Assembly: GCF_003334255.1 (NCBI RefSeq)
Contig: NZ_QOWU01000048.1
DNA: 43,440 nucleotides
Source of the DNA: Escherichia coli
GTDB taxonomy: Bacteria > Pseudomonadota > Gammaproteobacteria > Enterobacterales > Enterobacteriaceae
Direction: 5' to 3' (one strand)
In this document: one piece after another, positions 1-43,440 of the stretch
Layout: each line of letters starts with the position of its first letter
How positions within the stretch are numbered: the first letter of the stretch is position 1
Program-made: the position numbers and the translations under genes
The notes under the pieces: generated by a model
Database searches by the model: none
Seen by the model: only the letters and a program-made list of their open reading frames with translations
What the model was told of the DNA's origin: nothing

Positions 1-50
1 AGCTGATAGAAACAGAAGCCACTGGAGCACCTCAAAAACACCATCATACA

Positions 51-1361
51 CTAAATCAGTAAGTTGGCAGCATCACCTCCCTGTTTAAAATCATAATTTG
101 GTTGTTCTGTTCTTGAGTTATTAAGTAGAGTTCTTATCAGTGTTTGCCAAGCATGATTGATAAATTTATTTTCTGATTCTTTAAAATATCGTCTGATTAA
201 AGCACATAAATCTTCGACACTTTTCTGACGAGCGCTAGCTGCCCAACGGCCCCCTTCGGTTTGCACCATTGAACGTTGTACACTGTCTCCTAACTGAGCG
301 ATAAATTTCTGTTCATCGTCAAGTTGCATGTTTTCATTTATGATTAATTCATACAAAGCAAGAAAAACAGCTTGATAGTAACGAGGACATTCTTGAGATG
401 AAGATGCATTGCCCAGAATGTGTGATCTAAAGTTCAAATTATTTGCATCAAATAATTTTTGAATCATCTCATAAACGAAGAGGTAATTATTGACAATTTT
501 ATCTGCACCATTTGTCTGAATGTAATTCTCTAATTGAGTTCGTGTATGGATTGCATGACTCGTCGAACCTTCACCGTAAAATGTATCGAGCGATGTTGAT
601 CCTGATGTTGGCTTATCATCTAAAAATATATAGCCCAAGATATTTGCAACTAACTCTTCATCGTCAGAGTCTCTAATGCTAGGCCTACTAATGATATGAT
701 TTCTAATATAGAAATGATTGTCTATATTTATTCCATAATCGAGTCCATCATTGCAAATTGATATGTTATGTATTTTATTCAGTCCCATTATATCGCTATG
801 TGTAGTATCTCCTCTTATAATTGTCGATATTTTCCTTACTAACTCTGAAAAATTACTAACGCACCCCGCACTTCGTAGTTCTTGTTTTGATAAAATTTTA
901 CCATTGGAATTTATGCGTCGAAACACTTCGTCAATGTGGTCCTCTGTTGAAGAGTATTCAGATATAGCAAATCTATAGCGAGCAATTAATGTAGAACTTT
1001 CGCGGGATAGCACTGGCTCTTTTTGTTGAAGTTTACCACTGTCTTTTAGTTGTTTTGTTAATGCAATGGCATCTAAATTAAAGTATTTACCATTTAATGA
1101 AAATCGCTGCTCAATAAAACTCATTAAAGCTTCTAGTCTTTGCATTCCATCAAGGATTTCTCTTTTGTTGTCAATGGAAACAAACAATAGCAAAGGGATA
1201 GGGTATTGCTGAGTCATTGATGAAATCAGTGCTGTTTTCTCTTCGAGGGACCATACTAATTTTCTTTGGTATCTTCGATTTATAATTAATTTATCATCCA
1301 GATACCACTCGTATAATTCTTCTGCTGTCTTGGAGTCAATATCTAAGTTTTCATTAGCCAT
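51..1361 (-). CDS. DUF262 (ParB/Srx-like NTPase fold, GmrSD N-terminal-type) domain protein, 436 aa
   Basis: N-terminal 'RRYQRKLVW' and 'DGMQRLEAL' match the DUF262 signature (DGQQR-type motif). ATG start at 1361. Sits in an AT-rich block (1-1645) that contrasts with the GC-rich pem/rep backbone. No recognisable C-terminal HNH/DUF1524 motif seen. Confidence 0.6.
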   Translation of the reverse strand: MANENLDIDSKTAEELYEWYLDDKLIINRRYQRKLVWSLEEKTALISSMTQQYPIPLLLFVSIDNKREILDGMQRLEALMSFIEQRFSLNGKYFNLDAIALTKQLKDSGKLQQKEPVLSRESSTLIARYRFAISEYSSTEDHIDEVFRRINSNGKILSKQELRSAGCVSNFSELVRKISTIIRGDTTHSDIMGLNKIHNISICNDGLDYGINIDNHFYIRNHIISRPSIRDSDDEELVANILGYIFLDDKPTSGSTSLDTFYGEGSTSHAIHTRTQLENYIQTNGADKIVNNYLFVYEMIQKLFDANNLNFRSHILGNASSSQECPRYYQAVFLALYELIINENMQLDDEQKFIAQLGDSVQRSMVQTEGGRWAASARQKSVEDLCALIRRYFKESENKFINHAWQTLIRTLLNNSRTEQPNYDFKQGGDAANLLI

Positions 1362-1645
1362 TAGATGTATCTCGAGTATTTAGTTAAGAAACTGATAGGT
1401 CAGTATTTGCATCAATGTTCATTGAATTTGTATCCGAAGTCAATCTGATGTAGGAACTTCAAAACTGCGCAAAACACGCAAATACGCACAAGAAAGTAGG
1501 GCTGCGCTTGGAATTCGGAAAATAAACCACATCAAAACTACTTTTTAGCCAAATAACGTTTGGGAATCACCAGAATGGTGGGACAACAGCGGTTTTAGTG
1601 CCCTAAATCGTACGTTTTCATCCAGTTGCCCCTCAAACCCCATGT

Positions 1646-1978
1646 TCAAGTCAGAATAGTGGACAGGCGGCCAAGAACTTCGTTCATGATAGTCTCCGGA
1701 ACCCGTTCGAGTCGTTTTCCGCCCCGTGCTTTCATATCAATTGTCCGGGGTTGATCGCAACGTACAACACCTGTGGTACGTATGCCAACACCATCCAACG
1801 ACACCGCAAAGCCGGCAGTGCGGGCAAAATTGCCTCCGCTGGTTACGGGCACAACAACAGGCAGGCGGGTCACGCGATTAAAGGCCGCCGGTGTGACAAT
1901 CAGCACCGGCCGCGTTCCCTGCTGCTCATGACCTGCGGTAGGATCAAGCGAGACAAGCCAGATTTCCCCTCTTTCCAT
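1646..1978 (-). CDS. pemK: PemK/Kid toxin (endoribonuclease), 110 aa
   Basis: Translation from the internal ATG (MERGEIWLVSLDPTAGHEQQGTRPVLIVTPAAFN...) is essentially identical to R100/R1 PemK/Kid as I remember it. The ORF-track start at 2110 is a TTG over-extension. Confidence 0.9.
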   Translation of the reverse strand: MERGEIWLVSLDPTAGHEQQGTRPVLIVTPAAFNRVTRLPVVVPVTSGGNFARTAGFAVSLDGVGIRTTGVVRCDQPRTIDMKARGGKRLERVPETIMNEVLGRLSTILT

Positions 1979-1979
1979 G

Positions 1980-2237
1980 TCAGATTTCCTCCTGACCAGT
2001 CGCCGGTGCATCCAGCCATTCTCGTTCTTCAGCTGATATTTCAGCATTCGGATCACACTGTGCCAGTAGCTCAGCCAGTGAATATTGCGGGCGTCTGTAC
2101 GGCTCAACAATCAGCCGGCCATTATCAATGACCATGCCAACTTCATTATCTGTGCCCAGAGACAGCGCATTCAGCAGTGCCGGTGGGACGGTCAGCATAA
2201 CTGAGCCGCCAACCCTCTTCAGTCGGGTGGTATGCAT
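1980..2237 (-). CDS. pemI: PemI/Kis antitoxin, 85 aa
   Basis: MHTTRLKRVGGSVMLTVPPALLNAL... matches PemI/Kis. Lies immediately upstream of pemK with the typical 1-2 nt stop/start junction. Confidence 0.9.
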   Translation of the reverse strand: MHTTRLKRVGGSVMLTVPPALLNALSLGTDNEVGMVIDNGRLIVEPYRRPQYSLAELLAQCDPNAEISAEEREWLDAPATGQEEI

Positions 2238-2329
2238 TCTTCACCTCCATAAAAGTTATATTTAAATATAACATCCACTAAAAAAACACACCAGGCTTTA
2301 ACGCACAATGTTTAATAAAAATATAACTT

Positions 2330-2983
2330 TCAACCAAACAGTAAACCCAGCGTGGTTGCTTCCATATGCAGCAATACCGGCAGCAGCAGGCCACCACTTC
2401 TGATCCTGGCCACTGATGTAATCAACCCCACCAGGAACAGTTCTGCCAGTGTCAGCAGGTTCTGATACTGGCTGTGCGCGGCGACGAACAACAACGACGT
2501 TATCAGCGCCCCCAGCCACATCGTCCAGCAGTACCGTGAACGGAAGACGTTCAGCATAATCCCCCGGAACAGCGTTTCCTCATTCAACGGGGCAAGGATA
2601 AAGATGGTCAGCAACGTCAGGATCACGTCAGGTATGGACTTATCGGCAAAAAGTTTCGTCATAAATGGCTCAGCAGGCAGAGCCAGCGCCTTACCGAGCA
2701 GAAATACACCGACATACACCACGGCCATCGCACCGACCAGCCACGGTACGCCAACGTTGCGCAGCTGACCAACGACCGGTAGCGGAGCTATCCAACGGCG
2801 GTATACCAGGAAAACACACAGCAGGTACATCAGAACAGTACCATGACTGAAGAACAAATAGTTTTTTCCTGATCCATAAAGCAGAACGGCCTGCTCCATG
2901 ACAAATCTGGCTCCCCAACTAATGCCCCATGCAGCCAGCATAACCAGCATAAACTGCAGATATTGATTACGTGTTTGAATCAT
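2330..2983 (-). CDS. CPBP-family intramembrane metalloprotease (CAAX protease/Abi-like), 217 aa
   Basis: Multi-pass hydrophobic protein with the CPBP motifs 'EETLFRG' (EExxxR) and 'FVAAHS' (FxxxH). ATG at 2983. Confidence 0.65.
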   Translation of the reverse strand: MIQTRNQYLQFMLVMLAAWGISWGARFVMEQAVLLYGSGKNYLFFSHGTVLMYLLCVFLVYRRWIAPLPVVGQLRNVGVPWLVGAMAVVYVGVFLLGKALALPAEPFMTKLFADKSIPDVILTLLTIFILAPLNEETLFRGIMLNVFRSRYCWTMWLGALITSLLFVAAHSQYQNLLTLAELFLVGLITSVARIRSGGLLLPVLLHMEATTLGLLFG

Positions 2984-3599
2984 TGCATCGCCTGTAAATT
3001 TTTAACTTGTCCTATTTTTGTCATTACCACGTATATACACATGTATAACAATTCAGATATCGTTACCAGGATATGCCGCATCAGCGGCATGGAAGGCGGC
3101 ACTCTGTTGTTTCATATGATACAGGAGTAAAACCGCCGAAGCCCGGCGTAAGCCGGTACTGATTGATAGATTTCACCTTACCCATCCCCAGCCCTGCCAG
3201 ACCATACCCGCTTTCAGCCATGAGAGAGCTTCTGTGCGCGGTCGGAGTGGTCCCGACGAGGGTTTACCCGAAGTCGGGGCGTATCTCCGCGTTAGCGGGC
3301 CGTGAGGGCCGCTTACGAGCGTGTACTGAGAACTTCCAGCGAGAAGACTGACAGCGATGAAGATGTAGTTACAACATTCATAATTAAAAGCGACTCTGTT
3401 CCGGCCCTTTGGGCCGGGGCGGGGCCGCTTTTCAGTTATGAGGGAGGGGCTTTGTGGTTTCGGTTCTGCGCTGGACCGGGGTTTTTCTGGAGGTTGTTTT
3501 TGTGTGTTGTAACTAAAGTGGCTCCGGTCGGGGCCCGCCGCTTGCGGTGGGAGGTGCATATCTGTCTGTCCACAGGACAGGCAGTGAATAGGTTTTCTT

Positions 3600-3920
3600 T
3601 TTAAATGAATGTAATTAAGTAGTTTAAAGGAGATATAAACAGGTGTTTAAAAGATACATTGCACCCTGTAAGACTGGCGGCTGGCGCTTTATGACATGAA
3701 CGGTTGTAACCTTATGGGGAAGTCCCTTGCAGTTAAATGTGGATAAGCAAAATTCCCCGTCGCTGAGGCGTATTTTGTATTAAAAACAGGGGGAATCGGA
3801 TGCTCCAGAAGGTGGATGATGAGATTGTTTTTTGCATGCGACGCTGTTTTTTTGTGCACCGGCGGGCTTCAGGCGTGCGGATGCCTCCGGCGCAGGCCGG
3901 ATTATTCTGAGGAGATCACT
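3600..3920. other. RepFIIA vegetative origin region (oriR) downstream of repA1
   Basis: AT-rich block directly 3' of repA1 containing a DnaA box (TGTGGATAA, complement of TTATCCACA) at about 3749-3757. Position matches the known IncFII replicon layout. Confidence 0.5.
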
Positions 3921-3921
3921 T

Positions 3922-4779
3922 TCAGGGAGAAGCTGTGGCCAGCCGGCTGTAATTGCGGTTACGTGACAGAATCATGCGCTCCTTCACACGACGCTCCACT
4001 TCGCGTTTTACCGCCTCACCATTAGCAGTGAAGCGTCCTTCCGAGATTTCACGCGTCAGCTGCCGTTTCACCAGGGTGACGATATCCTGACGTTCTCTGT
4101 TCGCATCACGACGCGCACGGGCACGTTTTATTCCACGGGACTTAAGCTCTGTCTGGTAACTGCGGAAACGCTCACGCACAAAACGCCAGGCTTTCGCTAT
4201 CAGCTCATCCATACCCAGGGTATCCAGCCCCTGCTTTTTGCGCTGTTTGTTTTCCCATTCAACACGACTGCGGCGCGCAGCTGCCACTGCATCCTCAGAC
4301 ACATCAAGGGCAGCAAACAGAGCCAGTGTGAACGTGATGTCGGTCGGAATGTAGCACCCGATAAGCGGGTCATATTCCGTCTGGTAGGTAATCAGTCCCA
4401 GCTCTGACAGGAACGTCAGGGCCCGGGTGGCACGGGTGATGGAGAGTTTTCCTGCACCGGACTCTGTCGCCAGTCCGCACTCAATGGCCAGTGTGGTGAT
4501 GGAACACTGGACGCGGTTGGCCAGCGGGTCATAGTGGAAACACAGCCCCTGCAGCAGCGCATCAATAGCCCGTCGACGCAGCACCGGTGGCATGCGCCGA
4601 CGCAGACCACGGGAACGGGCATGCGCCACATGAATGGCGAAATCAAAACGGGAGGTGAAGCCCACCGCCTTTTCCATCAGTTTTTCGCAGAACTTCAGCG
4701 TTCCGGCACCTTCACGGGGAGTGAACACCGGATTCGGGTTCTTTACCTGGCGGTAATACGTTTGGTGAAGATCAGTCAC
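3922..4779 (-). CDS. repA1: RepA1 replication initiator (IncFII/RepFIIA), 285 aa, GTG start
   Basis: Protein (V/M)[36 protein letters not shown]... matches R100/R1 RepA1 over its full length. GTG start at 4779..4777 is preceded by AGGA and overlapped by the tap stop codon. ORF-track start at 4791 is an over-extension. Confidence 0.9.
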
Positions 4780-4846
4780 ACCATCCTGCACTTACAATGC
4801 GCAGAAGGAGCGAGCACAGAAAGAAGTCTTGAACTTTTCCGGGCAT
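4772..4846 (-). CDS. tap: tap (repA6) leader peptide, 24 aa, translationally coupled to repA1
   Basis: Minus-strand translation from the ATG at 4846: [24 protein letters not shown], which matches the R1/R100 Tap peptide as I recall it. Its TGA lies just 3' of the repA1 GTG. Confidence 0.75.
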
Positions 4847-4869
4847 ATAACTATACTCCCCGCATAGCT

Positions 4870-4956
4870 GAATTGTTGGCTATACGGTTTAAGTGGGCCC
4901 CGGTAATCTTTTCGTACTCGCCAAAGTTGAAGAAGATTATCGGGGTTTTTGCTTTT
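4870..4956 (+). ncRNA. copA: CopA antisense RNA (copy-number control), approximate bounds
   Basis: Lies on the strand opposite the repA leader, between copB and tap. Imperfect long hairpin (CCCCGGTAATCTT...AAGATTATCGGGG) followed by TTTTTGCTTTT at about 4898-4956, as expected for the CopA terminator stem-loop. 5' end not determined. Confidence 0.5.
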
Positions 4957-5070
4957 CTGGCTCCTGTAAATCCACATCAGAACCAGTTCCTTGCCACCTT
5001 ACGGCGTGGCCAGCCACAAAATTCCTTAAACGATCAGTAATCTAGCATGCTACGCCACAAAGTAAAGTCT

Positions 5071-5331
5071 TTACTTTAGTATATCCAGTCTCTGCAGTTC
5101 ATCTTTGATGATTTTCTCAACGAACTGAGCCTGTGTTATCCCCTCTCTCTCGCAGTACTCAACCATGAGATCTTTCAGAGGATTTTTGACAAAAACTTTT
5201 ATCTCTTTGTGTGTAAGACGTTTTCTTGCAACAGCGGCCATTTGTTTCTCAGAGTCAGTCATAGGCTTACCTCTGCGCACAAACCGCTTTTGACTCAATG
5301 AGGAAGTCACTGCATTTTCTGTCTGCGACAT
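5071..5331 (-). CDS. repA2: RepA2/CopB transcriptional repressor of repA, 86 aa
   Basis: [39 protein letters not shown]... matches CopB. ATG at 5331 with a GAGGAGG RBS upstream. Confidence 0.9.
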
Positions 5332-5494
5332 CTCGCCTCCTCAATACTCAAACAGGGATCGTTTCGCAGAGGATACTACAGTTTTTTGAAATCAGCGACT
5401 TGAGAATTGTGACGAAGATCTGTGTTGGCGCACAAATCAACGGGGATTACTGTCGTTTAATGTGATTTAAACTGTGAAATAGTATGGTTTTCAG

Positions 5495-5577
5495 TTATGG
5501 AAACGCCGGGAGCGGGGAAAACTTGCTTTTTCCCGTTTCCGGGGTTGGACAACTGAGCAACGCGAAGGCGTCAGCTA
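5495..5577. repeat. Copy 1 of an ~80 bp hairpin-containing repeat (second copy at about 17475-17552)
   Basis: Shared blocks 'GGAAACGCCGGG' and 'CCGGGGTTGGACAAC.GAGCAA.GCGA.GGCGTCAG' flank a copy-specific hairpin. Lies between the DUF2726-like gene and repA2. Confidence 0.5.
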
Positions 5578-6161
5578 CGATGTTCCGGGGACTGCTGATC
5601 AGCCCCTGTTGTATTCAGCCATTCTCCGGTCATCTGCAGCAGTTTTCTGGCATCGTGGCTTCTGAGCAACGGAATACCAGCCTGCCTCAGAACCTCTTCC
5701 AGAAAAATATCCCGGCGTCTGCGTTCCGGTCGTAAATGTCTGGCATCATCCAGCTCTACTGCTGCAACAATACTGAACGAAAGCCGCTCAACGATAACCA
5801 CATCAACATGCCACTGAGACACCATCCTGAATAACTGCCACCACTGGCGTGATCGTGGCCGGATATTCCCGTTCAGCTGGACGATATCCGCGACCCGTAC
5901 CTGCGGACACAGATACCACCGCTTCATATCCACAATTCTGAACAGTCCTTTCATAAAACTGACTTCCCTTTCTGTCAGCAGCGTCTTCTGACGTTGCCAG
6001 TATTCACCGCCGGACAGTATTCGCTCTGCATCACCGGTCCGTATACCTGCCGCATGCAACTGCATCAGCAAAGGAGAATGCTGATTTACACTTCTGAGGA
6101 TAATCCGGATAAGTAACGCTGCAATAATCAGAACAATGAGAATAAAAATAATCAGCTTCAT
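5571..6161 (-). CDS. N-terminally membrane-anchored protein, probably DUF2726-type, 196 aa
   Basis: Hydrophobic N-terminus (MKLIIFILIVLIIAALLIRIIL) followed by a soluble domain. Occupies the position and has the size of the conserved IncF backbone gene next to the hha-like gene. Domain assignment is from memory, not motif-proven. Confidence 0.5.
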   Translation of the reverse strand: MKLIIFILIVLIIAALLIRIILRSVNQHSPLLMQLHAAGIRTGDAERILSGGEYWQRQKTLLTEREVSFMKGLFRIVDMKRWYLCPQVRVADIVQLNGNIRPRSRQWWQLFRMVSQWHVDVVIVERLSFSIVAAVELDDARHLRPERRRRDIFLEEVLRQAGIPLLRSHDARKLLQMTGEWLNTTGADQQSPEHRS

Positions 6162-6198
6162 TGTTTATCTGCTCCTGGTAATTAATTATGCTGAATTA

Positions 6199-6408
6199 TT
6201 ACCTTACATATTTCCATATCTCTTTTGGTATCCTGTCATATAACTTTCCGGTGATTAATTCCGCTAACCGGTGGTCTGCTGCTGAATTAAATGATTCACG
6301 TTCACTGGTTGATAAACTGTCTCTGTTTTTATGAATAATTTTTTCCAGCGTATTGACTGATGAACATCGCCGTAACTGATACAGCCATTCCTGTTTTGTT
6401 TTTGCCAT
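6199..6408 (-). CDS. Hha/YmoA-family expression modulator (RmoA-like), 69 aa
   Basis: ...[22 protein letters not shown]...[30 protein letters not shown] closely parallels Hha ([23 protein letters not shown]...[22 protein letters not shown]). Confidence 0.85.
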   Translation of the reverse strand: [69 protein letters not shown]

Positions 6409-6453
6409 TTTTATTCCCGCTGAGAACAGATGAATGATAAGATTGCCAGCGCT

Positions 6454-6915
6454 TTATTTACGGTGTCTCCATATCCAGGGGGGAACCGGATCAGCATCTG
6501 ACCAGAGCCCACGTTTTTGTTGTCTGGCTTCGTTCTGAAAGACAGGCAGCGCGGGATCTGTGTTGTACTGCTCATATACCCAGGCAGCCCCGGCCCGGAC
6601 CATAAACTGATTAACATTCATTCCGTCTGGTGCATAAACCTGCCCGAGAATACGACCATAACGATCTCGCTGAAAATATGTGACGGTAACCGTTTTTCCT
6701 GCAACCAGTGATTTCATCATGTCTGTCGACCACCGGCCATAATCCTGTTTCTTTTCCGGTGCATCAATATTTACCAGCCTGATCCGCACCGCCTTCCGTG
6801 AGTCCATGACCTCGATGGTATCACCGTCCAGTACACGAACAACCCGTCCATGAATATCTGCACACAATACCGGCCATGAAAAGATAAATAATACCAGTGG
6901 AATATATTTCCTCAT
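6454..6915 (-). CDS. Secreted thermonuclease (staphylococcal nuclease/SNase-like), about 153 aa
   Basis: Signal-peptide-like N-terminus (MRKYIPLVLFIFSWPVLCA) followed by SNase-like blocks ('DGDT', 'RIRLVNIDAPE', 'YGR', 'GLWSD'). Start trimmed to the ATG at 6915, which has a GGAGA RBS. ORF-track start at 6975 is an over-extension. Confidence 0.8.
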   Translation of the reverse strand: MRKYIPLVLFIFSWPVLCADIHGRVVRVLDGDTIEVMDSRKAVRIRLVNIDAPEKKQDYGRWSTDMMKSLVAGKTVTVTYFQRDRYGRILGQVYAPDGMNVNQFMVRAGAAWVYEQYNTDPALPVFQNEARQQKRGLWSDADPVPPWIWRHRK

Positions 6916-6993
6916 GTTATTCTCCATATCAGATAAATAGCACCTGTATTTCATGCATCCTGAATATTGCAGCACACACTGAATAACACCTTA

Positions 6994-7015
6994 TTTTGTG
7001 AAATTAATCACAAAA
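6994..7015. promoter_or_regulatory. CRP-like palindrome TGTGA-N6-TCACA upstream of the nuclease gene
   Basis: Sequence TTTTGTGAAATTAATCACAAAA has perfect TGTGA/TCACA half-sites with a 6-nt spacer, about 90 bp upstream of the nuclease ATG. Confidence 0.35.
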
Positions 7016-7472
7016 TATAAAATCACGACTTAATACGGAAAAAACTCTGTGCTACTCAGAACTGTCCGGTCATACTTCCCGACCGGATATTAAAAAAAGC
7101 AAATCTCATGCATTATTCAGCCTTCTGAATCCCTGGAGTAATGAAGGCTGCTTTTTCGTTACACCCTTCCCCGGCAGCGCCGGTGGCAGTGTTCAGCCCT
7201 TTTTCGGGCAAACTGCTGCCAGTCTGTCCGGGGAGCAGACTGCGCAGCCCGTAGCCATGCCTCAGCGGCTCCCGGCCAGTCCCCCCTGACTTCCAGCCGG
7301 ACAGCCCGGCGTCCGACCTGCCGGTAGCGCCATACCCCGGAGTTTTGCGAATCACGCCCTGTTCCGTTCATTTTCCTTCCCCCTTTAATCCAGGCCGGTG
7401 AATGTGTTATAAATTTTTATAACCTTCTTCTGCCGGGTATGGAAGAAGGTTTCAGAGAAGCCTTATTTTTCC

Positions 7473-7504
7473 GCCTCCTTTAGTGTGAAGGAGGCTTTTT
7501 TATT
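7473..7504 (+). terminator. Intrinsic-terminator-like hairpin (GCCTCCTT-N8-AGGAGGC followed by TTTTTTATT) at the finO 3' end
   Basis: Perfect 7-8 bp GC-rich stem followed by a T-run on the plus strand. Overlaps the finO stop codon. May terminate plus-strand read-through or act bidirectionally. Confidence 0.4.
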
Positions 7505-8060
7505 GTTCATCAAGCACGGCCTGAAGTTCTGCCTTTATCCGGTTCTGGCGGCGGATTTTATCCAGACGCTCTGCCGCATACACTTCTTCCTCCTGAGAAA
7601 TATGCTCCGTCACATACCCTTCCGTGTCATACCGGCAGGCACCGGCTTTCATGGCACACAGATAGCTTTCTGAACGGGTGATGGCCTTCAGCGCCCTGCG
7701 CAGTTTTTTATGCGAGAGCGGGATATTCCGCTGCGCCACGTCTTCCAGTAACACGTCCCGGATACCGCAGGCCAGAAGTCGGGGTGTGTCACCGTCAAAT
7801 AATCCCGGCCACCAGGGTTTCAGGGTGTTCACGGCCTCATCCAGCGAGGGCAGGTTCAGATAAATGGACAGCGCCTGTCTGGCCTGCGCTTTTTTTGCTG
7901 TCAGCTCTGCTTCCCGGGCAGCCTTCTCCGCCAGTTTCTGCTTTTTCACCTTCCATTTTGGTGGCGTGGTGACATTGATGATGGTTTTCCGGCTCCGGGT
8001 CGGTGTTTCCCCTTCCGTTTTCCGTTTCAGTGTCAGTACCGGTCGTTTCTGCTCTGTCAT
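7500..8060 (-). CDS. finO: FinO fertility-inhibition RNA chaperone, 186 aa (intact)
   Basis: [25 protein letters not shown]... with a Lys/Arg-rich N-terminus matches FinO. Full length, with no IS interruption. Confidence 0.9.
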
Positions 8061-8162
8061 GATTGCCCTGACCTTTGTGAAAATATGTCCTCCAGGTCGT
8101 TGAAACTACTCACTATGATATTAAGCTGACCTCAACGACCTCTGACATATTAATACCGACAA

Positions 8163-9023
8163 TTAAAGATGTTTTTTAAACCATTGCGTCTGTACTGCCG
8201 CCACACGTTCAAAAAACGCGCCTTCATAAATATCATAATGGCATGCGTCAGCTTCCTCGTATAATTCCTTAGTACCAGAAGCAACAGCATCATATAAGGC
8301 TTTTCCCTGTTCTGGTGGATTAACACTATCCTGGCCGGCAATAACAATCAAAACTGGGCACTGTACTTTGGCTGCGCTCTCTGCCGGTTTATATTGCAAC
8401 GTCTCCATAACCGTAAGGAAAGGTATTTTTATATCCATTTCAGGATACTGACCTTTTACCTTCTCGAAGAATACCTTTGATTCATTATCACTCAGTACCC
8501 GGGTAACCCCCACAAACATCTCTTTCCCGGTGTTTTTCTTCTTCTCTGCCATTTTATTCAGCGTGGACAGAAAAGACGCTCTCTCCGATTCATTCATCTC
8601 TCCGGTAACCAGAACATCACCGTCAGCAAAAGCCAGCTGGCTGACAATACATTTTACGCGTTGGTCCTGCGCAGCTGCACTGAAGACATGCCCCCCTCCC
8701 AGCGATGTTCCCCATAACCCAATACGCTGATTATCAATACATTCCTGCTTTTCTGCCCAATTGATAACTGAAATAATATCTTCGGTCTGCATTGCAGGAA
8801 CCAGACGCCCTCGTTCTCCATCACTCTCACCGAATCCTCGATAATCAAAAGTAATCGTTGCGAATCCTGCTTCTGTGAAGGCATTCGCAAAGCAAGGGAG
8901 CAGAACATTCCTGATACCGCAAAACCCATGGCATAAGATAATCAAAGGATGTTTTATATTTCCTTCAGGAACACGAAATGTCAGGGCAATACCTTCAGAG
9001 AGTTTGTGATCCGTAATTTTCAT
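8163..9023 (-). CDS. Alpha/beta-hydrolase-fold protein (esterase/dienelactone-hydrolase-like), 286 aa
   Basis: Nucleophile elbow 'GLWGTSLGGG' (G-x-S-x-G), 'HGFCG' oxyanion region, and C-terminal Asp/His candidates. Sits between traX and finO, where F-like plasmids carry variable cargo. Confidence 0.75.
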   Translation of the reverse strand: MKITDHKLSEGIALTFRVPEGNIKHPLIILCHGFCGIRNVLLPCFANAFTEAGFATITFDYRGFGESDGERGRLVPAMQTEDIISVINWAEKQECIDNQRIGLWGTSLGGGHVFSAAAQDQRVKCIVSQLAFADGDVLVTGEMNESERASFLSTLNKMAEKKKNTGKEMFVGVTRVLSDNESKVFFEKVKGQYPEMDIKIPFLTVMETLQYKPAESAAKVQCPVLIVIAGQDSVNPPEQGKALYDAVASGTKELYEEADACHYDIYEGAFFERVAAVQTQWFKKHL

Positions 9024-9081
9024 AAATATCCTGTGTTATGTTGTTTATTAATAATCAGAATCAGCGTCAGTATCATACCAG

Positions 9082-9828
9082 TCACAACGCCAGAACGCCC
9101 AGCACAGCCAGATGACAGGCGTAGAATACCGGGAAAAAATCCCCGGGCCAGAAACGGGGTAATGATTTTCCTGCACACGACACCAGACCAACGGTCAGCA
9201 CCGTCATTACAAGACCGGCCACCGCCGCTGCATCACTGGAGGCAAGGTTAAGTGCCGGAATAACGGCCAGCAGGCATGCAAGCAGCGCCAGACGTTCCGC
9301 TCTGTCTTCCGCCCGGTACAGTCGGTAACTGACCGCCAGCATCAGCAGCCCGGCAATGCCGTAACTGGTGCCGGACAAAGGCCCCCACAGGGCCATCAGA
9401 AGAATGGCCGCTGCTGTACGCCACCCACTGCGCGTTTCACACCACGTCAGCACCTGTGCCGCCACTGCAAAGGCAAACAGGATATTCCCCTCATACCAGG
9501 GAAAGCCGGCCAGATAATATGCGAACTGGGCAATAATTCCCCATCCCCACAGCCGGTTAATGGCCGGTTGCCGGATATGCGCATGACGGGACAGATTCAG
9601 CCCCCACACCAGGGCAAACAGCGGAAAGGCTCCTCGCCCGGCCAGAAACATCCATTCCTGCTTCAGCTGGAATATCAGATTGATGTGGTCCAGTACCATC
9701 AGCACCAGCGCCACCGTTTTGATGATATCCCGCTGTCCGGGTGACCAGACCAGAAACGACTGCAACCAGGTATCGGTCCGTGCAGCCAGTGAATCGTTAC
9801 GTGTCGTGTTCGTGTTATCCGTTGTCAT
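9082..9828 (-). CDS. traX: TraX F-pilin N-acetylase, 248 aa
   Basis: MTTDNTNTTRNDSLAARTDTWLQSFLVWSPGQRD... polytopic membrane protein matching F TraX. Start trimmed to the ATG at 9828, just 3' of the traI stop. ORF-track start at 10293 overlaps traI and is rejected. Confidence 0.85.
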   Translation of the reverse strand: MTTDNTNTTRNDSLAARTDTWLQSFLVWSPGQRDIIKTVALVLMVLDHINLIFQLKQEWMFLAGRGAFPLFALVWGLNLSRHAHIRQPAINRLWGWGIIAQFAYYLAGFPWYEGNILFAFAVAAQVLTWCETRSGWRTAAAILLMALWGPLSGTSYGIAGLLMLAVSYRLYRAEDRAERLALLACLLAVIPALNLASSDAAAVAGLVMTVLTVGLVSCAGKSLPRFWPGDFFPVFYACHLAVLGVLAL

Positions 9829-9847
9829 CAGTGTTTGTCTTCCTGTA

Positions 9848-12800
9848 TCAGTCTCCGCCCAGGGTTTTCTCTTTCTGCAGGTCACGAACCATATCCCGCT
9901 CCATCTGCTGCAGACGCTCCTGCAGCAGATTTTCCCGGGCAACCTCCCGGACCGCTTCCCGCTCCCGTTGTGATTCACGCAGCACACTCTCCGGCAGTGC
10001 GGTTTCCCGTTCAGATATGGCAGACCGGTCACGCTCCTGTCCGGCAATATCCCTGACAGCCAGCTCTGTTTTGCCGTCCGGCAGGTCAGGTTTGTTCTCT
10101 GCCATTTTCCTGACAATTTCATCTGCGCGGCGTTCCGTTTCACGGCGGATGGCCTCTTCAGCCTGCCGCTGTGCCAGTACCTCTGCCGTGACCGGTTCGC
10201 CATTTCCGGCACCCGGCTGGACGCTGTTGTCCGGGATATCCCCCCACACGCGGCCACCGGTGATGGCACCGGGATTCCACGGGCGACCTTCACCGGCGAT
10301 TCTTACCACCACACCACTGTCAGGATTATCACGGGCAATCCGGACGCCATCCTGCATATTATCAGCCAGCAGGCTCTCTCCGTTACGGCTGCCCTGCAGG
10401 GCCACGAACTGCGCATCCCCGCTGCCTTTCACCCGTCCTTCACCACTGAATCCCCGCAGCCCGTTTCCGTCATCCGTGGTCAGTGGGTTCAGCCAGATAC
10501 CAGCTGACTTGCCGTTACGGTCAAACGCCGGCAGTGCCACATGCGGCTGCGGATATTTACGTCCCGGTGCAATAAACCGTGCAGGGCTGTCTCCCCCGGC
10601 CAGCCCTGCCTGACGGAGAACGGCACGGCCTGCCGCCACGTCCCGCAGTTCCCGTGCCGTACTGAACAGCCGCTGCGCATTCATGACCTCCCGGTCCGGT
10701 TTCGGCTCCAGCACATCGTGGGCAGTTCCTTTCTGTACGGCATTGTTAATGGCATCCGTCCAGCCCTGACGGTTATCGGTGTACACCTGCACATGCTGCT
10801 TCATACGCGACAGGGCCACGTAGGCTGACTCAAAGCCGGCCATCAGTTTCCGGTTACCTTCCGTGCCTTCAAGCGCGATGGCAAAGGTTTCACTCGCCCC
10901 CTGCGCACCGTGGGCGGTGATGGCATAAGCCAGGTCAATATGTTGCTCTGCCCGCTCCTGGCCGGGGCGAATCACCCGGGTCTGCTGTCCGTCTGACAGC
11001 GTGACACTGTCACCGGAAACCGCTGTCACCGTCCAGACGCTGTTGGCCACATAACCGCGCTCCCGGTCACTCTTCGTGAAGCGCATCCGGTCGCCGGTCC
11101 CCACCCGGATTTTGTCCGGGGTGTACAGTGTGACACCTTCAGCCACCGCCTCCCGGGGCGAAATCAGCCGCGTGTTACCTTCCGCATCCTCCAGGGTTAT
11201 CAGCCCGTCATCCTTGCTGATACCGGCAATCCGGTGATACACACTATCCACCAGGGCAAGGGCATCCGGGTTATTCTCCCAGGTGGAGAGACGACGCAGC
11301 TCCCCGTCACGTATATTCGCTGTGTTCAGGACAGGCACCATGACCTGCTCTTTCCCCAGCTCACCGGCCTTTTCCCGTGCATCATGAATCATGCTGTTCA
11401 GTACGCGCCGGTCCTCATTCAGGTGCGTGACAATCAGCGTCTGCTCCCGTGCTTCCGGTGTCCTGCCGGTATAGTCGCGGACAATGGCTTCATACAGTGT
11501 CATGGGGACATCCGGAAAAGTCTCACCTTTCAGCATCGCCTTCTGCTGCGCTTCTGCCAGTTTCGCTTCCTGGCTGTGACTGAACTCCGTCACGGAGTGC
11601 TCCGGTGCCCATGCGCCCTCCTGACGGGGAACCTGAGACGGTTTCACACTCTCAAGCCCGGACAGTGCCCTTTCCACATCCCGGTTAATCAGGCTGTATA
11701 CCGCCTCCCGCAGTTCCGGCGTCTGACGCACAATCTCCTTCATGATGACCACATCGGCAGCACTGCGCGTCTGCTGGAGACGGAAAGGCTGACCGGGCGC
11801 GATGGCCTGCAGCTGGTCCGTGTCACCACTGGCCACGGCACGACCGCCACCGGCCGCAATCAGGGCGTATGCCCGTGCCATGTCGGTATTGCCCACCATT
11901 GAGCTCTCATCGAGCAGGAACAGCGTGTTGCTGAAATCCGGCGTTTCTCCGCTGCGCTGCTGCAGCTGCGTGTCATGCAGAAAGGACGCCAGCGTCTGTG
12001 CATCCACGCCGGCGCTGCGCATCTCACCGACCGCACGGTGCGTGGGCCCCAGCCCCACAACTCGGGGACGCTCACTCGCCGGCAGCATGTTCACGGCTGA
12101 CATCACCGCCCGGAACTGTGTGGTCTTACCCACCCCGGCATACCCCTGCACCACCGTGAAACGGTCGGACGTTTCCAGTATCATGCGGGTGGCGGCACGC
12201 TGTCCTGATGTCAGTTTCTCCATGAGTTCGCCAGGTACTCTCTCCATCAGCGGCGTGACCGCCTCCTTACCTTCGAGAATATGGCGAAGAATACTTTTTT
12301 CTGCCTCATACGACGCACGGGAAACCAGCAGGCCTGTGCCATAGCCTTTTGCCACATCCACATACAGTAAGTCACCGCGTTTTATCTGCGCATTGATTTC
12401 CCCTCCCAGTTCAGTAAAACCGGTTCCTTCTGCAGCAAACGACTTCGCCTCTGTCAGCAGGTCCACCATGCTGAAGGCCAGGTTTTTACTTTCCAGCACA
12501 GGAAGGGCCAGATGAATGGCCTGCTGTGCCGGCGTGTGCAGCCCGGTTTTCTGCAGACTGATAGCGGTTTCCAGCGATGTCTCACCGGCCCGCGCCTTTA
12601 TCTGCTCAGAAACCACCGTAAAGGAGGGATGGCGGGCAAGTTTTTCCGCAGTACGGGTTTCATCCAGTGAGGAATACAGCCGGACATCACGACCGCTGCG
12701 GGCCAGACCGTTCAGGGTGGCGTTGTCCATTGCCATCTGTGTGACGGAGGCAAACACCGTCGCACTGTCACTGACGGAATGCCCGGGCGTTTCCACCCAG

Positions 12801-15118
12801 CCGTTCTCCAGCTTCAGTGCCGTGAACGGTGAATCAGCCACAGGCAGGGTGGCCGGTTCAGCCCGCCCCGGCACAACAACCGTCATCGCATCTTCACTGA
12901 CGGATGCCACCTGCAGGCGGTCACCGCCGGAGACGCGGAGTCTGGGAATTTTCCCTGTCACCCTCAGTCGCTCGCCGTCTGCCACCGGCATTTTTTCCGG
13001 CCGGAACAGCGACCAGCTGCTGTCCAGGGAGGAAATACGCACCACCTGCGTTTCGCCCTGCGCATCCCGCAGGGTCAGGCTGTGACTCTGCGCCGTCACC
13101 CGGTCGATAACATAGCGGTCATGACTGCGTGTCTCCGGGTTCCACTGCTCCATCACCATCCCCGGTCGGTACATATCCCGCAGATAACGGCTCCGGCTGT
13201 CCAGCCAGACCGGTGACAGGGCGGTCATGGTTACTTCCGGGTGTCCGAGCACGCCCTGTGTTTTCAGCTCACTGCGAATGGCCTGGGTCAGAATGGCCTG
13301 TTCCCGTACCCCGCTGACCTGTGCCACGCTCTCTTCTCCGGCTTTCACGCTGGCCGCAAAATCCCCGGCCAGCCGGGCATAGCGGACATTACGGTCCGGT
13401 TCACTGATGATGGTTGCCGGTCGCTGCTCTCCGCCCTGCCAGCGATATATGTTCACCCCGGCATCCTTCATGGCCATCAGCGCACTGCCTGTACCGGTTC
13501 GCTGCCCGCTGTCGGTTATCAGGACCTGTACGTTATGACGTGCGGCACCGTCCAGCAGGGTTAACGTCTCTTTCAGGGAGAGTTTTTCGCCCTGGTCAAC
13601 GATAACAGTACTGCCCGGCGTGAAGGCCATGCCTTCCAGCAGCTGACGACGTCCGGTTATCAGCTCACCGGACAACCGTTCATCCTGCTTCAGGTTCATC
13701 TGCGAGCGACGGTCAGCAGCGATAATCTGCACCTCCCGCCCCTGCTCCCGGGCCATCATGACCAGTTCAGCCACCCGCTCACGCTGCCCGGCTGCACCGC
13801 CCTGCCCGGACACAATGGCCAGCGACGGACGGTCCTGTGCCAGAACACTGACCGCATCGCTGTAACCAGCCGTCCGGGGGACACTTTTCTCCGGATGTAC
13901 GGTCACCCGGTTCTGTTTCATGATGTCACGACTGAGTGCCCGGACTGACAGCTCATCGAGCACATGAATCCCGGACGTGAACAGCCCCTTCTCACGATCG
14001 AGGGGGATAAGCTTCTCACGGCTGATGGCCTCATCGATACCGGCGCGTGCCCGTTCAATCACACCATTTTCCGGCGGCAGTATGCCGACCGTTCTGGCCA
14101 GCACGTCCGTGTACGTAAACTGCACTTTTCGTTCACTTAATCCGGCAATGGCCTGTGTCACCGCCTGCTGCACATCCGGCCCCTCCTGTGAAACAGCCCC
14201 GGGCGCCTGCGTGCGGGTCTCCGCACGCTGATCCGCCGCGTCACGATATGCCCGGATGTCGAACCCGGTTTCCTTCAGCGTCTGCATCCATTCAGCCATT
14301 CTGACTTCAGGATCGACGTGCTGTTTGGATTTTCGCGTATCCAGTGCCGCCACATCCCGGGATTTCAGCGAGGCATCTTCCCCGACGGCCTCCCGGATTG
14401 CCTGTGAGCGTCCGGAAAAGGCCTCCACCGGTACGCCCGGCATCTCCCACATACCGTGCTTACCCACCACTTCGGTTTCATAGCCCAGCGCCTCAACCTG
14501 CTCTTTCAGTTTTTCCCGGTAGAGCCTGCCAAAGGCAATCTGATTAGCGTACACATTCTCAATGAACCCCGTTTTCCCCACTTTGTCACTGCTCAGTGTC
14601 TTCCATTCGCCGTTATGCTGCGTGACATTAGCCACCACCGCATGCGTGTGTAACTGTGGTTCCTGATCGCGACTGGTGTCGTGGTTAAACAGTGCCATCA
14701 CCAGATTACCGGTCAGCACCGTTTCTGACTGTCCGTCCGTCATCACCCGTGTGGAGGCCAGCGCCTCCACCTGACGAACAGCAAAGTCCACGGCCTGGTT
14801 ATGTGCATCAATCAGGCGCTTATCGCCACCTAACATGGCCATCATGGAGACACTTTTGGGGGCGGAGAAGGTCAGGTCGTAGCCGGGACGATGCCTGTTA
14901 CTGCCATCCTGCATGCGGCTTAGATCCGCTCCATCCGGCAGCCTTCCCTCCAGAAGACGGGTAAAAACATCCTTATCGACACTGCCCTGCAGTCCCAGCT
15001 GTTCAGCCCCCCTGCCGGCCCAGCGTTCTCCCATGCTGCCCAGCACATAGTAATTATCCTTGTCGGTATAATAGTTACCGGCACTTCCGGCCGATCTGAC
15101 CTGCGCAATACTCATCAT
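9848..15118 (-). CDS. traI: TraI relaxase/helicase (DNA helicase I), 1756 aa
   Basis: Full-length colinear match to F TraI ([35 protein letters not shown]... through ...KEKTLGGD), including the N-terminal relaxase region and the 'GYAGVGKTT' Walker A of the helicase. Confidence 0.95.
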   Translation of the reverse strand: MMSIAQVRSAGSAGNYYTDKDNYYVLGSMGERWAGRGAEQLGLQGSVDKDVFTRLLEGRLPDGADLSRMQDGSNRHRPGYDLTFSAPKSVSMMAMLGGDKRLIDAHNQAVDFAVRQVEALASTRVMTDGQSETVLTGNLVMALFNHDTSRDQEPQLHTHAVVANVTQHNGEWKTLSSDKVGKTGFIENVYANQIAFGRLYREKLKEQVEALGYETEVVGKHGMWEMPGVPVEAFSGRSQAIREAVGEDASLKSRDVAALDTRKSKQHVDPEVRMAEWMQTLKETGFDIRAYRDAADQRAETRTQAPGAVSQEGPDVQQAVTQAIAGLSERKVQFTYTDVLARTVGILPPENGVIERARAGIDEAISREKLIPLDREKGLFTSGIHVLDELSVRALSRDIMKQNRVTVHPEKSVPRTAGYSDAVSVLAQDRPSLAIVSGQGGAAGQRERVAELVMMAREQGREVQIIAADRRSQMNLKQDERLSGELITGRRQLLEGMAFTPGSTVIVDQGEKLSLKETLTLLDGAARHNVQVLITDSGQRTGTGSALMAMKDAGVNIYRWQGGEQRPATIISEPDRNVRYARLAGDFAASVKAGEESVAQVSGVREQAILTQAIRSELKTQGVLGHPEVTMTALSPVWLDSRSRYLRDMYRPGMVMEQWNPETRSHDRYVIDRVTAQSHSLTLRDAQGETQVVRISSLDSSWSLFRPEKMPVADGERLRVTGKIPRLRVSGGDRLQVASVSEDAMTVVVPGRAEPATLPVADSPFTALKLENGWVETPGHSVSDSATVFASVTQMAMDNATLNGLARSGRDVRLYSSLDETRTAEKLARHPSFTVVSEQIKARAGETSLETAISLQKTGLHTPAQQAIHLALPVLESKNLAFSMVDLLTEAKSFAAEGTGFTELGGEINAQIKRGDLLYVDVAKGYGTGLLVSRASYEAEKSILRHILEGKEAVTPLMERVPGELMEKLTSGQRAATRMILETSDRFTVVQGYAGVGKTTQFRAVMSAVNMLPASERPRVVGLGPTHRAVGEMRSAGVDAQTLASFLHDTQLQQRSGETPDFSNTLFLLDESSMVGNTDMARAYALIAAGGGRAVASGDTDQLQAIAPGQPFRLQQTRSAADVVIMKEIVRQTPELREAVYSLINRDVERALSGLESVKPSQVPRQEGAWAPEHSVTEFSHSQEAKLAEAQQKAMLKGETFPDVPMTLYEAIVRDYTGRTPEAREQTLIVTHLNEDRRVLNSMIHDAREKAGELGKEQVMVPVLNTANIRDGELRRLSTWENNPDALALVDSVYHRIAGISKDDGLITLEDAEGNTRLISPREAVAEGVTLYTPDKIRVGTGDRMRFTKSDRERGYVANSVWTVTAVSGDSVTLSDGQQTRVIRPGQERAEQHIDLAYAITAHGAQGASETFAIALEGTEGNRKLMAGFESAYVALSRMKQHVQVYTDNRQGWTDAINNAVQKGTAHDVLEPKPDREVMNAQRLFSTARELRDVAAGRAVLRQAGLAGGDSPARFIAPGRKYPQPHVALPAFDRNGKSAGIWLNPLTTDDGNGLRGFSGEGRVKGSGDAQFVALQGSRNGESLLADNMQDGVRIARDNPDSGVVVRIAGEGRPWNPGAITGGRVWGDIPDNSVQPGAGNGEPVTAEVLAQRQAEEAIRRETERRADEIVRKMAENKPDLPDGKTELAVRDIAGQERDRSAISERETALPESVLRESQREREAVREVARENLLQERLQQMERDMVRDLQKEKTLGGD

Positions 15119-17334
15119 CAGAAATCATCTCCCGGCTCAACATCCTCCCCGCGCTCCCGGTGCACATTAATGTTCACCTCTTCACGACGCTGCATCTGCT
15201 GCTGGATGTCCGGATGATTTTCCTGTTGCCATGCCTCATAAGCGGCCATATCCACCACTTCACCGGATTCACTGATCCCGGGTGGCAGTTGCTGTTCCAT
15301 CTCTTCTTCCGGTTTCATTTTCAGCTCCTGCTCGATCCCCCCTGCCGGAACATTCACACCTGAATCTGACTTCTTATCGTTGATGGCAGGAGACACCGGC
15401 TGTTGCGGCTGTTGCGGCTGTTGCGGCTGTTGCGGCTGTTGCGGCTGTTGCGGCTGTTGCGGCTGTTGCGGCTGTTCAGCCTGAGTCACGTCTTCTCCGG
15501 AAACAACCTCCGGGACATCCGGTTCGAAGAGGCTGGCCATCTGACGACCTTCTGCTTCCCTTGCGGCAAGTACGGCACTCAGACGGTTCTCCATTTCCGG
15601 GTTGATGTCACGCGGAATAAACTCCGGAGCGACCTTCGGTCGTGTCTGATATTTCAGAGAGAGTTTTACTGCCGGATACGGTCCGGGCAGGGTGACATAA
15701 CAGGTCAGATCCGGCAGAGACTGAATGTCGGAATAACTGACCAGCGTCTGGCGCTCCATATCCTTACCGGTCGATACCCCGTCACGTACCGGATCAGCAC
15801 CGTAGGAATACTGCTCGCTGGCTTTCAGGTGCTCTTTCTCACCAATCTCACCGGCAGCGAACTCTGCAATCTTATGGCTGGGAGAACGGAAAAAGGCACG
15901 GGTGTTCATGACGTCAAACAGCGTGGCAGCCGCTTTCTCACCGTAGATATCTTCCAGCTGGGCATAGGACTGGATACCAAACACATAACAGCCACCGAAC
16001 TTACGGGCTTCCGGCAGGATCTCCACCAGGTCCGGCAGTTTGTGTAACGTGGGTAGCTCATCACAAAAAAACCACACACGACGGTTACGGTTTTCTCCCA
16101 TTGCCAGCAGACCACGAATGGCAATGGACAGCCACATGGAGATCACCGGCTTCAGGGAGGCATGGGTGTCGGCATTCGACGAGATAAACAGCCAGCCGTT
16201 TTTCTGATCTTCCCGGACACCACGCATCCAGTCACGGATGGTAAAAGACTCACCGTTATGCTCAATCCCCTGCAGGTAACGGATGGCTTTCACGTAGTTG
16301 GTCAGCACAGCACGGATGGAAATCGCCGTTTTCTCAATTTTCTCTTCCACCAGGTTGGCCGCCGGTGAATTACGCAGGAAGGTACGCAGTTTTTCGATTT
16401 TGATGGAAAGCAGTGTGTCCACCAGTTTGCTGTAGCTGCGGTTGGGGTCATTACGCATCAGGTACGCCGCTTCCGCAAAAATGGTACGTCCTGAACCCTG
16501 CCAGAACGGGTCCTCTTTTGTGCCCATCGGGATCAGCGTGTTCGCGGTATTATCAAAATCCGGCTGTGTCAGGCACTCCTTCCACAAATCCCAGGCGGCA
16601 CAGCGGGCATCCAGCGGATTCAGGATTTTATCGATGGAGGGATCATAGTAACTTTTAACAAATTCCCCTGAACGGTCATAAATCACCACCATATCTCCAC
16701 GCTGACGGGCGTAGTTGGCCAGACGACGGATAACTTCCGACTTACCGGCCCCGACCGTGCCGTGCAGACAGAAGTTCTGGATTTCGGAATCCCGGATAAT
16801 CGGCAGGTCGCCAATCCGGATATCGGAGTCCTTGCCGTCTTTTTTCAGCATCCGGGCAACGTCTTTCGGATTGTCTGTCAGCTGACGACCACCTGTGACT
16901 TCATTTTCGCTCTGTTGTTTACCCTGACGCCCCAGAATCCAGGAGACAACAAAGAAGGTGATCAGGCAAATAACCAGTGCCACAACTGTGGCCAGAACGA
17001 ATGCGGACCATAGCTGCTCTCCGCACCAGATCATATATTTATCATGCAGTACCTGAGCAGCGTTCATCCGGAAGGTTTTGCCGTAATACTGGATCTCATA
17101 GACCGGCTGGGACTTGATTAAATCCCGCATGCCTTCCAGCGTGGTACACCACCAGTAAATACAGCCGTTCACAAACGTCTGCCAGCTTATTTTTACCCAT
17201 AAAACCAGACCAACGAGTATCCAGAAAAAAATAAACAGGCAGTAAAGCATGATATTGGCGATCTGGCTGAACATGCGGATACGCATGGACGCAATCTGAC
17301 CGCCCTGGGTCATATCCTTTGCGTTAAAACTCAT
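15118..17334 (-). CDS. traD: TraD type IV coupling protein, 738 aa, with expanded C-terminal QQP repeat
   Basis: [24 protein letters not shown]... matches F TraD. Walker A 'GTVGAGKSE'. C-terminal (QQP)n tract is longer than I remember for F (717 aa). Confidence 0.95.
15401..15472. repeat. Eight perfect tandem copies of a 9-nt unit (TGTTGCGGC) encoding the TraD QQP repeats
   Basis: Directly visible as (ctgttgcgg)x8 in the sequence. In-frame within traD on the minus strand. Confidence 0.9.
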
Positions 17335-17474
17335 GATGATATTCCGAAGAAAAAAAGTCAGTCGGACTGATTATTAATGATGAAAAGATTAATAACCGTT
17401 AAATTCCGGCTTCGCCGGCAACACTTCACGGTCGCACAAAGAATTTGCACAACCGCTCAGTGTTTTCATATTTA

Positions 17475-17580
17475 TTTCGGAAACGCCGGGGAGAAATAAA
17501 ATTTATTTTATTTCTTTCCGGGGTTGGACAACGAGCAAAGCGAGGCGTCAGTCAGGAGGCCGGTCAGACCAGCCTCCGGA
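17475..17580 (-). terminator. Hairpins downstream of traT, including copy 2 of the ~80 bp repeat
   Basis: GGAGGC-N11-GCCTCC hairpin (about 17556-17578) directly after the traT stop, then an AT-rich hairpin CCGGGGAGAAATAAAAT..ATTTTATTTCTTTCCGGGG with flanks shared with the 5495-5577 element. No clean U-tract, so terminator function is inferred. Confidence 0.4.
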
Positions 17581-17586
17581 AGATAA

Positions 17587-18318
17587 TCAGAGAATATTTG
17601 CGATTGATTTGGCCAGCTGGTCTTCGAGAACAGGCTTCGCCTCTTCAAATTTCAGGTTAACCTTGTTCGCATTTGAGACCACACGGGTCTGGTATTTATG
17701 CTGGTTACCTGTTTCAGTACTGGTCTGAATTTTCGCACCTGATGTGCCCTGACGCAGGGCGGCAACATTATCCGTTGTCACCGTTGCCTTAGTACGCTCT
17801 GCAATCTGCACATCCGTGATCATGGTATAGTTCACATCTTCCACCATCGCATCTGCAGCCATACCCACCAGACCGGCAGCAAGGCCCACACCGAGTGTGG
17901 CACCGGCAGAACTGGAATTATATCCGGTGATACCGGCACCTAACGCTGCACCAACTGCTGCGCCTTCATAACCACGGTTCAGCCATCCCTGAGACTCCCG
18001 CAGATCCATCTTATCGGCCTTCAGCACATTCGCCTGAATCCAGTAGTAGGCTTTATCCGGAGAAGTCACCACCTGATATCCTTTTGCTTTCACAGCATCA
18101 GCAATTTTGCCCTGCAGCCCACTCATGTCTTTATCAGACGTGTTTTTGATCTGCAGAAATACCGTGCGTTCGCTGGCGGGTTCAAGCCAGATGGTCTCAC
18201 TCATCTGAGTCTTCACCTCAAGGTTACGCTTCTTGATTGCTGTGCTCATCGCACCACACCCTGAAAGGGCCAGAGTGGAACTGACCAGTGCAACCATCAT
18301 CAATTTTTTTGTTTTCAT
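17587..18318 (-). CDS. traT: TraT surface-exclusion outer-membrane lipoprotein, 243 aa
   Basis: [47 protein letters not shown]... lipobox LSGC. Matches F TraT. Confidence 0.9.
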
Positions 18319-18331
18319 CCAAAATATCCTT

Positions 18332-18841
18332 TTAACTAACAGACTCTTTTTTGAACAGTCCTATTACTGAGGCTATAGCTGAGAGATTATAACGATTTAT
18401 ATCTATGGTATACACCAAGAAAAATAATATGAATGTAATCATTAGTGCAAAAACATATAAGATAGAATGCATAAACGAAACCATAGAAAAAACAATCAAA
18501 AACAACAAAATATATGTCTTACTCTTAGAATACATAAAATTTATTATTTTTGAATCCTTTCTGAAACTATCAGGAATCGCAAGGTATAACATCATTCCAT
18601 TTGTAATAGCCACAAAAAGCAGGAACCCCATCATTCCACTAGCACATATATCAAAGCCAACATCCCTGACATCACTTTTAACCGATACTAAACGCAGAAA
18701 AGTTGGCCATAATAAAACCCATAAAAACACATAAGTTCCCGGCTTTATGACTTGTAATAATGATGGGATATTAACACCCTCTACAGAGAGTACCTCCTTT
18801 AGTTTTTGCATCTCCATTTTTATATCATAGTGAGTGATCAT
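18332..18841 (-). CDS. traS: TraS-like inner-membrane entry-exclusion protein, 169 aa
   Basis: Syntenic position between traG and traT. Very hydrophobic and AT-rich, as is typical of the hypervariable traS. Called from synteny and composition, not from sequence identity. Confidence 0.6.
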
Positions 18842-21663
18842 AATGGCCCCTTCAATCGTTCTTTCTTATCATCCACCATCTGTTTTAACGCATCTTCAGA
18901 CGGTGTTGGCATTAATTTCTGTCGTTTATTTTCTTCATTATATCTGTTGTTTTGTTGAATTTCTTCCTGTTTGTGATTATTTTTTAACTCTGAATATTGT
19001 CTGTCTACAATATTTTCTTCGCCATGAATACTATTCTGAGTATCTCCGATATTCCCTTTATATTCTGTGACCATATTATCAACCTGATGTTTTACATCAT
19101 TACGGATATTACTGTCCTGCGTTCTTTGATCAATAATGGCCTGATGCCCCTGATGGTCAGCAATAATATCCTGGCTGCCACCACCCGAAGGTACGCTCTC
19201 CATTCCTTTACCAATATCCCCACGGGATTCACGCCAGGCATTATCAACACCAGGCTGCACCTGTTCCTGAACAAAAGACCATGCCATCGCCCGACGGCGT
19301 TCTGCAATCTCCGGTGAACTGGTGTTTGTCAGAATAGCTTCGGCATCCTGCGGTGCGTGTTTCATCACATACTGTGCAAACTGTTGCGACAAATCTTCGC
19401 TCATCTGCCCACTCATGCTTTCAGTACGGGATGCCATTTCAGCATATTCATGGCTGCGGGTCATATTCGTCGTGTACTGGTCGTAACTCTGTTTCGCTGA
19501 GTTCAGGGCTGCAGACAACTGGTCCACGCGGGAATCGGCATTATTGTCAGTATGGCTGCCGGATTCACTGACTTTGCGACTGGTAAAGTAATCGCTGGCC
19601 TCTTTAAAGTCCTTACTGGCTTTAGCATCGATATCATGGCGAGCATCATGGGTAGCCCTGCTGCCACTACTTGCTGAATGTGAGTCATCATCCGTTGCAT
19701 CCAGGCTCCCCTTAAATCCACCTCTGATGCCTACCCCACCACCAACACCAAGAATTTTAGGTTTAACCCCCCATTCAGCATGAGCATCAGCATACATTCC
19801 ACCAGATAGCCTGGTACTTGTTGATGCCAGTTCCTGAGTCGCCTGCTCATTACTGATATTATGCGCCTTCGCATAGCTTTCCACTGCACTGCGCATACGG
19901 CTGGCCATCATGGAGTCCTGAGCACTCATCGTGCTGTCAGCACCACCGGTGACAGAATCACTGCTCCCCCGGTTAGAACCAAACTGACTGAGCGTGTTCC
20001 AGGCACTGGCAATACTGCTGCTGAACCCATGCAGGGCACTTTCTGCTCTGTTCGATGCTTCCCGGGCCATTTCCTGTTGTGCCGCCGCAATCTGACGCGT
20101 TGCATTGATACCGACCGGTAAACGGGACATCGCCCCGCTCGCATCCATCACCATATTACCGTCACGGGTCTGTGTGGCGGTTGCGCCACTGCCGGTCTGG
20201 TACATCATCTGACCAAACGACGTGGTGCTGTTGGTGCTCCAGCTGAAGCCGTTAACGTTCTCCGTCTGCATGTTGCCGTAGGAGTAATTACCGTCAACCA
20301 CACTGCCTGCTGCACTGGCGGTCGGGCTGATAGCAGAGGAAGCGAAATGGCTGTACACACTGGAAAATCCTGCCCCGAGCCCCCTGACCATCATCCAGGA
20401 TAATGGCGGGATCATCATGGAAAGATACCCGGCAGTGGAAGCCAGATCGGAGTATTTCAGCTGTATCTGTGAAATTTCCGAGAGCACCACCGGTGCACCA
20501 TTCTGCTTTGCATAAAATGTCATGGCGCTGTTCAGAATGGCGTACAACATTGGCCATGACTGCAACCACATCAGGGCAAACACATAGCCTTTCAGGACGG
20601 ACAGCGTCAGTTTGTTGAAGACAGCCGCCAGTACCAGGAGCGGGAAAATACCGATGGCGATCCCCGTCAGGATGGTCTGCGTCATGGGCAGTGTCCGCAT
20701 CGCCACATGACCGATGGAGACATGTGCCAGACGTTGCTTCTCCATCGATGATGTGGTGGCCAGATTCACCAGGCTGGCCGAATCACCATTACGTGCGGCA
20801 TAACTGGTGATCCCCTCCTTCAGCGCATTGATGGTGACATTCTGGCGGATGATCTGGCTGGCTGATTTACTTGAGCCATAGAAGTAACTGTAACTGTCGC
20901 CAATCAGCGTACTGAACAACAGGTTCGGATCAGGGCGTCCACCAAATAGCTGCTGGGCATAATAATGCCATGTTTTTCCGCCACTCTGTGTGTCCAGATT
21001 CAGCTTGTCTTTCAGCGAAACCGACGCGTCCTTACAGGTCACGAAATTATTATTGCTGTCATAAACGCCCCGCAGCGGACTGGGGCGGGAAAAAATCAGC
21101 GTGTAAGGATCAGCGGAGGCCATCAGTTCCTCCAGCGTGTATTTGTGGTTCAGGTAAATATCCCCCATCACGCAGTTCTGCACATAATCCTGGAAAAGAT
21201 TGGCGATTTCCGGATTACGGGACAAAAAGTCGGTGCTTTTTGATACCAGTTCTGCGCCAAACAGCATCCCCGTTTTGCTGTAGGTGACACTGTCCGGTTG
21301 CGTGAAGATCATCTCGTAACTGGCCACCATTGCATGCCCGATACGGGTCGTCAGTGAAAGTGGCATCGCCAGTCCGACCGGCACATTATCCACCCGGTGA
21401 ACTTTGACCAGGTCACTGTTATCAATAATCTGCACCGATGTGCGGACATTAACCAGCAGGCTGATAAGCACAAACACGGCCACCCAGCCCAGCAAATCCA
21501 TCACGTTGTGCCGCTGTACCCACATTACGGCCACCGCGAGAACAGACAATGTGAGCGCAATTTTTTCAATGGAATCCCACGTCCGGGTCCCCATAAAAGC
21601 GGCAATGGCATTCAGGTTATTCCGCAACCACTCACCACCGGCAATCACATAAACTTCATTCAC
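18838..21663 (-). CDS. traG: TraG mating-pair stabilisation/pilus assembly/entry exclusion protein, 941 aa
   Basis: Size, N-terminal polytopic region and large periplasmic C-terminal domain match F TraG (938 aa). Syntenic with traH and traS. Confidence 0.9.
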   Translation of the reverse strand: MNEVYVIAGGEWLRNNLNAIAAFMGTRTWDSIEKIALTLSVLAVAVMWVQRHNVMDLLGWVAVFVLISLLVNVRTSVQIIDNSDLVKVHRVDNVPVGLAMPLSLTTRIGHAMVASYEMIFTQPDSVTYSKTGMLFGAELVSKSTDFLSRNPEIANLFQDYVQNCVMGDIYLNHKYTLEELMASADPYTLIFSRPSPLRGVYDSNNNFVTCKDASVSLKDKLNLDTQSGGKTWHYYAQQLFGGRPDPNLLFSTLIGDSYSYFYGSSKSASQIIRQNVTINALKEGITSYAARNGDSASLVNLATTSSMEKQRLAHVSIGHVAMRTLPMTQTILTGIAIGIFPLLVLAAVFNKLTLSVLKGYVFALMWLQSWPMLYAILNSAMTFYAKQNGAPVVLSEISQIQLKYSDLASTAGYLSMMIPPLSWMMVRGLGAGFSSVYSHFASSAISPTASAAGSVVDGNYSYGNMQTENVNGFSWSTNSTTSFGQMMYQTGSGATATQTRDGNMVMDASGAMSRLPVGINATRQIAAAQQEMAREASNRAESALHGFSSSIASAWNTLSQFGSNRGSSDSVTGGADSTMSAQDSMMASRMRSAVESYAKAHNISNEQATQELASTSTRLSGGMYADAHAEWGVKPKILGVGGGVGIRGGFKGSLDATDDDSHSASSGSRATHDARHDIDAKASKDFKEASDYFTSRKVSESGSHTDNNADSRVDQLSAALNSAKQSYDQYTTNMTRSHEYAEMASRTESMSGQMSEDLSQQFAQYVMKHAPQDAEAILTNTSSPEIAERRRAMAWSFVQEQVQPGVDNAWRESRGDIGKGMESVPSGGGSQDIIADHQGHQAIIDQRTQDSNIRNDVKHQVDNMVTEYKGNIGDTQNSIHGEENIVDRQYSELKNNHKQEEIQQNNRYNEENKRQKLMPTPSEDALKQMVDDKKERLKGPL

Positions 21664-23036
21664 AGCGTGCTCCCTCCGAAGTGATAGTTGTTCTGGTAAC
21701 GACTGAGCATGCGGGCGGAAAGCTGCTGACGCATGTAGCTCATCTGACGATCGACAACCAGCAGCGCATCCTGCTGTACCTGCACCTGTGACTGAAACGC
21801 CGCAATCTGCCGGGTGGCATCATTCATGTTGTCGTTAATATGTTCGATAACTGCTTCGTCATAATTTCCTGTGGCCACCATCGCCCGGGCCTGCTGTATC
21901 AGCTCCTGAATGTACTGCAGCAGGATGTCGTAACCGATATAGTCCGTCAGCTGGTAAATCATACTGTTGGAAACACCGAGCATCTGCGGGTCAACCAGGT
22001 ATTTGAAGACGGGGATGGTGGTACTGGAAATAAAGCCTTTTTCCTTGTCATCCAGAGGCGTGTCACTGACAGCCTTGTTCTGAATGCTGGCCAGAAGTTT
22101 AGTAATCTGAGACTTCAGTGCATTATCCCGGCTGATGGTCACCGGTGTGTCTGCCACCACTTTCAGGCATTTATCAGAATCGTTGCAGTGATAAATTTTT
22201 GCTGTGCCGCCTTCCATCATGGCCCGGATAATTGAGCGGTCAGTGGTTCTGGCTGACAGCGGTGTGATTTCGCCGTTGGGACCAAACACCAGTGAGCCGG
22301 TCAGCGTCATCACAAACTCTTTCAGCTCTTTGTTGCCGTCAAACATTCTGTTTTTGGAAAGCGCATTCCACATGATGTTAATGTTTTTGGTCACCCGCTC
22401 CTTATCCTTGTCGCTGGCTTTATCCCTGACGCTGTCAGATTTACCGCCAACGGTACATCCCTGCCGGGAAGCCGCCCAGTCAGCAAAAATATTGCTCTCA
22501 CCGGCAATGTCCTGACAGACTTTTTGCTGGGACACCTGCGTCCGGGGGAAAAGCCCGCCGATAATCCCCTGCGCCGCCTGGCAGGAACTGAGGTTCATGC
22601 TGTTAATGTCGCTTGCCATTTTCTGCAGGAAGTCTTTTGCGGTTTTGATTTCCGGCACCGTTGTCTGCAGGGCAAGGTCAAAAAAGTAACCGGCAGCATT
22701 ACTCATAATCTGCTTAACAAAACGCTGCAGCTGCTCGCCATTAATAAAACTGAACGAACCGAGATAAGCGTCGATGCCGCCACATCCGGCATTGATATCC
22801 GGCAGCGTCATGGAAATCAGCTGAACATTTTTGACCTGAGTACGGGCATACAGGGAGCCGCCGTAAGCATAGCCGGCAGCCTGCCCCTGCCAGACGCCCG
22901 GCTGTGTGGTATTGGAGGCGAAGCCCAGCTTGTTAAAGAACTGATTCATGTCGCTGTTCACATCCGCTGACGCTGCGGGTGTGACCGTCAGTAAAGCAGC
23001 ACAAAGAACCAGAAGAGGTTTAATGCGTAGCATCAT
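21660..23036 (-). CDS. traH: TraH pilus assembly protein, 458 aa
   Basis: Signal peptide (MMLRIKPLLVLCAALLTVTPAASA), size and C-terminal coiled-coil match F TraH. Confidence 0.9.
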   Translation of the reverse strand: MMLRIKPLLVLCAALLTVTPAASADVNSDMNQFFNKLGFASNTTQPGVWQGQAAGYAYGGSLYARTQVKNVQLISMTLPDINAGCGGIDAYLGSFSFINGEQLQRFVKQIMSNAAGYFFDLALQTTVPEIKTAKDFLQKMASDINSMNLSSCQAAQGIIGGLFPRTQVSQQKVCQDIAGESNIFADWAASRQGCTVGGKSDSVRDKASDKDKERVTKNINIMWNALSKNRMFDGNKELKEFVMTLTGSLVFGPNGEITPLSARTTDRSIIRAMMEGGTAKIYHCNDSDKCLKVVADTPVTISRDNALKSQITKLLASIQNKAVSDTPLDDKEKGFISSTTIPVFKYLVDPQMLGVSNSMIYQLTDYIGYDILLQYIQELIQQARAMVATGNYDEAVIEHINDNMNDATRQIAAFQSQVQVQQDALLVVDRQMSYMRQQLSARMLSRYQNNYHFGGSTL

Positions 23037-23335
23037 TCTTGCCCTCCCTTAATTTGTTCTCCCGGCGCATACGACATTTCAGCAGGAATATCCCGATATT
23101 TCCGTCCAGTCCTGCGGCTGTAATATATTTCAGACACCGAAATCCATCCCACAATTGCCCCCACAAAAAACACAACAGAAACAGAAAAGGTAAGGCACAG
23201 CGAAACGACAATTTCTACAGGGCTGGCGGGATAAAAAAGCCCCTGACGGATAAAGGGGATATTCAGGCTGACGATTATTCCCGTCGCGATGCCGGATATT
23301 CCGGCAATGAGTAACACCACCTGCTTATTTCGCAC
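23033..23335 (-). CDS. trbJ: TrbJ-like small membrane protein, about 100 aa, start uncertain
   Basis: The only ORF between trbB and traH. Candidate GTG start at 23335, just after the trbB stop. There is not enough space for both trbJ and trbF, so trbF appears absent. Confidence 0.5.
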   Translation of the reverse strand: MRNKQVVLLIAGISGIATGIIVSLNIPFIRQGLFYPASPVEIVVSLCLTFSVSVVFFVGAIVGWISVSEIYYSRRTGRKYRDIPAEMSYAPGEQIKGGQE

Positions 23336-23870
23336 CTTTTTTTCCTCCGTACATCTGCAGAACGGTATCCATCCGCGCCATAAAACCGGCGGCATCCGTT
23401 GCCCCCTGTAAAAGCGGTAATGCCTCAAGCGTGTTGACGTTGACCAGGAAGGTGGTCGGTGTGGCCACCGGGATATTCGGGAAGAAGGTCTGCATCACGT
23501 CCGGTGGCACCGGTAATGCTTCCGGAAAGGCGGTATCCCCCTGACCATCCAGGGTGTAGGGAAAAACGGAAAAGCCGTACTGCTGTGCCAACTGCTTCAG
23601 TACCGGGTCAAACTGGTGACAGTAAGGGCAATGCCCCTGCATAAACAGCACCACCTTCCAGTCGGCCAGGTTAACCTGCCTGCCGTTGCTGAGGCGGAAC
23701 CAGCGGGGAGCCGGCTTTTCTGTCCTGGCTGATGTGTCTGCTGCCGGTTGTGCAGGCTGCGCGGCCATGCCCTGCGGATTCCAGAGTCGTTCAATTTCAT
23801 CCCGGGTGGAGGCCTGCACGGCAGCGGCTGCCAGCAACAGGGTGAACAACAGTGATTTAATGAGAGACAT
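23325..23870 (-). CDS. trbB: TrbB periplasmic thioredoxin-fold disulfide isomerase, 181 aa
   Basis: Signal peptide plus CxxC active site 'GHCPYCHQ'. Size matches F TrbB. Confidence 0.85.
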   Translation of the reverse strand: MSLIKSLLFTLLLAAAAVQASTRDEIERLWNPQGMAAQPAQPAADTSARTEKPAPRWFRLSNGRQVNLADWKVVLFMQGHCPYCHQFDPVLKQLAQQYGFSVFPYTLDGQGDTAFPEALPVPPDVMQTFFPNIPVATPTTFLVNVNTLEALPLLQGATDAAGFMARMDTVLQMYGGKKGAK

Positions 23871-24141
23871 GTCTGCCCTCCTGCTGCCCTTCCATCATGG
23901 CCTGTTGCCTGGCTTCCAGTGCCTCACGCTCTTCCCGGCTGACACGGGCAATCCATGCATCCAGCACCTGGTATGCGCCGAATAGCACAAGGATGGCCGC
24001 AATCAACTCCGCCAGAAAAAAAGCCATCCAGGGTTTGCTGTAAACAAGACGGGCGACGATATGAAACCAGACACCCAGGGAAAATACCCACATTCCCGTA
24101 ATATCAAGCCGGGGTAAAGAGAATCTGCGTTTACTTATCAT
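23857..24141 (-). CDS. traQ: TraQ pilin chaperone, 94 aa
   Basis: Size, position and hydrophobic central segment match F TraQ. Confidence 0.8.
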   Translation of the reverse strand: MISKRRFSLPRLDITGMWVFSLGVWFHIVARLVYSKPWMAFFLAELIAAILVLFGAYQVLDAWIARVSREEREALEARQQAMMEGQQEGRHVSH

Positions 24142-24259
24142 GTTAAACTCCGGTTATTATTTACATGAGAGTATTTATGTCTGTAATATTCGCGTTTGTG
24201 TGATATTAATCAGATCAACCTCATTATTTTGTATGGTTTTTATTACCGTTTTATATGAC

Positions 24260-24607
24260 TTAGCCTGTCATAAGCCCCCTTATAAAAAACCACATCACTC
24301 CGGACCATACTGATGACAACATAATACAGATAAATATTCTTCTGAACCCGTCGAAGCTCGTAACGTTCGGTAATGAGCCAATAACCATTGGAACAACCAT
24401 TGCTGCGCCCTGATTCATAATTGCACCACACAGAAACCAGAGACTGGCAGTCAGCACATATAAACACGCGATATTAATAACAAGGAAAACCAGTGAGCTC
24501 AGGAGAAACATTTTCCTGTCATTACGCTCAGAAAAGAAATAACCAGCAATAATGACAAATATTAACAGAACAACACCTGTAAACAGTTTCAAATAATCTT
24601 CACTCAT
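24260..24607 (-). CDS. trbA: TrbA small inner-membrane protein, 115 aa
   Basis: Syntenic between traF and traQ. Polytopic, AT-rich, same length as F TrbA. Confidence 0.7.
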   Translation of the reverse strand: MSEDYLKLFTGVVLLIFVIIAGYFFSERNDRKMFLLSSLVFLVINIACLYVLTASLWFLCGAIMNQGAAMVVPMVIGSLPNVTSFDGFRRIFICIMLSSVWSGVMWFFIRGLMTG

Positions 24608-24622
24608 AAATCAAATCCGCGA

Positions 24623-25366
24623 TTAAAAATTGGGTTTAAAATCTTCAGAAACGTTCAGGAACTGTTTTGCCAGGTCGTCCTGCGAAATAAAACCGTATGA
24701 TAACGGGCGAACACTGCCCTGTTTCGGGTCAACCAGCATCATGGCCGGGAAATATTTCACGCCGAGGCGCTGCGCCTGCCCCTGGTCAGTCCGGGAATCC
24801 GGCAACAGCGGATTAATCACGCCATCCACGGAAACGGGAATAACACTCAGACCATAGGTATCCCTGAAGCCATTAATGACCTGCGCCAGCTGCCCGTCGA
24901 TGGGGTCCTGCCCCCGGTAAAAGAACATGATGCCGTAGTGTTCAGCCAGTTTCGCAATGGCCTGTCGCTGCTGCACCTGGTCTGCCGCCAGCTGGTTCCG
25001 GACCGTGCCGTTGTAATGGCTGTACTGCAGGTTATAGTCCAGTTCGGGATGCGCCAGCATGGCTTTTTTGGCGCTCATGGTGAAAAGCCCGGCCTGCTGA
25101 GTCCAGTAATTTTGCAGCCGGAAATATTTCACAAAATTATCCACGCCGGGATACAGAATGGCTTCGTACAGCGCCCGCTTTGTTGCCGTCTGCAGTGCGG
25201 CCAGTTTCTGCATAATGTCCGGCTCCTGACGGGGGGCTGCAGGTACTGGTTTATTTTCTTTTTCCTTCGGATTTATTTTCTCGTTATACCACTGCCAGCC
25301 TGCATCTTTTCCTGACGCCGGAAAAATAAAGCAGCAGAGTAACAGTGGCAGTAATGCTTTATTCAT
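24623..25366 (-). CDS. traF: TraF periplasmic thioredoxin-like pilus assembly protein, 247 aa
   Basis: Start trimmed to MNKALLPLLLCCFIFPASG (signal peptide), giving the F TraF length. ORF-track start at 25396 is an over-extension. Confidence 0.85.
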   Translation of the reverse strand: MNKALLPLLLCCFIFPASGKDAGWQWYNEKINPKEKENKPVPAAPRQEPDIMQKLAALQTATKRALYEAILYPGVDNFVKYFRLQNYWTQQAGLFTMSAKKAMLAHPELDYNLQYSHYNGTVRNQLAADQVQQRQAIAKLAEHYGIMFFYRGQDPIDGQLAQVINGFRDTYGLSVIPVSVDGVINPLLPDSRTDQGQAQRLGVKYFPAMMLVDPKQGSVRPLSYGFISQDDLAKQFLNVSEDFKPNF

Positions 25367-25619
25367 CTTCATTCCTTTCATCACTTTTTCTTTCATCAGG
25401 TTTCTGCAGGTCAGTCAGGGCAGAAAAACAAAAATACAGAATAAACAGGAGCACACCGGAGTAAAAAATAACGAAAGCAGCAGCAAGTATCTCACCTGCA
25501 GTGGTTTCTTTTACCGTATCCCACGACCAGATAATTACCGGGGAAATGACAATCGCTGTAATCAAAAGCCGGATAAGAAAATCAATAAAACGGTTCGACG
25601 TGAATATGACTTTCATCAT
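25359..25619 (-). CDS. trbE: TrbE small membrane protein, 86 aa
   Basis: Size and position (between traN and traF, overlapping the traF start) match F TrbE. Confidence 0.7.
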   Translation of the reverse strand: MMKVIFTSNRFIDFLIRLLITAIVISPVIIWSWDTVKETTAGEILAAAFVIFYSGVLLFILYFCFSALTDLQKPDERKSDERNEDE

Positions 25620-25642
25620 TTTCCCCGGTTATTTTCCCTACC

Positions 25643-27451
25643 TTACTGTCCTGCCTGTTTCAGCTGGTCAGCAATCTGCTCTTTCACTTTCTGCGTCAGA
25701 ACACCACTGTCCGGGATTTTCTGGTTATTCATCAGGTCTTCGTAGAAGTTAGTGAAATCCAGTCTGTCGAACTGAATTTTCTGCAGCTCATCAACCGTAA
25801 TCCCCCGACAGTCAGGATGCTTCGCACTGCCAAAACTGATACGCAGCTGTCCGTTGCGCCCCTGCTGCTGGACTATCTGCGCCAGCTTCGAATCAAACTG
25901 ACAGTAACTGCGTTTTTTCTCCAGGCAGACACCCAGCACTTTCTTCGAACAGAACTCTCCGACACTGACGGTCAGTTTGTTTGATTTTGCTTTAGCCAGG
26001 GCTTTTTCATCACTGCTGCATTTGGCCAGCCCGATATCCTGTCCCCAGCCGCTGTCCTTACAGCAGTTGCTGTATCCGGCTGCAGCCTTCTTACAAAATT
26101 TCGCCTGACCGGTGAAAGCACGGACATCCACCCCGTTCAGCGCCGCAACATCCTTACCTGCTGCGGCCAGTGCCGCCAGCTGAGAAACGGCTTCGGCAAA
26201 ATCATTACTCTTCCCGCTCTGAGCCTTATCGCATTCGCCATCGAGACAGAAGACGTCTCCCCCACAGACCATCACTTTCCCGGATGTTTTTGACTCACAG
26301 GAGTACGTGGCATATTCATGCAGACAGGCACCTTCTTCGGAGTAAAAGGCGCACTGGTGTGACACCAGGGTACAGGCAGGATTGTCGGTGTAGGTCTGAC
26401 AGGTTCCCTTGTCTGCTGACTGTGTGACATACGTGTCCCGGTATGCCCAGCAGCTCTGGTACATGCTGTATGACTGACCGTCTTTCACCAGCGTCCTGTT
26501 CCCGCCAGCCTCCGTACATTCTGTTTTTGTCAGTTTCCCCAGCTCCTTGCTGAACGGGCAGCTTTCAGACCAGACAACATACGGGGTGTACGAGGCTTTT
26601 TTTACCCTGACAACCAGACGCAGCTTCATTGCCGTATGACGTTTGAATTTTGTATTCCCGACCCGGACGGGGTGAGATGACGTAAAAGCCACACCGGCAG
26701 TCAGTGTTTTCTGTACTGGTGTAAATGAGGCATCTGCTGAGTATTTGGCATTCCAGCTCAGTGGGGTTCCCAGTACTGTAATTGTCATAGGTACACTCTT
26801 CTGCAGGTAAGTACGACTCCAGCTGTAATGCGCATCGACAATTTCACCGGTAACGGGAGAGGTAATGGAGACAACATACTGACCATTCACTTCACGTGCA
26901 GGTAGCTGACTCATTTCATACTCCAGCGTCCGGGTTTCCCATGTGGTACTCCCCTGCAGCTCCATACGGGCAGTTCGTGTGCAGTACTGCTCCACCTGTA
27001 AATCCCGCTCACAGGTGTAATTCGTGTATTCACTCCTGCTAATCTCCTGCGCACTGCACTGCTGCCCGGTGTTTCCCACAATGCTGTCAGCCCGGTTCAC
27101 CACATCCCTGCCGGTCTGGATAAACGGTGCATCCGGTGAAAGAACGTCTTTCGGCTTGTTCATGAATGACTCTGTGATGGTTTTTCCGGTTTCACCGGTC
27201 GCCCATTCCGTGGTGCCGTCATTTTTCAGGCCGCCATCCCCGCCGGCAGTCACGCCACCGTAGTATTTTGTCTCGTCCGGATTCGCGTTATAGCCGGGGA
27301 TACTCTCCTGTGGCTTAAAGCCCTGAATACTGCTGCTTCCCTGTCCTTTGATCTGGTGAGCAAAATCAGAGCCGGCCCGGTAATCACTGTTGCTGTCAGC
27401 CAGTGCCATGCCGGCAACCAGAGCCAGTATCAGAGGTAAAATACGTTTCAT
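25643..27451 (-). CDS. traN: TraN mating-pair stabilisation outer-membrane protein, 602 aa
   Basis: Signal peptide, 602 aa, Cys-rich C-terminal half as in F TraN. Confidence 0.9.
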   Translation of the reverse strand: MKRILPLILALVAGMALADSNSDYRAGSDFAHQIKGQGSSSIQGFKPQESIPGYNANPDETKYYGGVTAGGDGGLKNDGTTEWATGETGKTITESFMNKPKDVLSPDAPFIQTGRDVVNRADSIVGNTGQQCSAQEISRSEYTNYTCERDLQVEQYCTRTARMELQGSTTWETRTLEYEMSQLPAREVNGQYVVSITSPVTGEIVDAHYSWSRTYLQKSVPMTITVLGTPLSWNAKYSADASFTPVQKTLTAGVAFTSSHPVRVGNTKFKRHTAMKLRLVVRVKKASYTPYVVWSESCPFSKELGKLTKTECTEAGGNRTLVKDGQSYSMYQSCWAYRDTYVTQSADKGTCQTYTDNPACTLVSHQCAFYSEEGACLHEYATYSCESKTSGKVMVCGGDVFCLDGECDKAQSGKSNDFAEAVSQLAALAAAGKDVAALNGVDVRAFTGQAKFCKKAAAGYSNCCKDSGWGQDIGLAKCSSDEKALAKAKSNKLTVSVGEFCSKKVLGVCLEKKRSYCQFDSKLAQIVQQQGRNGQLRISFGSAKHPDCRGITVDELQKIQFDRLDFTNFYEDLMNNQKIPDSGVLTQKVKEQIADQLKQAGQ

Positions 27452-28086
27452 TTCCCGGAATCTCCTTTCCCTGCCAGTAAATCATGAGCCACCTGCCGGC
27501 AGTCACCCGTGGCGGCCACTTTCTCCAGCGCCTGGCCGACCCGCAGGTTTCCCCGGATGATGTCGTATCCCTGACTGCAGAACACCACCAGTGCCGGTAC
27601 ACTGCGAATGCCGTACTGTGAAAACAGCGTCGGGTCGATCTGAACACCATCAGTCGCGCCGTCTTTCACCAGGGACAGCACGGCTTCAGCGGTGGTCTTC
27701 AGGTCATTGTTCACCATGCCCCGCAGTGTGGCGGGTATACCGTAGTGCCGGGTTTCGCCCAGCATCCGTTTCAGCCCCTCTTCGGGAATGGAAAACGACA
27801 CAAAATACAGGGCCCCCTGCCGGGGTTTCCCGTCCTGCGAAGCCTGCTGTTTACGAACCAGCTCATCCAGGAAATGGTTATCTGAACGCTGAAGGGGGTT
27901 CTCCAGCACCTGTTTCTCCGCCCAGGCCTTCAGCTGATGGTCAGGTTTTTCACGCAGTTGTCTGCTTAAATTTTCCTGCTGCTTCAGGAACTGGCGGTTT
28001 TCAGGAGTGTTCACATTGTCTGAGGCATGAACAGTGATATGCATTCCTGCAGTCAGGGCAAAAAGCGCAAATGTTTTCCAGTTCAT
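27448..28086 (-). CDS. trbC: TrbC periplasmic pilus assembly protein, 212 aa
   Basis: Start trimmed to MNWKTFALFALTAGMHITVHA (signal peptide), giving the F TrbC length. Overlaps the traN start. Confidence 0.85.
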   Translation of the reverse strand: MNWKTFALFALTAGMHITVHASDNVNTPENRQFLKQQENLSRQLREKPDHQLKAWAEKQVLENPLQRSDNHFLDELVRKQQASQDGKPRQGALYFVSFSIPEEGLKRMLGETRHYGIPATLRGMVNNDLKTTAEAVLSLVKDGATDGVQIDPTLFSQYGIRSVPALVVFCSQGYDIIRGNLRVGQALEKVAATGDCRQVAHDLLAGKGDSGK

Positions 28087-28113
28087 GATATATCCTGATG
28101 GCATTGTTACAAT

Positions 28114-28566
28114 TTAATTACCCGTAGGGTTTTCTCTCAATTTTTCTGCCAGTTTTAAAAAAGCATCAAACTCTTTCTGACCTGCGCATATTTTACTGGC
28201 TGTAATCGACACGGTTATTCCTGATGTGTTATTGGCAGAGTCTTTAATATCATTATTATGGACGGAGACATTATCGGGACTGAAAATATAAACTTTTTCT
28301 CTGGGATAATCCCTGTCCACATCCTCCCGCCACTGAATCTGTTCTTTATCAAAACGGTGATACATTATTGAGGAAAACCGGCACAACCAGTCGTCAATAC
28401 ATGACAGCTTATCCAGTAATTGTTGCGAATGACGGACCTCACAGGCAAGCTGCCGACACTCCATAATGCACCGTGACACACCACCATTTGCATTCACAAG
28501 CGCTTTCATCTCCAGCAGAACACCCATATCAAGTATTCTGGAGCCATATTTTATATTATTACTCAT
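28114..28566 (-). CDS. Hypothetical protein, 150 aa (distal gene of the AT-rich insertion in the tra operon)
   Basis: ATG at 28566 preceded by a GGAGG RBS at 5-nt spacing. About 38% GC against about 55-60% in flanking traU/trbC. No motif recognised. Several Cys (CIMECRQLAC, SCIDDWLC). Confidence 0.55.
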   Translation of the reverse strand: MSNNIKYGSRILDMGVLLEMKALVNANGGVSRCIMECRQLACEVRHSQQLLDKLSCIDDWLCRFSSIMYHRFDKEQIQWREDVDRDYPREKVYIFSPDNVSVHNNDIKDSANNTSGITVSITASKICAGQKEFDAFLKLAEKLRENPTGN

Positions 28567-28595
28567 TACACCCTCCTCTGTTTTTGTTTACACAT

Positions 28596-29057
28596 TTACC
28601 TGGCATAAATATTATCTGTATTACGATGCCTTGATGGCGTATAAACATTGCAACTCCTTTCTCTGTCAGAATTGAAGGACAATGCAATAACACCATCAAA
28701 CAACAGTTCGATAAACTCAGACTCACATGAGTCTGCAACCACAACCAGGCGTTTATGATATTTTCTGGCCTGTTTAATTAACCTGATAACTTTTGATGTC
28801 ATTTTCTTTTCACACAGCCTGACTCCATCAAGGATTAACGTCTTTTCAGGTGTATTCAGAAAATCAAAATTATCAATATTTTCATCACAAAGCCGGTTGT
28901 ACCCCGCAGAGTTAAGAGTTTTAAAGTTGTAATACCGGGAATCACTATCACTGATTCTTATTTCAGTCAGGAGAGTTGACTTGCCGGTATCTTCTTCCCC
29001 CTTAATCAGAATGCGGTCTTTAAAGTTCAGCATTAATTCTGTTGCCTGTTTATACAT
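28596..29057 (-). CDS. Small P-loop NTPase-like protein, 153 aa (proximal gene of the AT-rich insertion)
   Basis: Walker A-like 'GEEDTGKST' near the N-terminus and candidate Walker B 'TLILDG' / 'RLVVVADSCE'. ATG at 29057 with an AAGGA RBS, 25 nt after the traU stop. ORF-track start at 29096 overlaps traU and is rejected. Confidence 0.55.
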   Translation of the reverse strand: MYKQATELMLNFKDRILIKGEEDTGKSTLLTEIRISDSDSRYYNFKTLNSAGYNRLCDENIDNFDFLNTPEKTLILDGVRLCEKKMTSKVIRLIKQARKYHKRLVVVADSCESEFIELLFDGVIALSFNSDRERSCNVYTPSRHRNTDNIYAR

Positions 29058-29082
29058 AAAAAATCCTTCAGAATTAGTAGTT

Positions 29083-30075
29083 TTACAGGAAGACACAGTT
29101 ACGTTTACGCCACATCAGGTAGCCGAAGTTTTTCTTTGTATTGGGCGGATTTTTCCCGGTTTCCCAGCGGGTCACACTGCGCCCGAACGGATGGCACTGT
29201 CCGCTGTCCGGGTACATATTCACCATCTGGTAACGCCAGCGTTCTTTGGGCAGGATTGGGGACGGATATTCATTACAGACGGCGTTATTTTTCCCGATGG
29301 TTTCCATAATCATGCCCTGACGGTGCAGCTTGAACGCCATGCGTTCACTGACCAGCAGGGAGGACTGCAACGGACTGGACTCATTACTCACCCAGCCATT
29401 GAACGGGTACATACTGCCCTGCGAACCGGCACACCAGAACAGAACATCGAGAGGCATATTAAAGGCGCTGGCAATGGCATCTGCTGCACAGGCCCCCTGT
29501 GCTATCGGATTGGCAAAGATGACAGCTTCCGGATTGAGAATGGTGGTCAGGCTGCTGTCCGTCCAGGTGGGGTCGATTTCAGAAAGATAAGCGATATCCA
29601 GGTCACCACCTTCCAGACAGCCCAGCGATGTGATGATGTTAAGCCAGTACGTCAGCGGGTATTTGTACCAGTGAACGTGATAGAACGCCCCGTTCACCTG
29701 CTTCTCATCCTTTTTCGCCGTTCCCTGTGCCGTTTTACCAAAAGCCGGCAGGCTGAAGCCCAGGTTAACCATGCATCCCGGTGATCGGGTGACGTCCGTC
29801 AGCGCCATCGGCTCCCAGTAACCAATGGCCAGCCCGATACGCCTGAACAGCGGCGGCGGTGCCGGACAAATCTGAATGGGCATCGACGGGTTCGCCGTGT
29901 CGGGGACCTTACCCTGACTGACTTTGATACTGCCCAGCGAGAGCGGGAAAATACAGCTCCAGCAGATATCCGTGATCGGGTTTACAAAACGCCCCTCACA
30001 GGCAGAATCCGCAGACGCTGCAGGGACATGACCGGCGAGAAGGAATAACATCAGCAGCCACAGGCTTCGCTTCAT
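29083..30075 (-). CDS. traU: TraU pilus assembly/DNA transfer protein, 330 aa
   Basis: Signal peptide (MKRSLWLLMLFLLAGHVPAASA), 330 aa, Cys/Trp-rich as in F TraU. Confidence 0.9.
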   Translation of the reverse strand: MKRSLWLLMLFLLAGHVPAASADSACEGRFVNPITDICWSCIFPLSLGSIKVSQGKVPDTANPSMPIQICPAPPPLFRRIGLAIGYWEPMALTDVTRSPGCMVNLGFSLPAFGKTAQGTAKKDEKQVNGAFYHVHWYKYPLTYWLNIITSLGCLEGGDLDIAYLSEIDPTWTDSSLTTILNPEAVIFANPIAQGACAADAIASAFNMPLDVLFWCAGSQGSMYPFNGWVSNESSPLQSSLLVSERMAFKLHRQGMIMETIGKNNAVCNEYPSPILPKERWRYQMVNMYPDSGQCHPFGRSVTRWETGKNPPNTKKNFGYLMWRKRNCVFL

Positions 30076-30704
30076 TTTCTGCCCTTCTCTGCCGGAATAA
30101 ATTCCACCTTCAGGAAGCGATCGCCGGGAACGGCGCTCACCCGTGCCGGGACCTGATCAATGCCGAGGCGCTGGCAGAGCACACCGTTCTGGTCAAAGTA
30201 AACACGGCTGTCCAGAGACTTCTGCATCTCCGGGATACTGCCCTGCACGAGGATAATTTTGCTCTCCAGTGTGGGCGGCGTCTGGCGTTTCATCCAGGCC
30301 ACCTGCGCCGGATCATCGCCATTGATGAAATACAGCGTCTGGTTAAAAGGCACATACTGCAGCGGATTCATCACTTCACCCTGACGGGCAAACACCCGCC
30401 CTTCGTTATCCCGGATATCCGCCGCCAGTCTGACGGACGGGTCAAACAACCGGCTGCTGTATTTCTCCGTGCGTCCGATACCGGGCACGGCAGGGGGCCG
30501 CAGACTGTTGCGGATCACCCGCTCCTTAAAGGCATCCATTTTCCGGCCCATCTCACCGGACTGCTCCAGTGCCGTCAGGCGCTGCATGATCACCGTCAGC
30601 ATGTCCGGCTCCTTTACCGGCCACAGATCGCCCCAGGTGCCAAGATCGGCGGCGGCCACACTCTGCCCCCATACCAGCAGGGCAATCAGCCCCCGGCATC
30701 TCAT
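30072..30704 (-). CDS. traW: TraW pilus assembly protein, 210 aa
   Basis: Start trimmed to MRCRGLIALLVWGQSVAAA (signal peptide), overlapping the trbI stop. ORF-track start at 30818 is an over-extension. Confidence 0.85.
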   Translation of the reverse strand: MRCRGLIALLVWGQSVAAADLGTWGDLWPVKEPDMLTVIMQRLTALEQSGEMGRKMDAFKERVIRNSLRPPAVPGIGRTEKYSSRLFDPSVRLAADIRDNEGRVFARQGEVMNPLQYVPFNQTLYFINGDDPAQVAWMKRQTPPTLESKIILVQGSIPEMQKSLDSRVYFDQNGVLCQRLGIDQVPARVSAVPGDRFLKVEFIPAEKGRK

Positions 30705-31087
30705 GGTTCCGCCCTCATTCGCCGGGCAATATCCTGCTGGATTTCCCGGGTGATATCCGGCGCTCCCTGTACCACGGCAGGCGACACCAGAATGACCGCG
30801 TGGTGTTTCTGCTGCCACGCCTGCAGGCTGGCTTCCAGTGCCGTGTTAAAACGCGCTGAAAGAGCTTTTGACTGTGCTTCTGACAGTTGTTTCTGACTGG
30901 CGCTGTCAAAAAATGCATCCACAGTCTGTTTCATGTTGAAGGCGGCAGTCACCGGTGCGTTCAGTCTGACAATGCCGTAACTGACGGCTGCGTTCAGTAA
31001 CACCATTGCCAGGCATCCCGGCACTGTCCACCACCAGTGGCTGCGTCGGGGGGCTGTAACATCAGTCGTTTTTTGCGTTGTGGTCAT
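30701..31087 (-). CDS. trbI: TrbI inner-membrane protein, 128 aa
   Basis: Size and position between traC and traW; single transmembrane segment near the N-terminus. Confidence 0.8.
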   Translation of the reverse strand: MTTTQKTTDVTAPRRSHWWWTVPGCLAMVLLNAAVSYGIVRLNAPVTAAFNMKQTVDAFFDSASQKQLSEAQSKALSARFNTALEASLQAWQQKHHAVILVSPAVVQGAPDITREIQQDIARRMRAEP

Positions 31088-33711
31088 GCAACACTCCTGT
31101 ATTTCTCATGTTCTTCCAGCCAGGCTTCCAGCGAAGCCATCTCCGGCCCTGACTTCTTCCACGCCAGCTGCCACACCGCCTCATGAATACTCAGCCCCTC
31201 TTTACGTTTCTGCTGCACAAACTCAAAATCCGGGCCGTCAGAGCTGTACATGGCGCGGCTTAACGGGTCCACAAACAGACGGTGCCAGGAGGAATGGTTT
31301 TCCACCTGCAGCAGGAAGGAACTGAACCACTGGTCTTTGGCTGCACCAAACTTACCAATCATGTCGCGCTGCAGTGGCAGGAACTGGTCCGGATACAGCT
31401 GGTTGTATTTCGCGAACTCCTTCGCACTCTGTTTGAGGATAATTTTGTAGGAGGAGTTACCCCATGCCGCGCGGGCAGCACTGGAGGCCTTGTCAGAGTC
31501 AAAGTCGACGATGTTCTGTGTGATGGTGATATAGGCACCGGTATGACGGCGGGCGGTACGGTAACCTTTCTCAATAAATTCACCGACCTTGTGATTTTTG
31601 AAGTCCAGCAGACGCCAGCCTTCATCAATGACGTTCAGTTTCTTGAGGTTACGCGGCGTGCGGTACATCCGGTTCTCAATGTAAATGATAAGGCTGAACA
31701 TCACCGCAACCAGCAGGGACGGACGGTCTTCCAGTCCGCCCAGCTCCAGCACCACCATTTTCGCATCATCCCGCAGGGACGGCTCATCGGAGTTGAAATA
31801 CTGGCCATAAGTGCCGTTAGCAGTGTACTGGTCAAGCAGCACAATCATTTCGTCCAGACGGCTGCGGATAGTCGGTGACTCTACATACTGGTCGTTATCA
31901 CGGGCGTTTTTCAGGAAATCCACCACATCATCGATGCGCGCCTTATTCTTTTTAGCCAGCCAGGAGGCCCTGACCGCCTGCAGCAGCAGACCTTCATGCA
32001 CTTCATCCAGGTTACCGTTGGGGCTGGCCATCACCGACAACTGGTCGCGGACACGCTCCGCTGACTGGTCAATATCGGTGATGTTCGCAAACGGGTTAAA
32101 ACGCAGGGTTTCACCGTCCAGATATACGCCCCCCATGTTCTCACACAGGGACTTGTAGCCATCCCCCATGTCGAACACCACGGCAAAGCCCCCGGAGTCC
32201 AGCACGCTGCGGATAAGTGGCTGTATCAGCCCGGTTTTACCGGCCCCGGAGGTGCCACAGACCGCCATGTTGTAGTTGGTGTTATTCATCCCCCGGAAGA
32301 AAATATCGATAAACGCCAGCTGGTTACGGTAGGTGGGTGCCAGCAGACCTGCCGGTGTCAGGGGGTTATCCGCCACTAACGGCATCAGGTTGGCCACATT
32401 AAAGCTCTCTGCGCGCTGTACCACTCCGGCCTCTTTCAGCTGTTTAAACAACCCTTTCCCGGCCATAAAGGGCAGACAGGTCAGGAAATTGCGCATGTGG
32501 TTAAAGCGCGGTGAAATCAGCTCAAAACCGTTTTTACGGAAGCTGTTCAGGATGTCCTGCTCCACTTCCAGCGCCGTTTCATTATTGTCCTTGCAGAATG
32601 CTGTGATGTTGAGGAAGTAGGACACGACAGAGGACTGACCGGAGCCCAGCCGCTGACGCAGTTCCCCCCACTCCTTCGCCTCTTTCTCCACGGACGGAAA
32701 CCATTTGGCATAGGAGGTCTTCGACTTTTTCTCCAGGTCCATGTACTTCAGGTTGGCTTCGCTGTGAGTTTTCACCTGGTCTTCCACCACCAGAGTCAGC
32801 GTCAGGATGAACGGACAGGAGATGGACAGTTCCGGGTTCAGCAGGTTGCTGTAGTTGTCGGCCATGTTCCACAGGAAGGCGATTTCCGGGTTACGGGCCA
32901 GATGGAAATTCAGGATGCGGGCCGTGCTGTTCCTGCCGTTCTCACGCAGGCCCAGCGTCAGGTAATCCGCCCGGACTTTCAGGTCAAAACTGTCCTCCAC
33001 ACACTGATAATTCAGATCAGAATACGGGTCCAGCTGACGTCTTTTCGGATACAGGGAGTCCGGGTTATGGTTAATCATCTCCCCGACAATATCGATAAAG
33101 GCCTGTGCATCCACCGCCTGTGTGGTGATACTGGCCCCCTGTAACGACGCCCGGATGATTTTCACCAGGTTTTCCATTTCCAGAATGTCGGCCCGGCTTT
33201 TTTTCTTCGAGGGAGAACAGTACGAGATAAACACCCGGTAATGGCGCAGGGTCAGGGGCAGATTCATTCCCTCCGGCAGCGGAAACTGTGTCGCTGCCGC
33301 GTTCATATAATAGGCACGGGTAATGGCGTTAAACCGTTCAGCCTGTTCACCTGACCAGGAGAACTCACGCAGCCCGTATTCAATCCTGTCACCAACAAGC
33401 TGACTGGACATCAGATGGATGCAGAACGGCACTCCGCGCGGCAGTTTGGTGCGCAGCATGTGGTCGAGCGCCTCCACAATGGACTCATTCGCCCCATTGA
33501 TGGGAATGGCTTCCAGCATAAAGCCCATCGTGGTGTCATTCATGAACAGACCGGATTCCTGGTTGTAATCACGGTACGGCAGCAGACGGCTGAACTGCGG
33601 GAAGCTCATTTCGCCCAGAACTTCATTGGCCTTTGCGGATTCGTCAGGCAGTTTCAGTGCTGTGACGAGGGAGTTAACCGCCTGAGTGACGGCCTCAAGT
33701 GGGTTATTCAC
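31084..33711 (-). CDS. traC: TraC VirB4-family type IV secretion ATPase, 875 aa
   Basis: 875 aa as in F TraC. Walker A 'GTSGAGKTG' and Walker B-like 'VVFDMGDG'. Confidence 0.95.
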   Translation of the reverse strand: MNNPLEAVTQAVNSLVTALKLPDESAKANEVLGEMSFPQFSRLLPYRDYNQESGLFMNDTTMGFMLEAIPINGANESIVEALDHMLRTKLPRGVPFCIHLMSSQLVGDRIEYGLREFSWSGEQAERFNAITRAYYMNAAATQFPLPEGMNLPLTLRHYRVFISYCSPSKKKSRADILEMENLVKIIRASLQGASITTQAVDAQAFIDIVGEMINHNPDSLYPKRRQLDPYSDLNYQCVEDSFDLKVRADYLTLGLRENGRNSTARILNFHLARNPEIAFLWNMADNYSNLLNPELSISCPFILTLTLVVEDQVKTHSEANLKYMDLEKKSKTSYAKWFPSVEKEAKEWGELRQRLGSGQSSVVSYFLNITAFCKDNNETALEVEQDILNSFRKNGFELISPRFNHMRNFLTCLPFMAGKGLFKQLKEAGVVQRAESFNVANLMPLVADNPLTPAGLLAPTYRNQLAFIDIFFRGMNNTNYNMAVCGTSGAGKTGLIQPLIRSVLDSGGFAVVFDMGDGYKSLCENMGGVYLDGETLRFNPFANITDIDQSAERVRDQLSVMASPNGNLDEVHEGLLLQAVRASWLAKKNKARIDDVVDFLKNARDNDQYVESPTIRSRLDEMIVLLDQYTANGTYGQYFNSDEPSLRDDAKMVVLELGGLEDRPSLLVAVMFSLIIYIENRMYRTPRNLKKLNVIDEGWRLLDFKNHKVGEFIEKGYRTARRHTGAYITITQNIVDFDSDKASSAARAAWGNSSYKIILKQSAKEFAKYNQLYPDQFLPLQRDMIGKFGAAKDQWFSSFLLQVENHSSWHRLFVDPLSRAMYSSDGPDFEFVQQKRKEGLSIHEAVWQLAWKKSGPEMASLEAWLEEHEKYRSVA

Positions 33712-33870
33712 ATGAATTCCTTAGTTGAAAAATAAAGCGAGAAATGCGGTAGCCATGAAGGGAATACCTGTAATTAACGCGCCATTTCCCGGCGCATATA
33801 CAAAGATTTCTGTTTTCTGAATATCCACTCATGTTCATCCGGAGTTAAATCACTATGTTCTGCGACTGAC

Positions 33871-34092
33871 TTATGCATAATGTTTTCTCTGTCTTTCCTG
33901 ATACGCCTGACATTCAACGCACAACGTCACACCGGGAAATATTTTCCGCCGGGCTTCCGGAACAGGATTTCCGCATGCTTCACAGAGATAAACAGGAATA
34001 CCATGAGCATTTATTTTCTGGCGTATCCGGTTTATTCCTGTCATGGTCAGTTGTTCTGTCACTGAATATGCTTCATCGGCTTCATCACTCAC
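33871..34092 (-). CDS. traR: TraR DksA/TraR-family C4 zinc-finger protein, 73 aa
   Basis: MSDEADEAYSVTEQLTMTGINRIRQKINAHGIPVYLCEACGNPVPEARRKIFPGVTLCVECQAYQERQRKHYA matches F TraR nearly exactly; CxxC...CxxC. Confidence 0.9.
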   Translation of the reverse strand: MSDEADEAYSVTEQLTMTGINRIRQKINAHGIPVYLCEACGNPVPEARRKIFPGVTLCVECQAYQERQRKHYA

Positions 34093-34226
34093 GGAATATT
34101 CCTCCCGACATGTTCTGACACGCTACCGCCCATCCCTTTTCACGCACAGGGCACTCGTTTTACAGGCAGATTTTGAATACAGAAAGCCCGCCGGCATTGC
34201 CGGCTGATATACAACTTCAGGGCCAG

Positions 34227-34742
34227 TTAATTAATACGTGGTTTTCCCCACGCAGACGGTTTAATAACAAAAAACACGCTGGATGGCTGATGATAAACAT
34301 CCTGATTATCAATATAAGGCGCTATCCATAATGCAGCCGTCTGCTCACCCGTTCTTAGCGGACGAGGAGGTGTTACCGGCGCAACTGAACTGACCGGAAC
34401 AATCGTTTTCACTTCCCGGGCAGCGGTAAACAGCGGGCGTGGTGCCAGCAGTTTCTGCTCCGGATGTGCTGTCACCGCAGGTCTGCTGCCGGACGGAGTG
34501 GTCGCGGTGACGGTCTGCACCGGCATTGTCCGGAAGTTCCCTTCAGCCAGGCGCGGCAGTGATGCCGCAACCGGCTTTGCTTCTGAGGACTGCTCCAGTT
34601 TTTTGGCCTTCTCATTGGCCTGCTCCATCGTCATACAGGTATCGGATGTGGTGGCGTTACACTCAAATTCCGTACTGGTTCCGGCACAGCCGGAAAGTAA
34701 TAAGGTCCCCAGCAGAGGAATAAATAAAGAAATCTGTTTCAC
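34227..34742 (-). CDS. traV: TraV outer-membrane lipoprotein, 171 aa
   Basis: Lipobox 'LLSGCAG', 171 aa, Pro/Thr-rich; matches F TraV. Confidence 0.85.
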   Translation of the reverse strand: MKQISLFIPLLGTLLLSGCAGTSTEFECNATTSDTCMTMEQANEKAKKLEQSSEAKPVAASLPRLAEGNFRTMPVQTVTATTPSGSRPAVTAHPEQKLLAPRPLFTAAREVKTIVPVSSVAPVTPPRPLRTGEQTAALWIAPYIDNQDVYHQPSSVFFVIKPSAWGKPRIN

Positions 34743-34990
34743 TGTCCCTCACCTTTCTCATCGCAGTTCACAAAATCATTCTTCAAATCCCTGACCGTAC
34801 AGGTTTTTACAATGTCAGGATTTTCAAAAACCGTATTCCGTGATGATTTATAAACATATGCCACAATGCGTTTCCCACCCGCATCAGGCTCTGGTGCACT
34901 GACTTCACATAACGGAGGTGTTATTCCGGACTCATACAGCACCGGATAATTTATTTTTTTGACGCTGCCATCAGAAACCAGCTTATTCAT
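34739..34990 (-). CDS. trbG: TrbG, 83 aa
   Basis: Size and position between trbD and traV, with overlapping stop/start junctions. Confidence 0.6.
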   Translation of the reverse strand: MNKLVSDGSVKKINYPVLYESGITPPLCEVSAPEPDAGGKRIVAYVYKSSRNTVFENPDIVKTCTVRDLKNDFVNCDEKGEGQ

Positions 34991-35304
34991 CGAATGGGTT
35001 CCTTATATTTCTGAATAATTCTGTCGATTAGTTCTTTCACCGGAACAGATTTTCCGCCACCGGATTGTCCGGCAACCACAATATGCCCCGGAGAAGAAAA
35101 TAAACGCATCGACATTCCCTCCTTCATCACACCGACAGCAGCCATATTAAAATTGTGCGGCAATGATTCAGAACTGAATTCCTTCGGTGCAGGAAGGACG
35201 ATTCTTGTGGTGCAGTTACTGAGAACAGCATGCATAAAATCATCTGACACGGTTTTACCCGGCACAGAAAGGGCTGTAATAACATTAATATTACGCATGT
35301 TCAT
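34987..35304 (-). CDS. trbD: TrbD-region ORF (ORF-track extent 105 aa; true start probably internal)
   Basis: Occupies the trbD slot between traP and trbG. F TrbD is about 65 aa, so the start is likely an internal Met. Confidence 0.5.
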   Translation of the reverse strand: MNMRNINVITALSVPGKTVSDDFMHAVLSNCTTRIVLPAPKEFSSESLPHNFNMAAVGVMKEGMSMRLFSSPGHIVVAGQSGGGKSVPVKELIDRIIQKYKEPIR

Positions 35305-35876
35305 TTTTCTCCGTTGTTTCTGATTGTTCTGTCATCGGGGAAATAAACATGGCATTCCCTGATTTTTCCCGGCAGGGAAGTGTCTTCTGCAAGAACTTCC
35401 TTCAGACGCTCATCTGCTGTTGCCACACGGACACATTTCATTTTTCCGGGTCGCACCGGATATTTCCCGGTGCCTGCCGCAAACGACATATACATAAGTG
35501 CCAGCGTTGCCCAGAATGCGGTGACCAGTTGCATCAGTGACCGGTCAGTCTCCCTGACATAATCTGCAGCATCAGCAGCACGGTAACGGCAGATTTTCTC
35601 TTCTGCTCCTGGAAGATCATGCAGAGAAGGCAAACATTCTCTTACAGGAAACTGCCCGGCAGGGGCTGTTTGTCTTACGAAGTCAATTTCCTGAACCAGT
35701 AATTTTCCTGGTGTGGTGTTGTCCTTCCATAAAACAAACAGAGCCATCAGGGCCATTGTGGCCAGTGGCAGAATGACGGCGTATTTCAGACACCAGAACA
35801 GTCCTCGCAGAACCCGGGCGACAACATACCGGGCGGCATGGCCCGCCTGACGGGACGACGTATTATTTGCCATCAT
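35301..35876 (-). CDS. traP: TraP inner-membrane pilus-stabilising protein, 191 aa
   Basis: Position after traB, membrane-spanning segments, size close to F TraP (about 196 aa). Confidence 0.7.
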   Translation of the reverse strand: MMANNTSSRQAGHAARYVVARVLRGLFWCLKYAVILPLATMALMALFVLWKDNTTPGKLLVQEIDFVRQTAPAGQFPVRECLPSLHDLPGAEEKICRYRAADAADYVRETDRSLMQLVTAFWATLALMYMSFAAGTGKYPVRPGKMKCVRVATADERLKEVLAEDTSLPGKIRECHVYFPDDRTIRNNGEK

Positions 35877-37290
35877 TGCCCCCTCCCTGACTGCCGGACA
35901 TAAACTGCTGCGGATTCAGGTTGCCCAGCTGCTTCAGCATCTGGTCAGTATTAAAGCCGTTAAGATGACTTTCAGCTGATGGCGGAACAGGAACCGGACT
36001 TTCCGGATTGTCTTCTTCCGCTCTGCTCTGCGTGCGTTCCAGCGCCATCTCTTCCACGGTTTTCAGCTGGAAGCCGTCCTGGAACACCACTGTCACTTCG
36101 TTGCCCGCACCAATCGGTATCACCGGGTGATACTGTTCGGCACGTTTGATGTAGTAGTCACTGAGCGTCTGTGCGGCTTTCGATGCGCCGCCACCGATAC
36201 CCATTTTAAGGACATCGCCGGCCCCGTAAGCAGCAGTGGCACCCAGCCCGACAGCCGGCTGGGAGGCGCGCTCCATTCCCTGACCGATACCGTCAACAAA
36301 TCCCGCGCCCCATGCCCAGCCGAGGATTTTGCCGTTACGCATCACCACTTCGCCCTTGATACCGTTTTTACCCCGGAAGCTGACATGCCCCTTAATCGGC
36401 ATATCAATAGTTTTGCCGTCCTTCAGGCAACTGATATTGCGGGTGCGTACAATGGCACGCTCACTGGACACATCCCCCCAGGCTTCCAGACCCACAAAAC
36501 ATCCCGTTGCGTCATACGTCTTGCTGTTCGGCATTTCCACCAGGCCGGTGATACGCAGCTGCATCGGCACCGTGGATTCATTACCGGTGACAGAGGCATT
36601 GGCATCCGCCCCTTCAATCAGCATGGCTTTCGCAAAACTTCCTGACGGAATGTACGGCAGTGATGGTCCCTGTTTTCCCTCATTACGGGTAAACACCTTA
36701 CGCTGTATCCGGTTAGGCACCGGCACAGACTGGTACGTCACCTGTGGTGGTGGCGTGACACCATTCCCGGGATAAAACGCCGTCGGCGGTGGAACAGCAA
36801 CGCTGCCCTGCGGCGGGAAGGATACGGGGGTGTTTCCTGGCTGTGGTTCGCCTTCCGGGCCGGGCGGTGAGGCAGGCATCTGCGGTACAGGCTCACCGGT
36901 CGCCGTGACGGGATTAGCACCCAGGGCTTTTACCTGCTCTGCCAGGGCGGCATTGTCCTGTCCCAGCTTTTCAATACGACGCTGGTCATCACCGCGCTGT
37001 TTGTTCAGAACATCCAGCTCACGACGGATTTCCTCATACTGCTTCTGCATCTGCGCTGCCGTCACCTGCATCTCTGTGGTGGCATGCTGACGCACCTTGT
37101 CATCAAAGGTCGTATCCACCACACCGGTCATATCCGGCACAGGCTCCTGTTCAGCCACGGTTTCACCGTTACCGGATATGTCCACATCAGACAGATACAG
37201 TGCCCCACCAATCGCGGAGGCTGTACCGACAACCACAATCCCCAGCCACAGGTACTGCTTGCGTTTCACAATGGTATTGATACTGGCCAT
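35863..37290 (-). CDS. traB: TraB (VirB10-like) inner-membrane channel protein, 475 aa
   Basis: 475 aa as in F TraB: N-terminal transmembrane segment, coiled-coil, Pro-rich linker and C-terminal VirB10-like domain. Confidence 0.9.
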   Translation of the reverse strand: MASINTIVKRKQYLWLGIVVVGTASAIGGALYLSDVDISGNGETVAEQEPVPDMTGVVDTTFDDKVRQHATTEMQVTAAQMQKQYEEIRRELDVLNKQRGDDQRRIEKLGQDNAALAEQVKALGANPVTATGEPVPQMPASPPGPEGEPQPGNTPVSFPPQGSVAVPPPTAFYPGNGVTPPPQVTYQSVPVPNRIQRKVFTRNEGKQGPSLPYIPSGSFAKAMLIEGADANASVTGNESTVPMQLRITGLVEMPNSKTYDATGCFVGLEAWGDVSSERAIVRTRNISCLKDGKTIDMPIKGHVSFRGKNGIKGEVVMRNGKILGWAWGAGFVDGIGQGMERASQPAVGLGATAAYGAGDVLKMGIGGGASKAAQTLSDYYIKRAEQYHPVIPIGAGNEVTVVFQDGFQLKTVEEMALERTQSRAEEDNPESPVPVPPSAESHLNGFNTDQMLKQLGNLNPQQFMSGSQGGGNDGK

Positions 37291-38018
37291 CAGTTGCCCT
37301 CCCCGTCACGGATGACATACACATCCATGCGCGCACCTGCCAGTAACTGGCTGGCAGGCTGGCTGAACATCACGGCACGGGTTCCCGGCTGCCAGAAGTC
37401 ACTTTCCCGGATATTCAGGGCAGACAGCGTTTTATTTTCCACGGCAAAGCGGACCATCTTCAGGTGATTCCCCGTCCATACGGCATCTGCCACTGAAGAC
37501 AGCCCCGCCGGGGCCTGCAGGGTTTCCTTTGTCACTGGGACCTGATACCAGCCTGCGGGTAATTTTCCGCCACGGACAGCCTGGCTGATGGTCACAAGCA
37601 GGGATTCGTAAGGCGTGGACGTTTCCCACGCTCCGGCTTCTTCTCCGGTTCCGCGCAGGTCACTGACCAGCTGAATGGTACGCCCCGCGCCTTCACGGGG
37701 AACGGCCTGAATGGAAAGATTCAGACCACGTTCTGTTTCCAGAATGAACGTAAAGGGCTTTTTGTTGACGGTGGCAACCACCACACCGCCGGAGGCGGTC
37801 TGCTCATTATTGGTCAGGGCACCATCCAGACTGTTCACGGCGATAATCCGGTCACCGGGAACGGTAAACAGATTCGGGCTGGTATTGCTGATGGCAATAC
37901 TGGCCTGACCACCGTTCACCATTGGCACCACGGTGGGGGCCAGCGTACCGTTTGCGGCCATCACGCTGCAGGAAAAAAACAGGCTGCCGAATATTATTGC
38001 CGTATTATTTTTTCTCAT
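37290..38018 (-). CDS. traK: TraK (VirB9/secretin-like) periplasmic protein, 242 aa
   Basis: Signal peptide, 242 aa, position between traE and traB. Confidence 0.9.
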
Positions 38019-38571
38019 CGTCTGTTTCCCCGAAATTATCCAGCCAGGTCACCCCGTTTTCCCGCTTCAGAATAAGGATGTAATGTTTGATATCAGTGAA
38101 AGGTTTTGAATCACCAATCCAGGTTTTAAGCACACCTCGAATTTCCACACGGCCATACTGAGGCCAGACACGAACACTGGTCTGGAAAAAGGCTGAGTTC
38201 ACGTTATCGTTTTTAATACGCTTCGCTTCTTCAGCCAGAATAACTTTCATCTGGTTCTGTGCACCCGGGCGGATATATTGCAGAAGCGCCTGATGTGAGG
38301 CATCGACGGTTTCTGATGAAACATTCAGACGGAGGGCAATAAATGACAGCGCCATCTGCTGTAAATAAGAGGCGTCGGCACTGTTCTGTGACACGGCAAA
38401 GGGGGCATTAAATGCCATTGGCGTCACGGCAGTGCGTTGCTCATTCTGAAGACGGTAGTTATTCACCCCCTGAATGACGTTAACAGAGAGGCTGAGAACA
38501 ATAAGCACTGACATAAATATAAAGGCGATGGCCATTACACGACTGGTACTTAAACGGGCACCGTGTTCCAT
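38005..38571 (-). CDS. traE: TraE (VirB5/8-like) inner-membrane protein, 188 aa
   Basis: 188 aa with N-terminal transmembrane anchor, as in F TraE. Confidence 0.9.
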
Positions 38572-38592
38572 ATAACAATCCTGGTATCAGTT

Positions 38593-38904
38593 CTATTTAA
38601 TCCACTGCCGGAAACACGAATCGGGAACATTATGAAAAATACCGCGCAGCAGGGCTGTTGGCATATACCAGTAAATCAGGTCACGTAACCAGGAACTGCC
38701 CCGCCCTTTTTTCAGTTTTTTAATCCCGAAATAAACCAGAACCGCTGCACCAATACCGAACAGATATTTCGATGTTGTGATACCCCAGCCAATACAGATT
38801 GCTGCGGGGATCAGTTCATCCAGTGGCAGGCCAAACCAGCGGCTCTGGTTGGTCAGTGTTTCCGGGAAACGATATTTCTTAAGTTTATTCTCGTCTCCCG
38901 ACAT
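38593..38904 (-). CDS. traL: TraL (VirB3-like) membrane protein, 103 aa
   Basis: [41 protein letters not shown]... in the position following traA. Confidence 0.85.
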
Positions 38905-38918
38905 CGTTTTATTTCCTG

Positions 38919-39278
38919 TCAGAGGCCAACGACGGCCATACCCACAGCAATAAATACAGAGATGATGGCAAAACCGGCCAGGAACTTGACGTTTTTGGTC
39001 ATCATGTACATGACCGCACCGACCAGAACTTCAGCCAGAACGACCCATTTAACAACACTGGAGTCCTTACCGAAGGTCGCCTTAACCGTGGTGTTACCGC
39101 TTGCCATCAGGTCCTGGCCCTGTGCTGCCATTGCCAGTTGCGGGAAGAACATCATCAGAACAGCAGCCGGGATCACAGCGCGAGCCAGGCGAAGCATATT
39201 CAGACGAGTGAATTTAGAAAAAAACGACTTCTTTTTGACGGGCGCAGAAGCACCCTGAACACTTAAAACGGCGTCCAT
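38919..39278 (-). CDS. traA: TraA propilin (F-type pilin precursor), 119 aa
   Basis: [51 protein letters not shown] | [33 protein letters not shown]... Long leader and mature pilin match F TraA, but the mature N-terminus is AQGQDL... rather than F-type AGSSGQDL... (a pilin serotype variant). Confidence 0.9.
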
Positions 39279-39311
39279 ATGATTCCTCTGTTTAATATTG
39301 ATAGATAAAAA

Positions 39312-39539
39312 CTAAAGTTCTTTAAATGTTGACTCGCTCTCTTCGGTCACCTCCCTGAATATTTCTTCGTTATAGAAATCAGGAAATCGTTTCAGATGAT
39401 CTCTGAGACGGATCTGGACTTCTATCGTTTTACTTCTTCCACTACGATCTTTGGCCTTAATAAGTCGGTTATTTGTATCTTCATCGAGATACACCGAGAC
39501 CGTTCTGCTTATACCGCCTCTCGCGTTACGCCTCCTCAC
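39312..39539 (-). CDS. traY: TraY ribbon-helix-helix oriT-binding protein, 75 aa
   Basis: 75 aa, basic, R100-type TraY-like sequence (MRRRNARGGISRTVSVYLDEDTNNRLIKAKDRSGRSKTIEV...). Confidence 0.85.
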   Translation of the reverse strand: MRRRNARGGISRTVSVYLDEDTNNRLIKAKDRSGRSKTIEVQIRLRDHLKRFPDFYNEEIFREVTEESESTFKEL

Positions 39540-39632
39540 TCAATTCACCTCTGTTTCCCGACTAATAAAATTATGATTGCACAGAAACCGACGAAAAAAA
39601 ACACGCCAAAATTGGCGTGTCTTATTTAACAT

Positions 39633-40319
39633 TTACTTAACGCTATAAAATTCACGAATTATATTTAATAGCGAATCTATTTCCCCTTTATAGATACATG
39701 ACACTCTGAATAAATCAAAGTGTTCAAAAAATTCTTTTATTTTCCGTTTAACTGGTTTAATTCGATCCTCAGATGCTCTGTCTGTAATACCCAATTCTCT
39801 GGCAATTGTTGCATGACCAACACCCAGCATATAAAAAGAGAAAACAAGCAATGTCCCGGGGGAAAGATCATTCCATATCGTTAATTTGTCAGAAGTATTT
39901 GTATTACTTCCACTCTGATTTAACGCAAAAAATGGATAATCAGGAAACGGATTAATTTGCCATAAAACAACAGATTCGTCATTATAAAAAGAAACATTCT
40001 CCATCCTTATCTGATAGATTTCGCCATGAAAATTAAAACGACGACAAAATGCAGAGCCATGTCCAAGAGCCTGGCATTCCAGTTCAAGTGATGAAAGAAA
40101 AATTTCAACCTGCAGACGTATATAACTCTCTCCGGATAAGGGTTTATCTTCTCTGGAAAAGAGTTCAATAAAAGCCCCATTGGCATAAAGGATTTTCCGG
40201 TTTTTGTTACGGACACAAACCGGAACGGGAGAATTTCTGTAGATATTCTGAACGTTAAGGATGTATTTATTTACAGATTGACTGTTAAGTGGCCTTTCTC
40301 TACGATCCAGCGCACACAT
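39633..40319 (-). CDS. traJ: TraJ transcriptional activator of the tra operon, about 228 aa
   Basis: Start trimmed to the ATG at 40319 ([14 protein letters not shown]...), which has a GGAGG RBS at 5-nt spacing. C-terminal helix-turn-helix-like segment '[20 protein letters not shown]'. ORF-track start at 40379 runs into the finP/leader region. Confidence 0.8.
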
Positions 40320-40395
40320 AGGAACCTCCGTTAAGGATTCTATGGACAGTCGATGCAGGGAGGTCTGAACTCCCTGCATCGGCGATTTTCAGTTT
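40320..40395 (+). ncRNA. finP: FinP antisense RNA (approximate), complementary to the traJ leader
   Basis: Plus-strand perfect hairpin CGATGCAGGGAG-gtctgaa-CTCCCTGCATCG at about 40350-40381, followed by GCGATTTTC. Overlies the traJ RBS region on the opposite strand. Ends not mapped. Confidence 0.45.
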
Positions 40396-40509
40396 CAATT
40401 TTTAACGTGGCATTAACCACGTAATTAATATACTAATTATCTGACGTATTGTCATCTTTTTGAATCATAAAAATTCTTATATTTGAACCAACTCAAACTT
40501 CATTTTCAT

Positions 40510-40893
40510 TTATTCATCATCATTTTTTGGAAAAAACCGGTCCATCTCAACAGACACTTTCTCTCTGATATCGTCAACCATACTGGCATATTCAAACTTC
40601 GGGTTTCCGGAGACATGAGGACTGAGAGACTCAATACCTAAAATCTTTGCCACCGTTGACTGTGTTTTTACAACACATTCAAGAAGAAGTTTATTAAACT
40701 CTGTCTGGTTAAACGCAGACTCTTTACGCTCCATCTGTACATCATATACGCGAAGCCCCAATTCAAGAAGCATTGAAGCAGTTCCTGAAAGGCTTATATC
40801 TTTATCTCTTGCTCCCTCCTGACGACGCTTTTCAACAATCATGTTAATTTTTTCATGAACCTCATTACTGATATACAGATTTACTCTGGCCAT
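40510..40893 (-). CDS. traM: TraM relaxosome accessory/oriT-binding protein, 127 aa
   Basis: MARVNLYISNEVHEKINMIVEKRRQEGARDKDISLSGTASMLLELGLRV... closely matches F TraM. Confidence 0.9.
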   Translation of the reverse strand: MARVNLYISNEVHEKINMIVEKRRQEGARDKDISLSGTASMLLELGLRVYDVQMERKESAFNQTEFNKLLLECVVKTQSTVAKILGIESLSPHVSGNPKFEYASMVDDIREKVSVEMDRFFPKNDDE

Positions 40894-41307
40894 AAGACAG
40901 TACCTTTTATATTCTGAAATAAGTGTTTTATTTCATTTACTCATAGTTTGGTCTGAAAAAAGAAGAGCACCCCTAGCAGCGCCCCTAGGGTCATACTATA
41001 AAAAAACGCACGGCGCTGCTAGGGGCGGCCCTAATATATCCAAATGTTTTTCATAAAATTTGTCAGTACTGACCCTAACAAGGGTCGCCATAGGGTCGCC
41101 ATAGGGTCGTCAACGACCCTATTTAATAATGTAAAATAAATTAAAATACATTATTTAAAACATAAGCTAATGATTCAAAAAGCAAATCATCAAAAACTTG
41201 TTTTTGCGTGGGGTGTGGTGCTTTTGGTGGTGAGAACCACCAACCTGTTGAGCCTTTTTGTGGAGTGGGTTAAATTATTTACGGATAAAGTCACCAGAGG
41301 TGGAAAA
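40894..41307 (+). other. oriT: oriT (origin of transfer) with F-type nic sequence; nick predicted on the plus strand at about 41216/41217
   Basis: TTTGCGTGGGGTGT|GGTGCTTTTGGTGGTGAGAACCACCAACCTGTTGAGCC at about 41203-41250 matches the F nic region. Upstream lie inverted repeats (CCCCTAGCAGCGCC ... GGCGCTGCTAGGGG) and an AGGGTCGCCAT direct-repeat/palindrome cluster (41070-41121) between nic and traM. Confidence 0.8.
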
Positions 41308-41817
41308 ATGAAAAAATGGATGTTAGCCATCTGCCTGATGTTTATAAATGAGATCTGCCAGGCCACTGATTGCTTTGATCTTGCAGGCCGGGATTACAAA
41401 ATAGATCCTGATTTACTGAGAGCAATATCATGGAAAGAATCCCGTTACCGGGTTAATGCCATCGGTATTAATCCGGTAACGGGATATGGCAGCGGACTGA
41501 TGCAGGTAGATTCCCAGCATTTTAACGAACTGGCCCGCTACGGAATTAAGCCAGAACATCTGACAACAGATCCCTGCATGAACATTTATACCGGTGCTTA
41601 TTATCTGGCAATAGCATTTAAAAAATGGGGCGTCACCTGGGAGGCCGTTGGTGCATACAATGCAGGATTCAGGAAATCCGAACGCCAGAACCAGAGACGT
41701 CTTGCCTACGCATCAGAGGTTTACCGGATTTATACCGGGATAAAAAGCAGTAAAGGTATCCGGCTTCCGGCCACGAAGAAATCACTTCCGGAAATTAACA
41801 GCGTGCAGAATAATTAA
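41308..41817 (+). CDS. Gene X / orf169 lytic transglycosylase-like protein, 169 aa
   Basis: Start trimmed to [19 protein letters not shown] (signal peptide), giving exactly 169 aa. 'ISWKESRY', 'GLMQV' and 'AYNAG' are soluble lytic transglycosylase motifs. ORF-track start at 41170 would span the nic site and is rejected. Confidence 0.85.
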
Positions 41818-42061
41818 TCTTACAGACATTGTCAGATACCGGTTATGCCGCAAAAGCAGCATGGAAGGCCACACACAAAAATATCATATGAGTGACAATA
41901 CTGACTGGCCGAAGCCCCGCGAAGCGGGAACCCATCTTATATATACCCGGTAACTGCGCAGCCTCCTGCCAGACCATTTTTCGCGGGCACAATATTTACA
42001 GACAACCGGAAAGCCGGTCGATGAAATTGAGGTATATCAGACGACACAGCAATGCCGAAAA

Positions 42062-42115
42062 ATGATAATATAAGTAAAGCCCCGAAAATTTTTTCGGGGC
42101 TTTACTTATATTATC
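42062..42115. terminator. Long perfect palindrome (about 25-bp arms), probable bidirectional terminator between convergent gene X and orf273
   Basis: GATAATATAAGTAAAGCCCCGAAAA tt TTTTCGGGGCTTTACTTATATTATC. GC-rich core stem flanked by A/T runs on both strands. Confidence 0.6.
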
Positions 42116-42935
42116 ATGACTTCCACTTTCTGAACTGTTCGGCAATCACCCATAACGCCTTGTTGATTCTTATATCACCATCAATACCTGTAATGGCTCT
42201 TGTCCTGGTATTTTTCCCGGAGGCACTTCGCCCCGATAATCCACCTTTTATCATATTCTCCTGAACCCGCTGCCAGGTTGTCCAGAGATCGTTCTGTTTG
42301 TCTTCCCGACGACGGGGAGTAATTATCTGTTCAGGTGTCACTGGCGTTTTATTTTCATCTTCATACCTGACCATCAGTGCAGCTCTGCCAAATAAATGTT
42401 GCTCGTCACTGTTAAGATGAATTTCTTTCATCGCCTCCATATTATCAGTGACCTTATCAAAGACACCGAGCACTTCATACGCTCCCTCGATAACCTGCCC
42501 GACAATATCACCTTTATGTGGAACGCGGATTTCGCCAAAATTATTTCCGCACACCAGGCCATTTGTGCAGACAAAACGAAAAATTCCGGGGATCATCTGA
42601 TAACTGGATGAACCATCATGTGAATTAAGCAGGATAATTTCAGGAACTTCCTGTCCGTTAATATGCCCTTCCCTGCGAAGACGTAACATATGTTTACTGT
42701 ATTCGCGACGTCCCAAATCACGAACCCGACTCTGACAGGCAAAGAATGGCTGGAAACCTTCATCACGTAACTTATTGATGATATTGATTGTTGGAATATA
42801 CGTATAACGTTCACTCCGGGACTCATGTTTATCACCGGAAAATACCGAAGGCACGAACTGCATTAATTCATCATCCGTTAAAGGACGTTCACGGCGGATG
42901 GAATTATACCGACCAAAACGGGAAGCTAATCGCAT
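42114..42935 (-). CDS. DUF932-family leading-region protein (F orf273-like), 273 aa
   Basis: Start trimmed to MRLASRFGRYNSIRRERPLTDDELMQF..., giving 273 aa. Position is the first leading-region gene after gene X, as in F. Family assignment is from memory. Confidence 0.65.
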   Translation of the reverse strand: MRLASRFGRYNSIRRERPLTDDELMQFVPSVFSGDKHESRSERYTYIPTINIINKLRDEGFQPFFACQSRVRDLGRREYSKHMLRLRREGHINGQEVPEIILLNSHDGSSSYQMIPGIFRFVCTNGLVCGNNFGEIRVPHKGDIVGQVIEGAYEVLGVFDKVTDNMEAMKEIHLNSDEQHLFGRAALMVRYEDENKTPVTPEQIITPRRREDKQNDLWTTWQRVQENMIKGGLSGRSASGKNTRTRAITGIDGDIRINKALWVIAEQFRKWKS

Positions 42936-43055
42936 AACAGCTACTCCTTTATGAAAGAATAAATTTAATAAAAAATTTTTCCGCTTAATATCATCCCCCC
43001 CCCGATCTCCATTAACAAGATTGCAACAATCAGGAGAGATATTCATCACATCCGG

Positions 43056-43343
43056 TCAGCAGATCGCCCGGATATCGAGGCCGGCACGCTTAATCTGACG
43101 CAGGAACTGTTTGAAGTGATCGACTTCCGCAATGTTGATATGGCGGAACTGCTTATCCACACCCTGACTGAGCGCGTAGCTATAACTGAAGGCCATCTTT
43201 TCCGGGTGGCTTTTGCGATATTTTTTCAGCTCAGTCAGGCTGCTGAATTCCAGGACGTCCCACTCTTCCCCGGTGTTTTTTTTCTTCCCGGCAACAAGAA
43301 GCGTGTACGACGCGGTGTTAACGTGGATATTTCGGGTACTCAT
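43056..43343 (-). CDS. Leading-region hypothetical protein (F orf95-like), 95 aa
   Basis: 95-aa ORF directly after orf273, matching the size and position of F leading-region orf95. Confidence 0.55.
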   Translation of the reverse strand: MSTRNIHVNTASYTLLVAGKKKNTGEEWDVLEFSSLTELKKYRKSHPEKMAFSYSYALSQGVDKQFRHINIAEVDHFKQFLRQIKRAGLDIRAIC

Positions 43344-43440
43344 CCTGCTTTCTCCTCTCTCTGGTTTTCAGCCCCCATCATCTGTTGAGTTTCGGGAGCC
43401 GCGGTTTTGACGTTTTGCGGGGACCTGCTCTTTGTTCCCT

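Follow-up and report, generated by a model that had tools for sequence, protein, structure and literature searches.

What does a perfect CRP-type palindrome do upstream of a nuclease gene on a conjugative plasmid? The palindrome considered here lies in a window of 43,440 bp (the whole stretch of Escherichia coli DNA that was analysed), and a reading made from the letters alone had proposed that it places a secreted nuclease under cAMP-CRP control and so could link its expression to nutritional state. That CRP is able to bind here stands. Control of the nuclease by cAMP-CRP is a hypothesis, and the existing evidence leans against simple activation.

The palindrome and its genetic context

The 22-mer TTTTGTGAAATTAATCACAAAA occupies window positions 6994-7015, and its core (6997-7012, centred on 7004.5) reads directly as TGTGA (6997-7001), AATTAA (7002-7007) and TCACA (7008-7012). 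The TGTGA and TCACA pentamers are fully symmetric (10/10 over the core) and both match the consensus, better than the lac site does. The AATTAA spacer is non-palindromic; spacer palindromy is not required by the CRP consensus. TGTGA-N6-TCACA specificity is not known from any other enterobacterial factor. The palindrome recognised in the sequence-only reading is present as described and is the only perfect match in the window, where dinucleotide-preserving shuffles give a chance mean of 0.04 (at least one perfect site in 4 of 100 shuffles). When one mismatch is tolerated, 3 sites are seen against 1.7 expected; as this count is near chance, it is the perfect site alone that is remarkable. The one-mismatch CRP-like sites include TGTGAAGGCATTCGCA at 8874-8889 and TGTGATATTAATCAGA at 24199-24214, their number lying within chance expectation. 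The 200 bp around the palindrome (6900-7099) form a local trough of 34% G+C.

On the minus strand, the site faces a gene for a 153-aa nuclease of the SNase family (thermonuclease-like; 6454-6915, ATG at 6915). The protein matches Pfam PF00565 over the full length of the model (E = 1.1e-30, residues 44-140, model positions 1-107 of 107), and RefSeq labels it "thermonuclease family protein" on matching plasmids, in keeping with the name first given to the gene. Matches to the NCBIfam models of EcnA and NucI are weak and fall under their cut-offs. By eye, the N-terminal residues (MRKYIPLVLFIFSWPVLCA/DIHG) resemble a Sec signal peptide. From the centre of the site to the ATG is 89.5 bp, which agrees with the initial figure of about 90 bp. 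In most copies an in-frame ATG is found 4 codons upstream of the annotated start (MENNMRKY..., 6927), over the Shine-Dalgarno sequence of that start.

The gene for Hha, an H-NS co-modulator (minus strand, 6199-6408; NCBIfam NF008191, 97.9 bits against a cut-off of 90), begins 45 bp downstream of nuc; in R100 this gene is named rmoA. A DUF2726-domain gene (minus strand, 5571-6161), identified from the annotation of R100 and p666, follows. Inspection of the nuc, hha and DUF2726 junctions found no promoter-like or terminator-like consensus, so a nuc-hha-DUF2726 operon can reasonably be inferred, and hha is probably co-transcribed with nuc. The overall minus-strand order is finO (7500-8060), an ANR-family gene (7159-7371), the intergenic site, the nuclease gene, hha, the DUF2726 gene and repA2/copB.

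The other side of the site is also occupied. The sRNA AS-pc02 (RF02876) is matched on the plus strand at 7079-7262 by the full-length model (cmscan 229.5 bits against a threshold of 40, E = 2.6e-60), its 5' end at 7079 being the boundary of the Rfam model. AS-pc02 diverges from nuc and is antisense to the 3' part of the gene for an ANR-family (AraC-negative-regulator) small regulator (minus strand, 7159-7371; NCBIfam NF033650, 40.1 bits against a cut-off of 32, and RefSeq annotation). Because AS-pc02 is encoded on the plus strand, the CRP site lies in a divergent control region and not merely upstream of the nuclease.

The locus was rightly taken to be plasmid-borne: the window contains CopA, FinP, the traJ 5' UTR and finO, with further Rfam matches to AS-traI and AS-traG, and R100 has the same intergenic region at 100% identity. 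The sequence is that of a conjugative plasmid of the IncFII, R100-like type.

CRP binding in vitro and occupancy in vivo

Does CRP recognise the palindrome? For identical DNA the answer has been in print since 2015. The plasmids p948 and p666 of ETEC H10407 were scanned with a CRP matrix using PREDetector (Haycocks et al., 2015, PLoS Pathog; PMC4287617), and the top-scoring plasmid site was ttttgtgaaattaatcacaaaa, with a score of 13.78 and ETEC_p666_0090 as its target (Table S1, PMC4287617); the binding threshold of the matrix score was ~10 (PMC4287617). The ETEC_p666_0090 22-mer is identical to window 6994-7015, and p666 agrees with window 6890-7170 at 100% identity over 281 bp. In EMSA with purified CRP, the p666 22-mer is listed as "Bound in vitro: Yes" (Table S1, PMC4287617). 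Both published EMSA oligonucleotides map exactly, to window 6951-7015 and 6913-6977, so the 103-bp EMSA fragment is window 6913-7015 base for base, from the site to the nuclease ATG. As far as binding goes, the earlier proposal of a CRP site is borne out by this published assay. The binding is specific, because a natural variant of the site with 2 mismatches, TATGAAATCAATCACA, which belongs to a second, diverged version of the region elsewhere on p666, was not bound by CRP in vitro (score 11.82; PMC4287617).

The one dataset on in vivo CRP occupancy that was found comes from the same study. In ChIP-seq of CRP-3xFLAG from mid-log cells in M9 with 1% fructose, a high-cAMP condition, no CRP was detected on p666 or p948 (PMC4287617). 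Five plasmid sites, the 22-mer of the window among them, were bound in vitro, and all lie in H-NS-occupied DNA (PMC4287617). At estA2, H-NS blocks activation by CRP, and the CRP target works once H-NS is relieved (PMC4287617). Full-text literature searches with the site sequence and the p666 locus tags returned no paper beyond PMC4287617. The site, its score, its binding in vitro and its missing occupancy in vivo are thus already known; what is added here is the divergent sRNA context, the geometry based on transcription start sites (TSSs), a population survey and the finding that copies with and without an intact nuclease keep the site equally often.

How might a site that is bound in vitro and empty in vivo be used? 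The reading that we prefer, at a probability of roughly 0.45, is that the palindrome is a real CRP operator, cryptic under H-NS in ordinary growth and able to modulate nuc, possibly with hha, up or down when silencing is relieved. cAMP-CRP would here have a high-affinity site in the AT-rich divergent region between nuc-hha-DUF2726 (minus strand) and AS-pc02/ANR. The site would be conditionally cryptic, CRP gaining access only upon relief from H-NS (for example through osmolarity or H-NS loss), a proposal modelled on estA2. Once the site is accessible, CRP would modulate the minus-strand nuc and probably the co-oriented hha too. If CRP does control the locus, carbon status would feed into the expression of the plasmid nuclease and probably of the plasmid Hha. 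The site chiefly illustrates a principle already published for ETEC, namely that H-NS can keep high-affinity transcription-factor sites on horizontally acquired AT-rich DNA unoccupied.

Promoter geometry on the nuclease side

Where would CRP sit relative to a nuclease promoter? A heuristic matrix scan, indicative only since its frequencies are approximate, proposes on the minus strand a TATATT -10 with a TTTTCC -35 (start ~7007, CRP at +2.5), a CAAAAT -10 with a TTTATA -35 (start ~6986, CRP at -18.5) and the extended -10-like element TGCAATATT at 6963-6971 (start ~6956, CRP at -48.5). Direct reading adds TGcTATTTA (minus strand; start ~6927, CRP at -77.5). The extended -10 candidate at 6963-6971 takes the form of GATATT and AATATT variants in 42/60 unique copies, and TGcTATTTA is the window allele, most plasmids having CATTTA. 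These starts, which are predictions and not mapped TSSs, put CRP at none of the canonical positions, near -41.5 for class II and near -61.5, -71.5, -82.5 or -92.5 for class I. A class I arrangement with CRP at -61.5 from nuc was considered and rejected, the corresponding -10 window (6956-6948) holding no hexamer with A at -11 and T at -7. Because canonical positions are missing and two of the candidates overlap the site, repression or anti-silencing would be at least as likely as class I/II activation.

What is known of transcription on this side? The supplements of the EHEC dataset PMC10469882 give no nuclease TSS, and literature searches yielded no crp-mutant or reporter data for the nuclease promoter. 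The only TSS map found to cover the CRP-site region is a dRNA-seq study of Shigella flexneri M90T, for which the cells were cultured at 37 C in TSB up to OD 0.3 (PMC7132871). On its plasmid pWR100, where nuc is a truncated pseudogene, no minus-strand TSS was mapped in TSB from the CRP site to the nuc ATG, and the nearest one (105332) is within the nuclease ORF. This silence fits a silenced or cAMP-dependent nuc promoter; H-NS silencing, cAMP dependence and pseudogene decay account for it equally well.

Distribution and conservation of the site

The 211-bp intergenic region is widespread, occurring in 3684 PLSDB plasmids and in 2897/5426 complete E. coli genomes, where it is nearly always plasmid-borne. 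Carriers include pO157 Sakai (with nuc, hha and ANR intact), Shigella pWR100/pWR501, R100 and ETEC p666. A scan of the genome collection hit only three contigs, all labelled as Lachnospiraceae MAGs; that they carry this enterobacterial IncF region is probably a binning artefact. The window allele of the nuclease-side block is found in only 27 plasmid records.

To what extent is the palindrome itself maintained? Metagenome contigs were scanned with the plus-strand terminator hairpin ~120 bp away, which avoids ascertainment on the site, and gave 120 instances with 75 unique upstream sequences. A perfect TGTGA-N6-TCACA is present in 100 of the 120 (83%); the pentamers carry one mismatch in 11 instances and two in 8 (the TGTGATCAATTCGACA lineage), and a single instance has no site. 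Polymorphism within the site falls mostly on spacer positions 7002 and 7005, each pentamer position varying in <5% of unique sequences.

Is this degree of conservation a sign of function? Under a 5+6+5 mask the CRP pentamers rank 40th of 184 offsets in the region, and among near-exact plasmid records the 34-nt block with the site (3114) is nearly equalled by the plus-side block 7028-7061 (2610). Since much of the plus-side flank is likewise conserved, conservation is compatible with function and is not specific evidence for it; as a criterion it was set aside as not discriminating, the pentamers being kept in 83% of instances but the plus-side flanks being conserved too.

Nor is retention of the site tied to the nuclease. 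Of the metagenome instances that extend 800 bp or more towards the nuclease, 37/106 sampled copies have a truncated or absent nuclease ORF, and the perfect site accompanies 56/69 full-length ORFs (81%) versus 32/37 truncated or absent ones (86%). On several complete plasmids, too, a nuclease remnant stands beside a preserved site and sRNA/ANR side. In a sister IncF lineage the nuclease is kept (84% identical at the DNA level) and the homologous place reads TGTGATCAATTCGACA, with the right half-site broken. This half-site is disrupted at a base regarded as critical in established CRP-DNA studies. On IncK, IncI-gamma, IncX3/X5 and IncI2 plasmids the nuclease homologues either have no upstream CRP site or lie inside transfer operons, so CRP control is not a conserved trait of plasmid nuclease genes. 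The broader proposal of CRP control as a general feature of plasmid SNase genes was rejected, there being no upstream site with two or fewer mismatches bar one weak 2-mismatch match on IncI-gamma.

Could the palindrome then be functionally inert? It would in that case be a fortuitous or relic CRP-like sequence in AT-rich, H-NS-coated acquired DNA, able to bind CRP in vitro but without meaningful occupancy in the cell, and common only through hitch-hiking on a very successful and recently spread IncF backbone. This is the strongest competitor, and we consider it possible, if unlikely. It is in line with the empty ChIP-seq profile of the plasmid at high cAMP (PMC4287617), with a conservation no higher than that of neighbouring sequence, with a site that persists whatever the integrity of nuc and decays in deeper paralogues, and with distances to the mapped and predicted starts that are all non-canonical. 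It sits less well with the rarity of a perfect match to both pentamers (0.04 per window), with the concentration of polymorphism in the spacer and not in the pentamers, and with estA2, another H-NS-masked plasmid site, which is a functional CRP target after H-NS relief (PMC4287617).

The divergent side: AS-pc02 and ANR

Might CRP act in the other direction? The pWR100 map places plus-strand TSSs at 105556 (primary) and 105547 (secondary) (PMC7132871), and the identical CRP 16-mer is inside the 100-nt upstream sequences of both. The listed upstream sequence leaves out the TSS base, as checked against the pWR100 record, and the window equivalents are C7084 (primary) and C7075 (secondary), in agreement with the 5' end of AS-pc02 at 7079. 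This puts the CRP centre at -79.5 relative to the primary start and at -70.5 relative to the secondary one. CATACT (plus strand, 7071-7076), 7-8 nt upstream of the mapped TSS, is the likely -10 of the AS-pc02 promoter, for which neither reading nor the heuristic scan recognised a good -35.

A second plus-strand element overlaps the palindrome itself. TTGTGA (6996-7001) stands 16 bp from TAAAAT (7018-7023), the whole spanning 6996-7023 with a predicted start at ~7030, and this is the sole consensus promoter match in 6400-7600 and the one with the top heuristic score. CRP, centred at -25.5, would occlude this element, because its -35 is the left CRP half-site. TAAAAT is kept in 59/60 unique copies, and pWR100 reads TAAAAA. 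No TSS was mapped near 7030 in the pWR100 dRNA-seq, a result that is uninformative because the putative -10 there is TAAAAA and pWR100 is the sole dataset.

It is therefore worth considering that the target of CRP is on the plus strand, where CRP would modulate AS-pc02 in a class I-like manner or repress the TTGTGA-16-TAAAAT element, tuning ANR and the antisense RNA. The only mapped TSSs within 100 bp of the site are indeed 7084 and 7075, and a -10 without a recognisable -35 is common in activator-dependent promoters. The spacing between the CRP centre and the AS-pc02 -10 (66.5 bp) is constant in 57/60 unique copies, whereas the distance from the CRP centre to the nuc ATG takes values between 88.5 and 92.5 bp; when nuc is deleted, it is with the sRNA/ANR side that the site remains. 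The near-invariant TAAAAT and the rank of TTGTGA/TAAAAT as the best-scoring promoter-like element of the region point the same way. Class I positions in established spacing studies include -72.5 and -82.5, and -79.5 is ~3 bp out of phase with them. TSB contains glucose, and since the TSS is active in this medium, the AS-pc02 promoter appears to have no strict need of high cAMP. No CRP was found on the plasmid in vivo (PMC4287617), which weighs against this side as well. Overall we think a plus-strand target improbable, and more so than an inert site.

A wider reading takes in both strands. The region might form a hub of CRP/H-NS competition, in which a cAMP input would tune Hha (RmoA), the periplasmic nuclease, the ANR anti-silencer and the antisense sRNA; we hold this to be a long shot. 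If it were true, carbon status and osmolarity would jointly tune IncF xenogeneic silencing and conjugation. Least probable of all is that the site serves another recogniser (a plasmid-encoded regulator, or plain sigma-70 with TTGTGA as -35) and resembles a CRP site incidentally: TTGTGA 16 bp from TAAAAT does read as a promoter, and the sister lineage keeps the left half-site and the surrounding bases and loses the right half, but CRP binds identical DNA directly in vitro (PMC4287617), and the -10 at 16-bp spacing is not conserved in the sister lineage (AGATGA).

Two further features mark the start and the body of the sRNA. Direct reading identifies an intrinsic-terminator-like hairpin, CAGCCTTC...GAAGGCTG, with a T run (plus strand, 7118-7156), just outside the ANR stop codon; its stem is invariant or altered only to G-U in 10 variants. 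Because the hairpin falls inside the 185-nt Rfam span, a short AS-pc02 is possible: there may be a terminated form of ~73 nt that stops short of overlapping ANR coding DNA, alongside an antisense form produced by read-through. The inverted repeat CCGGTC-N9-GACCGG (7066-7086) spans the -10 and TSS of AS-pc02. One C-G pair is changed to T-A in two diverged copies, the p666 copy reads CTGGTC...GGCCAG, and the sister lineage has a different palindrome instead, CTGGTCAG-N5-CTGACCAG. With its symmetry kept by paired changes, the repeat looks like an operator or a hairpin. The idea of a 7066-7086 hairpin as part of a 7030-7155 sRNA is unsupported, the mapped TSS at 7084 being within its right arm.

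Comparison with known CRP systems

The closest known case is ETEC_p666_0090, which is the same element with an identical gene arrangement towards the nuclease (repA2, DUF2726, hha, nuclease, site). Differently to the R100-like window, p666 carries an extra PIN-domain gene and a diverged second copy between the site and ANR/finO. The published work on ETEC_p666_0090 covers in vitro binding and in vivo occupancy (PMC4287617). The second copy of the intergenic/sRNA region (p666 5650-5975) is ~70% identical and lies upstream of the PIN-domain gene, and p666 has a further ANR-like ORF, which is truncated.

PestA2, from which the ETEC heat-stable toxin gene is transcribed, offers the nearest functional parallel: its CRP site is plasmid-borne, AT-rich and high-scoring, and it binds CRP in vitro but shows no occupancy in ChIP-seq and lies under H-NS (PMC4287617). 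However, PestA2 is a class I promoter with a mapped TSS, at which CRP activation and H-NS antagonism were established by lacZ fusions, whereas the nuclease geometry is only predicted and is non-canonical. Classical class I and class II promoters (lac P1 at -61.5, galP1 at -41.5) share the recognition sequence, but the window site is at -79.5/-70.5 from a TSS on the other strand and at no canonical distance from a predicted nuclease promoter.

The CRP site of traJ in F-like plasmids belongs to the same backbone and likewise ties plasmid functions to cAMP; the traJ promoter of pRK100 also has a CRP site. The p666 traJ site was bound in vitro (PMC4287617). Unlike the palindrome, it is at a separate locus and is a much weaker match. 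Its counterpart in the window, ATATTTGAACCAACTCAAACTT (40479-40500), lies upstream of traJ and differs at 3/22 positions from the p666 site, the version to which the in vitro binding refers.

The neighbourhood of the palindrome invites a last remark. Modulators of silencing and RNA (the ANR regulator, Hha and FinO) are clustered between finO and the replicon, amid the nuclease and DUF2726 genes, and this cluster (5571-7371) may work as one module instead of being an assortment of unrelated cargo. In Salmonella pSLT the finO-replicon slot (pSLT 1-1200) has no CRP site, the AS-pc02/site region is missing altogether, and a PLD-family "phospholipase D" nuclease takes the place of the SNase gene. 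Unrelated nuclease families, SNase here and PLD in pSLT, share the same backbone position.

Follow-up and report, generated by a model that had tools for sequence, protein, structure and literature searches.

A complete FinOP fertility-inhibition system, predicted to be functional, on an IncFII-type F-like plasmid of Escherichia coli

Transfer of F-like plasmids is held down by the FinOP fertility-inhibition system, which represses it 100- to 1000-fold (PMC3105414). FinOP has been described as active in R100, R6-5 and R1, with F itself derepressed by an IS3 insertion (PMC7690428), and a survey of F-like plasmids found every member of group A to be finO-positive except F (PMC5102898). Repressed transfer is thus the default state of classical F-like plasmids, with F as the exception. 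Footprinting with F RNA showed that the FinO protein touches the base of the stem of stem-loop II (SLII) and the 3' tail of the antisense RNA FinP, and not the loop (PMC3105414). The loop nevertheless matters, since in another F-like plasmid the exchange of one base in the SLIIc loop was enough to derepress transfer (PMC10470590). Here we compare with these systems a locus whose finO gene and FinP-like element had been noticed in a first-pass annotation made from the DNA letters and open reading frames.

The stretch of DNA analysed (hereafter the window; 43,440 nucleotides of contig NZ_QOWU01000048.1 from the E. coli assembly GCF_003334255.1) covers the half of an IncFII-type F-like plasmid that serves transfer and replication. 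From 18500 to 43440 it matches pKFu019_2, as well as other plasmids typed as conjugative, at 100.0% identity, and positions 1-18500 are 100.0% identical to pH1038-142, although the corresponding segment of the latter spans 22.4 kb as against 18.5 kb in the window, with the differences falling at about 1400-2300 and 6975-7159. The extra sequence of pH1038-142 that is absent from the window includes a copy of ISVsa5 beside pemK and, between the genes for the thermonuclease and the ANR regulator, another stretch for which no genes are listed. The sequence of this near-identical plasmid, one part of which is IncN, was obtained from a transconjugant (PMC4285173). As the match to pKFu019_2 comes in two pieces, a deletion in the window was considered, but no sign of one was seen across the tra region and the first leading-region genes, which are collinear. 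The gene content of the window further includes a DUF262 gene (51-1361), a pemK-like gene, CPBP protease genes and an IncFII repA (3922-4791), and the CopA replication-control RNA is matched above its Rfam gathering score at 4864-4954 on the + strand.

The tra operon runs entirely along the - strand and is intact, every tra and trb ORF being as long as its annotated counterpart in relatives and the tra ORFs agreeing with those of pKFu019_2. Two hypothetical genes (28114-28566 and 28596-29096, - strand) lie between trbC and traU; they are hypothetical in pKFu019_2 too and stand outside the standard F tra set. Rfam matches above the gathering scores were also recovered for the antisense RNAs AS-traI (12193-12269, + strand) and AS-traG (20859-20944, + strand).

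The finO gene lies past traX, where the tra operon ends, and is on the same strand as the operon. The first-pass annotation had described it as full length, with 186 aa at 7500-8060, and this is confirmed by a single ORF with an ATG start at exactly 7500..8060 (- strand), the product of which, the RNA chaperone and FinP stabiliser FinO, contains both expected Pfam domains, namely FinO_N (PF12602, residues 1-62, E 7e-38) and ProQ/FinO (PF04352, residues 73-177, E 8e-26). The uninterrupted combination of these two domains, together with its closeness to the characterised FinO, places the protein in the FinO family. Indeed, it is identical to Swiss-Prot FINO2_ECOLX (WP_000139321.1) and to the FinO of R100 and R6-5, and agrees with the crystallised fragment spanning residues 33-184 (PDB 1DVO) at 150 of 152 residues. 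The identity extends to the DNA, with 2.1 kb around finO being 100% identical to R100 (NC_002134), NR1 and many further plasmids. The translation retains all of K46, K81, R121, K125, R165 and K176, which cross-link to RNA in FinO, as well as the strand-exchange residue W36 (PMC3105414). Given this identity in sequence, the FinO encoded here would be expected to bind SLII, to protect FinP from RNase E and to promote duplex formation. The disruption of finO by IS3 in F, with which this intact gene had been contrasted, is plainly visible in the F record NC_002483, where nucleotides 1-396 of finO terminate at the end of the record and nucleotides 393-561 resume at 1258-1426, the IS3 transposase gene occupying 66-1228 between the two parts.

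Immediately upstream, finO is adjoined by a gene for a 286-aa alpha/beta hydrolase (8163..9023, - strand), which occupies the 'orf286' position of R100 and R6-5. The same gene is annotated in R100 between traX and finO, in the order traX, 286-aa alpha/beta hydrolase, FinO and ANR-family regulator. The hydrolase gene and finO are separated by 102 nt (8061-8162), within which no sigma-70-like site was detected on the - strand; this suggests that the two are probably co-transcribed and that finO is read through from the upstream genes. The gene upstream of finO reportedly raises finO mRNA in R6-5 (van Biesen and Frost 1992, cited in PMC7690428); a literature search on orf286 and finO mRNA levels found no paper. 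At the other end of finO, 5 nt past its stop codon, there is a G+C-rich hairpin of 10 pairs (7473..7495) with a T-run on the + strand; it is terminator-like for that strand and could possibly act as a 3' stabiliser or terminator of the finO mRNA. Just beyond, the Rfam family AS-pc02 is matched above its gathering score at 7079-7262 (+ strand; 229.5 bits), antisense to the ANR-family regulator gene that follows finO. The 286-aa hydrolase itself scores 508.9 bits over its full length (cutoff 400) with NF047920.1, the NCBIfam equivalog model for the UilS family of quorum-quenching N-acyl-homoserine lactonases, a family in which UilS has been characterised in Serratia marcescens only (PMC11633161). 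A putative lactonase gene within a conjugation operon would merit a look.

At the opposite end of the operon is the target of FinOP. The traJ gene (39633..40319, - strand) encodes the 228-aa activator of the tra operon and is the gene repressed by FinOP. The ORF listing gives it as 248 aa, as there is no stop between 40319 and an in-frame ATG in the leader at 40379; this longer ORF (39633-40379) is a mechanical artefact and a trap for automatic annotation, and the start is the ATG at 40319. TraJ is identical to WP_000332484.1 of p74, pLR-45_1 and pST46-1, its exact sequence occurs on >1000 contigs, and it shows weak similarity to the NCBIfam TraJ models, the group being annotated as 'PAS domain-containing protein'. 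The mRNA leader of about 103 nt (40320..40422, - strand) was delimited from the Rfam match, its fold and the alignment with F and R100. The model for the traJ 5' UTR (RF00243) is matched at 40422-40314 (- strand) with 118.3 bits against a gathering score of 50, and a motif scan located a promoter-like site, ATGACA-17 nt-TATATT, with 10 of 12 matches at 40427..40455 (- strand), a placement that agrees with the start of the leader model at 40422. In the predicted fold of the leader, a 5' hairpin is followed by SLIIc and SLIc, the last of which contains the GGAGG ribosome-binding site and the AUG. Downstream of traJ, the first gene of the long TraJ-activated operon, traY (39312..39539, - strand), is annotated in pERL04-3476-2, which is identical to the window over this stretch.

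Antisense to this leader, the first-pass annotation had proposed a perfect FinP-like stem-loop at about 40320-40395 on the opposite strand. The FinP family (RF00107) is indeed matched there, with boundaries only a few bases off, at 40313-40389 (+ strand) and over its entire length (model positions 1-76 of 76; 91.2 bits, gathering score 45, E 4e-17), so that the gene spans the traJ ribosome-binding site and start codon (AUG 40319-40317, - strand). The structure, however, is not one stem-loop, since FinP folds into two. Further, the long stem is real but not strictly perfect, as one of its 14 pairs is a G.U, and the traJ mRNA copy has 12 pairs with the G.U position unpaired. The 79-nt RNA has a predicted energy of -38.6 kcal/mol (z = -6.8), a stability equalled by none of 200 shuffled sequences. 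Along the + strand, the fold resolves into stem-loop I (SLI; 40317-40344), a 4-nt GACA spacer (40345-40348), SLII (40349-40383) with the loop GUCUGAA at 40363-40369, and a 3' tail GAUUUU beginning at 40384; SLII and the T-run that follows it score as an intrinsic terminator. The promoter-like site TTGACT-17 nt-TACGAT (40278..40306, + strand) is situated within the first codons of traJ and ends 6 nt ahead of the modelled 5' end of FinP. It is invariant across 9 related plasmids, and a Dam site (GATC, 40304-40307) overlaps its -10 hexamer; the F sequence shows the same layout.

An alignment of FinP from 15 plasmids, representing 12 distinct alleles, revealed that all 24 base pairs are preserved in every allele, with one compensatory change from G-C to A-U, while the loops vary. 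The lower SLII stem, GUCGAUGCAGG, and the GACA spacer are the same as in the F SLII RNA on which FinO was footprinted, and the spacer and lower stem taken together (GACAGUCGAUGCAGG) match that RNA exactly. The FinP region as a whole is about 80% identical to R100, and neither loop corresponds to the F-type or the R100-type finP allele, SLI and SLII both being different. The allele consequently matched no classical prototype among those compared, namely F and R100, R1 (KY749247) being absent from the collections compared. Given that FinO contacts the stem base and the 3' tail, both of which are conserved here, this allelic difference should not matter for the predicted action of FinO. A literature search on the expression of FinP from pHK01 found no paper.

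Taken together, these features very probably make up a FinOP fertility-inhibition system that is complete and canonical for a classical (group A) F-like plasmid. The first-pass prediction of a functional system with low basal conjugation is therefore upheld at the level of homology, with every sequence-level requirement present. In the textbook mechanism, which is the best-supported reading here, FinP, roughly 77 nt long, would have a promoter of its own within the first part of traJ, and its two stem-loops would pair with the traJ leader, ribosome-binding site and AUG included. FinO, the gene for which is some 32 kb from FinP and ends the tra operon, would bind the base of SLII and the 3' tail of FinP, shield the RNA from RNase E and accelerate its duplexing with the traJ mRNA, and the duplex would block the translation of TraJ. 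In cells lacking TraJ, there would be little activity from the traY promoter and the long operon behind it, and only a small fraction of cells would be transfer-competent. We infer that both FinP and finO are expressed and that basal transfer is low. FinOP repression is never absolute. For a resistance-type IncFII plasmid such as this one, low basal transfer with bursts in new transconjugants would be expected, as in most natural F-like plasmids, and the loss of finO would turn it into a 'superspreader'.

We consider it unlikely that FinOP is present but represses only weakly, whether because little finO is expressed, because of host factors or because the loop variant kisses less strongly, which would allow intermediate or high transfer. 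Low expression could be argued from the lack of a promoter-like site directly upstream of finO, the transcription of which would then need read-through; but finO and the gene upstream of it are base for base those of R100, in which FinOP has been described as active (PMC7690428). Weaker kissing might similarly be suspected since the SLII loop allele GUCUGAA is uncharacterised in the literature found, and a one-base change in the SLIIc loop sufficed to derepress another F-like plasmid (PMC10470590). Against this, all 7 nucleotides of the loop stay unpaired, its match to the cognate target is perfect, with a computed pairing energy of -7.6 kcal/mol, and its presence in about 280 plasmid records indicates that it is not a laboratory derepressed mutant. 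The recovery of a near-identical plasmid as a transconjugant (PMC4285173) would also be compatible with leaky repression. Still less probable is a situation in which intact regulatory genes accompany a transfer apparatus that is dead for other reasons, leaving FinOP with nothing to control. Missense defects are conceivable from the sequence, but no evidence in support was found, the tra and trb ORFs have the same lengths as in relatives, and the region is 100.0% identical to plasmids typed as conjugative. Finally, the view that the traJ leader hairpin is just a terminator of the ordinary kind or a palindrome that arose by chance, as the generic terminator-like score of SLII might suggest, is effectively refuted by the full-length Rfam FinP match (E 4e-17), its correct position and orientation relative to the traJ AUG, the promoter-like site at the right distance and the conservation in place of both stems across 12 alleles. 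The repressive FinOP reading is thus retained in what follows, and as such it concerns a well-known system in its usual state.

The sole mildly new point is the origin of the FinP allele, which is a side note on this system and not a new system. The SLII loop of the window, GTCTGAA (40363-40369, + strand), is the exact reverse complement of TTCAGAC, the loop of its nearest sister alleles (hereafter form B, with that of the window as form A), which are carried by pL37-4, the HvKp-su1 plasmid, pAPEC-O2-R and pEC1515-3. The flanking sequence differs from that of the HvKp-su1 plasmid at 9 positions in 1364 nt, loop excluded, and at this background divergence the probability of three independent substitutions yielding exactly this reverse-complement loop is about 4e-7. 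Five sampled plasmids with form A show 0-4 differing sites, as compared to 2-172 in plasmids with the other form; accordingly, the loop form of the window looks to be derived, by a single inversion event. Recurrent flipping of the loop was considered as another possibility, but a chimeric query combining the form A loop with a flank of the pAPEC-O2-R type returned no record at >=99%, and a single event fits. Either loop form is carried by 1236 PLSDB records, of which about 280 have form A and would make up a derived clade; this split is an estimate, because the hairpin is nearly palindromic and a 35-nt query for one form also aligns with the other, across 31 nt of the opposite strand.

Since FinP and its target are the two strands of one DNA, pairing within a plasmid stays perfect after such a flip. 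The computed energies for SLII loop pairing were -7.6 kcal/mol for the cognate combination, and -0.9 and -0.2 kcal/mol for the two cross-form combinations, in which SLII loop pairing is nearly abolished, with the shared SLI loop contributing a pairing of -5.5 kcal/mol. We tentatively suggest that the allele was born by a one-step inversion of the 7-nt SLII loop, from UUCAGAC to GUCUGAA, that the change may partly insulate this lineage from the FinP of co-resident sister plasmids, and that loop inversion could be a quick route to new fertility-inhibition specificities, a proposal for which the odds are, in our estimate, rather against than in favor. If loop inversion does alter cross-repression, it would offer a simple way for antisense-RNA specificities to diversify. 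A literature search for loop inversion, or for a FinP/traJ allele with the SLII loop GUCUGAA, found no paper.

The allele is also informative regarding the composition of the plasmid. The traJ-FinP-traM stretch is identical to that of pERL04-3476-2, the differences from this plasmid being at 41190 (T vs G) and 41389 (C vs A), both within a transglycosylase gene (gene X / orf169-like, 41170-41817). No PLSDB record is 100% identical over 39500-41200, an interval that includes the SNP at 41190, and the best match reaches 99.9%; the SNP behind this figure had been suspected to lie in FinP, which was rejected upon locating it at 41190 in the transglycosylase gene. To judge from these alignments, the plasmid is a mosaic, with a repA-finO-traX end (1-9100) that is 100% R100-like and traJ, FinP and traM (38900-41200) belonging to another allele group.

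This mosaic character is reflected in the comparison with known systems. With the IncFII plasmids R100, NR1 and R6-5, the window shares finO, the 286-aa hydrolase gene, traX and the downstream ANR-regulator gene at 100% DNA identity over 2.1 kb, and with R100 also the gene order and the IncFII RepA/CopA replicon that follows; it departs from R100 in TraJ (223 aa in R100 and 228 aa here), in the FinP region (about 80% identical) and in both loops. With F, the common features are the architecture, the FinP stems, the GACA spacer, the 3' tail, the -10 element TACGAT with its GATC, and the placement of the traJ ribosome-binding site and AUG. In contrast to F, which is derepressed because its finO is split by IS3 after nt 396, the gene here is intact; F also differs in both FinP loops and in its TraJ allele, and is without the 286-aa gene between traX and finO. 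The closest relatives at FinP, the form B plasmids, have the same TraJ family, stem-loop I, stems, promoter-like site and tail, and differ in the 7-nt SLII loop, which is TTCAGAC in them and GTCTGAA here. The experimental proof that the SLIIc loop controls FinP repression comes from the A51G mutant of the traJ 5' UTR of pHNSHP24, in which a 6-nt SLIIc loop closed by A51 and C56 shrinks from 6 to 4 nt (PMC10470590); this loop would fit the R100-type AGCGAC. Unlike that of the pHNSHP24 mutant, the loop of the window retains all 7 nt, with full complementarity to the FinP of the same plasmid.

Follow-up and report, generated by a model that had tools for sequence, protein, structure and literature searches.

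AidH and AiiM, together with AidA of Acinetobacter, are N-acyl-homoserine lactone (AHL) lactonases of the alpha/beta-hydrolase fold. UilS has in common with these enzymes the fold class and the proposed lactone-opening chemistry of a serine hydrolase, but it is distant from them and forms a separate lineage. The founder of the UilS family was described in Serratia marcescens RM66262 (Tuttobene et al., mBio 2024; PMC11633161). A uilS mutant of this strain left C10-AHL, the endogenous long-chain AHLs, and the AHLs of P. aeruginosa undegraded in biosensor assays, complementation brought AHL degradation back, and E. coli TOP10 gained the ability to remove C10-AHL when UilS was expressed (PMC11633161). 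The activity is not secreted, and the Serratia gene, regulated through both LuxR/AHL and CpxR/urea, aids competition as well as catheter-associated urinary tract infection (PMC11633161). UilS is 28% identical to AidA, and the evidence for its activity consists of whole-cell biosensor assays; the main text reports neither purified UilS nor HPLC, mass spectrometry, or acidification tests (PMC11633161). Because the founding evidence is a whole-cell bioassay, the name lactonase reflects assignment and not demonstration of the reaction: ring opening by UilS is assumed from its annotation and from the 28% identity to AidA, and simple signal loss, an acylase activity, or an indirect effect are possible alternative explanations of the founding result.

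The other system of direct relevance is orf286 of the F-like plasmids R100 and R6-5, located upstream of the fertility inhibition gene finO. According to work of van Biesen and Frost from 1992, orf286 reportedly raises the concentration of finO mRNA, and plasmids of the R6-5 type are said to repress transfer more strongly. The gene analyzed here lies in a 43,440-nucleotide stretch of an Escherichia coli assembly (contig NZ_QOWU01000048.1; this whole stretch is called the window below) and is the long-known orf286 itself, a very common and already named gene whose database records go back decades. As a discovery it is minor, since the open reading frame has been available from the time R100 and R6-5 were sequenced and now bears a curated family name. 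Its significance is that a gene present in about 36% of the complete E. coli genomes owes its AHL lactonase label entirely to homology with a single Serratia enzyme; a biochemical check on the plasmid clade would validate or correct thousands of annotations. A full-text literature search returned no experimental study of the plasmid uilS/orf286 and none tying UilS to F-like plasmids, nor did it yield relevant text on orf286 and finO mRNA.

The uilS gene of R100-type plasmids and its family

An earlier note on this DNA, made from its letters alone, had placed an alpha/beta-hydrolase gene at positions 8163-9023, at the junction of traX and finO. The open reading frame, a match to the Pfam family Abhydrolase_1, and the annotated neighbors confirmed both the gene and its place. 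The gene, its translation signal, and its neighbors are located as follows.

8163..9023, minus strand: uilS (historical orf286), from the ATG at 9023 to the TAA at 8163, 286 aa (open reading frame list)
9029..9032, minus strand: Shine-Dalgarno sequence AGGA, 5 nt 5' of the uilS ATG (read from the sequence)
9082..9828, minus strand: traX (pilin acetylase), the upstream neighbor and final gene of the tra operon proper (annotation of identical records)
7500..8060, minus strand: finO (fertility inhibition RNA chaperone), the downstream neighbor (annotation of identical records)

The calculated mass of the uilS product (31,674 Da) agrees with the name 'Uncharacterized 31.7 kDa protein in traX-finO intergenic region', under which its exact sequence is listed; at least 1000 contigs carry this sequence. 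Other records give the exact protein the older automatic annotation "dienelactone hydrolase", and genes 100% identical to it are labeled uilS in RefSeq (2026). Positions 7400-9900 of the window are 99.92% identical in nucleotide sequence to R100, the accession WP_000704523.1 denotes both the R100 protein and a copy 100% identical to that of the window, and this 2.5-kb region is 100% identical in the plasmids pUTI89, pRS218, and pJJ1886. The orf286 of R100/R6-5 is the same gene without substantive difference, and the flanks are also R100-like. Positions 1-7400 of the window form an R100-like IncFII backbone in the gene order annotated in R100 (best full-length matches 99.6% identical), with genes for a GmrSD/DUF262 nuclease-domain protein, a CPBP protease, repA/tap/copB, a DUF2726 protein, hha, a thermonuclease, and an ANR-family regulator; the R100 annotation of the equivalent stretch also lists PemI/PemK.

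The window protein matched the NCBIfam equivalog NF047920.1, "UilS family quorum-quenching N-acyl-homoserine lactonase", with 508.9 bits (E = 4.6e-153; residues 2-286 on positions 1-285 of the 285-position profile), which lies above the curated cut-off of 400 bits and compares with 519.4 bits for the founding S. marcescens UilS cluster. Relatives sharing 45% and 38% identity with the query scored 385 and 252, below the cut-off. Aligned with Serratia UilS, the plasmid protein is 63% identical and 77% similar over 286 residues without a gap. Both proteins are 286 aa long, have the same triad, lack a signal peptide, and obtain nearly equal scores from the family model, and both occur in uropathogens (pUTI89 for the plasmid gene, a urinary tract infection isolate for Serratia UilS). 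The earlier note had called the substrate unknown. At the level of the family this is outdated, given the equivalog match above cut-off and the RefSeq name uilS; for the plasmid protein itself, the AHL assignment is one by homology.

The two genes differ in their genomic setting. Serratia uilS is chromosomal, adjoins luxR, and is under LuxR/AHL and CpxR/urea control, whereas the plasmid gene lies between traX and finO without such neighbors. The luxR synteny was absent at the window gene, and clustering of the neighbors at 68 homologous loci, chromosomal and plasmid, gave no neighbor family common to more than 7 of them. Genomic context was therefore dropped as support for a role in AHL metabolism, no LuxR-type partner recurring among these loci; with no widely common neighbor family, context is uninformative on that role. 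S. marcescens itself was not returned by a scan of species-representative genomes, and its protein was recovered by a second protein search. The miss is probably explained by the choice of representative, an environmental strain, as an environmental S. marcescens strain without uilS has been described (PMC11633161).

Active site and candidate substrate

The Pfam scan assigned residues 26-268 of the uilS protein to Abhydrolase_1 (E = 2.5e-35), with further matches to Hydrolase_4 and Peptidase_S15, and a protein search returned 742 homologs at E<=1e-10; together with the equivalog match, this exceeds chance by a wide margin. An alignment of the query with 22 homologs, 63-94% identical to it, was used to locate the active-site residues and to build an AF2 model. 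The predicted residues are encoded at the following positions.

8703..8705, minus strand: codon of Ser107, predicted nucleophile in the GTSLG elbow (residues 105-109) after beta5; invariant (alignment and AF2 model)
8328..8330, minus strand: codon of Asp232, predicted catalytic acid after beta7; invariant, aligned with the Asp of DcsB 'ELDTMSPP'
8238..8240, minus strand: codon of His262, predicted catalytic base after beta8; invariant, aligned with the His of YcjY and DcsB
8922..8930, minus strand: codons of His32-Gly33-Phe34, HG-type oxyanion motif in LCHGFCG (invariant L30-G36), at the end of strand 25-31

Ser107, Asp232, His262, the LCHGFCG motif, and about 100 other columns were invariant among the 23 sequences. 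The G-x-S-x-G motif that the earlier note had found clear is thus the GTSLG of residues 105-109, and the loss of the triad that it had named as a refutation did not occur in any of the aligned proteins. His32-Gly33-Phe34 presumably contribute the oxyanion hole, by analogy with alpha/beta hydrolases in general. A run of six G residues (8691-8696, in the codons of Gly109-Gly111) lies just past the catalytic Ser codon.

In the AF2 model (pLDDT 89.9, pTM 0.90), the strands and helices follow the canonical order: strand 96-106 is followed by Ser107 and helix 108-119, the acid comes after strand 224-229 and the His after strand 252-257, and a helical cap lies between residues 135 and 217. The N-terminus, MKITDHKLSEGIALTFRV, makes up the first two beta strands of the model (pLDDT 95) and lacks a hydrophobic leader, from which we infer that the protein is cytoplasmic and lacks a signal peptide. 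The profile and structure searches proposed earlier led to the UilS family NF047920 and, as the nearest structures, to serine hydrolases. Foldseek against the PDB matched the model best to 7QJM (TM 0.94), followed by YcjY (TM 0.87) and DcsB (TM 0.86), with further matches to PA2218, GrgF, and then feruloyl/chlorogenic esterases and monoacylglycerol lipases. The triad is in register in the sequence alignments to 7QJM, DcsB, and YcjY. The Chloroflexus alpha/beta hydrolase '202' (7QJM), YcjY (5XB6), DcsB (7D78), and PA2218 (2HDW) share the core and the helical cap with the uilS protein, but their identity to it is just 21-26% (sequence E-values down to 4e-33), and none of them is described as acting on AHLs. 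DcsB is a fungal thioesterase, and E. coli YcjY has a Cys at the aligned nucleophile position, in contrast to Ser107 of the uilS protein. Among the 60 listed PDB sequence matches and the 50 top-ranking Foldseek matches, none is described as an AHL lactonase, and AidH is absent; these matches comprise polyester, feruloyl, and monoacylglycerol esterases, the thioesterase DcsB, and uncharacterized proteins.

Two other enzyme classes were considered and rejected. An AHL lactonase of the metallo-beta-lactamase fold (AiiA type) was excluded by the alpha/beta-hydrolase model and by the Pfam scan, in which Lactamase_B was absent and all matches were to alpha/beta-hydrolase families. The "dienelactone hydrolase" of the older annotation also denotes an alpha/beta hydrolase acting on a lactone; however, the best domain for Pfam DLH (PF01738) was non-significant (E = 0.035, 14.1 bits), and classical dienelactone hydrolases have a Cys nucleophile, whereas the uilS protein has a Ser.

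The window open reading frame almost certainly encodes a functional alpha/beta hydrolase of the UilS family. It is scarcely credible that it represents a decaying remnant or pseudo-enzyme without catalysis, although some copies are broken and many database entries are partial. One such copy, in NZ_CP061340.1, carries a frameshift at or beside the six-G run, where the hydrolase CDS is left unannotated; the frameshift could be either real slippage or a homopolymer sequencing error. Against decay, the triad and the oxyanion motif are invariant, a full-length open reading frame is present in about 1900 E. coli genomes, and pairwise dN/dS between plasmid uilS alleles is 0.08-0.17, well below 1, so that the protein is under purifying selection. 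Furthermore, a proteomics table lists the uilS product of pO157 in its columns of protein fold changes (PMC11125564). The conserved triad and the purifying selection effectively refute a pseudo-enzyme.

With regard to the substrate, we consider it probable, with moderate confidence, that the plasmid protein is a cytoplasmic Ser-His-Asp hydrolase that opens AHL lactones. The AHL substrate is transferred from the 63%-identical Serratia enzyme, and the lactone-opening chemistry is likewise putative. In the proposed mechanism, Ser107 in the GTSLG elbow of this soluble 31.7-kDa enzyme, activated by His262 and Asp232, would attack the ring ester of N-acyl-homoserine lactones that have diffused into the cell; the oxyanion would be stabilized by the HGF motif and the residue following Ser107, and the products would be inactive N-acyl-homoserines (quorum quenching). 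To our knowledge, E. coli, Klebsiella, and Salmonella produce no AHLs of their own, so that the plasmid would let its host erase the signals of neighbors, such as Pseudomonas, Serratia, and Yersinia. The host's own eavesdropping through SdiA might also be damped.

The score of the plasmid protein, equal to that of the founder, and the more than 100 invariant columns, which include the whole active-site framework, argue for one conserved function in the family. Both observations speak against an active serine esterase that acts on some other substrate (another lactone, a small aryl or acyl ester, a thioester, or a monoacylglycerol) and has weak or absent AHL activity, as does the removal of C10-AHL by E. 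coli expressing the founder. We regard such an esterase, the main rival reading, as somewhat unlikely, although several points are consistent with it: the nearest structures are 7QJM, YcjY, DcsB, GrgF, feruloyl/chlorogenic esterases, and monoacylglycerol lipases; Pfam recognizes just generic hydrolase families; the gene neighborhoods are unrelated to quorum sensing; and the founder, known from whole-cell bioassays, is 63% identical to the plasmid protein, a distance at which the substrate range can shift. AHL hydrolysis is thus the function we favor for the plasmid protein.

The traX-finO junction across F-like plasmids

The earlier note had described the junction as one at which F-like plasmids vary and had suggested comparing the traX-finO interval among them. 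The comparison revealed a dimorphism between a short form, in which F, pSLT, and pU12A_A carry 48 bp, and a long form of 1015 bp, which in the window occupies the following segment.

8062..9076, minus strand: long-form segment, uilS with both spacers, R100-type versus F-type (1015 bp, about 43% GC)

Homology with the short-form plasmids ends at 9077, 5 bases beyond the traX stop, and restarts at 8061, 1 base before the finO ATG. A repeat search found no direct or inverted repeats at 8062 or 9076, and a mobile insertion marked by flanking repeats was accordingly dropped. By eye, the short and long spacers are weakly alike over their first ~15 nt and final ~16 nt. The two forms therefore most plausibly differ by a simple indel or replacement, in one direction or the other.

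The base composition of the gene is foreign as well: its GC content is 44%, compared with 57.7% for traX, 54.9% for finO, and 60.1% for traI (55-60% for neighboring genes). Among 5426 complete E. coli genomes, uilS was present in 1934 (about 36%; 2018 records), finO in 3452 (4009 records), and traX in 3384 (3890 records), and 2050 of the 2057 places of uilS were plasmid-borne. From the 2018 uilS and 4009 finO records, the long form is found in about half of the E. coli replicons with finO. Of the 5000 PLSDB records that best match the 2.5-kb query, 2071 extend over 80% or more of it. Because uilS is absent from F and pSLT, which are transfer-proficient, and from about half of the finO-positive E. 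coli replicons, it does not belong to the transfer machinery, in line with the earlier note; its GC content is also unlike that of the tra genes of the F-like tra/trb machinery.

The term "cargo" used in the earlier note implies a recent pick-up, and this part of its description did not hold. A diverged F-like contig encodes a 79%-identical protein at the same traI-traX-uilS-finO junction, in a colinear region of 76% nucleotide identity; its TraX shares only 70% and its FinO only 78% identity with the window proteins, and there, too, uilS has a lower GC content (47%) than traX (63%). The gene is therefore an old accessory of the backbone that has diverged together with its neighbors. The traX of F is 90% identical to that of the window and thus closer to it than the traX of the diverged long-form contig, and the short form may for this reason represent a secondary loss; as F-like plasmids recombine, we make no firm call on the direction.

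Intact copies were also observed in other surroundings, two of which lack a functioning transfer system. In the first of these, the non-conjugative plasmid pO157, uilS is intact beside a truncated traI. In the second, pRM9872-1 of E. coli O145, an intact uilS lies between IS3 and IS66 elements with just a stub of the traX 3' end. In ~163-kb plasmids, the surroundings of the gene include an IS91-type transposase and, on the other strand, a gene with a ProQ/FinO domain; the pRM9872-1 and ~163-kb plasmid alleles outside the traX-finO junction are 91.5% identical in nucleotide or 88% in amino-acid sequence. Scaffold2 (107 kb) of K. pneumoniae ATCC 13883 carries two family members, a traX-finO copy (95% identical) and a 70%-identical paralog by a Tn3-family transposase remnant, a serine recombinase, and a DMT-type exporter; the paralog gives the family another mobile setting, independent of the first. 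Two copies are likewise present in Enterobacter asburiae TN152. Copies or fragments 94-98% identical at the protein level were found on contigs of 350-2196 bp in assemblies labeled Clostridiales, Collinsella, Terrisporobacter mayombei, and Acinetobacter idrijaensis, and these look like contamination or mis-binned fragments of E. coli plasmids rather than real occurrences.

Transcription of uilS and the link to finO

A promoter and terminator scan gave no sigma-70 match on the minus strand upstream of uilS, the sole promoter-like match on that strand being inside the gene, and no terminator-like site in either the traX-uilS or the uilS-finO spacer. A promoter and terminator belonging to uilS itself were thus unsupported. 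Diverged alleles differ very little in the 58-nt traX-uilS spacer. Judging from this arrangement, uilS and finO are probably co-transcribed, and uilS would share a single mRNA with finO, produced by transcription that reads through from the tra operon. The 102-nt uilS-finO spacer contains a hairpin.

8094..8141, minus strand: uilS-finO spacer hairpin, 10-bp perfect stem AGGTCGTTGA / TCAACGACCT without a T-run

The 136-nt fold containing this hairpin has a dG of -34.3 kcal/mol (z = -3.16). Its stem persists in the pO157 allele despite one change, which is wobble-compatible, and is unchanged in the plasmid of 76% nucleotide identity, where the loop has diverged. The hairpin may serve the finO message as an element of RNA stability or processing or as a protein-binding site. 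Compared with the short form, the long form swaps the entire finO leader, including the ribosome-binding region. A 15-nt inverted repeat between uilS codons 12-16 (8976-8990) and the finO ribosome-binding region (8062-8076) has 14 of 15 positions complementary, with an estimated chance expectation of about 0.04 such pairs in 1.3 kb. It was rejected as a conserved structure among 8 alleles, the pO157-type finO arm adding two mismatches and two G-U wobbles without compensation, and is probably due to chance or specific to a lineage.

The hairpin and the terminator-free spacer fit both co-transcription and the effect that orf286 is said to have on finO mRNA. Together with the replaced finO leader and the preservation of the hairpin at 76% nucleotide identity, that reported 1992 finding would be compatible with a segment kept mainly for its RNA, as a 5' extension that boosts the finO message and hence FinOP repression, the enzyme being secondary. 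We consider this quite improbable. The dN/dS values indicate selection on the protein and not merely on the RNA, uilS is intact without finO in pRM9872-1, and hundreds of chromosomal homologs have no finO nearby. Since the protein is under purifying selection and copies exist without finO, an RNA effect is not the sole reason for retention; an effect on finO at the RNA level and an enzymatic role could coexist.

Taken as a whole, the proposal that R100-type plasmids carry, and spread to about a third of sequenced E. coli, a working quorum-quenching enzyme that silences AHL-producing competitors, blunts SdiA, and is tied to fertility inhibition by co-transcription with finO is tentative, and we put it forward with more doubt than conviction. 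If it is true, common resistance and virulence plasmids (pUTI89, pO157, and the relatives of R100) would interfere with interspecies signaling, and plasmids with uilS could confound SdiA and AHL experiments in the strains that carry them.

Just past the finO stop, at 7446-7495, two adjacent hairpins were called as plus-strand terminators, with T-runs on the plus strand; they may represent a bidirectional terminator or the end of a convergent transcript.

Follow-up and report, generated by a model that had tools for sequence, protein, structure and literature searches.

A perfect 9-bp tandem repeat of variable copy number in the C-terminal domain of the F-like coupling protein TraD

The window (the whole stretch of 43,440 nucleotides analysed here) is recognised from its sequence as the transfer region of an F-like conjugative plasmid (MOBF/MPF_F, IncFII-RepA). 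It carries an IncFII RepA, the CopA RNA, FinO and the FinP/traJ 5'UTR, and over 24 kb it is 99.8-100.0% identical to several E. coli plasmids typed as MOBF/MPF_F.

The genes around the repeat lie on the minus strand in the order traS-traT-traD-traI, which is also supported by the annotation of relatives that are 100% identical (Table 1). The reading frame between traT and traI matches the Pfam families TraD_N (PF12615; residues 32-128, E = 7.9e-35), TrwB_AAD_bind (PF10412; residues 172-561, E = 5.3e-117) and TraG-D_C. The TrwB structure 1e9r can be aligned to its nucleotide-binding domain with an E-value of 3.2e-47, and a Walker A motif, GTVGAGKS, is found at residue 192. The predicted product is identified by these matches, and by the position of the gene, as the F-type coupling protein TraD, the name given to it in the preliminary description. 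An exact look-up of the 738-residue protein in a collection of 15 billion proteins, with or without the stop codon, returned no entry. This absence carries no information, because the public record CP063712.1 encodes a TraD that is identical to that of the window.

Table 1. Position of the QQP tract and of associated features in the window
Feature	Position	Strand	Basis or remark
traD, F-type type IV coupling protein, 738 aa	15118-17334	-	ORF, Pfam, TrwB structures
TraD nucleotide-binding domain, residues 161-573	15616-16854	-	match to solved TrwB structure
TraD C-terminal domain, residues 574-738, contains the QQP tract	15121-15615	-	Q/E/P-rich
QQP coding tract, TraD residues 621-646	15397-15474	-	(CAGCCGCAA)x8 + CAGCCG = QP(QQP)8
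Last 15 TraD residues, C15 discrimination motif, including the ~8-residue TraM-binding tail	15121-15165	-	
traI relaxase/helicase	9848-15118	-	ATG overlaps the traD stop by one base (TGATG)
traM, relaxosome partner of the TraD tail	40510-40893	-	

The junction between traD and traI differs from that of F. A vapBC toxin-antitoxin pair is situated between the two genes in F (6958-7674 of the F locus, L012) and in many F-like records, unlike in the window, where the stop codon of traD overlaps the start of traI at 15116-15120.

The repeat consists of eight perfect TGTTGCGGC units on the plus strand, arranged head to tail at 15401-15472, exactly as had been described. Tandem Repeats Finder (TRF) reports a single array at 15397-15476, with a period of 9, 8.9 copies, 100% matches, no indels and a score of 160; the periodicity thus overruns the eight units by a few bases at each end. 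A probe of two units has seven overlapping matches in the window, none of them outside the array, and had no match in 100 dinucleotide-preserving shuffles. There is no other strong tandem repeat in the 43-kb window. In the protein the tract reads ...VTQAE-QP(QQP)x8-VSPAINDKK.... The units are perfect, their length is a multiple of three and the reading frame of 738 residues is intact, as is expected of a coding tandem repeat. Read as a single strand, the repeat gives a poorer fold than its shuffled counterparts (z = +2.17), and Rfam yields no family at its position; the idea that the repeat is a structured element in DNA or RNA, or acts as a terminator, was rejected on these two results. A plus-strand ORF of 214 codons at 15403-16047, which starts within the repeat, is the antisense of traD and was rejected as a gene, being a mechanical by-product.

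The ATPase domain match stops at residue 573; the spacer formed by the tract begins about 47 residues further on and stops 92 residues short of the C-terminus. Residues 574-738 have neither Pfam nor PDB coverage, and the TraD C-terminal domain has been described as unstructured (PMC3245843; PMC10939261). From this coverage and the literature, the tract lies outside any folded domain, after the ATPase domain and before the TraM-binding tail. The last residues of TraD dock onto TraM at the relaxosome, and the C-terminus affects transfer specificity (PMC3245843; PMC10939261). The role that the preliminary description ascribed to the C-terminus is established in published work, for the tail and for the domain as a whole. 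The two parts contribute very unequally: the C15 motif stimulates cognate transfer 10^4-10^5-fold, and the C-terminal domain without its last 15 residues accounts for only about 10- to 30-fold (10^1-10^1.5) (PMC10939261). The partner of the tail is also present in the window. Residues 58-127 of its TraM are identical at 64 of 70 positions to the tetramerisation domain of F TraM that was solved together with the TraD tail (2g7o/3d8a).

Global alignment of the window TraD with that of the F plasmid (717 residues, NC_002483) gives six substitutions, none of them beyond residue 471, and a single gap of 21 residues, which falls wholly within the tract. Past residue 471 only the tract differs, and the C-terminal tails are identical. 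The tract of F is QPQQP, that is, one unit, compared with eight in the window. The single gap explains the difference between 738 and 717 residues exactly, so that both the greater length of the tract relative to F and its part in the length of the protein are as the preliminary description had stated.

The repeated Gln-Gln-Pro was reportedly remarked upon in the 1990 paper on the R100 traD sequence as well. The variability of the tract is already known from Lang et al. 2011 (Mol Microbiol 82:1071, PMC3245843), who reported that the "QQP motif", located in the unstructured extension of F-like TraD, varies in length, with five residues in F (QPQQP) and 23 in R1. The window tract occupies the same place in the C-terminal extension of the same gene as the motif of F, R1 and NR1/R100 and has the same amino-acid unit; it differs in count only, having 26 residues (8 units) as against 5 in F and 23 in R1. 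To the 2011 description the present analysis adds the range of 1 to 22 units, the turnover among nearly identical plasmids, the purity of the arrays and their restriction to one clade.

The number of units varies even among the closest relatives of the window. Positions 9000-33000 were compared with five related plasmids over 23,921 non-repeat bases. NZ_CP091699.1 has one mismatch and 15 units, CP063712.1 two mismatches and 8 units, CP057145.1 three mismatches and 3 units, NZ_OQ747075.1 five mismatches and 9 units, and NZ_CP032810.1 40 mismatches and 7 units. Besides the array there is no indel in any of the five over this region, and outside the tract their TraD proteins are all identical to that of the window. 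Two plasmids from cattle farms, CP057029.1 and CP057928.1, have 13 and 12 units, respectively, although their 39,903 flanking bases are the same throughout, free of mismatches and indels. Among the best 60 matches, with flanks at least 99.6% identical, counts of 4, 5, 8, 11, 12, 13, 14 and 15 occur. The suggestion that repeat number may vary between isolates is borne out by these counts, which are far from identical in close relatives.

The total lengths of the two cattle-farm plasmids differ by 9 bp. This was discarded as proof that they differ by one unit only, because their structures diverge beyond an IS66 element. Past about position 40,000 one of them has an autotransporter gene and the other hok/psiA.

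In seven sets of epidemiologically linked plasmids of equal or nearly equal length, the count is the same within each set, showing that the rate of change is not so high that every isolate differs. The 8-unit allele with identical flanks is present in three independent records (NC_025141.1, CP063712.1 and NZ_MK092064.1).

The range of unit counts was established with a query of 783 nt spanning the tract. It matched 4,011 plasmids in PLSDB; of 5,426 complete E. coli genomes, 2,805 had matches, in 3,215 records. Counts were inferred from the span of the match in evenly spaced samples of both lists, which yielded 115 full-length matches from records that are not phylogenetically independent. The span differs from the query by a multiple of 9 in 110 of these, and the inferred counts extend from 0 to 21 units, with 21 distinct values and a median of 6. 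Exactly 8 units were inferred in 3.6% of the sampled records. The commonest state is the one-unit F-type allele (24 of 110), and all 24 copies of it share one span despite flank identities of 96-99.9%.

The inference from spans was validated by reading directly the arrays of 19 public records and of the window. Arrays of CAGCCGCAA have 1 (F and two F-like records), 3, 4, 7, 8, 9, 11, 12, 13 or 15 units, and arrays of CAGCCACAA have 8, 9, 11 or 22, giving a direct range of 1 to 22 units in these 20 records. The inference is exact for the CAGCCGCAA lineage and one unit too low for the CAGCCACAA lineage, where the flank is 9 nt shorter.

Five of the 115 spans are not multiples of 9. Three of them, in pHK09, pMG336 and pAVS0969-C, are explained outside the array; the others are H36 and H178. 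The spans of pHK09 and pMG336 were considered as changes of the array and rejected, since they are due to a 103-nt duplication and to an indel in the flank, respectively. In pHK09 (NC_019071.1) the 103 nt are duplicated in tandem directly 3' of an 11-unit tract; on the traD coding strand this is some 130-330 nt downstream from the anchor. The duplication shifts the traD frame, and traD is missing from the gene table of the record; either this traD is a pseudogene, or the record contains an old error of assembly. A larger, in-frame duplication in pAVS0969-C (NZ_CP124478.1) results in two tracts, the first of 11 units, followed by ...QPEVASGEGVNQAQ, and the second reading QPQQPQQP. The region is therefore also subject to duplications that take in flanking sequence.

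All 20 arrays that were read are internally pure, including that of 22 units. The two unit alleles are strictly lineage-specific, CAGCCGCAA occurring with the tail VSPAIND... and CAGCCACAA with VSSVIND..., and no array mixing CCG and CCA units was found among the 20 (loci L001-L024). This homogeneity is consistent with recent slippage.

Among 150 representatives of the TraD family (clusters at 50% identity), the QQP array is limited to F/R1-like proteins. A relative of 86% identity has only QPQQPQP at the position of the tract, one of 66% identity has a stretch rich in P, A and V, and more distant relatives have other sequence of low complexity. The other type IV coupling proteins (30-86% identity) thus resemble TraD of F and R1 in having a low-complexity, acidic or proline-rich extension after the ATPase domain, but none of these representatives has a QQP array. 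Judged from these alignments, the array is a clade-specific expansion of a short seed in a linker that is generally of low complexity, which speaks more for a flexible, tolerated tether than for a conserved functional motif.

The reading preferred here, with a probability of roughly 85%, is that the tract is an in-frame variable-number 9-bp repeat generated by slippage in a tolerant linker of an F-like TraD. The array would expand and contract through slippage during replication or through unequal (recA-dependent) exchange of sister copies, and its rate of change appears to be far above that of point substitution. The one-unit allele of F would offer little substrate for slippage and would remain fixed; the 24 invariant one-unit alleles are what is expected if two or three units are the minimum on which slippage can act. 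The spacer probably acts as a flexible tether and is neither a folded nor a contact element, which would explain why lengths of 5 to 68 residues are tolerated and would make any effect of length on transfer modest at most. The eight units of the window would then be one state of a known polymorphism.

In-frame coding repeats of variable number are known in bacterial proteins and arise by slipped-strand mispairing; the textbook examples are mostly surface proteins under immune selection. The traD tract has in common with them perfect units with a length that is a multiple of three, polymorphism among close relatives and a location in a non-globular segment, but it is part of the cytoplasmic tether of a conjugation ATPase. 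Phase-variable contingency loci are simple-sequence repeats by which genes are turned on and off. With the traD array they have in common the presumed mechanism, slippage, and a rate that considerably exceeds that of point mutation. However, the traD unit is 9 nt long and never shifts the frame, and TraD is intact at 1 to 22 units. The array was therefore rejected as a classical phase-variable contingency locus: nothing is switched on or off, in agreement with the 110 of 115 spans that differ by multiples of 9.

The same slippage might be put to use by the plasmid. The length of the tract would then be a tuning knob under diversifying or fluctuating selection, governing either how the TraD tail reaches or moves towards TraM-bound relaxosomes or the susceptibility to pilus-specific RNA phages that depend on TraD (R17 group), with slippage as a reversible contingency mechanism that preserves the frame. 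Selection would maintain the hypermutability of such an evolvable dial, by which transfer efficiency, promiscuity towards non-cognate relaxosomes or RNA-phage susceptibility would be varied. The turnover of copy number, which is very fast relative to point mutation, and the wide range of circulating alleles speak for this. It also echoes Lang et al. 2011, where phage resistance was suggested as a force behind the diversification of F-like coupling proteins, and where TraD variation was offered as a possible cause of the differing R17 infection seen with R1 and F (PMC3245843). However, pure arrays and a broad, featureless distribution of counts are what neutral slippage predicts. The single-unit allele of F, the commonest in the sample, is fully proficient, the array is missing from more distant relatives, and the remainder of the C-terminal domain influences transfer modestly (PMC10939261). 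No functional data on tract length, nor any test of its effect, were found in the literature searched, where the motif itself appears only in Lang et al. 2011. On balance, adaptive tuning is considered unlikely.

Copy number could also differ because traD alleles are exchanged by recombination between co-resident F-like plasmids, with no slippage de novo. F-like plasmids are mosaic and often co-resident, a single genome having up to seven places that match the query, and the association of the two unit alleles with distinct tail variants would fit exchange of this kind. Nevertheless, an imported allele would have to match its new background everywhere but in count. Plasmids that differ in count have only 0-5 point differences over 24-40 kb, none of them near the array; the five relatives of the window have five different counts in TraD proteins that are otherwise identical, and mixed CCG/CCA arrays were not encountered among the 20 arrays read. 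Since the backgrounds that carry different counts are identical, exchange is a very improbable source of the variation.

That the unit number was mis-called in the window or in public records is highly improbable: assemblers are known to have difficulty with tandem repeats, some public records could contain errors in arrays longer than about 150 nt, the longest (> 200 nt) exceed the length of a short read, and pHK09 has its odd duplication beside the tract, but the window array is 80 nt long, well inside a single read, and is found unchanged with its flanks in the three independent records, all counts keep the frame, and the seven sets of linked plasmids agree among themselves.

The polymorphism has some practical consequences. 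The window allele itself matters little, the polymorphism having been described in 2011 and the identical protein being present in GenBank. Point mutations across the whole 24-kb tra region accumulate more slowly than the array changes. The array is therefore a cheap marker of high resolution, which could tell apart F-like plasmids that are otherwise identical when outbreaks are tracked. At this spot assemblies, and protein clusters defined by length, can also be misleading.

Several other features of the window were observed. An ORF at 8163-9023 (-), between finO and traX, matches the NCBIfam model NF047920 with 508.9 bits (cut-off 400), a UilS-family quorum-quenching N-acyl-homoserine lactonase; public records annotate it merely as an alpha/beta hydrolase. 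No NCBIfam match at E <= 1e-5 was obtained for the ORFs at 51-1361, 3173-3559, 5571-6161 and 42114-43049 (all -); in a related plasmid, a DUF2726 protein is annotated at the equivalent of 5571-6161. A ChpB/MazF-like toxin is seen at 1646-2110, with a score just under the curated cut-off. In addition to the expected Rfam families, CopA (4864-4954) and the FinP/traJ 5'UTR (40313-40422), three matches on the plus strand are above the gathering score: AS-traI (12193-12269), AS-traG (20859-20944) and AS-pc02 (7079-7262). Upstream of traM, the intergenic region has a perfect 11-nt repeat, AGGGTCGCCAT x2.6, at 41081-41109 with GC-rich inverted repeats nearby, and this probably belongs to the oriT/TraM-binding region.

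Follow-up and report, generated by a model that had tools for sequence, protein, structure and literature searches.

Our analysis revealed that the interval between trbB and traH in the window (the whole 43,440-nt stretch of Escherichia coli contig NZ_QOWU01000048.1, assembly GCF_003334255.1) is filled by a trbJ-trbF chimaera, i.e. by an ORF that is neither a plain TrbJ nor a plain TrbF, and that is not a new gene either. Pairwise and nine-sequence alignments, together with the translations, assign codons 1-77 to F-type TrbJ and codons 78-100 to the C-terminal tail of F-type TrbF. This single fusion gene very probably goes back to an old 346-bp deletion that kept the function of TrbJ and the coupling to traH and lost a dispensable trbF.

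On its minus strand the window has the whole of an F-like tra operon, traM through traX plus finO, which adjoins an IncFII-type repA/CopA replicon. The stop of trbB and the ATG of traH are separated by 288 bp (23037-23324), in good agreement with the first-pass annotation, which had put the distance at about 290 bp with room for one ORF of roughly 100 amino acids. The interval 23033-23335 as a whole is exactly one ORF, and since this ORF overlaps both trbB and traH there is no non-coding DNA in it (Table 1). The gene content of the operon had also been said to differ from F at this point, and it does, with one ORF in the place of the trbJ and trbF of F (NC_002483.1). Elsewhere in the window, matches above the Rfam gathering score were obtained for FinP with the traJ 5' UTR, CopA, antisense-to-traI, antisense-to-traG and AS-pc02 (40313-40422, 4864-4954, 12193-12269, 20859-20944 and 7079-7262, respectively), which is what an F-like plasmid of IncFII type should have. 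The traU–trbC interval contains two ORFs (28114-28566 and 28596-29096, minus strand; about 150 and 166 amino acids) that are annotated as hypothetical in plasmid pH1038-142. The window is not collinear with pH1038-142 near 6928-6943, where about 2.6 kb of that plasmid (L017 36513-39088) are absent.

Table 1. Features in and around the trbB–traH interval (positions in the window).
Feature	Position	Strand	Remarks
traG	18838-21663	minus	
traH	21660-23036	minus	458 aa from first ATG; start overlaps ORF stop within ATGATG
63-aa ORF, another frame	23020-23211	minus	remnant, not gene
Chimaeric trbJ'-'trbF ORF	23033-23335	minus	100 codons + TGA, GTG start
Retained trbF 3' end	23033-23105	minus	last base of codon 103, codons 104-126, stop; 73 bp
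91-aa antisense ORF	23039-23314	plus	
Shine-Dalgarno of traH, AAGGGAGGG	23042-23050	minus	inside retained trbF remnant
Deletion junction	23105/23106	minus	...GACTGG / ACGGAAATATC...; mapped against F
TrbJ-derived part, codons 1-77	23106-23335	minus	alignment to F and six other alleles
trbB	23325-23870	minus	181 aa; last 11 nt overlap chimaeric ORF
Shine-Dalgarno GGAGG of the ORF	23344-23348	minus	8 nt upstream of ORF GTG, inside trbB 3' end
traQ	23857-24141	minus	
trbA	24260-24607	minus	
traF	24623-25396	minus	

Compared with F, 346 bp are missing (NC_002483.1 83637-83982), which removes the last 16 codons of trbJ and codons 1-103 of trbF. Within trbJ the break follows base 2 of codon 77, and within trbF it falls at base 3 of codon 103 (left and right breakpoint, respectively). 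Since the reading frames of trbJ and trbF in F are offset by one, the loss of 346 bp (3n+1) brings the F-type TrbF tail into frame with trbJ, and the retained 3' end of trbF is now read as a new TrbJ tail, RKYRDIPAEMSYAPGEQIKGGQE. The alignment to F TrbJ and TrbF that had been proposed as a check of the ORF product gave a composite answer, TrbJ residues 1-77 followed by the last 23 residues of TrbF. At its C-terminal end the window ORF reads ...EIYYSRRTG-RKYRDIPAEMSYAPGEQIKGGQE before the stop; the corresponding ends are ...EIYYSRMTGLNESSEISEGTYNERK in F TrbJ and ...NIRKYRDIPAEMSYAPGEHIKGGQE in F TrbF. The TrbJ-derived part has two hydrophobic segments on the Kyte-Doolittle scale (residues 4-29 and 37-72, approximately), a feature shared with F TrbJ, and the 23-residue tail derived from TrbF is hydrophilic. 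Nine of the 16 variable ungapped alignment columns in the trbJ-derived part fall on third codon positions. A tryptic peptide predicted for the chimaeric protein is, for example, YRDIPAEMSYAPGEQIK.

No microhomology was found at the junction of the 346-bp deletion. Three bases within 14 nt of the junction differ from F; these substitutions, which adjoin the junction, are unique to the compact forms, and a parental trbF-positive allele with AGGACT at trbJ codons 75-76 was not found among six divergent alleles. In trbF-positive alleles the decamer CGGAAATATC or a close variant of it occurs near the 3' ends of both trbJ and trbF, so that the copies bracket the variable body of trbF (F, L005, approximately 3152-3161 and 3485-3494; the window copy is at 23095-23104). 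The right breakpoint coincides exactly with the second decamer copy, yet the junction is not a simple repeat-mediated product: loss of the DNA from one CGGAAATATC copy to the other would leave ...GAATCATCGGAAATATCGAGAT... and the out-of-frame tail SEISRYSC before the stop, which is not present.

Both ends of the chimaeric ORF are embedded in its neighbours. It starts with a GTG at 23335 and overlaps the 3' end of trbB by 11 nt, and its TGA (23033-23035) overlaps the ATG of traH within ATGATG. The start of trbJ is called differently among records, either at this GTG with its good Shine-Dalgarno sequence or, 60 nt further upstream and within trbB, at an ATG; PGAP takes the ATG at 23395 in the identical pH1038-142 record, which gives 120 amino acids. 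In pEG356 (L008, around 361) the trbJ GTG is GTA, which means that this plasmid must start elsewhere. The Shine-Dalgarno sequence of traH is nearly invariant in eight aligned sequences, the sole change being a C for the first A in L010. RNA folding at the traH start gave a minimum free energy of -23.2 kcal/mol, no better than the -23.1 kcal/mol of shuffled sequences (z = -0.03), and an alignment-based fold paired the traH Shine-Dalgarno sequence with traH codons 6-7 with essentially no covariation; neither result lends support to a role of RNA structure in the coupling.

Family models agree with the TrbJ assignment. Against NCBIfam NF010265, the equivalog model for F TrbJ, the ORF scored 188.1 bits from the GTG start and 240.9 bits from the ATG start used by PGAP. 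With a curated cut-off of 164 bits for this F-plasmid TrbJ model (144 bits for the TrbF model NF010306), the ORF is not a chance ORF. NF010306 itself gave no match to the ORF at E <= 0.01, and in an hmmscan of the ORF against the whole of NCBIfam the sole matches were NF010265 and, below threshold, TIGR00341. Pfam had nothing for the ORF or for a TrbF allele at E <= 0.001, and the chimaeric ORF had no match in PHROGs. The product name attached by NF010265 and PGAP, 'P-type conjugative transfer protein TrbJ', is misleading for a protein of 93-100 amino acids with two hydrophobic segments. The P-type TrbJ is VirB5-like and has about 250 amino acids. An identity with the TrbJ of IncP or Ti-type systems was considered and rejected, as the NCBIfam and Pfam scans gave no similarity to the P-type family; 'P-type' in the product name is a label and does not denote a relationship. 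A more general annotation trap is that the gene is routinely called trbJ and has its tail from trbF. We found no statement in the literature that describes this 'trbJ' as a chimaera of TrbJ with a TrbF tail.

The compact junction is common. Using a 60-nt probe centred on the junction and an E-value limit that excludes half matches, we detected it in 780 PLSDB plasmids, approximately 22% of the 3564 with trbJ, from Escherichia (674), Salmonella (81), Shigella (14) and Klebsiella (8), among other hosts. The junction 60-mer was at least 99% identical in 557 of the 780, and 774 of them are typed as conjugative. The full trbJ-trbF stretch was found in 2766 PLSDB plasmids; the comparison of the junction across F-like plasmids that had been called for yields two widespread forms, compact and full. 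The six compact-junction plasmids that we aligned agree exactly at the junction and have in common the three substitutions next to it. Their trbB and traH alleles vary, and in two of the six the tail downstream is of R100 type (ACGCCG...GGGCAGCAATAATG) and otherwise of F type. This pattern fits a single origin of the deletion, with homologous recombination carrying it to other backbones afterwards. The variant is an ordinary one, already sequenced in many IncF resistance and virulence plasmids.

A second deletion in the window offers a comparison. The gene artA is absent by a clean 278-bp deletion relative to F between traQ and trbA (window 24141-24260, junction around 24214/24215, microhomology of at most 1 nt). 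The 60-mer of this junction occurs in approximately 1550 PLSDB plasmids, including R100 (NC_002134.1). With a combined probe, both deletion junctions were found in approximately 570 plasmids and the trbF-deletion junction only in approximately 210, so the two markers are partly independent of each other, as the mosaic nature of tra regions would lead one to expect. The replicon types of junction-bearing plasmids vary as well (IncFIA, IncFII, IncFIC, and IncN and IncHI2 co-integrates). Mosaicism, as seen in the varied flank and tail alleles, the partial linkage with artA and the varied replicons, therefore limits the value of the junction as a subgroup marker. The suggestion of the first-pass annotation that the junction helps to place the plasmid in an F-like subgroup holds in so far as the compact form defines a real subset (780 versus 2766 plasmids), but not in the sense of a clean lineage marker; judged from these comparisons the junction is usable but imperfect. 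Its practical use lies in a precise 60-nt signature that can serve in the typing of tra regions in F/R100-type resistance plasmids.

As to the direction of change, the compact junction is derived, by deletion, and not ancestral. With a TrbF allele as query, tblastn detected homologues (28-39% identity) immediately flanked by trbB and traH in Klebsiella plasmids of the IncFIIK type and in one from Providencia. Klebsiella pKPHS2 has the gene order traF-traQ-trbB-trbF-traH without trbJ, and the Providencia plasmid with the TrbF homologue has no trbJ either. Because TrbF homologues occupy the trbB–traH interval of plasmids without trbJ, trbF predates trbJ. Relatives of TrbJ(1-77) were confined to the E. 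coli-type F/R100 clade, with 3564 records, almost all at least 90% identical. Deep divergence among trbF alleles contrasts with a compact junction that hardly varies, which again makes the compact form the derived deletion. The reverse order of events, in which a trbJ of 100 amino acids abutted traH from the beginning and trbF was inserted later, in the lineage leading to F, is extremely unlikely. The decamer CGGAAATATC lies in F near the 3' end of trbJ and at the right breakpoint in trbF and thereby has the superficial look of a target duplication, but it is not placed as a simple duplication around the missing segment. The pSLT-like plasmids, which have neither trbJ nor trbF, would suit a late arrival of trbF; the TrbF homologues at the same position in Klebsiella IncFIIK-type and Providencia plasmids without trbJ, and the divergence of trbF alleles set against the nearly invariant junction, speak against it. 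The ancestral reading is largely refuted already.

Two further readings concern what is encoded in the interval today. That a second real gene overlaps the chimaera, either a shortened TrbF encoded by the 63-aa minus-strand ORF or the 91-aa antisense ORF, has next to no probability. The last 23 or so codons of the 63-aa ORF (IFLLKCRMRRENKLREGKNDATH) are the TrbF C-terminus in the frame of five of the six non-F alleles, where trbF ends 14 nt inside traH, and tblastn does recover this tail, as in compact-junction plasmid H240, in which the match covers only TrbF residues 104-130. Agreement with the conserved C-terminus of most TrbF alleles is nevertheless all that this ORF offers: upstream of the junction it is trbJ read out of frame, its sole start is a TTG inside trbJ that is not credible, and it lacks the TrbF core and both TrbF hydrophobic segments. 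In a scan confined to PHROGs neither alternative ORF was matched. A second conserved overlapping ORF, named beforehand as the observation that would speak against a single-ORF junction, was thus not found; the 63-aa ORF is a leftover of the trbF tail frame. The other reading, which is unlikely though less so, holds that the chimaera is a functionless remnant, i.e. that trbJ was inactivated too and its DNA persists only as a leader, translated or untranslated, carrying the traH ribosome-binding site. It draws on the accessory nature of both trbJ and trbF, on pSLT-like plasmids that transfer with trbB directly abutting traH, and on the loss of the native TrbJ tail. Against a mere remnant stand the intact ORF with both hydrophobic segments in all six sampled variants, a trbJ annotation in nearly all junction-bearing PLSDB records among the matches listed, the conservation of TrbJ(1-77) at 90% or more across approximately 3500 plasmids, and a score that is still above the curated TrbJ family cut-off.

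We therefore return to the fusion gene with retained TrbJ function, for which the following course can be proposed. An ancestor would have had the order trbB-trbJ-trbF-traH as in F, and a 346-bp illegitimate deletion would have taken away 16 codons from the end of trbJ and 103 from the beginning of trbF. The product would be a protein of 100 residues with two predicted passes through the inner membrane, made up of the TrbJ body and a hydrophilic TrbF tail, and whatever TrbJ contributes would stay in the fusion. The surviving 73 bp of trbF would supply the ribosome-binding site of traH, and the overlap of the chimaera's TGA with the traH ATG would still deliver ribosomes to the traH start. TraH is essential, and this deletion may have been tolerable where others might reduce TraH. 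In all six compact-junction plasmids the chimaeric ORF is intact and its stop overlaps the traH start, as TGATG or TAATG. From this arrangement we infer that TrbJ function is probably retained and that the 3' end of trbF would preserve traH expression. On the other side, trbJ is reportedly not essential for F transfer, and the chimaeric ORF could therefore be neutral.

TrbF, a fast-evolving accessory membrane protein, appears dispensable for transfer. The plasmid pH1038-142, whose sequence was obtained from transconjugants, is listed as a conjugative plasmid (PMC4285173), but being an IncF-IncN co-integrate it is not a clean test of trbF loss. pAPEC-O2-R, which carries the junction, is an IncF plasmid that transfers in mating assays (PMC7840957). 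pEC_B24 is without trbF and artA according to its published gene content, as distinct from its junction sequence, yet transfers readily (PMC2887853). The transfer of these three plasmids supports an accessory trbF, although none of them is an isogenic comparison, and it is as natural transfer-proficient plasmids without TrbF that such cases matter. The fusion opens no new biology on its own.

The trbF gene shows a history of its own in the F/R100 clade. Its alleles have 46-60% amino-acid identity with dS around 0.5 and dN/dS of 0.4-0.75, and the ORF was intact in all seven alleles examined. This divergence hot spot is flanked by the near-invariant trbJ(1-77) and by the conserved last 72 nt or so before traH, and the pattern resembles that of the allelic specificity genes of the tra operon, namely traS, traT, the C-terminus of traG, and traN. 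It is conceivable, but very unlikely, that TrbF determines specificity or compatibility in the mating apparatus, which would make plasmids with the trbJ-'trbF fusion a functionally distinct class. If so, fusion plasmids might differ in mating-partner range, exclusion or sensitivity to pilus phages; alternatively, the tail-swapped TrbJ might take over part of the role of TrbF. The tail of TrbF varies as well. Because of a run of T7 versus T6 (L005 3460-3556 versus L006-L011), classical F TrbF ends in ...RKYRDIPAEMSYAPGEHIKGGQE at the traH ATG, while five other alleles end in ...IFLLKRRMRRENTLREGSNNASH, 14 nt inside traH; both tail frames are open in all alleles examined. Among PLSDB matches such as H87, H89, H208 and H219, some have full-length trbF DNA and no trbF in the gene table, and some differ in length by 1 nt. 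This may point to trbF pseudogenes in certain lineages, in keeping with dispensability; pseudogenes are left out of the PLSDB table.

Among known systems the window is closest to pH1038-142, with 99.97% identity across the tra region and 100% across the trbB–traH stretch, where PGAP annotates a single trbJ. The compact junction of pH1038-142, pAPEC-O2-R and the approximately 780 PLSDB plasmids is identical to that of the window and nothing material differs; unlike the window, some compact-junction plasmids have an R100-type tail or traH allele downstream of it. From pSLT-like Salmonella plasmids, in which trbB is followed directly by traH, the window is set apart by the trbJ-derived gene in between, and from the IncFIIK Klebsiella plasmid pKPHS2 (trbB-trbF-traH, no trbJ) by keeping trbJ and losing trbF. 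With F TrbJ (93 aa; NF010265 / PRK13711) the window gene shares the position downstream of trbB on the same strand, the GTG start overlapping the end of trbB and the two hydrophobic segments, and residues 1-77 differ at three positions only (V17A, S47C and M75R). The native, acidic 16-residue C-terminal tail of F TrbJ, LNESSEISEGTYNERK, is replaced by 23 TrbF residues, and whereas F trbJ adjoins trbF, the window gene adjoins traH. Of F TrbF (126 aa; NF010306 / PRK13743) the window keeps the 23 codons at the 3' end, with the F-type tail sequence ATGTCG..GGGCAAGAATGATG, and the overlap of the stop with the traH start, whereas codons 1-103 have been lost, and with them the two hydrophobic segments and the core IDSWKADPELNN..YMWN, which is conserved.

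What the first reader, a model, noticed from the sequence alone, without database searches (positions are those of the whole stretch)
38919..39278. Pilin with a variant mature N-terminus
The propilin leader is F-like, but the predicted mature N-terminus is [10 protein letters not shown]... rather than F-type [12 protein letters not shown].... The N-terminal residues of F-like pilins determine serotype and sensitivity to some pilus-specific phages.
Basis: partly seen in the sequence, partly recalled or inferred. Interest (0 to 1): 0.25.

Follow-up and report, generated by a model that had tools for sequence, protein, structure and literature searches.

The report
Common non-F type conjugative pilin
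This is the pilin gene (traA) of an ordinary F-like E. coli plasmid; its short N-terminal tail (AQGQ instead of F's AGSSGQ) is real, but it is a long-catalogued, very common natural pilin type, not a new variant.

Summary
Window 38919..39278 (- strand) encodes a 119-aa TraA propilin. Its 51-aa leader matches F at 50 of 51 positions. The predicted mature N-terminus is [10 protein letters not shown], against [12 protein letters not shown] in F and AGKGDLMAKG in R100. The rest of the mature protein is 100% identical to F pilin, including every residue modelled in the solved F-pilus structures.

It is not novel. The exact protein (WP_000340272.1) is on record on at least 1000 contigs. The window is collinear at 99.9% or better with plasmid 39R861-3 of the E. 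coli size-marker strain 39R861. The mature sequence equals Swiss-Prot PIL6_ECOLX. The 91-nt DNA across the cleavage site and tail matches perfectly in 562 records of complete E. coli genomes, against 768 for the F-type and 287 for the R100-type.

By my recollection of Frost et al. 1985 this is the ColB2-like (group II) pilin. I could not check that plasmid name with the tools.

The changed residues lie in the flexible, surface-exposed N-terminal tail. That tail is unresolved in apo F pili and possibly contacts the MS2 maturation protein. The likely effects are a change of serotype and at most a modest change in phage binding. The maturation genes traQ and traX are intact. Interest is low.

The parts
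38919..39278 (-). traA, F-type conjugative propilin, 119 aa (stop codon 38919..38921)
   Evidence: ORF list. NCBIfam NF010294 231.6 bits (cutoff 150) and TIGR02758 129.2 bits (cutoff 76.55). Pfam PF05513 221 bits. 98% identical to F TraA.
39126..39278 (-). Coding region of the 51-aa propilin leader, ending in Ala-Met-Ala (the leader-peptidase site)
   Evidence: Identical to the F leader except N2D. Cleavage before Ala52 in F is stated in PMC7555446. Cleavage here is inferred from identity.
39114..39125 (-). Codons GCA CAG GGC CAG for the variant mature N-terminal tail Ala-Gln-Gly-Gln (F: Ala-Gly-Ser-Ser-Gly-Gln; R100: Ala-Gly-Lys-Gly)
   Evidence: Read. In the DNA alignment this is the only indel-bearing, multi-substitution patch in the gene. 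11 differences from F fall in the 30 alignment columns at 39100..39123.
38922..39113 (-). Rest of the mature pilin (QDLMASG...VVGL region), 100% identical to F pilin
   Evidence: Residues 55-119 are identical to the modelled chains of PDB 5LER/5LFB/6NM5. Residue 55, the Gln just before DLMASG, is also counted in the tail part above.
39285..39289 (-). AGAGG ribosome-binding site of traA
   Evidence: Read directly from the sequence. Function inferred.
23857..24141 (-). traQ, pilin chaperone needed for propilin insertion and processing
   Evidence: NCBIfam TIGR02741 179.4 bits (cutoff 111.6). Annotated traQ at the collinear position in NZ_MK092064.1.
9082..9828 (-). traX, pilin N-terminal acetylase
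   Evidence: NCBIfam NF010260 542.7 bits (cutoff 419). Annotated traX at the collinear position in NZ_MK092064.1.
39312..39539 (-). traY, the gene upstream of traA (75-aa type)
   Evidence: NCBIfam NF010302 178 bits (cutoff 147).
38593..38904 (-). traL, the gene downstream of traA
   Evidence: ORF. The twin plasmid's annotated TraL (WP_000012106.1) has the same protein accession as F TraL.

Best explanation
The feature is traA, the structural gene for the conjugative pilus subunit of an F-like (MOBF/MPF_F, IncFII-replicon) E. coli plasmid essentially identical to 39R861-3. The 119-aa propilin is inserted into the inner membrane with the help of TraQ. Host leader peptidase cuts it after Ala-Met-Ala51, and TraX acetylates the new N-terminal Ala. 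This gives a 68-residue pilin, [12 protein letters not shown]...VVGL, which the Tra type IV secretion machinery polymerises with phospholipid into the F-like pilus. The only difference from F pilin in the mature protein is the tail, AQG in place of AGSSG before the shared QDLMASG. This tail is the flexible, surface-exposed N-terminus that is not resolved in apo F-pilus structures. The allele is one of the classical natural pilin types. Its mature sequence equals Swiss-Prot PIL6_ECOLX, and by my recollection of Frost et al. 1985 it is the ColB2-like group II: ColB2-type N-terminus with an F-type C-terminus. The expected consequence is a different dominant surface epitope (serotype), with the pilus core and the known RNA-phage contact residues unchanged. 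Shown here: the sequence, family membership, synteny, the presence of traQ and traX, identity to the solved F pilin core, and prevalence. Inferred: the cleavage site, acetylation, surface exposure of this particular tail, and the serological effect.
For: Sequence and alignment. Family HMMs above curated cutoffs. Synteny traY-traA-traL-traE-traK and full tra operon annotation in the collinear plasmid NZ_MK092064.1 (99.93-99.98% identity over the whole window). TraQ, TraX and FinO intact. Residues 55-119 are 100% identical to the F pilin chains of 5LER/5LFB/6NM5, which begin at QDLMASG. PMC6635492 says AGSSG is flexible and unresolved in the apo pilus, that density reaches a Mat pocket in the MS2 complex, and that Asp7, Ala18 and Asp23 are interface residues. 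All three are conserved here. Maturation pathway (TraQ, LepB, TraX acetylation at A52): PMC7555446 and PMC7690428. Five natural pilin types (F, ColB2, R1-19, R100-1, pED208): PMC3245843. Prevalence: the exact protein is on at least 1000 contigs. 619 of the 5000 best-scoring plasmid records are at least 99% identical. The junction matches perfectly in 562 complete-genome E. coli records, against 768 for the F-type and 287 for the R100-type. The N2 leader variant with the identical mature pilin is UniRef representative PIL6_ECOLX, and the AQGQ form with a C-terminal Lys is PIL4_ECOLX.
Against: Nothing contradicts the identification. Three limits remain. The assignment of the AQGQ tail to plasmid ColB2 (and of PIL4 to R1-19) rests on my memory of Finlay et al. 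1984 and Frost et al. 1985, which the paper library does not hold. Cleavage, acetylation, piliation and serology are not observable in silico. FinO and FinP are intact, so pilus expression is probably repressed in most cells.
Confidence: 0.95

Rival explanations
1. It is a new pilin serotype or phage-escape variant not previously described.
For: It differs from F and from R100 at the tail. The open-access papers searched contain no text with this peptide.
Against: The exact protein has a RefSeq multispecies accession and is on at least 1000 contigs. The identical mature sequence is in a Swiss-Prot-named entry, PIL6_ECOLX. The junction matches perfectly in 562 complete-genome E. coli records. 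PMC3245843 already lists a ColB2 type distinct from F.
Confidence: 0.01
2. It is the R1-19-like pilin type (AQGQ tail plus an altered C-terminus) rather than the ColB2-like type.
For: The tail is the same as in PIL4_ECOLX and in many plasmids whose TraA ends in ...VVGLK. Like PIL4, the window has Asp at leader position 2.
Against: The window protein ends ...GMAVVGL followed by a stop, exactly as in F, with no extra Lys. That PIL4 is the R1-19 pilin is my recollection, not a tool result.
Confidence: 0.03
3. The tail difference is a sequencing or assembly artefact (a local indel error) in an otherwise F-type traA.
For: The patch involves a net 6-nt length difference in a G/C-rich run.
Against: The reading frame is intact and the change is several substitutions plus an in-frame 6-nt difference. 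The same 91 nt recur perfectly in 562 independent complete-genome E. coli records.
Confidence: 0.005

Closest known systems
F pilin (TraA of plasmid F, Swiss-Prot PIL1_ECOLI; PDB 5LER, 5LFB, 6NM5)
   Same: The 51-aa leader matches at 50 of 51 positions and the cleavage motif is the same. Mature residues from QDLMASG to the C-terminal VVGL are 100% identical. The gene order traY-traA-traL is the same. TraL, TraE and TraK in the twin plasmid carry the same protein accessions as in F.
   Different: The mature tail is AQG in place of AGSSG, so the mature pilin is 68 aa rather than 70. Leader residue 2 is Asp, not Asn. The upstream traY and traJ alleles are unrelated to F's.
Swiss-Prot PIL6_ECOLX (the ColB2-like, group II pilin of Frost et al. 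1985, by my recollection)
   Same: The mature pilin is identical residue for residue.
   Different: Only leader residue 2 differs (Asp here, Asn in PIL6). Which plasmid PIL6 came from could not be checked with the tools.
Swiss-Prot PIL4_ECOLX (AQGQ tail plus C-terminal Lys; the R1-19 type, by my recollection)
   Same: Same AQGQ tail and Asp2 in the leader.
   Different: PIL4 has Phe4 in the leader and an extra C-terminal Lys. The window pilin ends in Leu, as F does.
R100 / R100-1 pilin (Swiss-Prot PIL5_ECOLX)
   Same: Same length (119 aa propilin, 68 aa mature) and same family. 87% identity.
   Different: The tail is AGKGDLMAKGND, and there are further substitutions in both the leader and the mature part (V75I, A101V, A115S in window numbering).

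Membership tests
F-type conjugative pilin TraA (Pfam PF05513; NCBIfam NF010294 / TIGR02758) | Sequence matches the family profiles above their curated thresholds | tested here: met
   NF010294 231.6 bits (cutoff 150) and TIGR02758 129.2 bits (cutoff 76.55). PF05513 221.3 bits, E 2.9e-66.
F-type conjugative pilin TraA (Pfam PF05513; NCBIfam NF010294 / TIGR02758) | Long (about 51 aa) leader ending in Ala-X-Ala, followed by an N-terminal Ala in the mature pilin | tested here: met
   The leader matches F at 50 of 51 positions and reads ...LAMA|AQGQ.
F-type conjugative pilin TraA (Pfam PF05513; NCBIfam NF010294 / TIGR02758) | Mature part has the pilin fold seen in solved F-pilus structures | tested here: met
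   Residues 55-119 are 100% identical to the modelled chains of 5LER/5LFB/6NM5. No separate structure prediction was needed.
F-type conjugative pilin TraA (Pfam PF05513; NCBIfam NF010294 / TIGR02758) | Position between traY and traL at the head of an F-type tra operon, with traQ and traX present | tested here: met
   (TraY, TraQ and TraX are all above their NCBIfam cutoffs).
F-type conjugative pilin TraA (Pfam PF05513; NCBIfam NF010294 / TIGR02758) | Cleavage by leader peptidase, N-acetylation, and assembly into a pilus | not testable with these tools
   Needs pilus purification and mass spectrometry or Edman sequencing.
ColB2-like (group II) pilin type | Mature N-terminus Ala-Gln-Gly-Gln-Asp-Leu-Met | tested here: met
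   The sequence is AQGQDLM and is identical to the mature part of Swiss-Prot-named PIL6_ECOLX. That this is the ColB2 tail comes from memory; the primary papers are not held.
ColB2-like (group II) pilin type | F-type C-terminus (...GMAVVGL, no added residue) | tested here: met
ColB2-like (group II) pilin type | Reacts with anti-ColB2 but not with anti-F N-terminus antibodies | not testable with these tools
   Serology is required.
F (group I) pilin type | Mature N-terminus Ala-Gly-Ser-Ser-Gly-Gln | tested here: not met
   The window has AQGQ.
R1-19-like (group III) pilin type | AQGQ tail together with an altered C-terminus (extra Lys in PIL4_ECOLX) | tested here: not met
   The tail is met but the C-terminal Lys is absent. 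The link between PIL4 and R1-19 is from memory.
R100-1 (group IV) pilin type | Mature N-terminus Ala-Gly-Lys-Gly-Asp-Leu-Met-Ala-Lys | tested here: not met

The most novel reading that the evidence does not exclude
The shorter, Gln-containing tail (AQG instead of AGSSG) changes how the pilin N-terminus docks into the hydrophobic pocket of the MS2/R17 maturation protein proposed by Meng et al. 2019. On this reading the three tail types, which occur at comparable frequency in E. coli plasmids (768, 562 and 287 records), are kept in balance by selection from RNA phages or antibodies and are exchanged by recombination inside traA. The sequence data do not exclude this, but nothing here shows it.
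Probability: 0.2. Interest if true: 0.3.

Novelty: already known. Interest (0 to 1): 0.06.

Why it matters
It matters little as a discovery. The gene is correctly annotated in RefSeq, the mature protein equals a Swiss-Prot entry, and the type has been part of F-like pilus classification since the 1980s. Its practical value is modest. It tells you which pilus serotype this plasmid should make. It also shows that the pilus core and the mapped RNA-phage contact residues are those of F, so F-specific phages should still be usable against hosts carrying it. Finally, because F-type and AQGQ-type pilins differ only in the disordered tail, they form a natural matched pair for testing the proposed role of that tail in MS2 binding.

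Tried and rejected
1. I tried to read the primary pilin-typing papers: Frost et al. 1985 (PMC219321), Frost et al. 1994 (PMC372961) and Anthony et al. 1999 (PMC94017). None is held.
2. Full-text searches for 'AQGQDL', 'Ala-Gln-Gly-Gln', 'ColB2 pilin', and 'ColB2' with 'F pilin' or 'amino terminus' found nothing that gives the ColB2 sequence. The ColB2 label therefore stays a recollection.
3. Plasmid R1 (KY749247) is not in the plasmid collection, and no PMC id could be found for Cox & Schildbach 2017. R1 TraA could not be compared directly. I used exact-sequence look-ups that returned Swiss-Prot mnemonics instead.
4. I considered and rejected a sequencing artefact (the junction recurs perfectly in 562 records), a novel serotype (database identity), and the R1-19 type (no C-terminal Lys).
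5. The 98-aa ORF on the opposite strand (38962..39258, +) lies entirely inside traA. No Rfam family maps there, and I treated it as spurious.
6. I did not run the large homology searches, structure prediction or fold search. The residues modelled in the solved F pilin are 100% identical, which made them unnecessary.

Full report
**1. The observation**

Window 38919..39278 on the minus strand is an ATG-initiated ORF of 119 codons. An AGAGG ribosome-binding site lies 6 nt upstream of the ATG, at 39285..39289. It translates to [51 protein letters not shown]|[68 protein letters not shown].

I fetched the reference genes from the plasmid collection rather than rely on memory: F (NC_002483.1) and R100 (NC_002134.1). 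The protein alignment shows:
- The 51-residue leader differs from F only at position 2 (Asp for Asn).
- The leader-peptidase motif Ala-Met-Ala followed by Ala is preserved.
- After it the window has [11 protein letters not shown] has [12 protein letters not shown] and R100 has AGKGDLMAKG.
- Everything after the tail is identical to F.

The mature pilin would be 68 residues, against 70 in F. The codons for AQGQ are GCA CAG GGC CAG at 39114..39125.

**2. What it is**

The protein passes the curated thresholds of both NCBIfam TraA models: NF010294 at 231.6 bits (cutoff 150) and TIGR02758 at 129.2 bits (cutoff 76.55). It also matches Pfam PF05513. It lies between traY (39312..39539) and traL (38593..38904), at the head of a complete F-type tra operon on the minus strand.

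The whole window is collinear with plasmid 39R861-3 of E. coli strain 39R861 (NZ_MK092064.1; MOBF, MPF_F, with an incFII-family repA). Identity is 99.98% over window 1-5509 and 99.93% over 5510-43440. That record annotates the same gene as traA, WP_000340272.1.

The genes that mature the pilin are intact in the window:
- traQ (chaperone): 23857..24141, 179 bits against a cutoff of 112.
- traX (N-terminal acetylase): 9082..9828, 543 bits against a cutoff of 419.

**3. Where the difference lies and what it probably does**

Window residues 55-119 are 100% identical to the pilin chains deposited for the F pilus (5LER, 5LFB) and for the MS2-F-pilus complex (6NM5). Those chains begin at QDLMASG. The variant residues are therefore exactly the tail that those models lack.

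Meng et al. 2019 (PMC6635492) state the following:
- The first five residues of mature F pilin (AGSSG) are flexible and unresolved in the apo pilus.
- In the phage-bound state, density extends from one pilin N-terminus into a hydrophobic pocket of the MS2 maturation protein.
- Asp7, Asp23 and Ala18 are interface residues, and D23G and A18E give R17-resistant pili.

Those three residues are conserved here, as Asp5, Asp21 and Ala16 of the 68-residue pilin.

The maturation pathway is described for F in PMC7555446 and PMC7690428: TraQ-assisted membrane insertion, cleavage by leader peptidase LepB, and acetylation of Ala52 by TraX. Its application here is an inference from near-identity of the leader and the presence of traQ and traX.

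My reading is that this pilin builds a pilus with the same core as F but a different exposed N-terminal epitope. I expect a different serotype, retained sensitivity to F-specific phages, and at most a quantitative effect on RNA-phage adsorption. The serological role of the acetylated N-terminus is established knowledge that I recall from the Frost/Paranchych laboratory papers of 1984-85. I could not retrieve those papers.

**4. Local pattern of divergence**

At the DNA level, the window and F compare as follows:

| Region | Window coordinates | Differences from F |
|---|---|---|
| Upstream of traA (traY side) | above 39279 | 7-17 per 30 columns |
| Leader region | 39124..39273 | 7 in 150 nt |
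| Tail patch, including a net 6-nt length change | 39100..39123 | 11 in 30 columns |
| traA 3' half, traL, traE and the start of traK | about 39010 down to 37422 | 4 in about 1600 nt |

The tail is thus a sharp local hot-spot inside a conserved gene. A mosaic boundary between an F-identical segment and a non-F regulatory segment falls within or next to traA.

Other natural plasmids carry further tails, AGSQ in pU90-5 and SGSQ in pCFS3273-2, and many carry an extra C-terminal Lys. This supports the view that the two exposed termini are where natural pilins vary.

**5. Comparison with what is known, and novelty**

[quoted passage not shown] Exact-sequence look-ups gave:
- F TraA is UniRef representative PIL1_ECOLI.
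- R100 TraA is PIL5_ECOLX.
- The Asn2 version of the window protein, with an identical mature pilin, is PIL6_ECOLX.
- An AQGQ pilin with an added C-terminal Lys is PIL4_ECOLX.

The window's mature pilin therefore already exists as a curated Swiss-Prot sequence. By my recollection of Frost et al. 1985:
- Group II is ColB2-like.
- Group III is R1-19, with a ColB2-like N-terminus and an altered C-terminus.
- Group IV is R100-1.

On that scheme the window pilin is the ColB2-like group II type. It is not group III, because it lacks the C-terminal Lys. The plasmid names attached to PIL4 and PIL6 are from memory and are not verified.

Prevalence confirms that the allele is ordinary:
- The exact 119-aa protein is on at least 1000 contigs.
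- 619 of the 5000 best-scoring plasmid records are at least 99% identical.
- In 5,426 complete E. coli genomes, the 91-nt junction matches perfectly in 562 records. The F-type junction matches in 768 and the R100-type in 287.

**6. Verdict**

The feature is a well-annotated, very common, long-known pilin type on a known plasmid. Novelty is 'already known' and interest is low (0.06).

The one open and mildly interesting question is whether tail length and composition tune docking to RNA-phage maturation proteins. An isogenic tail swap would test it. I give that reading about 0.2 probability.

Noticed in passing
window 1-43440: The whole window is collinear with plasmid 39R861-3 (NZ_MK092064.1) of the E. 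coli plasmid size-marker strain 39R861: 99.98% identity over 1-5509 and 99.93% over 5510-43440. It includes an incFII-family repA region (about 98% to R100), a CopA RNA at 4864-4954, and the pemI/pemK toxin-antitoxin genes annotated in the collinear twin record (not checked in the window itself).
   Followed up: yes
window 37422-39540: There is a mosaic boundary relative to plasmid F inside or next to traA. The traY side is highly divergent and the traA 5' half mildly so. From about 39010 downstream through traL, traE and the start of traK there are only 4 differences in about 1600 nt. In the twin plasmid, TraL, TraE and TraK carry the same protein accessions as in F, while TraX and FinO carry the same accessions as in R100.
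   Followed up: partly
window 39633-40379 (-): The ORF in the traJ position (248 aa as listed; annotated as a 228-aa 'PAS domain-containing protein' in the twin record) scores only 24.9 bits against the NCBIfam TraJ model (cutoff 349). It is closely similar to the PAS-domain chain of PDB 4EW7 ('Conjugative transfer: regulation'; E 1.2e-65). It has no blastn match to the traJ of F or R100, so it is a distinct traJ allele.
   Followed up: partly
window 7500-8060 (-), 40313-40389 (+), 40314-40422 (-): finO is intact (361 bits against a cutoff of 136), and FinP antisense RNA and the traJ 5' UTR element are both detected by Rfam. The FinOP fertility-inhibition system looks complete, so pilus expression is probably repressed in most cells.
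   Followed up: partly
window 7079-7262 (+), 12193-12269 (+), 20859-20944 (+): Rfam gathering-level hits to three antisense RNA families described from plasmid pHK01: AS-pc02, AS-traI and AS-traG.
   Followed up: no
L007, L008, L010, L011 (traA of pTHO-015-1, CP077246.1, pU90-5, pCFS3273-2): Other natural pilin variants exist: an AQGQ tail with an extra C-terminal Lys, and AGSQ or SGSQ tails with NST in place of NTT plus a C-terminal Lys. Natural variation is concentrated at the two termini of the mature pilin.
   Followed up: partly
window 18319-18992 and 28094-29082: These stretches have no blastn match to R100. The first is the traS region. The second is the two hypothetical ORFs between traU and trbC (28114..28566 and 28596..29096). 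They appear to be allele-specific or accessory segments of the tra region.
   Followed up: no
PDB entry 9moq chain A: A solved structure contains the full-length 121-aa F propilin, leader included. This suggests a recent structure of a pilin maturation intermediate or complex. I did not examine it.
   Followed up: no

Follow-up and report, generated by a model that had tools for sequence, protein, structure and literature searches.

The window analysed here is a 43,440-nt stretch of Escherichia coli DNA (contig NZ_QOWU01000048.1 of assembly GCF_003334255.1) that contains an origin of transfer (oriT) together with part of its transfer gene cluster. Its - strand encodes traM (40510-40893), traJ, traY (75 aa), traA, traL, traE and traK, and its + strand a lytic transglycosylase. 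The oriT sits between the transglycosylase gene (orf169/gene X) and the divergent traM-traJ-traY-traA genes, a gene order that agrees with the annotation of pMRY15-131_1. The features on which the argument below is built are the following:

40510..40893, - strand: traM, 127 aa, with an N-terminal ribbon-helix-helix DNA-binding domain and an F-like C-terminal tetramerisation domain
~40440..41125, no strand: predicted exchangeable specificity cassette of sbm sites and traM (flanks ~100% identical to plasmid pU60, see below)
40969..40992, - strand: putative sbmA-equivalent site, containing the left arm of a 14-nt inverted repeat and the CCCTAGGG palindrome (F columns)
40995..41000, - strand: candidate traM -10 box, TATAGT, between both arms of the inverted repeat (conservation)
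41012..41034, no strand: putative sbmB-equivalent site GGCGCTGCTAGGGGCGGCCCTAA, containing the right arm of the 14-nt inverted repeat (alignments)
41026..41070, no strand: A/T-rich spacer at the F IHFb position (alignments, by position only)
41071..41119, no strand: putative sbmC-equivalent TraM array of five pentamers in 11-bp phase (alignment with F sbmC)
41123..41156, no strand: A/T-rich segment at the position of F sbyA/sbyC, the TraY sites (positional homology with F)
41157..41200, no strand: IHFa-equivalent segment (F position and IHF consensus matches)
41203..41224, + strand: TraI recognition sequence and nic (exact sequence match)

The TraI recognition sequence reads TTTGCGTGGGGTGT/GGTGCTTT (the stroke marks the nick), which is the F nic sequence, and our alignments showed it to be identical in F, R100 and R1-type oriT. 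The nick falls between 41216 and 41217 of the + strand, which is the transferred strand. Hence the dense repeats that the first-pass annotation had reported at 40960-41125 do lie, as it claimed, within oriT between nic and traM, and the region is, judged by its sequence, the traM-proximal half of an F-like (MOBF12) oriT. In F the cryo-EM relaxosome gives the order nic, TraI, IHFa (+23 to +60), sbyC/sbyA, sbmC (to +143), IHFb, sbmB and sbmA (PMC12117103), and the same order of elements runs along the oriT of the window. Two matches to the IHF consensus with one mismatch, at 41163-41175 (-) and 41188-41200 (+), fall in the IHFa segment. The sbyA/sbyC-position segment 41123..41156 is R1-type sequence and is 95-100% identical to that of pU60. 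The F, R100, pSLT and window types all conserve the spacer 41026..41070; the scan for the IHF consensus gave no good match within it, and it is assigned to IHFb by position.

Several minor observations concern the neighborhood of these elements. At 41190 the window has a T where every other plasmid compared has a G (CAAATCATCAAAAAC vs CAAATCAGCAAAAAC), and this T brings 41188-41200, within the IHFa segment, closer to the IHF consensus. The transglycosylase coding sequence of RefSeq relatives begins at an upstream ATG (41170 here, with the frame 41170-41817), from which the reading frame crosses IHFa and the nic site; the true start is likely to be the ATG at 41309, which yields a signal-peptide-like N-terminus. 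Between the transglycosylase and DUF932 genes, in the leading region, lies a perfect hairpin at 42062-42117 with 27-nt arms (42062-42088 / 42091-42117) and a 2-nt loop. At the 5' end of traJ there is a perfect 12-nt inverted repeat (40351-40362 / 40370-40381), which is probably the stem-loop of finP and the traJ leader.

Within 40960-41125 the annotation had listed a perfect 14-bp inverted repeat with an internal palindrome, followed by two direct repeats and by palindromes built on GACCCT/AGGGTC, and all of these elements were recovered. The arms of the inverted repeat, CCCCTAGCAGCGCC (40970-40983) and GGCGCTGCTAGGGG (41012-41025), were found by a repeat finder to match at 14/14 positions with 28 nt between them; first-order Markov simulations gave, per window, an expectation of 0.017 perfect inverted repeats of 14 nt whose loop is <=60 nt. 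The palindrome CCCTAGGG occupies 40983-40990, overlapping the left arm by a single base, 40983, and extending from there into the loop. The direct repeat AGGGTCGCCAT is present in two exact copies (41081-41091 and 41092-41102), which are followed by a degenerate third unit AGGGTCGTCAA at 41103-41113, and the three tandem 11-nt units span 41081-41113. A 10+10 palindrome, ATAGGGTCGT/ACGACCCTAT, lies at 41101-41110 / 41113-41122 and a second one, GACCCT-aaca-AGGGTC, at 41071-41086. Of the hexamer AGGGTC/GACCCT the 43.4-kb window has only 8 copies vs 18 expected by chance, and 6 of these 8 are inside the 134 bp from 40987 to 41120 (clustering P ~5e-11). Thus, the repeats are real and go beyond a chance pattern. 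The conserved unit is the pentamer GACCC/GGGTC rather than the 11-mer, with + strand starts at 41071, 41082, 41093, 41104 and 41115, i.e. in exact 11-bp phase. We sought a palindromic reading of this motif and found none; a non-palindromic pentamer is unusual for a reader with two-fold symmetry, and this stands as a counterpoint to the interpretation developed below.

In alignments with F, R100 and pSLT the pentamer array coincides with an inverted repeat of F, GCGGTGTCGGCGCGGCTACAACAACGCGCCGACACCGT, whose centre is ACAACA; the TraM footprints on F sbmC have the same centre (PMC9282650). Likewise, position +143 from nic, the far end of F sbmC, projects to ~41074 in the window, the far end of the array. 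On the + strand the array consists of GACCC at 41071, GGGTC at 41082, 41093 and 41104, and GACCC at 41115, so that the traM-sense strand reads GGGTC-N6-GACCC-N6-GACCC-N6-GACCC-N6-GGGTC; F sbmC has the same five-slot 11-bp register. In the presumptive sbmA slot the - strand reads GACCC ta GGGGC GCTGC ta GGGGT, a 5-2-5-5-2-5 layout, and F has ACCGC ta GGGGC GCTGC ta GCGGT in the same columns: the inner pentamers (ta GGGGC GCTGC ta) are identical, whereas the outer ones are ACCGC/GCGGT in F and GACCC/GGGGT in the window. The putative pentamer register used here follows the one reportedly seen in the F TraM-sbmA structure (Peng et al. 2014). F sbmA has been described as four A(G/C)CG(G/C)T repeats around a palindromic centre (PMC3159463), and from this text description we infer that the columns 40969..40992 correspond to F sbmA. 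Between the sbmB and sbmA positions, in F as in the window, lies a block, TTTTTTTATAG(T/G)AT, that the F, R100 and window types conserve. A sigma-70 consensus scan called no traM promoter, and conservation of the block suggests that it includes the traM -10 box. F TraM represses its own promoter via sbmA and sbmB (PMC3159463).

The spacing of the motifs also fits what is established for sbm sites. TraM binds as ribbon-helix-helix dimers, each of which reads one short motif (Wong et al., PMC3159463), and a TraM tetramer spans motifs that are 12 bp apart centre to centre, although 11 bp is better for a lone tetramer (PMC3159463). The window likewise has several short motifs, direct and inverted, at 11-12 bp centre to centre. 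The same mechanism is seen in the R1/pED208 TraM (PDB 3on0), a tetramer whose ribbon-helix-helix dimers recognise short motifs set roughly one turn of the helix apart. An analogous arrangement exists in ParR-parC of plasmid R1, in which a ribbon-helix-helix protein binds 11-bp direct repeats that follow one another along a single helix face; however, this is an analogy only, as parC is a partition centromere and not a transfer origin, and both sequence and protein are unrelated to those of the window.

While the architecture is that of a textbook F-like oriT, the aligned sequence is not the F allele. The motif of F is GCGGT/ACCGC against GGGTC/GACCC in the window; the F array slots (GCGGT GCGGC AACGC ACCGT GGGGT) differ from those of the window in 5/5 cases, the sbmA slot differs at 4/24 positions, A(G/C)CG(G/C)T is absent at the sbm positions tested, and a BLAST comparison of the array with F detected no similarity. 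The inverted repeat, perfect in the window, is imperfect in F. These differences bear out the earlier suspicion that the motif, which the annotation offered as a possible mark of an oriT/TraM specificity group, is unlike that of F, and the repeats are thus not identical to the mapped F sites.

Taken together, the position and geometry of the repeats, the natural swap with pU60, the specificity residues of TraM, the constraint on the pentamers, their changes in whole units, their presence on a plasmid without annotated traM and their clustering make it very probable that these repeats serve the plasmid's own TraM as binding (sbm) sites in its oriT. We propose that the N-terminal ribbon-helix-helix dimers of a TraM tetramer each read one short motif, which for the TraM of the window would be a pentamer, GGG(T/G)C (G(A/C)CCC on the complementary strand). 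The five phased pentamers at 41071-41119 would make up the site nearest to nic, the counterpart of F sbmC. In F this site has the greatest weight for transfer, and at it TraM joins the relaxosome beside the TraY and IHF sites and links it to the coupling protein TraD. The arms of the inverted repeat would be parts of the sbmB- and sbmA-equivalent sites, and as they flank the candidate traM -10 box, TraM might repress traM through them. The sbm sites and traM would then move together as one exchangeable specificity cassette.

The TraM protein itself is consistent with this proposal. Its relatives in the PDB are 4qpo (ribbon-helix-helix domain), 3on0 (full length) and 2g7o (C-terminal domain), and its C-terminal domain is ~90% identical to that of F. 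It differs by one residue, A52V, from WP_000124981.1, whose UniRef cluster is named TRAM9_ECOLX; searches on ColB4-K98, pSU233 and pSU316 did not name the classical plasmid behind this entry. The substitution is at codon 52 (40738-40740), which specifies Val (DVQ) in the window vs Ala (DAQ) in the widespread WP_000124981.1, and the Val52 form has itself been recorded on 822 contigs. Allelic specificity is set by residues 3 and 5 of the beta-ribbon, as the double exchange R3K:I5N in R100 TraM gains F function 60,000-fold (PMC3159463). The beta-ribbon of the window TraM has Arg3, Asn5 and Tyr7. At positions 3/5 the types compare as follows: 1) R3/N5 in the window; 2) K3/N5 in F and pSLT; 3) R3/I5 in R100; and 4) K3/Q5 in the R1 type, the R1/pED208 motif being GANTC. 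Across five TraM types the beta-ribbon residues 3, 5 and 7 co-vary with five motif sets, with a single exception (locus L042, below), and the non-F motif of the window goes with Arg3 instead of the Lys3 of F.

To follow variation within the allele we collected 44 metagenome contigs and 5 plasmid loci in addition to the window, anchoring the collection on flanking sequence and not on the pentamers. Among the 49 arrays of standard length, 233/245 pentamers are GGGTC and the remainder GGGGC or GGGTT, so that the GGG/CCC core is invariant. Minor-allele counts are 12 over the 25 pentamer columns vs 40 over the 24 spacer columns, and 5/25 pentamer columns vs 8/24 spacer columns are variable; as the 49 sequences are mutually related, this contrast is modest and we use it as supporting evidence only. 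Arrays differ in length by whole 11-bp units, with two GACCC units in pColV-PU1, three in the window and four in the metagenome contig L041, and in several relatives the 12-bp AGGGGCGCTGCT is duplicated in the sbmA slot. Such changes in whole units, of 11 bp in the array and 12 bp in the sbmA slot, thus keep the helical phase. The commonest outer pentamer of the sbmA slot is GCCCC, the GACCC of the window being a minority form. The start of TraM is readable in 47 loci, and in 46 of these (44 with an undisrupted frame) it has the MARVNLYIS beta-ribbon; among the 46, two are truncated by the contig and one has a disrupted reading frame. The exception, L042 (human gut metagenome contig ORSX01000289.1, ~3370-3900), combines sbm sites of the window type with a TraM N-terminus of the R100 type (MARVILYISNDVYDKVNAIVEK...), which might point to cross-recognition between the types or, alternatively, be a recombinant cassette that is mismatched and defective.

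The closest sequence to the window among the known systems is that of R100 (IncFII), with 83% identity over the whole 166-nt region, and its sites are reportedly those named sbmA-D by Abo and Ohtsubo. We accordingly considered that the repeats bind TraM without defining a separate specificity group, the TraM proteins of the window and of R100 recognising each other's sites, so that the allele would be a functional R100 variant. This is unlikely on balance. Besides the overall identity, R100 shares the array register and Arg3 with the window; its array (GAGTC GATCC GACCC GACTC GGATC) has one GACCC in common with it, the other four pentamers differing from GACCC at one or two positions; and in L042 sites of the window type are paired with an R100-type TraM N-terminus. 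However, residue 5, one of the two whose exchange switched R100 to F specificity, is Asn in the window and Ile in R100, the R100-type N-terminus was seen in L042 alone, and the mixed pentamers of R100 contrast with the uniform GGGTC of the window. The TraJ and TraY of R100 are alleles unrelated to those of the window, with 29% and 48% identity. By sequence comparison the allele of the window is nearest to R100, and it is set within an otherwise R1-like tra backbone.

Returning to the TraM-site reading, we advance with less confidence, as something somewhat short of probable, the more specific proposal that a TraM with Arg3 and Asn5 reads GGG(T/G)C, in a phased array of 4 to 6 pentamers, as a biochemically uncharacterised group distinct from F, R1 and R100. 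If this were true, the 11-bp array could allow binding on the same face of the helix without the underwinding that is needed at 12-bp sites. Further, a rule would relate F to the window, in which the change of Lys3 to Arg3, with Arg3 presumably contacting a guanine, goes with C to G at pentamer position 2, and such a rule would help to predict the mutual use of transfer machinery among F-like and small oriT-only plasmids. More generally, TraM-sbm recognition is one checkpoint on which origin is moved by an F-like transfer system, and knowledge of the motif of this allele would help to predict the mobilisation networks of resistance plasmids. It would also supply one more example for the code by which the TraM beta-ribbon recognises DNA, while the general picture of F-like origin function is unchanged. 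We see here another allele of a system that is well understood, very common and, as far as our literature search reached, biochemically unmapped: a full-text search for the motif strings returned no plasmid paper, only unrelated ones that mostly concern huntingtin.

The 14-nt inverted repeat could alternatively be a DNA or RNA hairpin that acts independently of TraM: it might extrude as a cruciform, mark the single strand during transfer, or terminate or attenuate transcription ahead of traM. The single-stranded DNA of this region does fold at -18.8 kcal/mol (z = -3.9), and a scan found two weak terminator-like sites on the - strand (41017-41005 and 40986-40963). Nevertheless, we regard this explanation as very improbable: F and R100 have at the equivalent place an imperfect inverted repeat that keeps sbm-type motifs in each arm; in relatives the 12-bp duplication affects one arm only and so breaks the symmetry; and the inverted repeat is ~190-250 bp from nic on the last-transferred side, away from the inverted repeat to which TraI binds.

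A natural exchange bears on the question of whose sites these are. R1 is represented in our comparisons not by R1 itself (KY749247) but by plasmid pU60, which we take to be of the R1 type from the N-terminus of its TraM. The TraJ, TraY and TraA of pU60 are 98.7%, 96% and 97.5% identical to those of the window, but its TraM only 74.8%, and the remaining tra/oriT backbone is nearly identical. Sliding identity along the DNA is 100% from 41900 to ~41142, falls to ~35%, the level of chance, over 41111-40914, rises to 50-67% in the part of traM that encodes the DNA-binding domain and to 80-87% in that for the C-terminal domain, and is back at 100% from ~40356. At the positions of the window array pU60 has GANTC motifs (slots GAATC GATTC GAATT AACTC GAATC), and across the sbm region no similarity of this R1-type DNA to the window was detectable. 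As the right-hand edge of the exchanged segment coincides with the end of the array, the repeats travel with traM and not with TraY, TraJ, TraI or nic/IHFa.

The first-pass annotation had left the binder open, naming TraM and/or TraY or IHF. Its TraM alternative is favored by the position of the repeats and their co-variation with the DNA-binding domain, and the other two did not hold up. In their favor, both proteins have binding sites on the nic-to-traM stretch of F-like oriT, and in F IHFb lies between sbmC and sbmB. TraY was rejected as the binder because pU60, with a 96% identical TraY and the same sbyA-position segment, has a wholly different array; the array therefore does not follow the TraY allele. 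IHF was rejected because its consensus WATCAANNNNTTR, allowing <=1 mismatch, has no match within 40960-41125 but only at 41163-41200, and the pentamers are, moreover, G+C-rich. That the repeats are TraY and/or IHF sites rather than TraM sites is hence very improbable, slightly more so than the hairpin.

The TraM-site allele of the window is widely distributed. The 415-nt intergenic region has matches in 4446 PLSDB plasmids, and the 176-nt repeat region is present at >=95% identity in 1056 PLSDB plasmids from E. coli, Klebsiella, Salmonella and Shigella, as well as in 525/5426 complete E. coli genomes (~10%); carriers that we checked individually include a K. pneumoniae KPC-2 plasmid and two ColV plasmids. 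Given their clustering, the rarity of so perfect an inverted repeat, their conservation in more than 1000 plasmids and their retention in a 4.2-kb plasmid without annotated traM, the idea that the repeats are chance or hitch-hiking sequence devoid of function can practically be dismissed. The latter plasmid (CP099036.1, 4197 bp) is a restriction-modification plasmid with a full oriT copy at ~1900-2250, comprising nic, a window-type array (GACCC, GACGC, GACCC, GGGTC) and sbmB/sbmA-like sequence, which fits a cis role of the array in transfer. Several other plasmids of 3 kb show similar partial matches, and small plasmids with such copies look like oriT-only users of the TraM allele of the window.

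Follow-up and report, generated by a model that had tools for sequence, protein, structure and literature searches.

A long perfect palindrome at the 3' end of the leading operon of an IncF plasmid as a probable bidirectional intrinsic terminator

The stem of an intrinsic terminator usually measures ~5 to 14 bp. At tI/sib of phage lambda, the terminator hairpin turns into a longer double-stranded RNA, and it does so only in read-through transcripts. Hairpins of plasmid leading regions have been described in other terms. Frpo and ssi elements are defined by homology, by -35 and -10 hexamers reconstituted in the stem, by a position upstream of genes templated by the transferred strand (T-strand), and by a very stable stem-loop (PMC11541004, PMC12672017); candidate single-stranded DNA (ssDNA) promoters have been nominated at folding energies below -75 kcal/mol (PMC12672017). 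In the F leading region, complementary-strand synthesis stalls at the ssp2 stem-loop until UvrD has resolved it; ssp3 causes no such stall (bioRxiv 10.64898/2026.01.09.698686). Frpo1 has been placed upstream of ygeB and ygeA, and deletion of ygeA strongly lowers conjugation; ygfA points the other way, and its expression requires prior conversion of single-stranded DNA to double-stranded DNA (Couturier et al., PMC9849209).

Here, we analyzed a palindrome that lies among these genes. The window, that is, the whole stretch of Escherichia coli DNA analyzed (43,440 nt), matches the IncF plasmid p1658/97 (NC_004998) in reverse orientation. The local order is traJ (minus strand), traM (minus strand), oriT, gene X, a 244-nt spacer, the palindrome, the DUF932 gene, and orf95. 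The features to which we refer are as follows:

41210 to 41230, plus strand: F oriT nick-site sequence, GGGGTGT followed by GGTGCTTTTGGTGG, an exact match
41308 to 41817, plus strand: gene X (F orf169/ygfA; SLT lytic transglycosylase), convergent with the DUF932 gene
41818 to 42061: noncoding spacer of 244 nt from the gene X stop to the palindrome, without a conserved open reading frame (ORF)
42062 to 42117: complete palindrome, with arms at 42062-42088 and 42091-42117, 27 nt each, 100% complementary, separated by a 2-nt gap
42062 to 42075: left outer arm, ATGATAATATAAGT, which on the plus strand is the A-rich 5' flank of the core
42076 to 42103: putative terminator core, AAAGCCCCGAAAA-TT-TTTTCGGGGCTTT, the inner 28 nt, with a predicted RNA hairpin of -18.2 kcal/mol on either strand
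42104 to 42117: right outer arm, ACTTATATTATCAT, a U-rich tract for plus-strand (gene X) transcripts, which also holds the DUF932 stop codon
42114 to 42935, minus strand: DUF932 gene (F orf273/ygeA), last gene of the Frpo1-driven leading operon
43056 to 43343, minus strand: orf95 (ygeB), first gene of the Frpo1-ygeB-ygeA operon

The RefSeq ORF of gene X is longer, with a start at 41215. We take the nick within the F oriT sequence to fall between 41216 and 41217; since it is on the plus strand, the plus strand is the transferred T-strand, and the palindrome lies 845 nt from the T-strand 5' end. A region homologous to Frpo1 begins at 43344, directly upstream of orf95, and continues past the end of the window. 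In F, the hok-orf95 interval is 89% identical to a paralogue upstream of ssb, and the two sequences fit Frpo1 and Frpo2, respectively. The F hok-orf95 region is 86% identical to the p1658/97 sequence upstream of orf95, and its overlap with the window comprises the last 97 nt. Together, the gene map and the position of Frpo1 place the palindrome at the 3' end of the Frpo1-ygeB-ygeA unit, downstream of the convergent gene X. A sequence-only reading had located it between gene X and the DUF932 gene. This holds on the gene X side, where the coding sequence ends at 41817, 244 nt upstream, but the DUF932 stop codon (TGA at 42114-42116, minus strand) and the third base of the last sense codon are inside the right arm.

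Several smaller features were noted around this junction. In RNA of the ygeA sense, a start codon overlaps the stop (UCAUGA; 42117-42106, minus strand) and opens a mini-ORF, AUG AUA AUA UAA, in the outer arm; the same arm contains tandem in-frame stops, UGA UAA. If gene X transcripts end at the palindrome, the spacer is the gene X 3' untranslated region (UTR). It contains small hairpins: ATGCCGC-AAAA-GCGGCAT, which directly follows the gene X coding sequence and in F is perfect, and CCCGCGAAGCGGG, which carries a GAAGCGG motif. A 57-aa ORF at 41892-42065, with its TGA in the left arm, was discarded as not conserved: pSLT-type plasmids have neither that stop nor the ORF. On the far side of oriT, FinP antisense RNA (plus strand, 91 bits) and the traJ 5' UTR (minus strand, 118 bits) both scored above the Rfam gathering threshold at 40313-40422, as expected for an F-like plasmid.

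In a repeat search over the 43.4-kb window, no other hairpin-type inverted repeat was as long as the palindrome, and none of similar size was perfect; the number of such repeats expected by chance in a random 43-kb sequence is 43440 x 4^-27, or ~2e-12. It had been described at first as having arms of ~25 bp and a 2-nt loop, at 42062-42115. The 2-nt gap is correct, but the arms are 27 nt long and the right end is at 42117. Upon folding, the sequence forms 26 bp closed by a 4-nt loop. The predicted RNA energies for the 101 nt around the palindrome were -42.9 (plus strand) and -48.9 (minus strand) kcal/mol, with z scores of about -11 and none of 200 shuffles as good; the corresponding DNA energies were -27.1 and -29.5 kcal/mol (z scores of -9.2 and -9.8), and again no shuffled sequence equaled them. 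The full stem alone is predicted at -38.4 kcal/mol as RNA of either strand.

The repeat can be divided into a core that combines GC-rich GCCCCG/CGGGGC with A/U pairs and an AT-rich extension of the stem by 14 bp on either side of it (ATGATAATATAAGT/ACTTATATTATCAT). A search of the 43-kb window allowing up to two mismatches found no copy of the ATGATAATATAAGT motif beyond the two arms of the palindrome. With no recurrence within the window, we ruled out that the outer arm is a dispersed repeat (REP/BIME-like) or a protein operator. An Rfam search of 40300-43440 at E values up to 1 returned only subthreshold, spurious hairpins at the palindrome (microRNA precursors and the His and PyrG leaders).

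Bidirectional termination, which the sequence-only reading had put forward, is the best-supported explanation of this element, given its structure, position, conservation, covariation, and positional analogues in IncFIIK plasmids. We consider it likely that the palindrome is a bidirectional intrinsic (Rho-independent) terminator that closes both the Frpo1-ygeB-ygeA operon and gene X. As would be expected of an intrinsic terminator, it forms a stable, GC-rich RNA hairpin, both as the core and as the full stem. It is located at the 3' ends of transcription units, starting at the DUF932 stop codon and lying downstream of the end of gene X. Both strands present an identical hairpin with its flank, at a point where gene X (plus strand) and the DUF932 gene (minus strand) converge. 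A terminator scan flagged the palindrome on the minus strand. The complement of the left outer arm provides a U-rich 3' tract for minus-strand transcripts, so that on both strands the core is followed by UUUACUUAUAUUAU, a tract that is U-rich yet interrupted (UUUACUUAU).

The sequence past the full stem is less constant. On the minus strand, it is UUUUU in the window, UUCUU in F-type plasmids, and CCUGC in R100-type plasmids; on the plus strand, no U run follows the full stem. Since the U5 sequence is not conserved, a conserved mechanism cannot rely on termination at the base of the full stem, and the conserved signal must be the core together with the U-rich proximal arm (UUUACUUAUAUUAU). Transcripts that end in this proximal arm would lack most of the 3' outer arm, and the full helix of 26 to 27 bp would form only in read-through RNA. 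The 14-bp extension is dispensable for a terminator. On present evidence, the palindrome is an ordinary kind of element with an unusually long, evolutionarily maintained stem.

In the model that we favor, two transcription units meet at this element. The first, Frpo1 (ssp1a) followed by ygeB (orf95) and ygeA (orf273/DUF932), would be transcribed on the minus strand with the incoming T-strand as a template; the second, gene X (ygfA/orf169), would be transcribed on the plus strand only once the complementary strand has been made. The termination signal would be the core hairpin followed by UUUACUUAUAUUAU, identical on both strands, and since the flanks are exactly complementary for 14 further bp, a transcript that continues through the outer arm would zip into a helix of 26 to 27 bp. 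We infer that leading-operon transcription would be stopped before it runs antisense through gene X into oriT, that gene X transcription would be stopped before it runs antisense into ygeA, and that both mRNAs would acquire a very stable 3' hairpin.

The core is not peculiar to F-like plasmids. An exact-match scan with the core pattern, meant to collect F-like variants and covering one genome per species, found it in at least 120 unrelated contigs, which among the matches listed were mostly from Bacteroidota and Firmicutes. We used the 121 non-F matches listed as a control for the extension: perfect pairing beyond the 12-nt core arms amounted to 0 to 3 nt in 91 of them, to at least 10 nt in 5, and to 14 nt in 1, and the median perfect extension among these same-core loci was 1 to 2 bp, which bears out the initial impression that the stem is far longer than that of a typical terminator. 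Given how widely the core is shared, it is generic, and the 14-bp AT-rich extension is the unusual part, rare although not unique. The locus with 14 further paired bases on each side (L078, 3806-3857; a metagenome-assembled genome [MAG] of Flavipsychrobacter stenotrophus) is an otherwise unrelated palindrome with the same core, which indicates that very long perfect terminator palindromes arise independently.

Within F itself, the other terminator-like sites of the 14.5-kb leading region have stems of 5 to 12 bp, and no second long palindrome was found in that region. We therefore rejected the notion that a long palindrome is a general mark of leading-operon ends, since the other such ends in F are short stemmed; it also follows that a long stem is not generally required by units driven from ssDNA promoters.

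The element is widespread. A 501-nt region around it had matches in 4,192 PLSDB plasmids from Escherichia, Klebsiella, Salmonella, and Shigella, of which 4,133 covered at least 80% of the query, and a 121-nt segment matched 4,526 PLSDB records. The same segment was present in 2,730 of 5,426 complete E. coli genomes, with 4,491 of 4,534 places on plasmids. In the 121-nt and 501-nt searches alike, two places per record reflect the palindrome matching on both strands. Absence of conservation in related plasmids, which had been named as evidence that would count against the element, is not what these searches show. A 30-kb contig labeled as a Lachnospiraceae MAG (L043, CAAGKF010000127.1) has the F-type palindrome with flanks identical to those of the window and is most likely a misbinned IncF plasmid contig. 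The extension has been kept across the F, R100, and pSLT-type lineages, and, among the plasmids compared, the long stem is specific to them.

To describe variation in the stem, we used PLSDB matches spread over the identity range and a second sample of 103 metagenome loci anchored in the DUF932 coding sequence, outside the palindrome. In the metagenome sample, the 23-nt arms were perfectly complementary in 87 loci; 10 loci had one mismatch, 4 had three mismatches, and 2 were rearranged. The lengths of the central A and T runs (42086-42093) differ between plasmids, at A3-6 and T4-6, and 101 loci showed 11 variants; such differences are typical of homopolymer slippage and alter the loop size while leaving the arms unchanged.

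Compensatory double substitutions were found at 5 of the 27 stem pairs, 4 of them in the extension. In pSLT-type plasmids, arm position 3 has changed from G-C to A-T and position 8 from T-A to C-G; position 7 has changed from A-T to C-G in L140, position 14 from T-A to C-G in L130, with the single-change intermediate present in L129 and L234, and position 18 from G-C to A-T in L181. Five pairs changed on both sides compare with 0.4 to 0.5 expected from 500 shuffles, none of which reached 5, and with 0 to 1 in slid controls. The pSLT-type plasmids retain the palindrome even though their DUF932 gene is a frameshifted pseudogene, and the change of its stop codon from TGA to TAA is paired with a matching change in the left arm.

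Covariation of this kind need not reflect selection. Template switching at replication can restore a DNA palindrome to perfection; this quasipalindrome correction, documented in E. coli as a route of mutation, requires no selection on RNA. Only the core might then matter, the outer 14 bp being a mutational by-product of template switching that perfects quasipalindromes, with symmetry and double changes unselected. The locus is mutationally active: deletions or rearrangements end inside the palindrome in three loci. In L007 (pUO-SeVR1, 1504-1540), the right arm breaks off after CTTTA and continues into sequence from within the DUF932 gene; L169 lacks the left arm and ~75 nt of the spacer, with the junction at the palindrome center; and in L171, the right arm is interrupted by a junction to unrelated DNA. 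The palindrome may be a breakpoint hotspot, and given these three broken loci and the known repair pathway, mutation, and not selection, may account for some of the double changes. The free variation of the central homopolymer points in the same direction, as does the persistence of plasmids with three outer-stem mismatches (the L002/L138 type, found in 6 loci and the most common divergent type). On the other hand, the arms are less polymorphic than the adjoining spacer in the metagenome set (sites variable in at least two loci, 3 of 46 in the arms versus 51 of 243 in the spacer; P = 0.02), the extension has been retained from F and R100 to the pSLT-type plasmids, and template switching leaves unexplained a tendency of tolerated single changes to form G·U pairs on one strand. 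On balance, we regard a by-product origin of the extension as unlikely.

The strand tendency can be read from uncompensated transitions, each of which turns a stem pair into G·U in RNA of one strand and into a C·A mismatch in the other. Of these events, 6 or 7 give G·U in the minus-strand (ygeA-sense) RNA, versus 2 in the plus-strand RNA, both singletons; all six events seen in more than one locus give G·U in the minus-strand RNA and C·A in the T-strand hairpin. Accordingly, 98.3% of the cells of the minus-strand alignment are paired versus 96.8% for the plus strand, and the L002 variant, with its three substitutions, folds at -37.6 kcal/mol as minus-strand RNA (-38.4 for the reference) and at -28.6 kcal/mol as plus-strand RNA. 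The wobble bias in the arms compared to the spacer was not significant, either for the whole metagenome set (7:3 versus 28:33; Fisher P = 0.19) or for variants in at least two loci (3:0 versus 14:18; P = 0.10). These comparisons are only suggestive of selection on the ygeA-sense RNA rather than on a hairpin in T-strand DNA. In the favored model, the minus-strand RNA would be the main selected form.

The sequence-only reading had also envisaged a cruciform, or a hairpin in the transferred single strand, acting in the manner of Frpo and ssi elements. This proposal found no support, as the palindrome failed on every defining Frpo/ssi feature that we tested. BLASTN with the Frpo1 region, which finds Frpo2 at 89% identity, matched the window only over its last 97 nt and gave no match at the palindrome. 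The stem contains no -35/-10 pair, and at 27 bp, it is too short for both hexamers and a 17-nt spacer. The sole promoter-like match agreed at 9 of 12 positions, a frequency expected by chance; its -35 element is outside the stem, and it points in the wrong direction for T-strand-templated transcription. Nor is the palindrome upstream of genes templated by the T-strand: it is at the DUF932 3' end, and the next gene, gene X, is in the opposite orientation. Finally, the predicted T-strand DNA fold of -27.1 kcal/mol is about one-third of the nomination threshold of -75 kcal/mol.

More broadly, a DNA-level element, whether a T-strand hairpin or a duplex cruciform, could be an ssi priming signal, an ssDNA promoter, or an ssp2-like roadblock that delays conversion of the oriT-proximal 0.85 kb and hence expression of gene X. 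The plus strand is indeed the T-strand, with the palindrome 845 nt from the nick, and the DNA hairpin is predicted to be stable (-27.1 kcal/mol; z = -9.2). The AT-rich center of the palindrome would favor cruciform extrusion. A stem-loop in the F leading region, ssp2, is known to stall complementary-strand synthesis (bioRxiv 10.64898/2026.01.09.698686), but large stem-loops are not always blocking, as ssp3 illustrates, and the hairpin of the palindrome is much weaker. Beyond the failures in position, homology, promoter hexamers, and energy, the variants that recur in at least two loci put C·A mismatches into the T-strand hairpin, IncFIIK plasmids have short, ordinary terminators instead, and there was no Rfam or other match above threshold. 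A DNA-level function is therefore, in our judgment, very unlikely.

If termination is achieved by the core, a role for the extension could lie in read-through RNA. The usual minimum substrate of E. coli RNase III is about two helical turns. By analogy with retroregulation at lambda sib/tI, transcripts stopped at the core would keep a short, stable hairpin, while read-through, for example on a single-stranded template where intrinsic termination may be weaker, would form a double-stranded RNA of 26 to 27 bp that is cut by RNase III; the cut would expose the ygeA/ygeB mRNA to 3' decay and help to make leading-gene expression transient. This would be an addition to the terminator model, not a replacement for it. 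The predicted read-through RNA does contain a perfect helix of 26 to 27 bp, terminator included, which exceeds both the ~20 bp of a sib-type read-through RNA and the two or so helical turns of an RNase III substrate; compensatory changes have kept the outer stem paired, and its variants are G·U compatible in the ygeA-sense RNA. Production of leading proteins is transient (PMC9849209), but this is already explained by inactivation of Frpo upon conversion to double-stranded DNA (PMC9849209; bioRxiv 10.64898/2026.01.09.698686), and the ordinary short terminators at the other F leading-operon ends indicate no general need for such control. We consider retroregulation unlikely.

It is also conceivable, but highly doubtful, that the extension is an adaptation to transcription on a single-stranded template, with the palindrome folding at the same time in template DNA and in nascent RNA, or that it serves an RNase III cut, or both; in either case, the Frpo1 transcript would end at a set point just short of gene X and oriT, and the ygeBA mRNA would be shorter lived. 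The incoming T-strand has no nontemplate strand to help displace the RNA, and the Frpo1 transcript serves as a primer as well.

Two other inverted repeats in the window were noted. A second long hairpin, at 41439-41485 in the gene X coding sequence, has 22-nt arms that are 91% complementary and a 3-nt loop. It is conserved in F, in pSLT-type plasmids, in M11 plasmid A, and in ~100 sampled loci and is absent from gene X of pKpQIL. Its two imperfections are G·T/G·U wobbles on the plus strand (the gene X mRNA sense and the T-strand) and A·C on the other strand, and in four loci it carries a compensatory swap from GTTAC/GTAAC to GTAAC/GTTAC, which changes Tyr to Asn on the left and is synonymous on the right; this hairpin could be a T-strand or mRNA structure. 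In the tra region, an inverted repeat at 17482-17525 has 21-nt arms that are 86% complementary, with a 2-nt gap (AACGCCGGGGAGAAATAAAAT/ATTTTATTTCTTTCCGGGGTT).

The palindrome is part of the first kilobase that enters the recipient in F-type conjugation, and about half of sequenced E. coli carry it. It separates the Frpo1-ygeB-ygeA unit, at the junction of the first two genes, from gene X and oriT and probably insulates both from leading-region transcription; its reading as a terminator, and not as a promoter or a priming signal, would help to define the leading-region transcription units, and it would offer a very compact natural insulator that works in both directions. Should the long stem prove to govern the fate of the mRNA or the point at which ssDNA-templated transcription ends, the timing of early plasmid gene expression would gain a further layer. 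We did not find a description of the palindrome in the literature searched on orf169/orf273 and on ssi near oriT; the original papers on the F leading region (Loh et al. 1989; Manwaring et al. 1999) may mention it.

Among known systems, the palindrome has little in common with Frpo, ssi, and ssp elements (F Frpo1, Frpo2, and ssp2; ColIb-P9 ssi1 to ssi3) apart from the leading-region setting, the T-strand, and a possible ssDNA hairpin: these elements span hundreds of nucleotides and lie upstream of genes, whereas the palindrome is ~56 nt long and lies at the 3' end of genes. It is unrelated in sequence to lambda tI/sib, which it resembles in predicted architecture alone, although its nested core and extension would permit the same logic. 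With the bidirectional intrinsic terminators of convergent genes, it shares a GC-rich hairpin, mutually complementary A-rich 5' and U-rich 3' tracts, and a location between convergent stops; it differs from ordinary ones in its stem of 26 to 27 bp, its interrupted U tract, and its overlap with a stop codon. The palindrome is thus a widely distributed addition to a known kind of element. The IncFIIK plasmid pKpQIL-IT, whose DUF932 protein is 72% identical, offers the nearest counterpart in gene order, with oriT, a convergent gene X, and leading genes, and with a DUF5983 gene in place of the 244-nt spacer of F-type plasmids. It has an ordinary terminator (AAGCGCCGGGCAG/CTGTCCGGCGTTTT) 5 nt past the DUF932 stop and an ordinary bidirectional terminator of 9 to 12 bp at the convergent junction with gene X. 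These terminators are unrelated in sequence to the palindrome and have stems of 9 to 13 bp and clean T runs, yet they occupy equivalent sites, which indicates that the termination function is conserved by position.

Follow-up and report, generated by a model that had tools for sequence, protein, structure and literature searches.

Results

A two-gene operon at the oriT end of an F-like plasmid

The sequence analyzed here, which we call the window, is a 43,440-nt stretch of Escherichia coli DNA (contig NZ_QOWU01000048.1) whose right end is the oriT region of an F-like plasmid (IncF, MOBF, MPF_F). Two minus-strand genes near this end form an operon. Its first gene, orf95 (43056-43343), encodes a 95-aa protein without a named family, starting at an ATG with a GGAG ribosome-binding site ~9 nt 5' of it. 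The distal gene, orf273 (42114-42935), encodes a 273-aa DUF932 protein, assigned from its Pfam match and from an AAGGAG positioned 8 nt ahead of the ATG at 42935; 273 aa is also the length given by the RefSeq annotation in identical plasmids. A mechanically called ORF that begins at a GTG and spans 42114-43049 (311 aa) is over-extended. Both ORFs are real, far beyond what chance would produce, and their outer limits, 42114-43343, are exactly those between which a first-pass annotation had placed a DUF932 protein and orf95, an assignment borne out by Pfam (E=2.8e-52) and by 99% and 97% identity to the proteins of F.

The genes are separated by a 120-nt spacer (42936-43055, minus strand) that carries the orf273 ribosome-binding site and, on the mRNA strand, a run of nine G residues (C9 at 42995-43003 on the plus strand). 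A promoter scan of this spacer returned no minus-strand promoter-like site. Directly 3' of the orf273 stop codon, between orf273 and the convergent gene orf169, a terminator scan identified an intrinsic terminator hairpin (42066-42113, minus strand) with a 20-bp stem followed by a T-run. An Rfam scan of 40400-43440 at permissive thresholds found no known RNA family; the sub-threshold matches in this region all fell on the terminator hairpin, and we set them aside as chance.

Compared with F (NC_002483), 271 of the 273 residues of the orf273 protein and 92 of the 95 residues of the orf95 protein are identical. The F record carries a 95-aa ORF at 64032-64319, a DUF932 gene at 64438-65259 and an SLT-domain gene at 65556-66158. 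From gene order, these coordinates and the kb-block naming of F genes, we infer that orf95 is ygeA, orf273 is ygeB and orf169 is ygfA; none of our search outputs gave these names to the ORFs. The spacer between orf95 and orf273 is 97% identical to that of F, with the differences clustered at the G-run, and the 296-nt convergent spacer between orf273 and orf169, which includes the terminator, is 98% identical. The 3-kb segment 40400-43440 is found in at least 5000 plasmid records; among the matches listed, which come mostly from Escherichia, Klebsiella, Salmonella and Shigella, 3885 have at least 80% cover. The oriT-proximal leading DNA of F is nearly unchanged in thousands of sequenced enterobacterial plasmids and is among the commonest pieces of DNA there. 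The locus has the canonical anatomy of the F plasmid, which is already known, and nothing in the locus itself is new. The F leading-region genes ygeA (orf95) and ygeB (orf273) were reportedly described by Loh et al. in 1989 and by Manwaring et al. in 1999.

The transferred strand is the template of both genes

An F-type oriT nic motif, GTGGGGTGT followed directly by GGTGCTTTTG, lies on the plus strand at 41208-41226 as an exact single match, placing the nick between 41216 and 41217. The motif occurs once in the window, and no occurrence is expected in shuffled sequence. Where exactly F TraI nicks is established, as is the 5'-to-3' polarity of transfer. The motif and its surroundings belong to the 35-bp stretch of F oriT with which Dostal et al. 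worked (PMC3074121), and that paper describes TraI as staying attached to the nicked strand at its 5' end. The plus-strand location of the motif identifies this strand as the transferred (T) strand and puts the leading region, which is the first DNA to enter the recipient, to the right of 41217. Leftward of the nick, on the minus strand, lie traM (40510-40893), traJ (39633-40379), traY (39312-39539) and traA (38919-39278), with the tra operon and an IncFII repA further left in the window. The motif and the leftward tra genes bear out the first-pass view that the pair marks the start of the leading region.

The operon is oriT-adjacent, on the opposite side of the nick from the tra operon, and lies beyond orf169 (gene X; 41308-41817, plus strand), which encodes an SLT-domain lytic transglycosylase (IagB-like NCBIfam match, 9.4e-33; transglycosylase PHROGs). 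A longer form of orf169, called mechanically and also in RefSeq, has 215 aa and starts at 41170, and would span nic. Counting from nic, orf273 and orf95 are the second and third genes: orf273 begins 898 nt from nic and the orf95 ATG lies 2127 nt from it, placing the pair at ~0.9-2.1 kb. The order of entry is orf169, orf273 with its 3' end first, orf95 and then the predicted promoter element Frpo1, so that both genes enter ahead of their own promoter, which is distal to the pair. Both orf95 and orf273, as minus-strand genes, are templated by the incoming single strand. For orf169, the transferred strand is the coding strand and not the template.

This arrangement agrees with work on F, in which ygfA is the gene nearest oriT and the first to be transferred, and is opposite in orientation to the other leading genes, so that it can be expressed only after conversion of single-stranded to double-stranded DNA (Couturier et al, 2023; PMC9849209). 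The earlier description of the pair as first-transferred genes is therefore only partly right, since orf169 is closer to nic than either of them and precedes both into the recipient. The two are better described as the nic-proximal genes templated by the transferred strand.

A predicted single-strand promoter lies across the right end of the window

The window ends 97 nt upstream of orf95. These 97 nt (43344-43440, minus strand) hold the orf95 5' leader and, at 43364-43440, the first 77 nt of the Frpo1 (ssp1a) repeat, and the only part of the hairpin inside the window is the base of its left arm (~43407-43440). For sequence past 43440 we used plasmid pKFu019_2 (L002 in our set), which is 100% identical over the 3041-nt query. 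In pKFu019_2 a 300-nt repeat (18965-19264) starts at the equivalent of window position 43364, 21 nt upstream of the orf95 ATG. The repeat recurs upstream of ssb with 100% identity, and a third copy, 89% identical, lies further on.

When the ~300-330-nt element of pKFu019_2 was folded as single-stranded DNA, its transferred strand gave a single hairpin, long and imperfect (dG -93.6 kcal/mol, z = -9.0), and no shuffled sequence was as stable. The element aligns with the regions upstream of ygeA and ssb in F, which are Frpo1 and Frpo2 of Couturier et al. (PMC9849209) and were named ssp1a and ssp1b by Fraikin et al. (bioRxiv 10.64898/2026.01.09.698686). The promoter of the orf95-orf273 operon is thus a predicted Frpo1-type single-strand promoter, with the full hairpin seen in pKFu019_2.

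Beyond the element upstream of orf95, pKFu019_2 continues with hok (flm), psiA (a 239-aa ORF), psiB, a gene for a 652-aa ParB-like protein, a DUF905 gene and ssb. After ssb come genes for a SAM methyltransferase, DUF3560 and DUF1380 proteins, a 141-aa protein annotated as an antirestriction protein, which we take to be a putative KlcA/ArdB-type protein, a DNA methylase and then parM. This continuation is a standard F-type leading region, as in F itself. The first-pass annotation was right that the region runs on past the window. Its suggestion to look to the right for ardA-, psiB- or ssb-type genes is answered in pKFu019_2 by psiB and ssb, with the putative KlcA/ArdB-type gene further on; no ardA is annotated in this stretch.

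DUF932 is a broad family and orf95 a narrow one

The orf273 protein matches Pfam DUF932 (PF06067) over its full length (model positions 1-227 of 227) and also matches PHROG 12094 (5.9e-138). Against NCBIfam TIGR03299 (phage/plasmid-like protein) it gave a partial match of 19.5 bits, below the curated cut-off of 110.7, and TIGR03299 is only a distant sister family of DUF932. Among 66 diverse relatives of the orf273 protein (36-71% identity), all of which match Pfam DUF932, seven positions are invariant (P29, H82, C123, N125, H140, E226 and G231) and a further 21 are near-invariant, several of the latter being arginines. The conserved His, Cys, Asn, His and Glu residues and the near-invariant arginines would suit an enzyme that acts on nucleic acids or a protein that binds them.

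The AF2 model of the orf273 protein is confident (pLDDT 89.7, pTM 0.85). No solved relative of this fold was found, a PDB profile search with the 66 DUF932 sequences giving zero matches, and the structural matches that were returned are weak and heterogeneous. In a BFVD fold search the named matches were DUF932, TIGR03299 and uncharacterized phage proteins, with the exception of one weak, low-TM match labeled putative alpha/beta hydrolase. A Pfam TraI_2_C match (E=0.33), which offered a lead towards a relaxase C-terminus, was reproduced in none of the 66 family members and was dropped. Several long DUF932 proteins were likewise treated as chimeras and set aside as uninformative about domain fusions: P0242 and P0243 have N-termini that by eye resemble Ag43 and GTPase fragments, P0004 is a concatenated duplicate, and P0271 was discarded with them.

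The orf95 protein matched nothing in Pfam, NCBIfam, PHROGs or PADLOC, or in a PDB sequence search. Its relatives form 162 clusters at 90% identity among 5.8 billion, all on Enterobacterales plasmids, whereas DUF932 yields 5595 representative clusters at E values up to 0.001, two counts that come from differently built libraries. The orf95 family nonetheless keeps 12 invariant columns, including DHFKQF, down to 63% identity. Its AF2 model is mediocre (pLDDT 67.5) and a structure search with it returned no meaningful neighbor. These data suggest that orf95, which comes first in the Frpo1 unit, is lineage-restricted.

Neither protein matched the ArdA, ArdB/KlcA, PsiB or SSB profiles of Pfam and NCBIfam or any relevant PDB sequence, and neither matched a toxin-antitoxin or defense profile in PADLOC or Pfam. 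In the literature we found no functional study of DUF932, orf273, orf95, yfjQ, yafZ or UPF0380. The description of both proteins as poorly characterized therefore holds: profile, structure and literature searches assigned a function to neither.

DUF932 recurs in plasmids, chromosomal islands and jumbo phages

We examined the gene neighborhoods of DUF932 and orf95 outside the F lineage. In F-like plasmids of Klebsiella (L017), DUF932 is the last gene templated by the transferred strand before the SLT gene and oriT; it sits directly behind a Frpo-like hairpin, without orf95. This element has Frpo-like blastn matches and a stable fold (dG -89.5, z = -6.8). In Enterobacter plasmids 4.4 kb separates orf95 from DUF932, which follows a different, 97-aa ORF, and each of the two genes stands behind its own copy of a repeat. 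The Enterobacter plasmid L004 carries four identical copies of this repeat (at least 300 nt), which folds more weakly (z = -3.7) and gave no blastn match to Frpo1. Pantoea plasmids have an orf95 homolog with no DUF932 gene within 6 kb.

DUF932 is also found outside plasmids. In chromosomal islands of Salmonella it lies directly upstream of an Antirestrict-domain gene, followed by RadC, DUF987, CbeA/CbtA, DUF5983 and DUF4942 genes. Jumbo myophages carry it at a distance of 2-20 kb from the genome's left end; in phage CBB it falls within the annotated 22-kb terminal repeat, with small ORFs of the same strand around it. More distant DUF932 representatives are on contigs of 1.5-2.9 kb, too short to provide neighborhood context.

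Discussion

Early expression of the operon in F

Published work on F, which encodes proteins 97-99% identical to these two, bears out two further expectations of the first-pass annotation, namely early expression in recipients and an effect on plasmid establishment (PMC9849209, PMC12672017). In F matings, YgeA-sfGFP is visible before conversion of single-stranded to double-stranded DNA, is abolished by deletion of Frpo1, and is undetectable in vegetative donors; leading-region expression is transient and zygotic (PMC9849209). By RNA-seq of F matings, transcripts controlled by Frpo1 and Frpo2 are enriched in recipients (PMC12672017), and transcription from Frpo promoters also seeds complementary-strand synthesis (bioRxiv 10.64898/2026.01.09.698686).

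Deletions in F have strong effects in the same experiments. The transconjugant frequency was 93% for wild-type F, 25% for the Frpo1 deletion, 33% (32.7%) for the Frpo1 ygeAB deletion, 14.5% for the Frpo1 ygeA double deletion and 3.9% for the ygeA deletion alone; a plasmid deleted for ygeB alone could never be obtained, and deletion of psiB, ssb or Frpo2 did not significantly change conjugation efficiency (PMC9849209). By these genetics, no other leading-region genes affect the yield of transconjugants as strongly as ygeA and ygeB. We note one oddity: losing ygeA is worse than losing Frpo1 and ygeA together, and a ygeB deletion is unobtainable, so a plain helper role may be too simple.

A model for the operon in plasmid establishment

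It is very probable, taking the account below as a whole, that the interval is the ygeA (orf95)-ygeB (orf273, DUF932) operon of the IncF leading region. The plus strand enters the recipient 5' to 3', with orf95 and orf273 templated by it as a single strand. As published for F, RNA polymerase would start at the Frpo1 hairpin before the DNA has become double-stranded. YgeA would then be made within minutes and transiently, complementary-strand synthesis turning its production off, and the same transcript would be able to prime that synthesis, both steps again being taken from published F work. Transcription would end at the strong terminator after orf273. Loss of Frpo1 or ygeA would be expected, from the F data, to cut the number of transconjugants by a factor of several to over 20-fold.

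The two proteins probably act in the establishment of the incoming plasmid. For DUF932, an anti-defense or DNA-entry role appears most likely, because the family recurs in DNA that is "first in": behind oriT-side hairpins, beside antirestriction genes in chromosomal islands, and within a jumbo-phage terminal repeat. We also put forward, tentatively and in the knowledge that it may well prove wrong, a broader proposal, in which DUF932 (YgeB) would represent an unrecognized class of entry or anti-defense factor of conjugative plasmids, integrated islands and jumbo phages, an enzyme or nucleic-acid binder whose fold lacks a solved relative and whose activity is dosage-sensitive, and orf95 would be its accessory in the enterobacterial F lineage. 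If this is true, DUF932 would be made from the very first DNA to enter the cell, and its dosage-sensitive activity would underlie the odd ygeA and ygeB genetics of F.

Alternative explanations

The proteins could instead act on the incoming strand itself, in priming, complementary-strand synthesis, recircularization or protection, and not on host defense. The operon is part of the Frpo1 unit, from which complementary-strand synthesis is primed as well, and the deletion defects appear even in isogenic laboratory matings, where few defense systems are in play (PMC9849209); DUF932 moreover has many conserved arginines and a His/Cys/His set. Yet the structural matches are weak and heterogeneous, and the sequences lend such a role no positive support, the TraI_2_C match having recurred in none of the 66 family members. 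The presence of DUF932 in dsDNA phages and antirestriction islands also fits anti-defense better, and we regard action on the strand as unlikely. The same deletion phenotypes might arise with no contribution from the proteins at all, if orf95 and orf273 were conserved passengers and the F deletions had disturbed Frpo1, the terminator or oriT-proximal DNA structure. These deletions do lie within 1-2 kb of oriT, deletion of Frpo1 alone already cuts transfer (PMC9849209), and the 296-nt convergent spacer with its terminator is 98% conserved with F. Strong conservation at the protein level argues against passengers, with seven invariant and 21 near-invariant positions in 66 DUF932 proteins and 12 invariant columns in orf95, as do the good ribosome-binding sites on both genes, the confident AF2 model of DUF932 and the fact that YgeA protein is actually produced (PMC9849209). 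We consider this explanation extremely improbable.

The F genetics also raise the idea of a mutually balancing, toxin-antitoxin-like pair, each member harmful alone, that polices or stabilizes the leading region and does not aid entry. Such a pair would account for a ygeA deletion (3.9%) that is worse than the Frpo1 ygeA (14.5%) or Frpo1 ygeAB (32.7%) deletions and for a ygeB single deletion that could not be constructed (PMC9849209), and the two genes are adjacent, co-transcribed and unequal in size. Against it, neither protein matches a toxin-antitoxin or defense family, and the pairing breaks down in Klebsiella (no orf95), Enterobacter (4.4 kb apart) and Pantoea (no DUF932 within 6 kb). The families also differ greatly in extent, 5595 representative clusters against 162, subject to the different construction of the two libraries, and both proteins are reported to be undetectable in vegetative donors, which would be unusual for an addiction module. 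A balancing pair is in our judgment quite improbable, somewhat more so than direct action on the strand. The reading we prefer remains a Frpo1-driven operon whose products would help the incoming plasmid to establish, with DUF932 in a likely anti-defense or DNA-entry role. The biochemical role of DUF932 is a question for the whole family and not for this locus, and its activity, once worked out, would fill a gap in how resistance plasmids establish.

Comparison with known systems

The leading region of F has the same order as the region described here together with its continuation in pKFu019_2: oriT, orf169, orf273, orf95, Frpo1, hok/flm, psiA and psiB, and on to ssb. The two differ only by point differences and by the run in the orf95-orf273 spacer, which is G9 here and AG6 in F. 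In pKFu019_2 the copy ahead of orf95 and the copy ahead of ssb share 100% identity across 300 nt, compared with 92% between Frpo1 and Frpo2 in F (PMC9849209).

Outside the F lineage, the closest comparison for orf273 is with chromosomal DUF932 proteins from Salmonella and others, which are ~67% identical, have 272 aa and belong to the same family. Their E. coli kin are presumably YfjQ and YafZ, of CP4-57/CP4-6-type islands. These chromosomal genes stand beside Antirestrict, RadC, DUF987 and CbeA/CbtA genes and, in contrast to orf273, have no adjoining oriT or Frpo element.

Single-strand promoters of the Frpo/ssi type were reportedly described by Masai and Arai in 1997, and ssi1-3 of ColIb-P9 are said to be of the same kind. 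Frpo-type elements are now placed in class 1 (PMC12672017). Class 1 promoters likewise consist of a long, imperfect transferred-strand hairpin that precedes leading genes templated by this strand and is repeated at ssb; the window differs in holding only the promoter-distal 77 nt, and the promoter here is predicted from sequence. With ArdA, ArdB/KlcA, PsiB and plasmid SSB, orf95 and orf273 share region, strand and promoter type, but not sequence or fold. They also part company in their genetics: deletion of ygeA or Frpo1 causes a strong defect in plain laboratory matings, unlike deletion of psiB, ssb or Frpo2 (PMC9849209).

Frpo-like and other repeats in F-like plasmids

Plasmid pKFu019_2 (L002), which is identical to the window over a 3-kb query, carries three Frpo-like copies (18945-19300, 24361-24696 and 27730-28049). 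The copies 5' of orf95 and 5' of ssb are 100% identical to one another over at least 300 nt, whereas 92% identity is reported for the corresponding copies in F (PMC9849209). This difference in sequence identity suggests recent gene conversion between the orf95 and ssb copies of L002. The third copy (89%) lies farther along the leading region, upstream of a DUF3560/methyltransferase block.

In an Enterobacter F-like plasmid (L004), we identified four 100% identical repeat copies of at least 300 nt, each followed by one ORF (313-585, 6001-6315, 9027-9401 and 10447-10740). All four ORFs begin with a common N-terminal tag of ~14-19 residues (MHTRNVNVKTAAQES...), are preceded by 40 identical nucleotides that include the ribosome-binding site, and diverge completely beyond the tag. 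The repeated module thus brings a ribosome-binding site and N-terminal codons to different cargo ORFs. In the window, orf95 starts with MSTRNIHVNTA (43311-43343), which corresponds to the L004 tag minus its middle segment. Module duplication could have produced this arrangement as a by-product; alternatively, it could serve as a functional translation leader.

Many clusters of orf95 homologues (P0163, P0166, P0144, P0147, P0151 and P0153 in alignment A1) are chimeric or locally frameshifted: several contain short out-of-frame stretches, one contains an SSB Pfam domain, and another an IS66 TnpB domain. Such irregularities would fit a region around the Frpo repeats that often recombines or acquires indels, but would equally fit errors in assembly.

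Gene boundaries and spacers

The spacer between orf95 and the DUF932 gene orf273 is 97% identical to F except at one variable spot, a C9 homopolymer (42995-43003; G9 on the mRNA strand) where F instead has AGGGGGG and neighboring substitutions. This tract is possibly prone to slippage. The 296-nt non-coding spacer between the convergent genes orf169 and orf273 (41818-42113) shows 98% identity to F and contains several GC-rich hairpins in addition to the terminator; an Rfam search of this spacer returned no family match.

Both mechanical ORF calling and RefSeq annotation of identical plasmids assign 215 amino acids to the SLT transglycosylase orf169 (41170-41817). Starting at 41170, this reading frame would cross the oriT nick site at 41216/41217, while the classical 169-residue gene X begins at an ATG at 41308 with a GGAGG-like site in front. 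The 215-residue call is probably an over-extension.

DUF932 genes outside the window

On the Salmonella enterica chromosome (L015/L016, 9001-14397), an Antirestrict (PF03230) gene directly adjoins a DUF932 gene (67% identical), and the pair is followed by RadC/JAB, DUF987, CbeA/CbtA, DUF5983 and DUF4942 genes, all part of an AlpA/YfjJ/GTPase island. The Klebsiella F-like plasmid L017 likewise has a DUF5983 gene (7855-8184) downstream of its DUF932 gene.

DUF932 homologues with 36-42% identity and >90% coverage are also encoded by jumbo myophages of ~355-378 kb (matches H57-H73), in every case at a distance of 2-20 kb from the left end of the genome. In Pectobacterium phage CBB, the homologue CBB_45 (L013, 5968-6855) lies among small hypothetical ORFs on the same strand, within the annotated 22.4-kb terminal 'redundant repeat'. 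This position looks like an early-entry region, which would parallel the position of DUF932 genes in plasmid leading regions.
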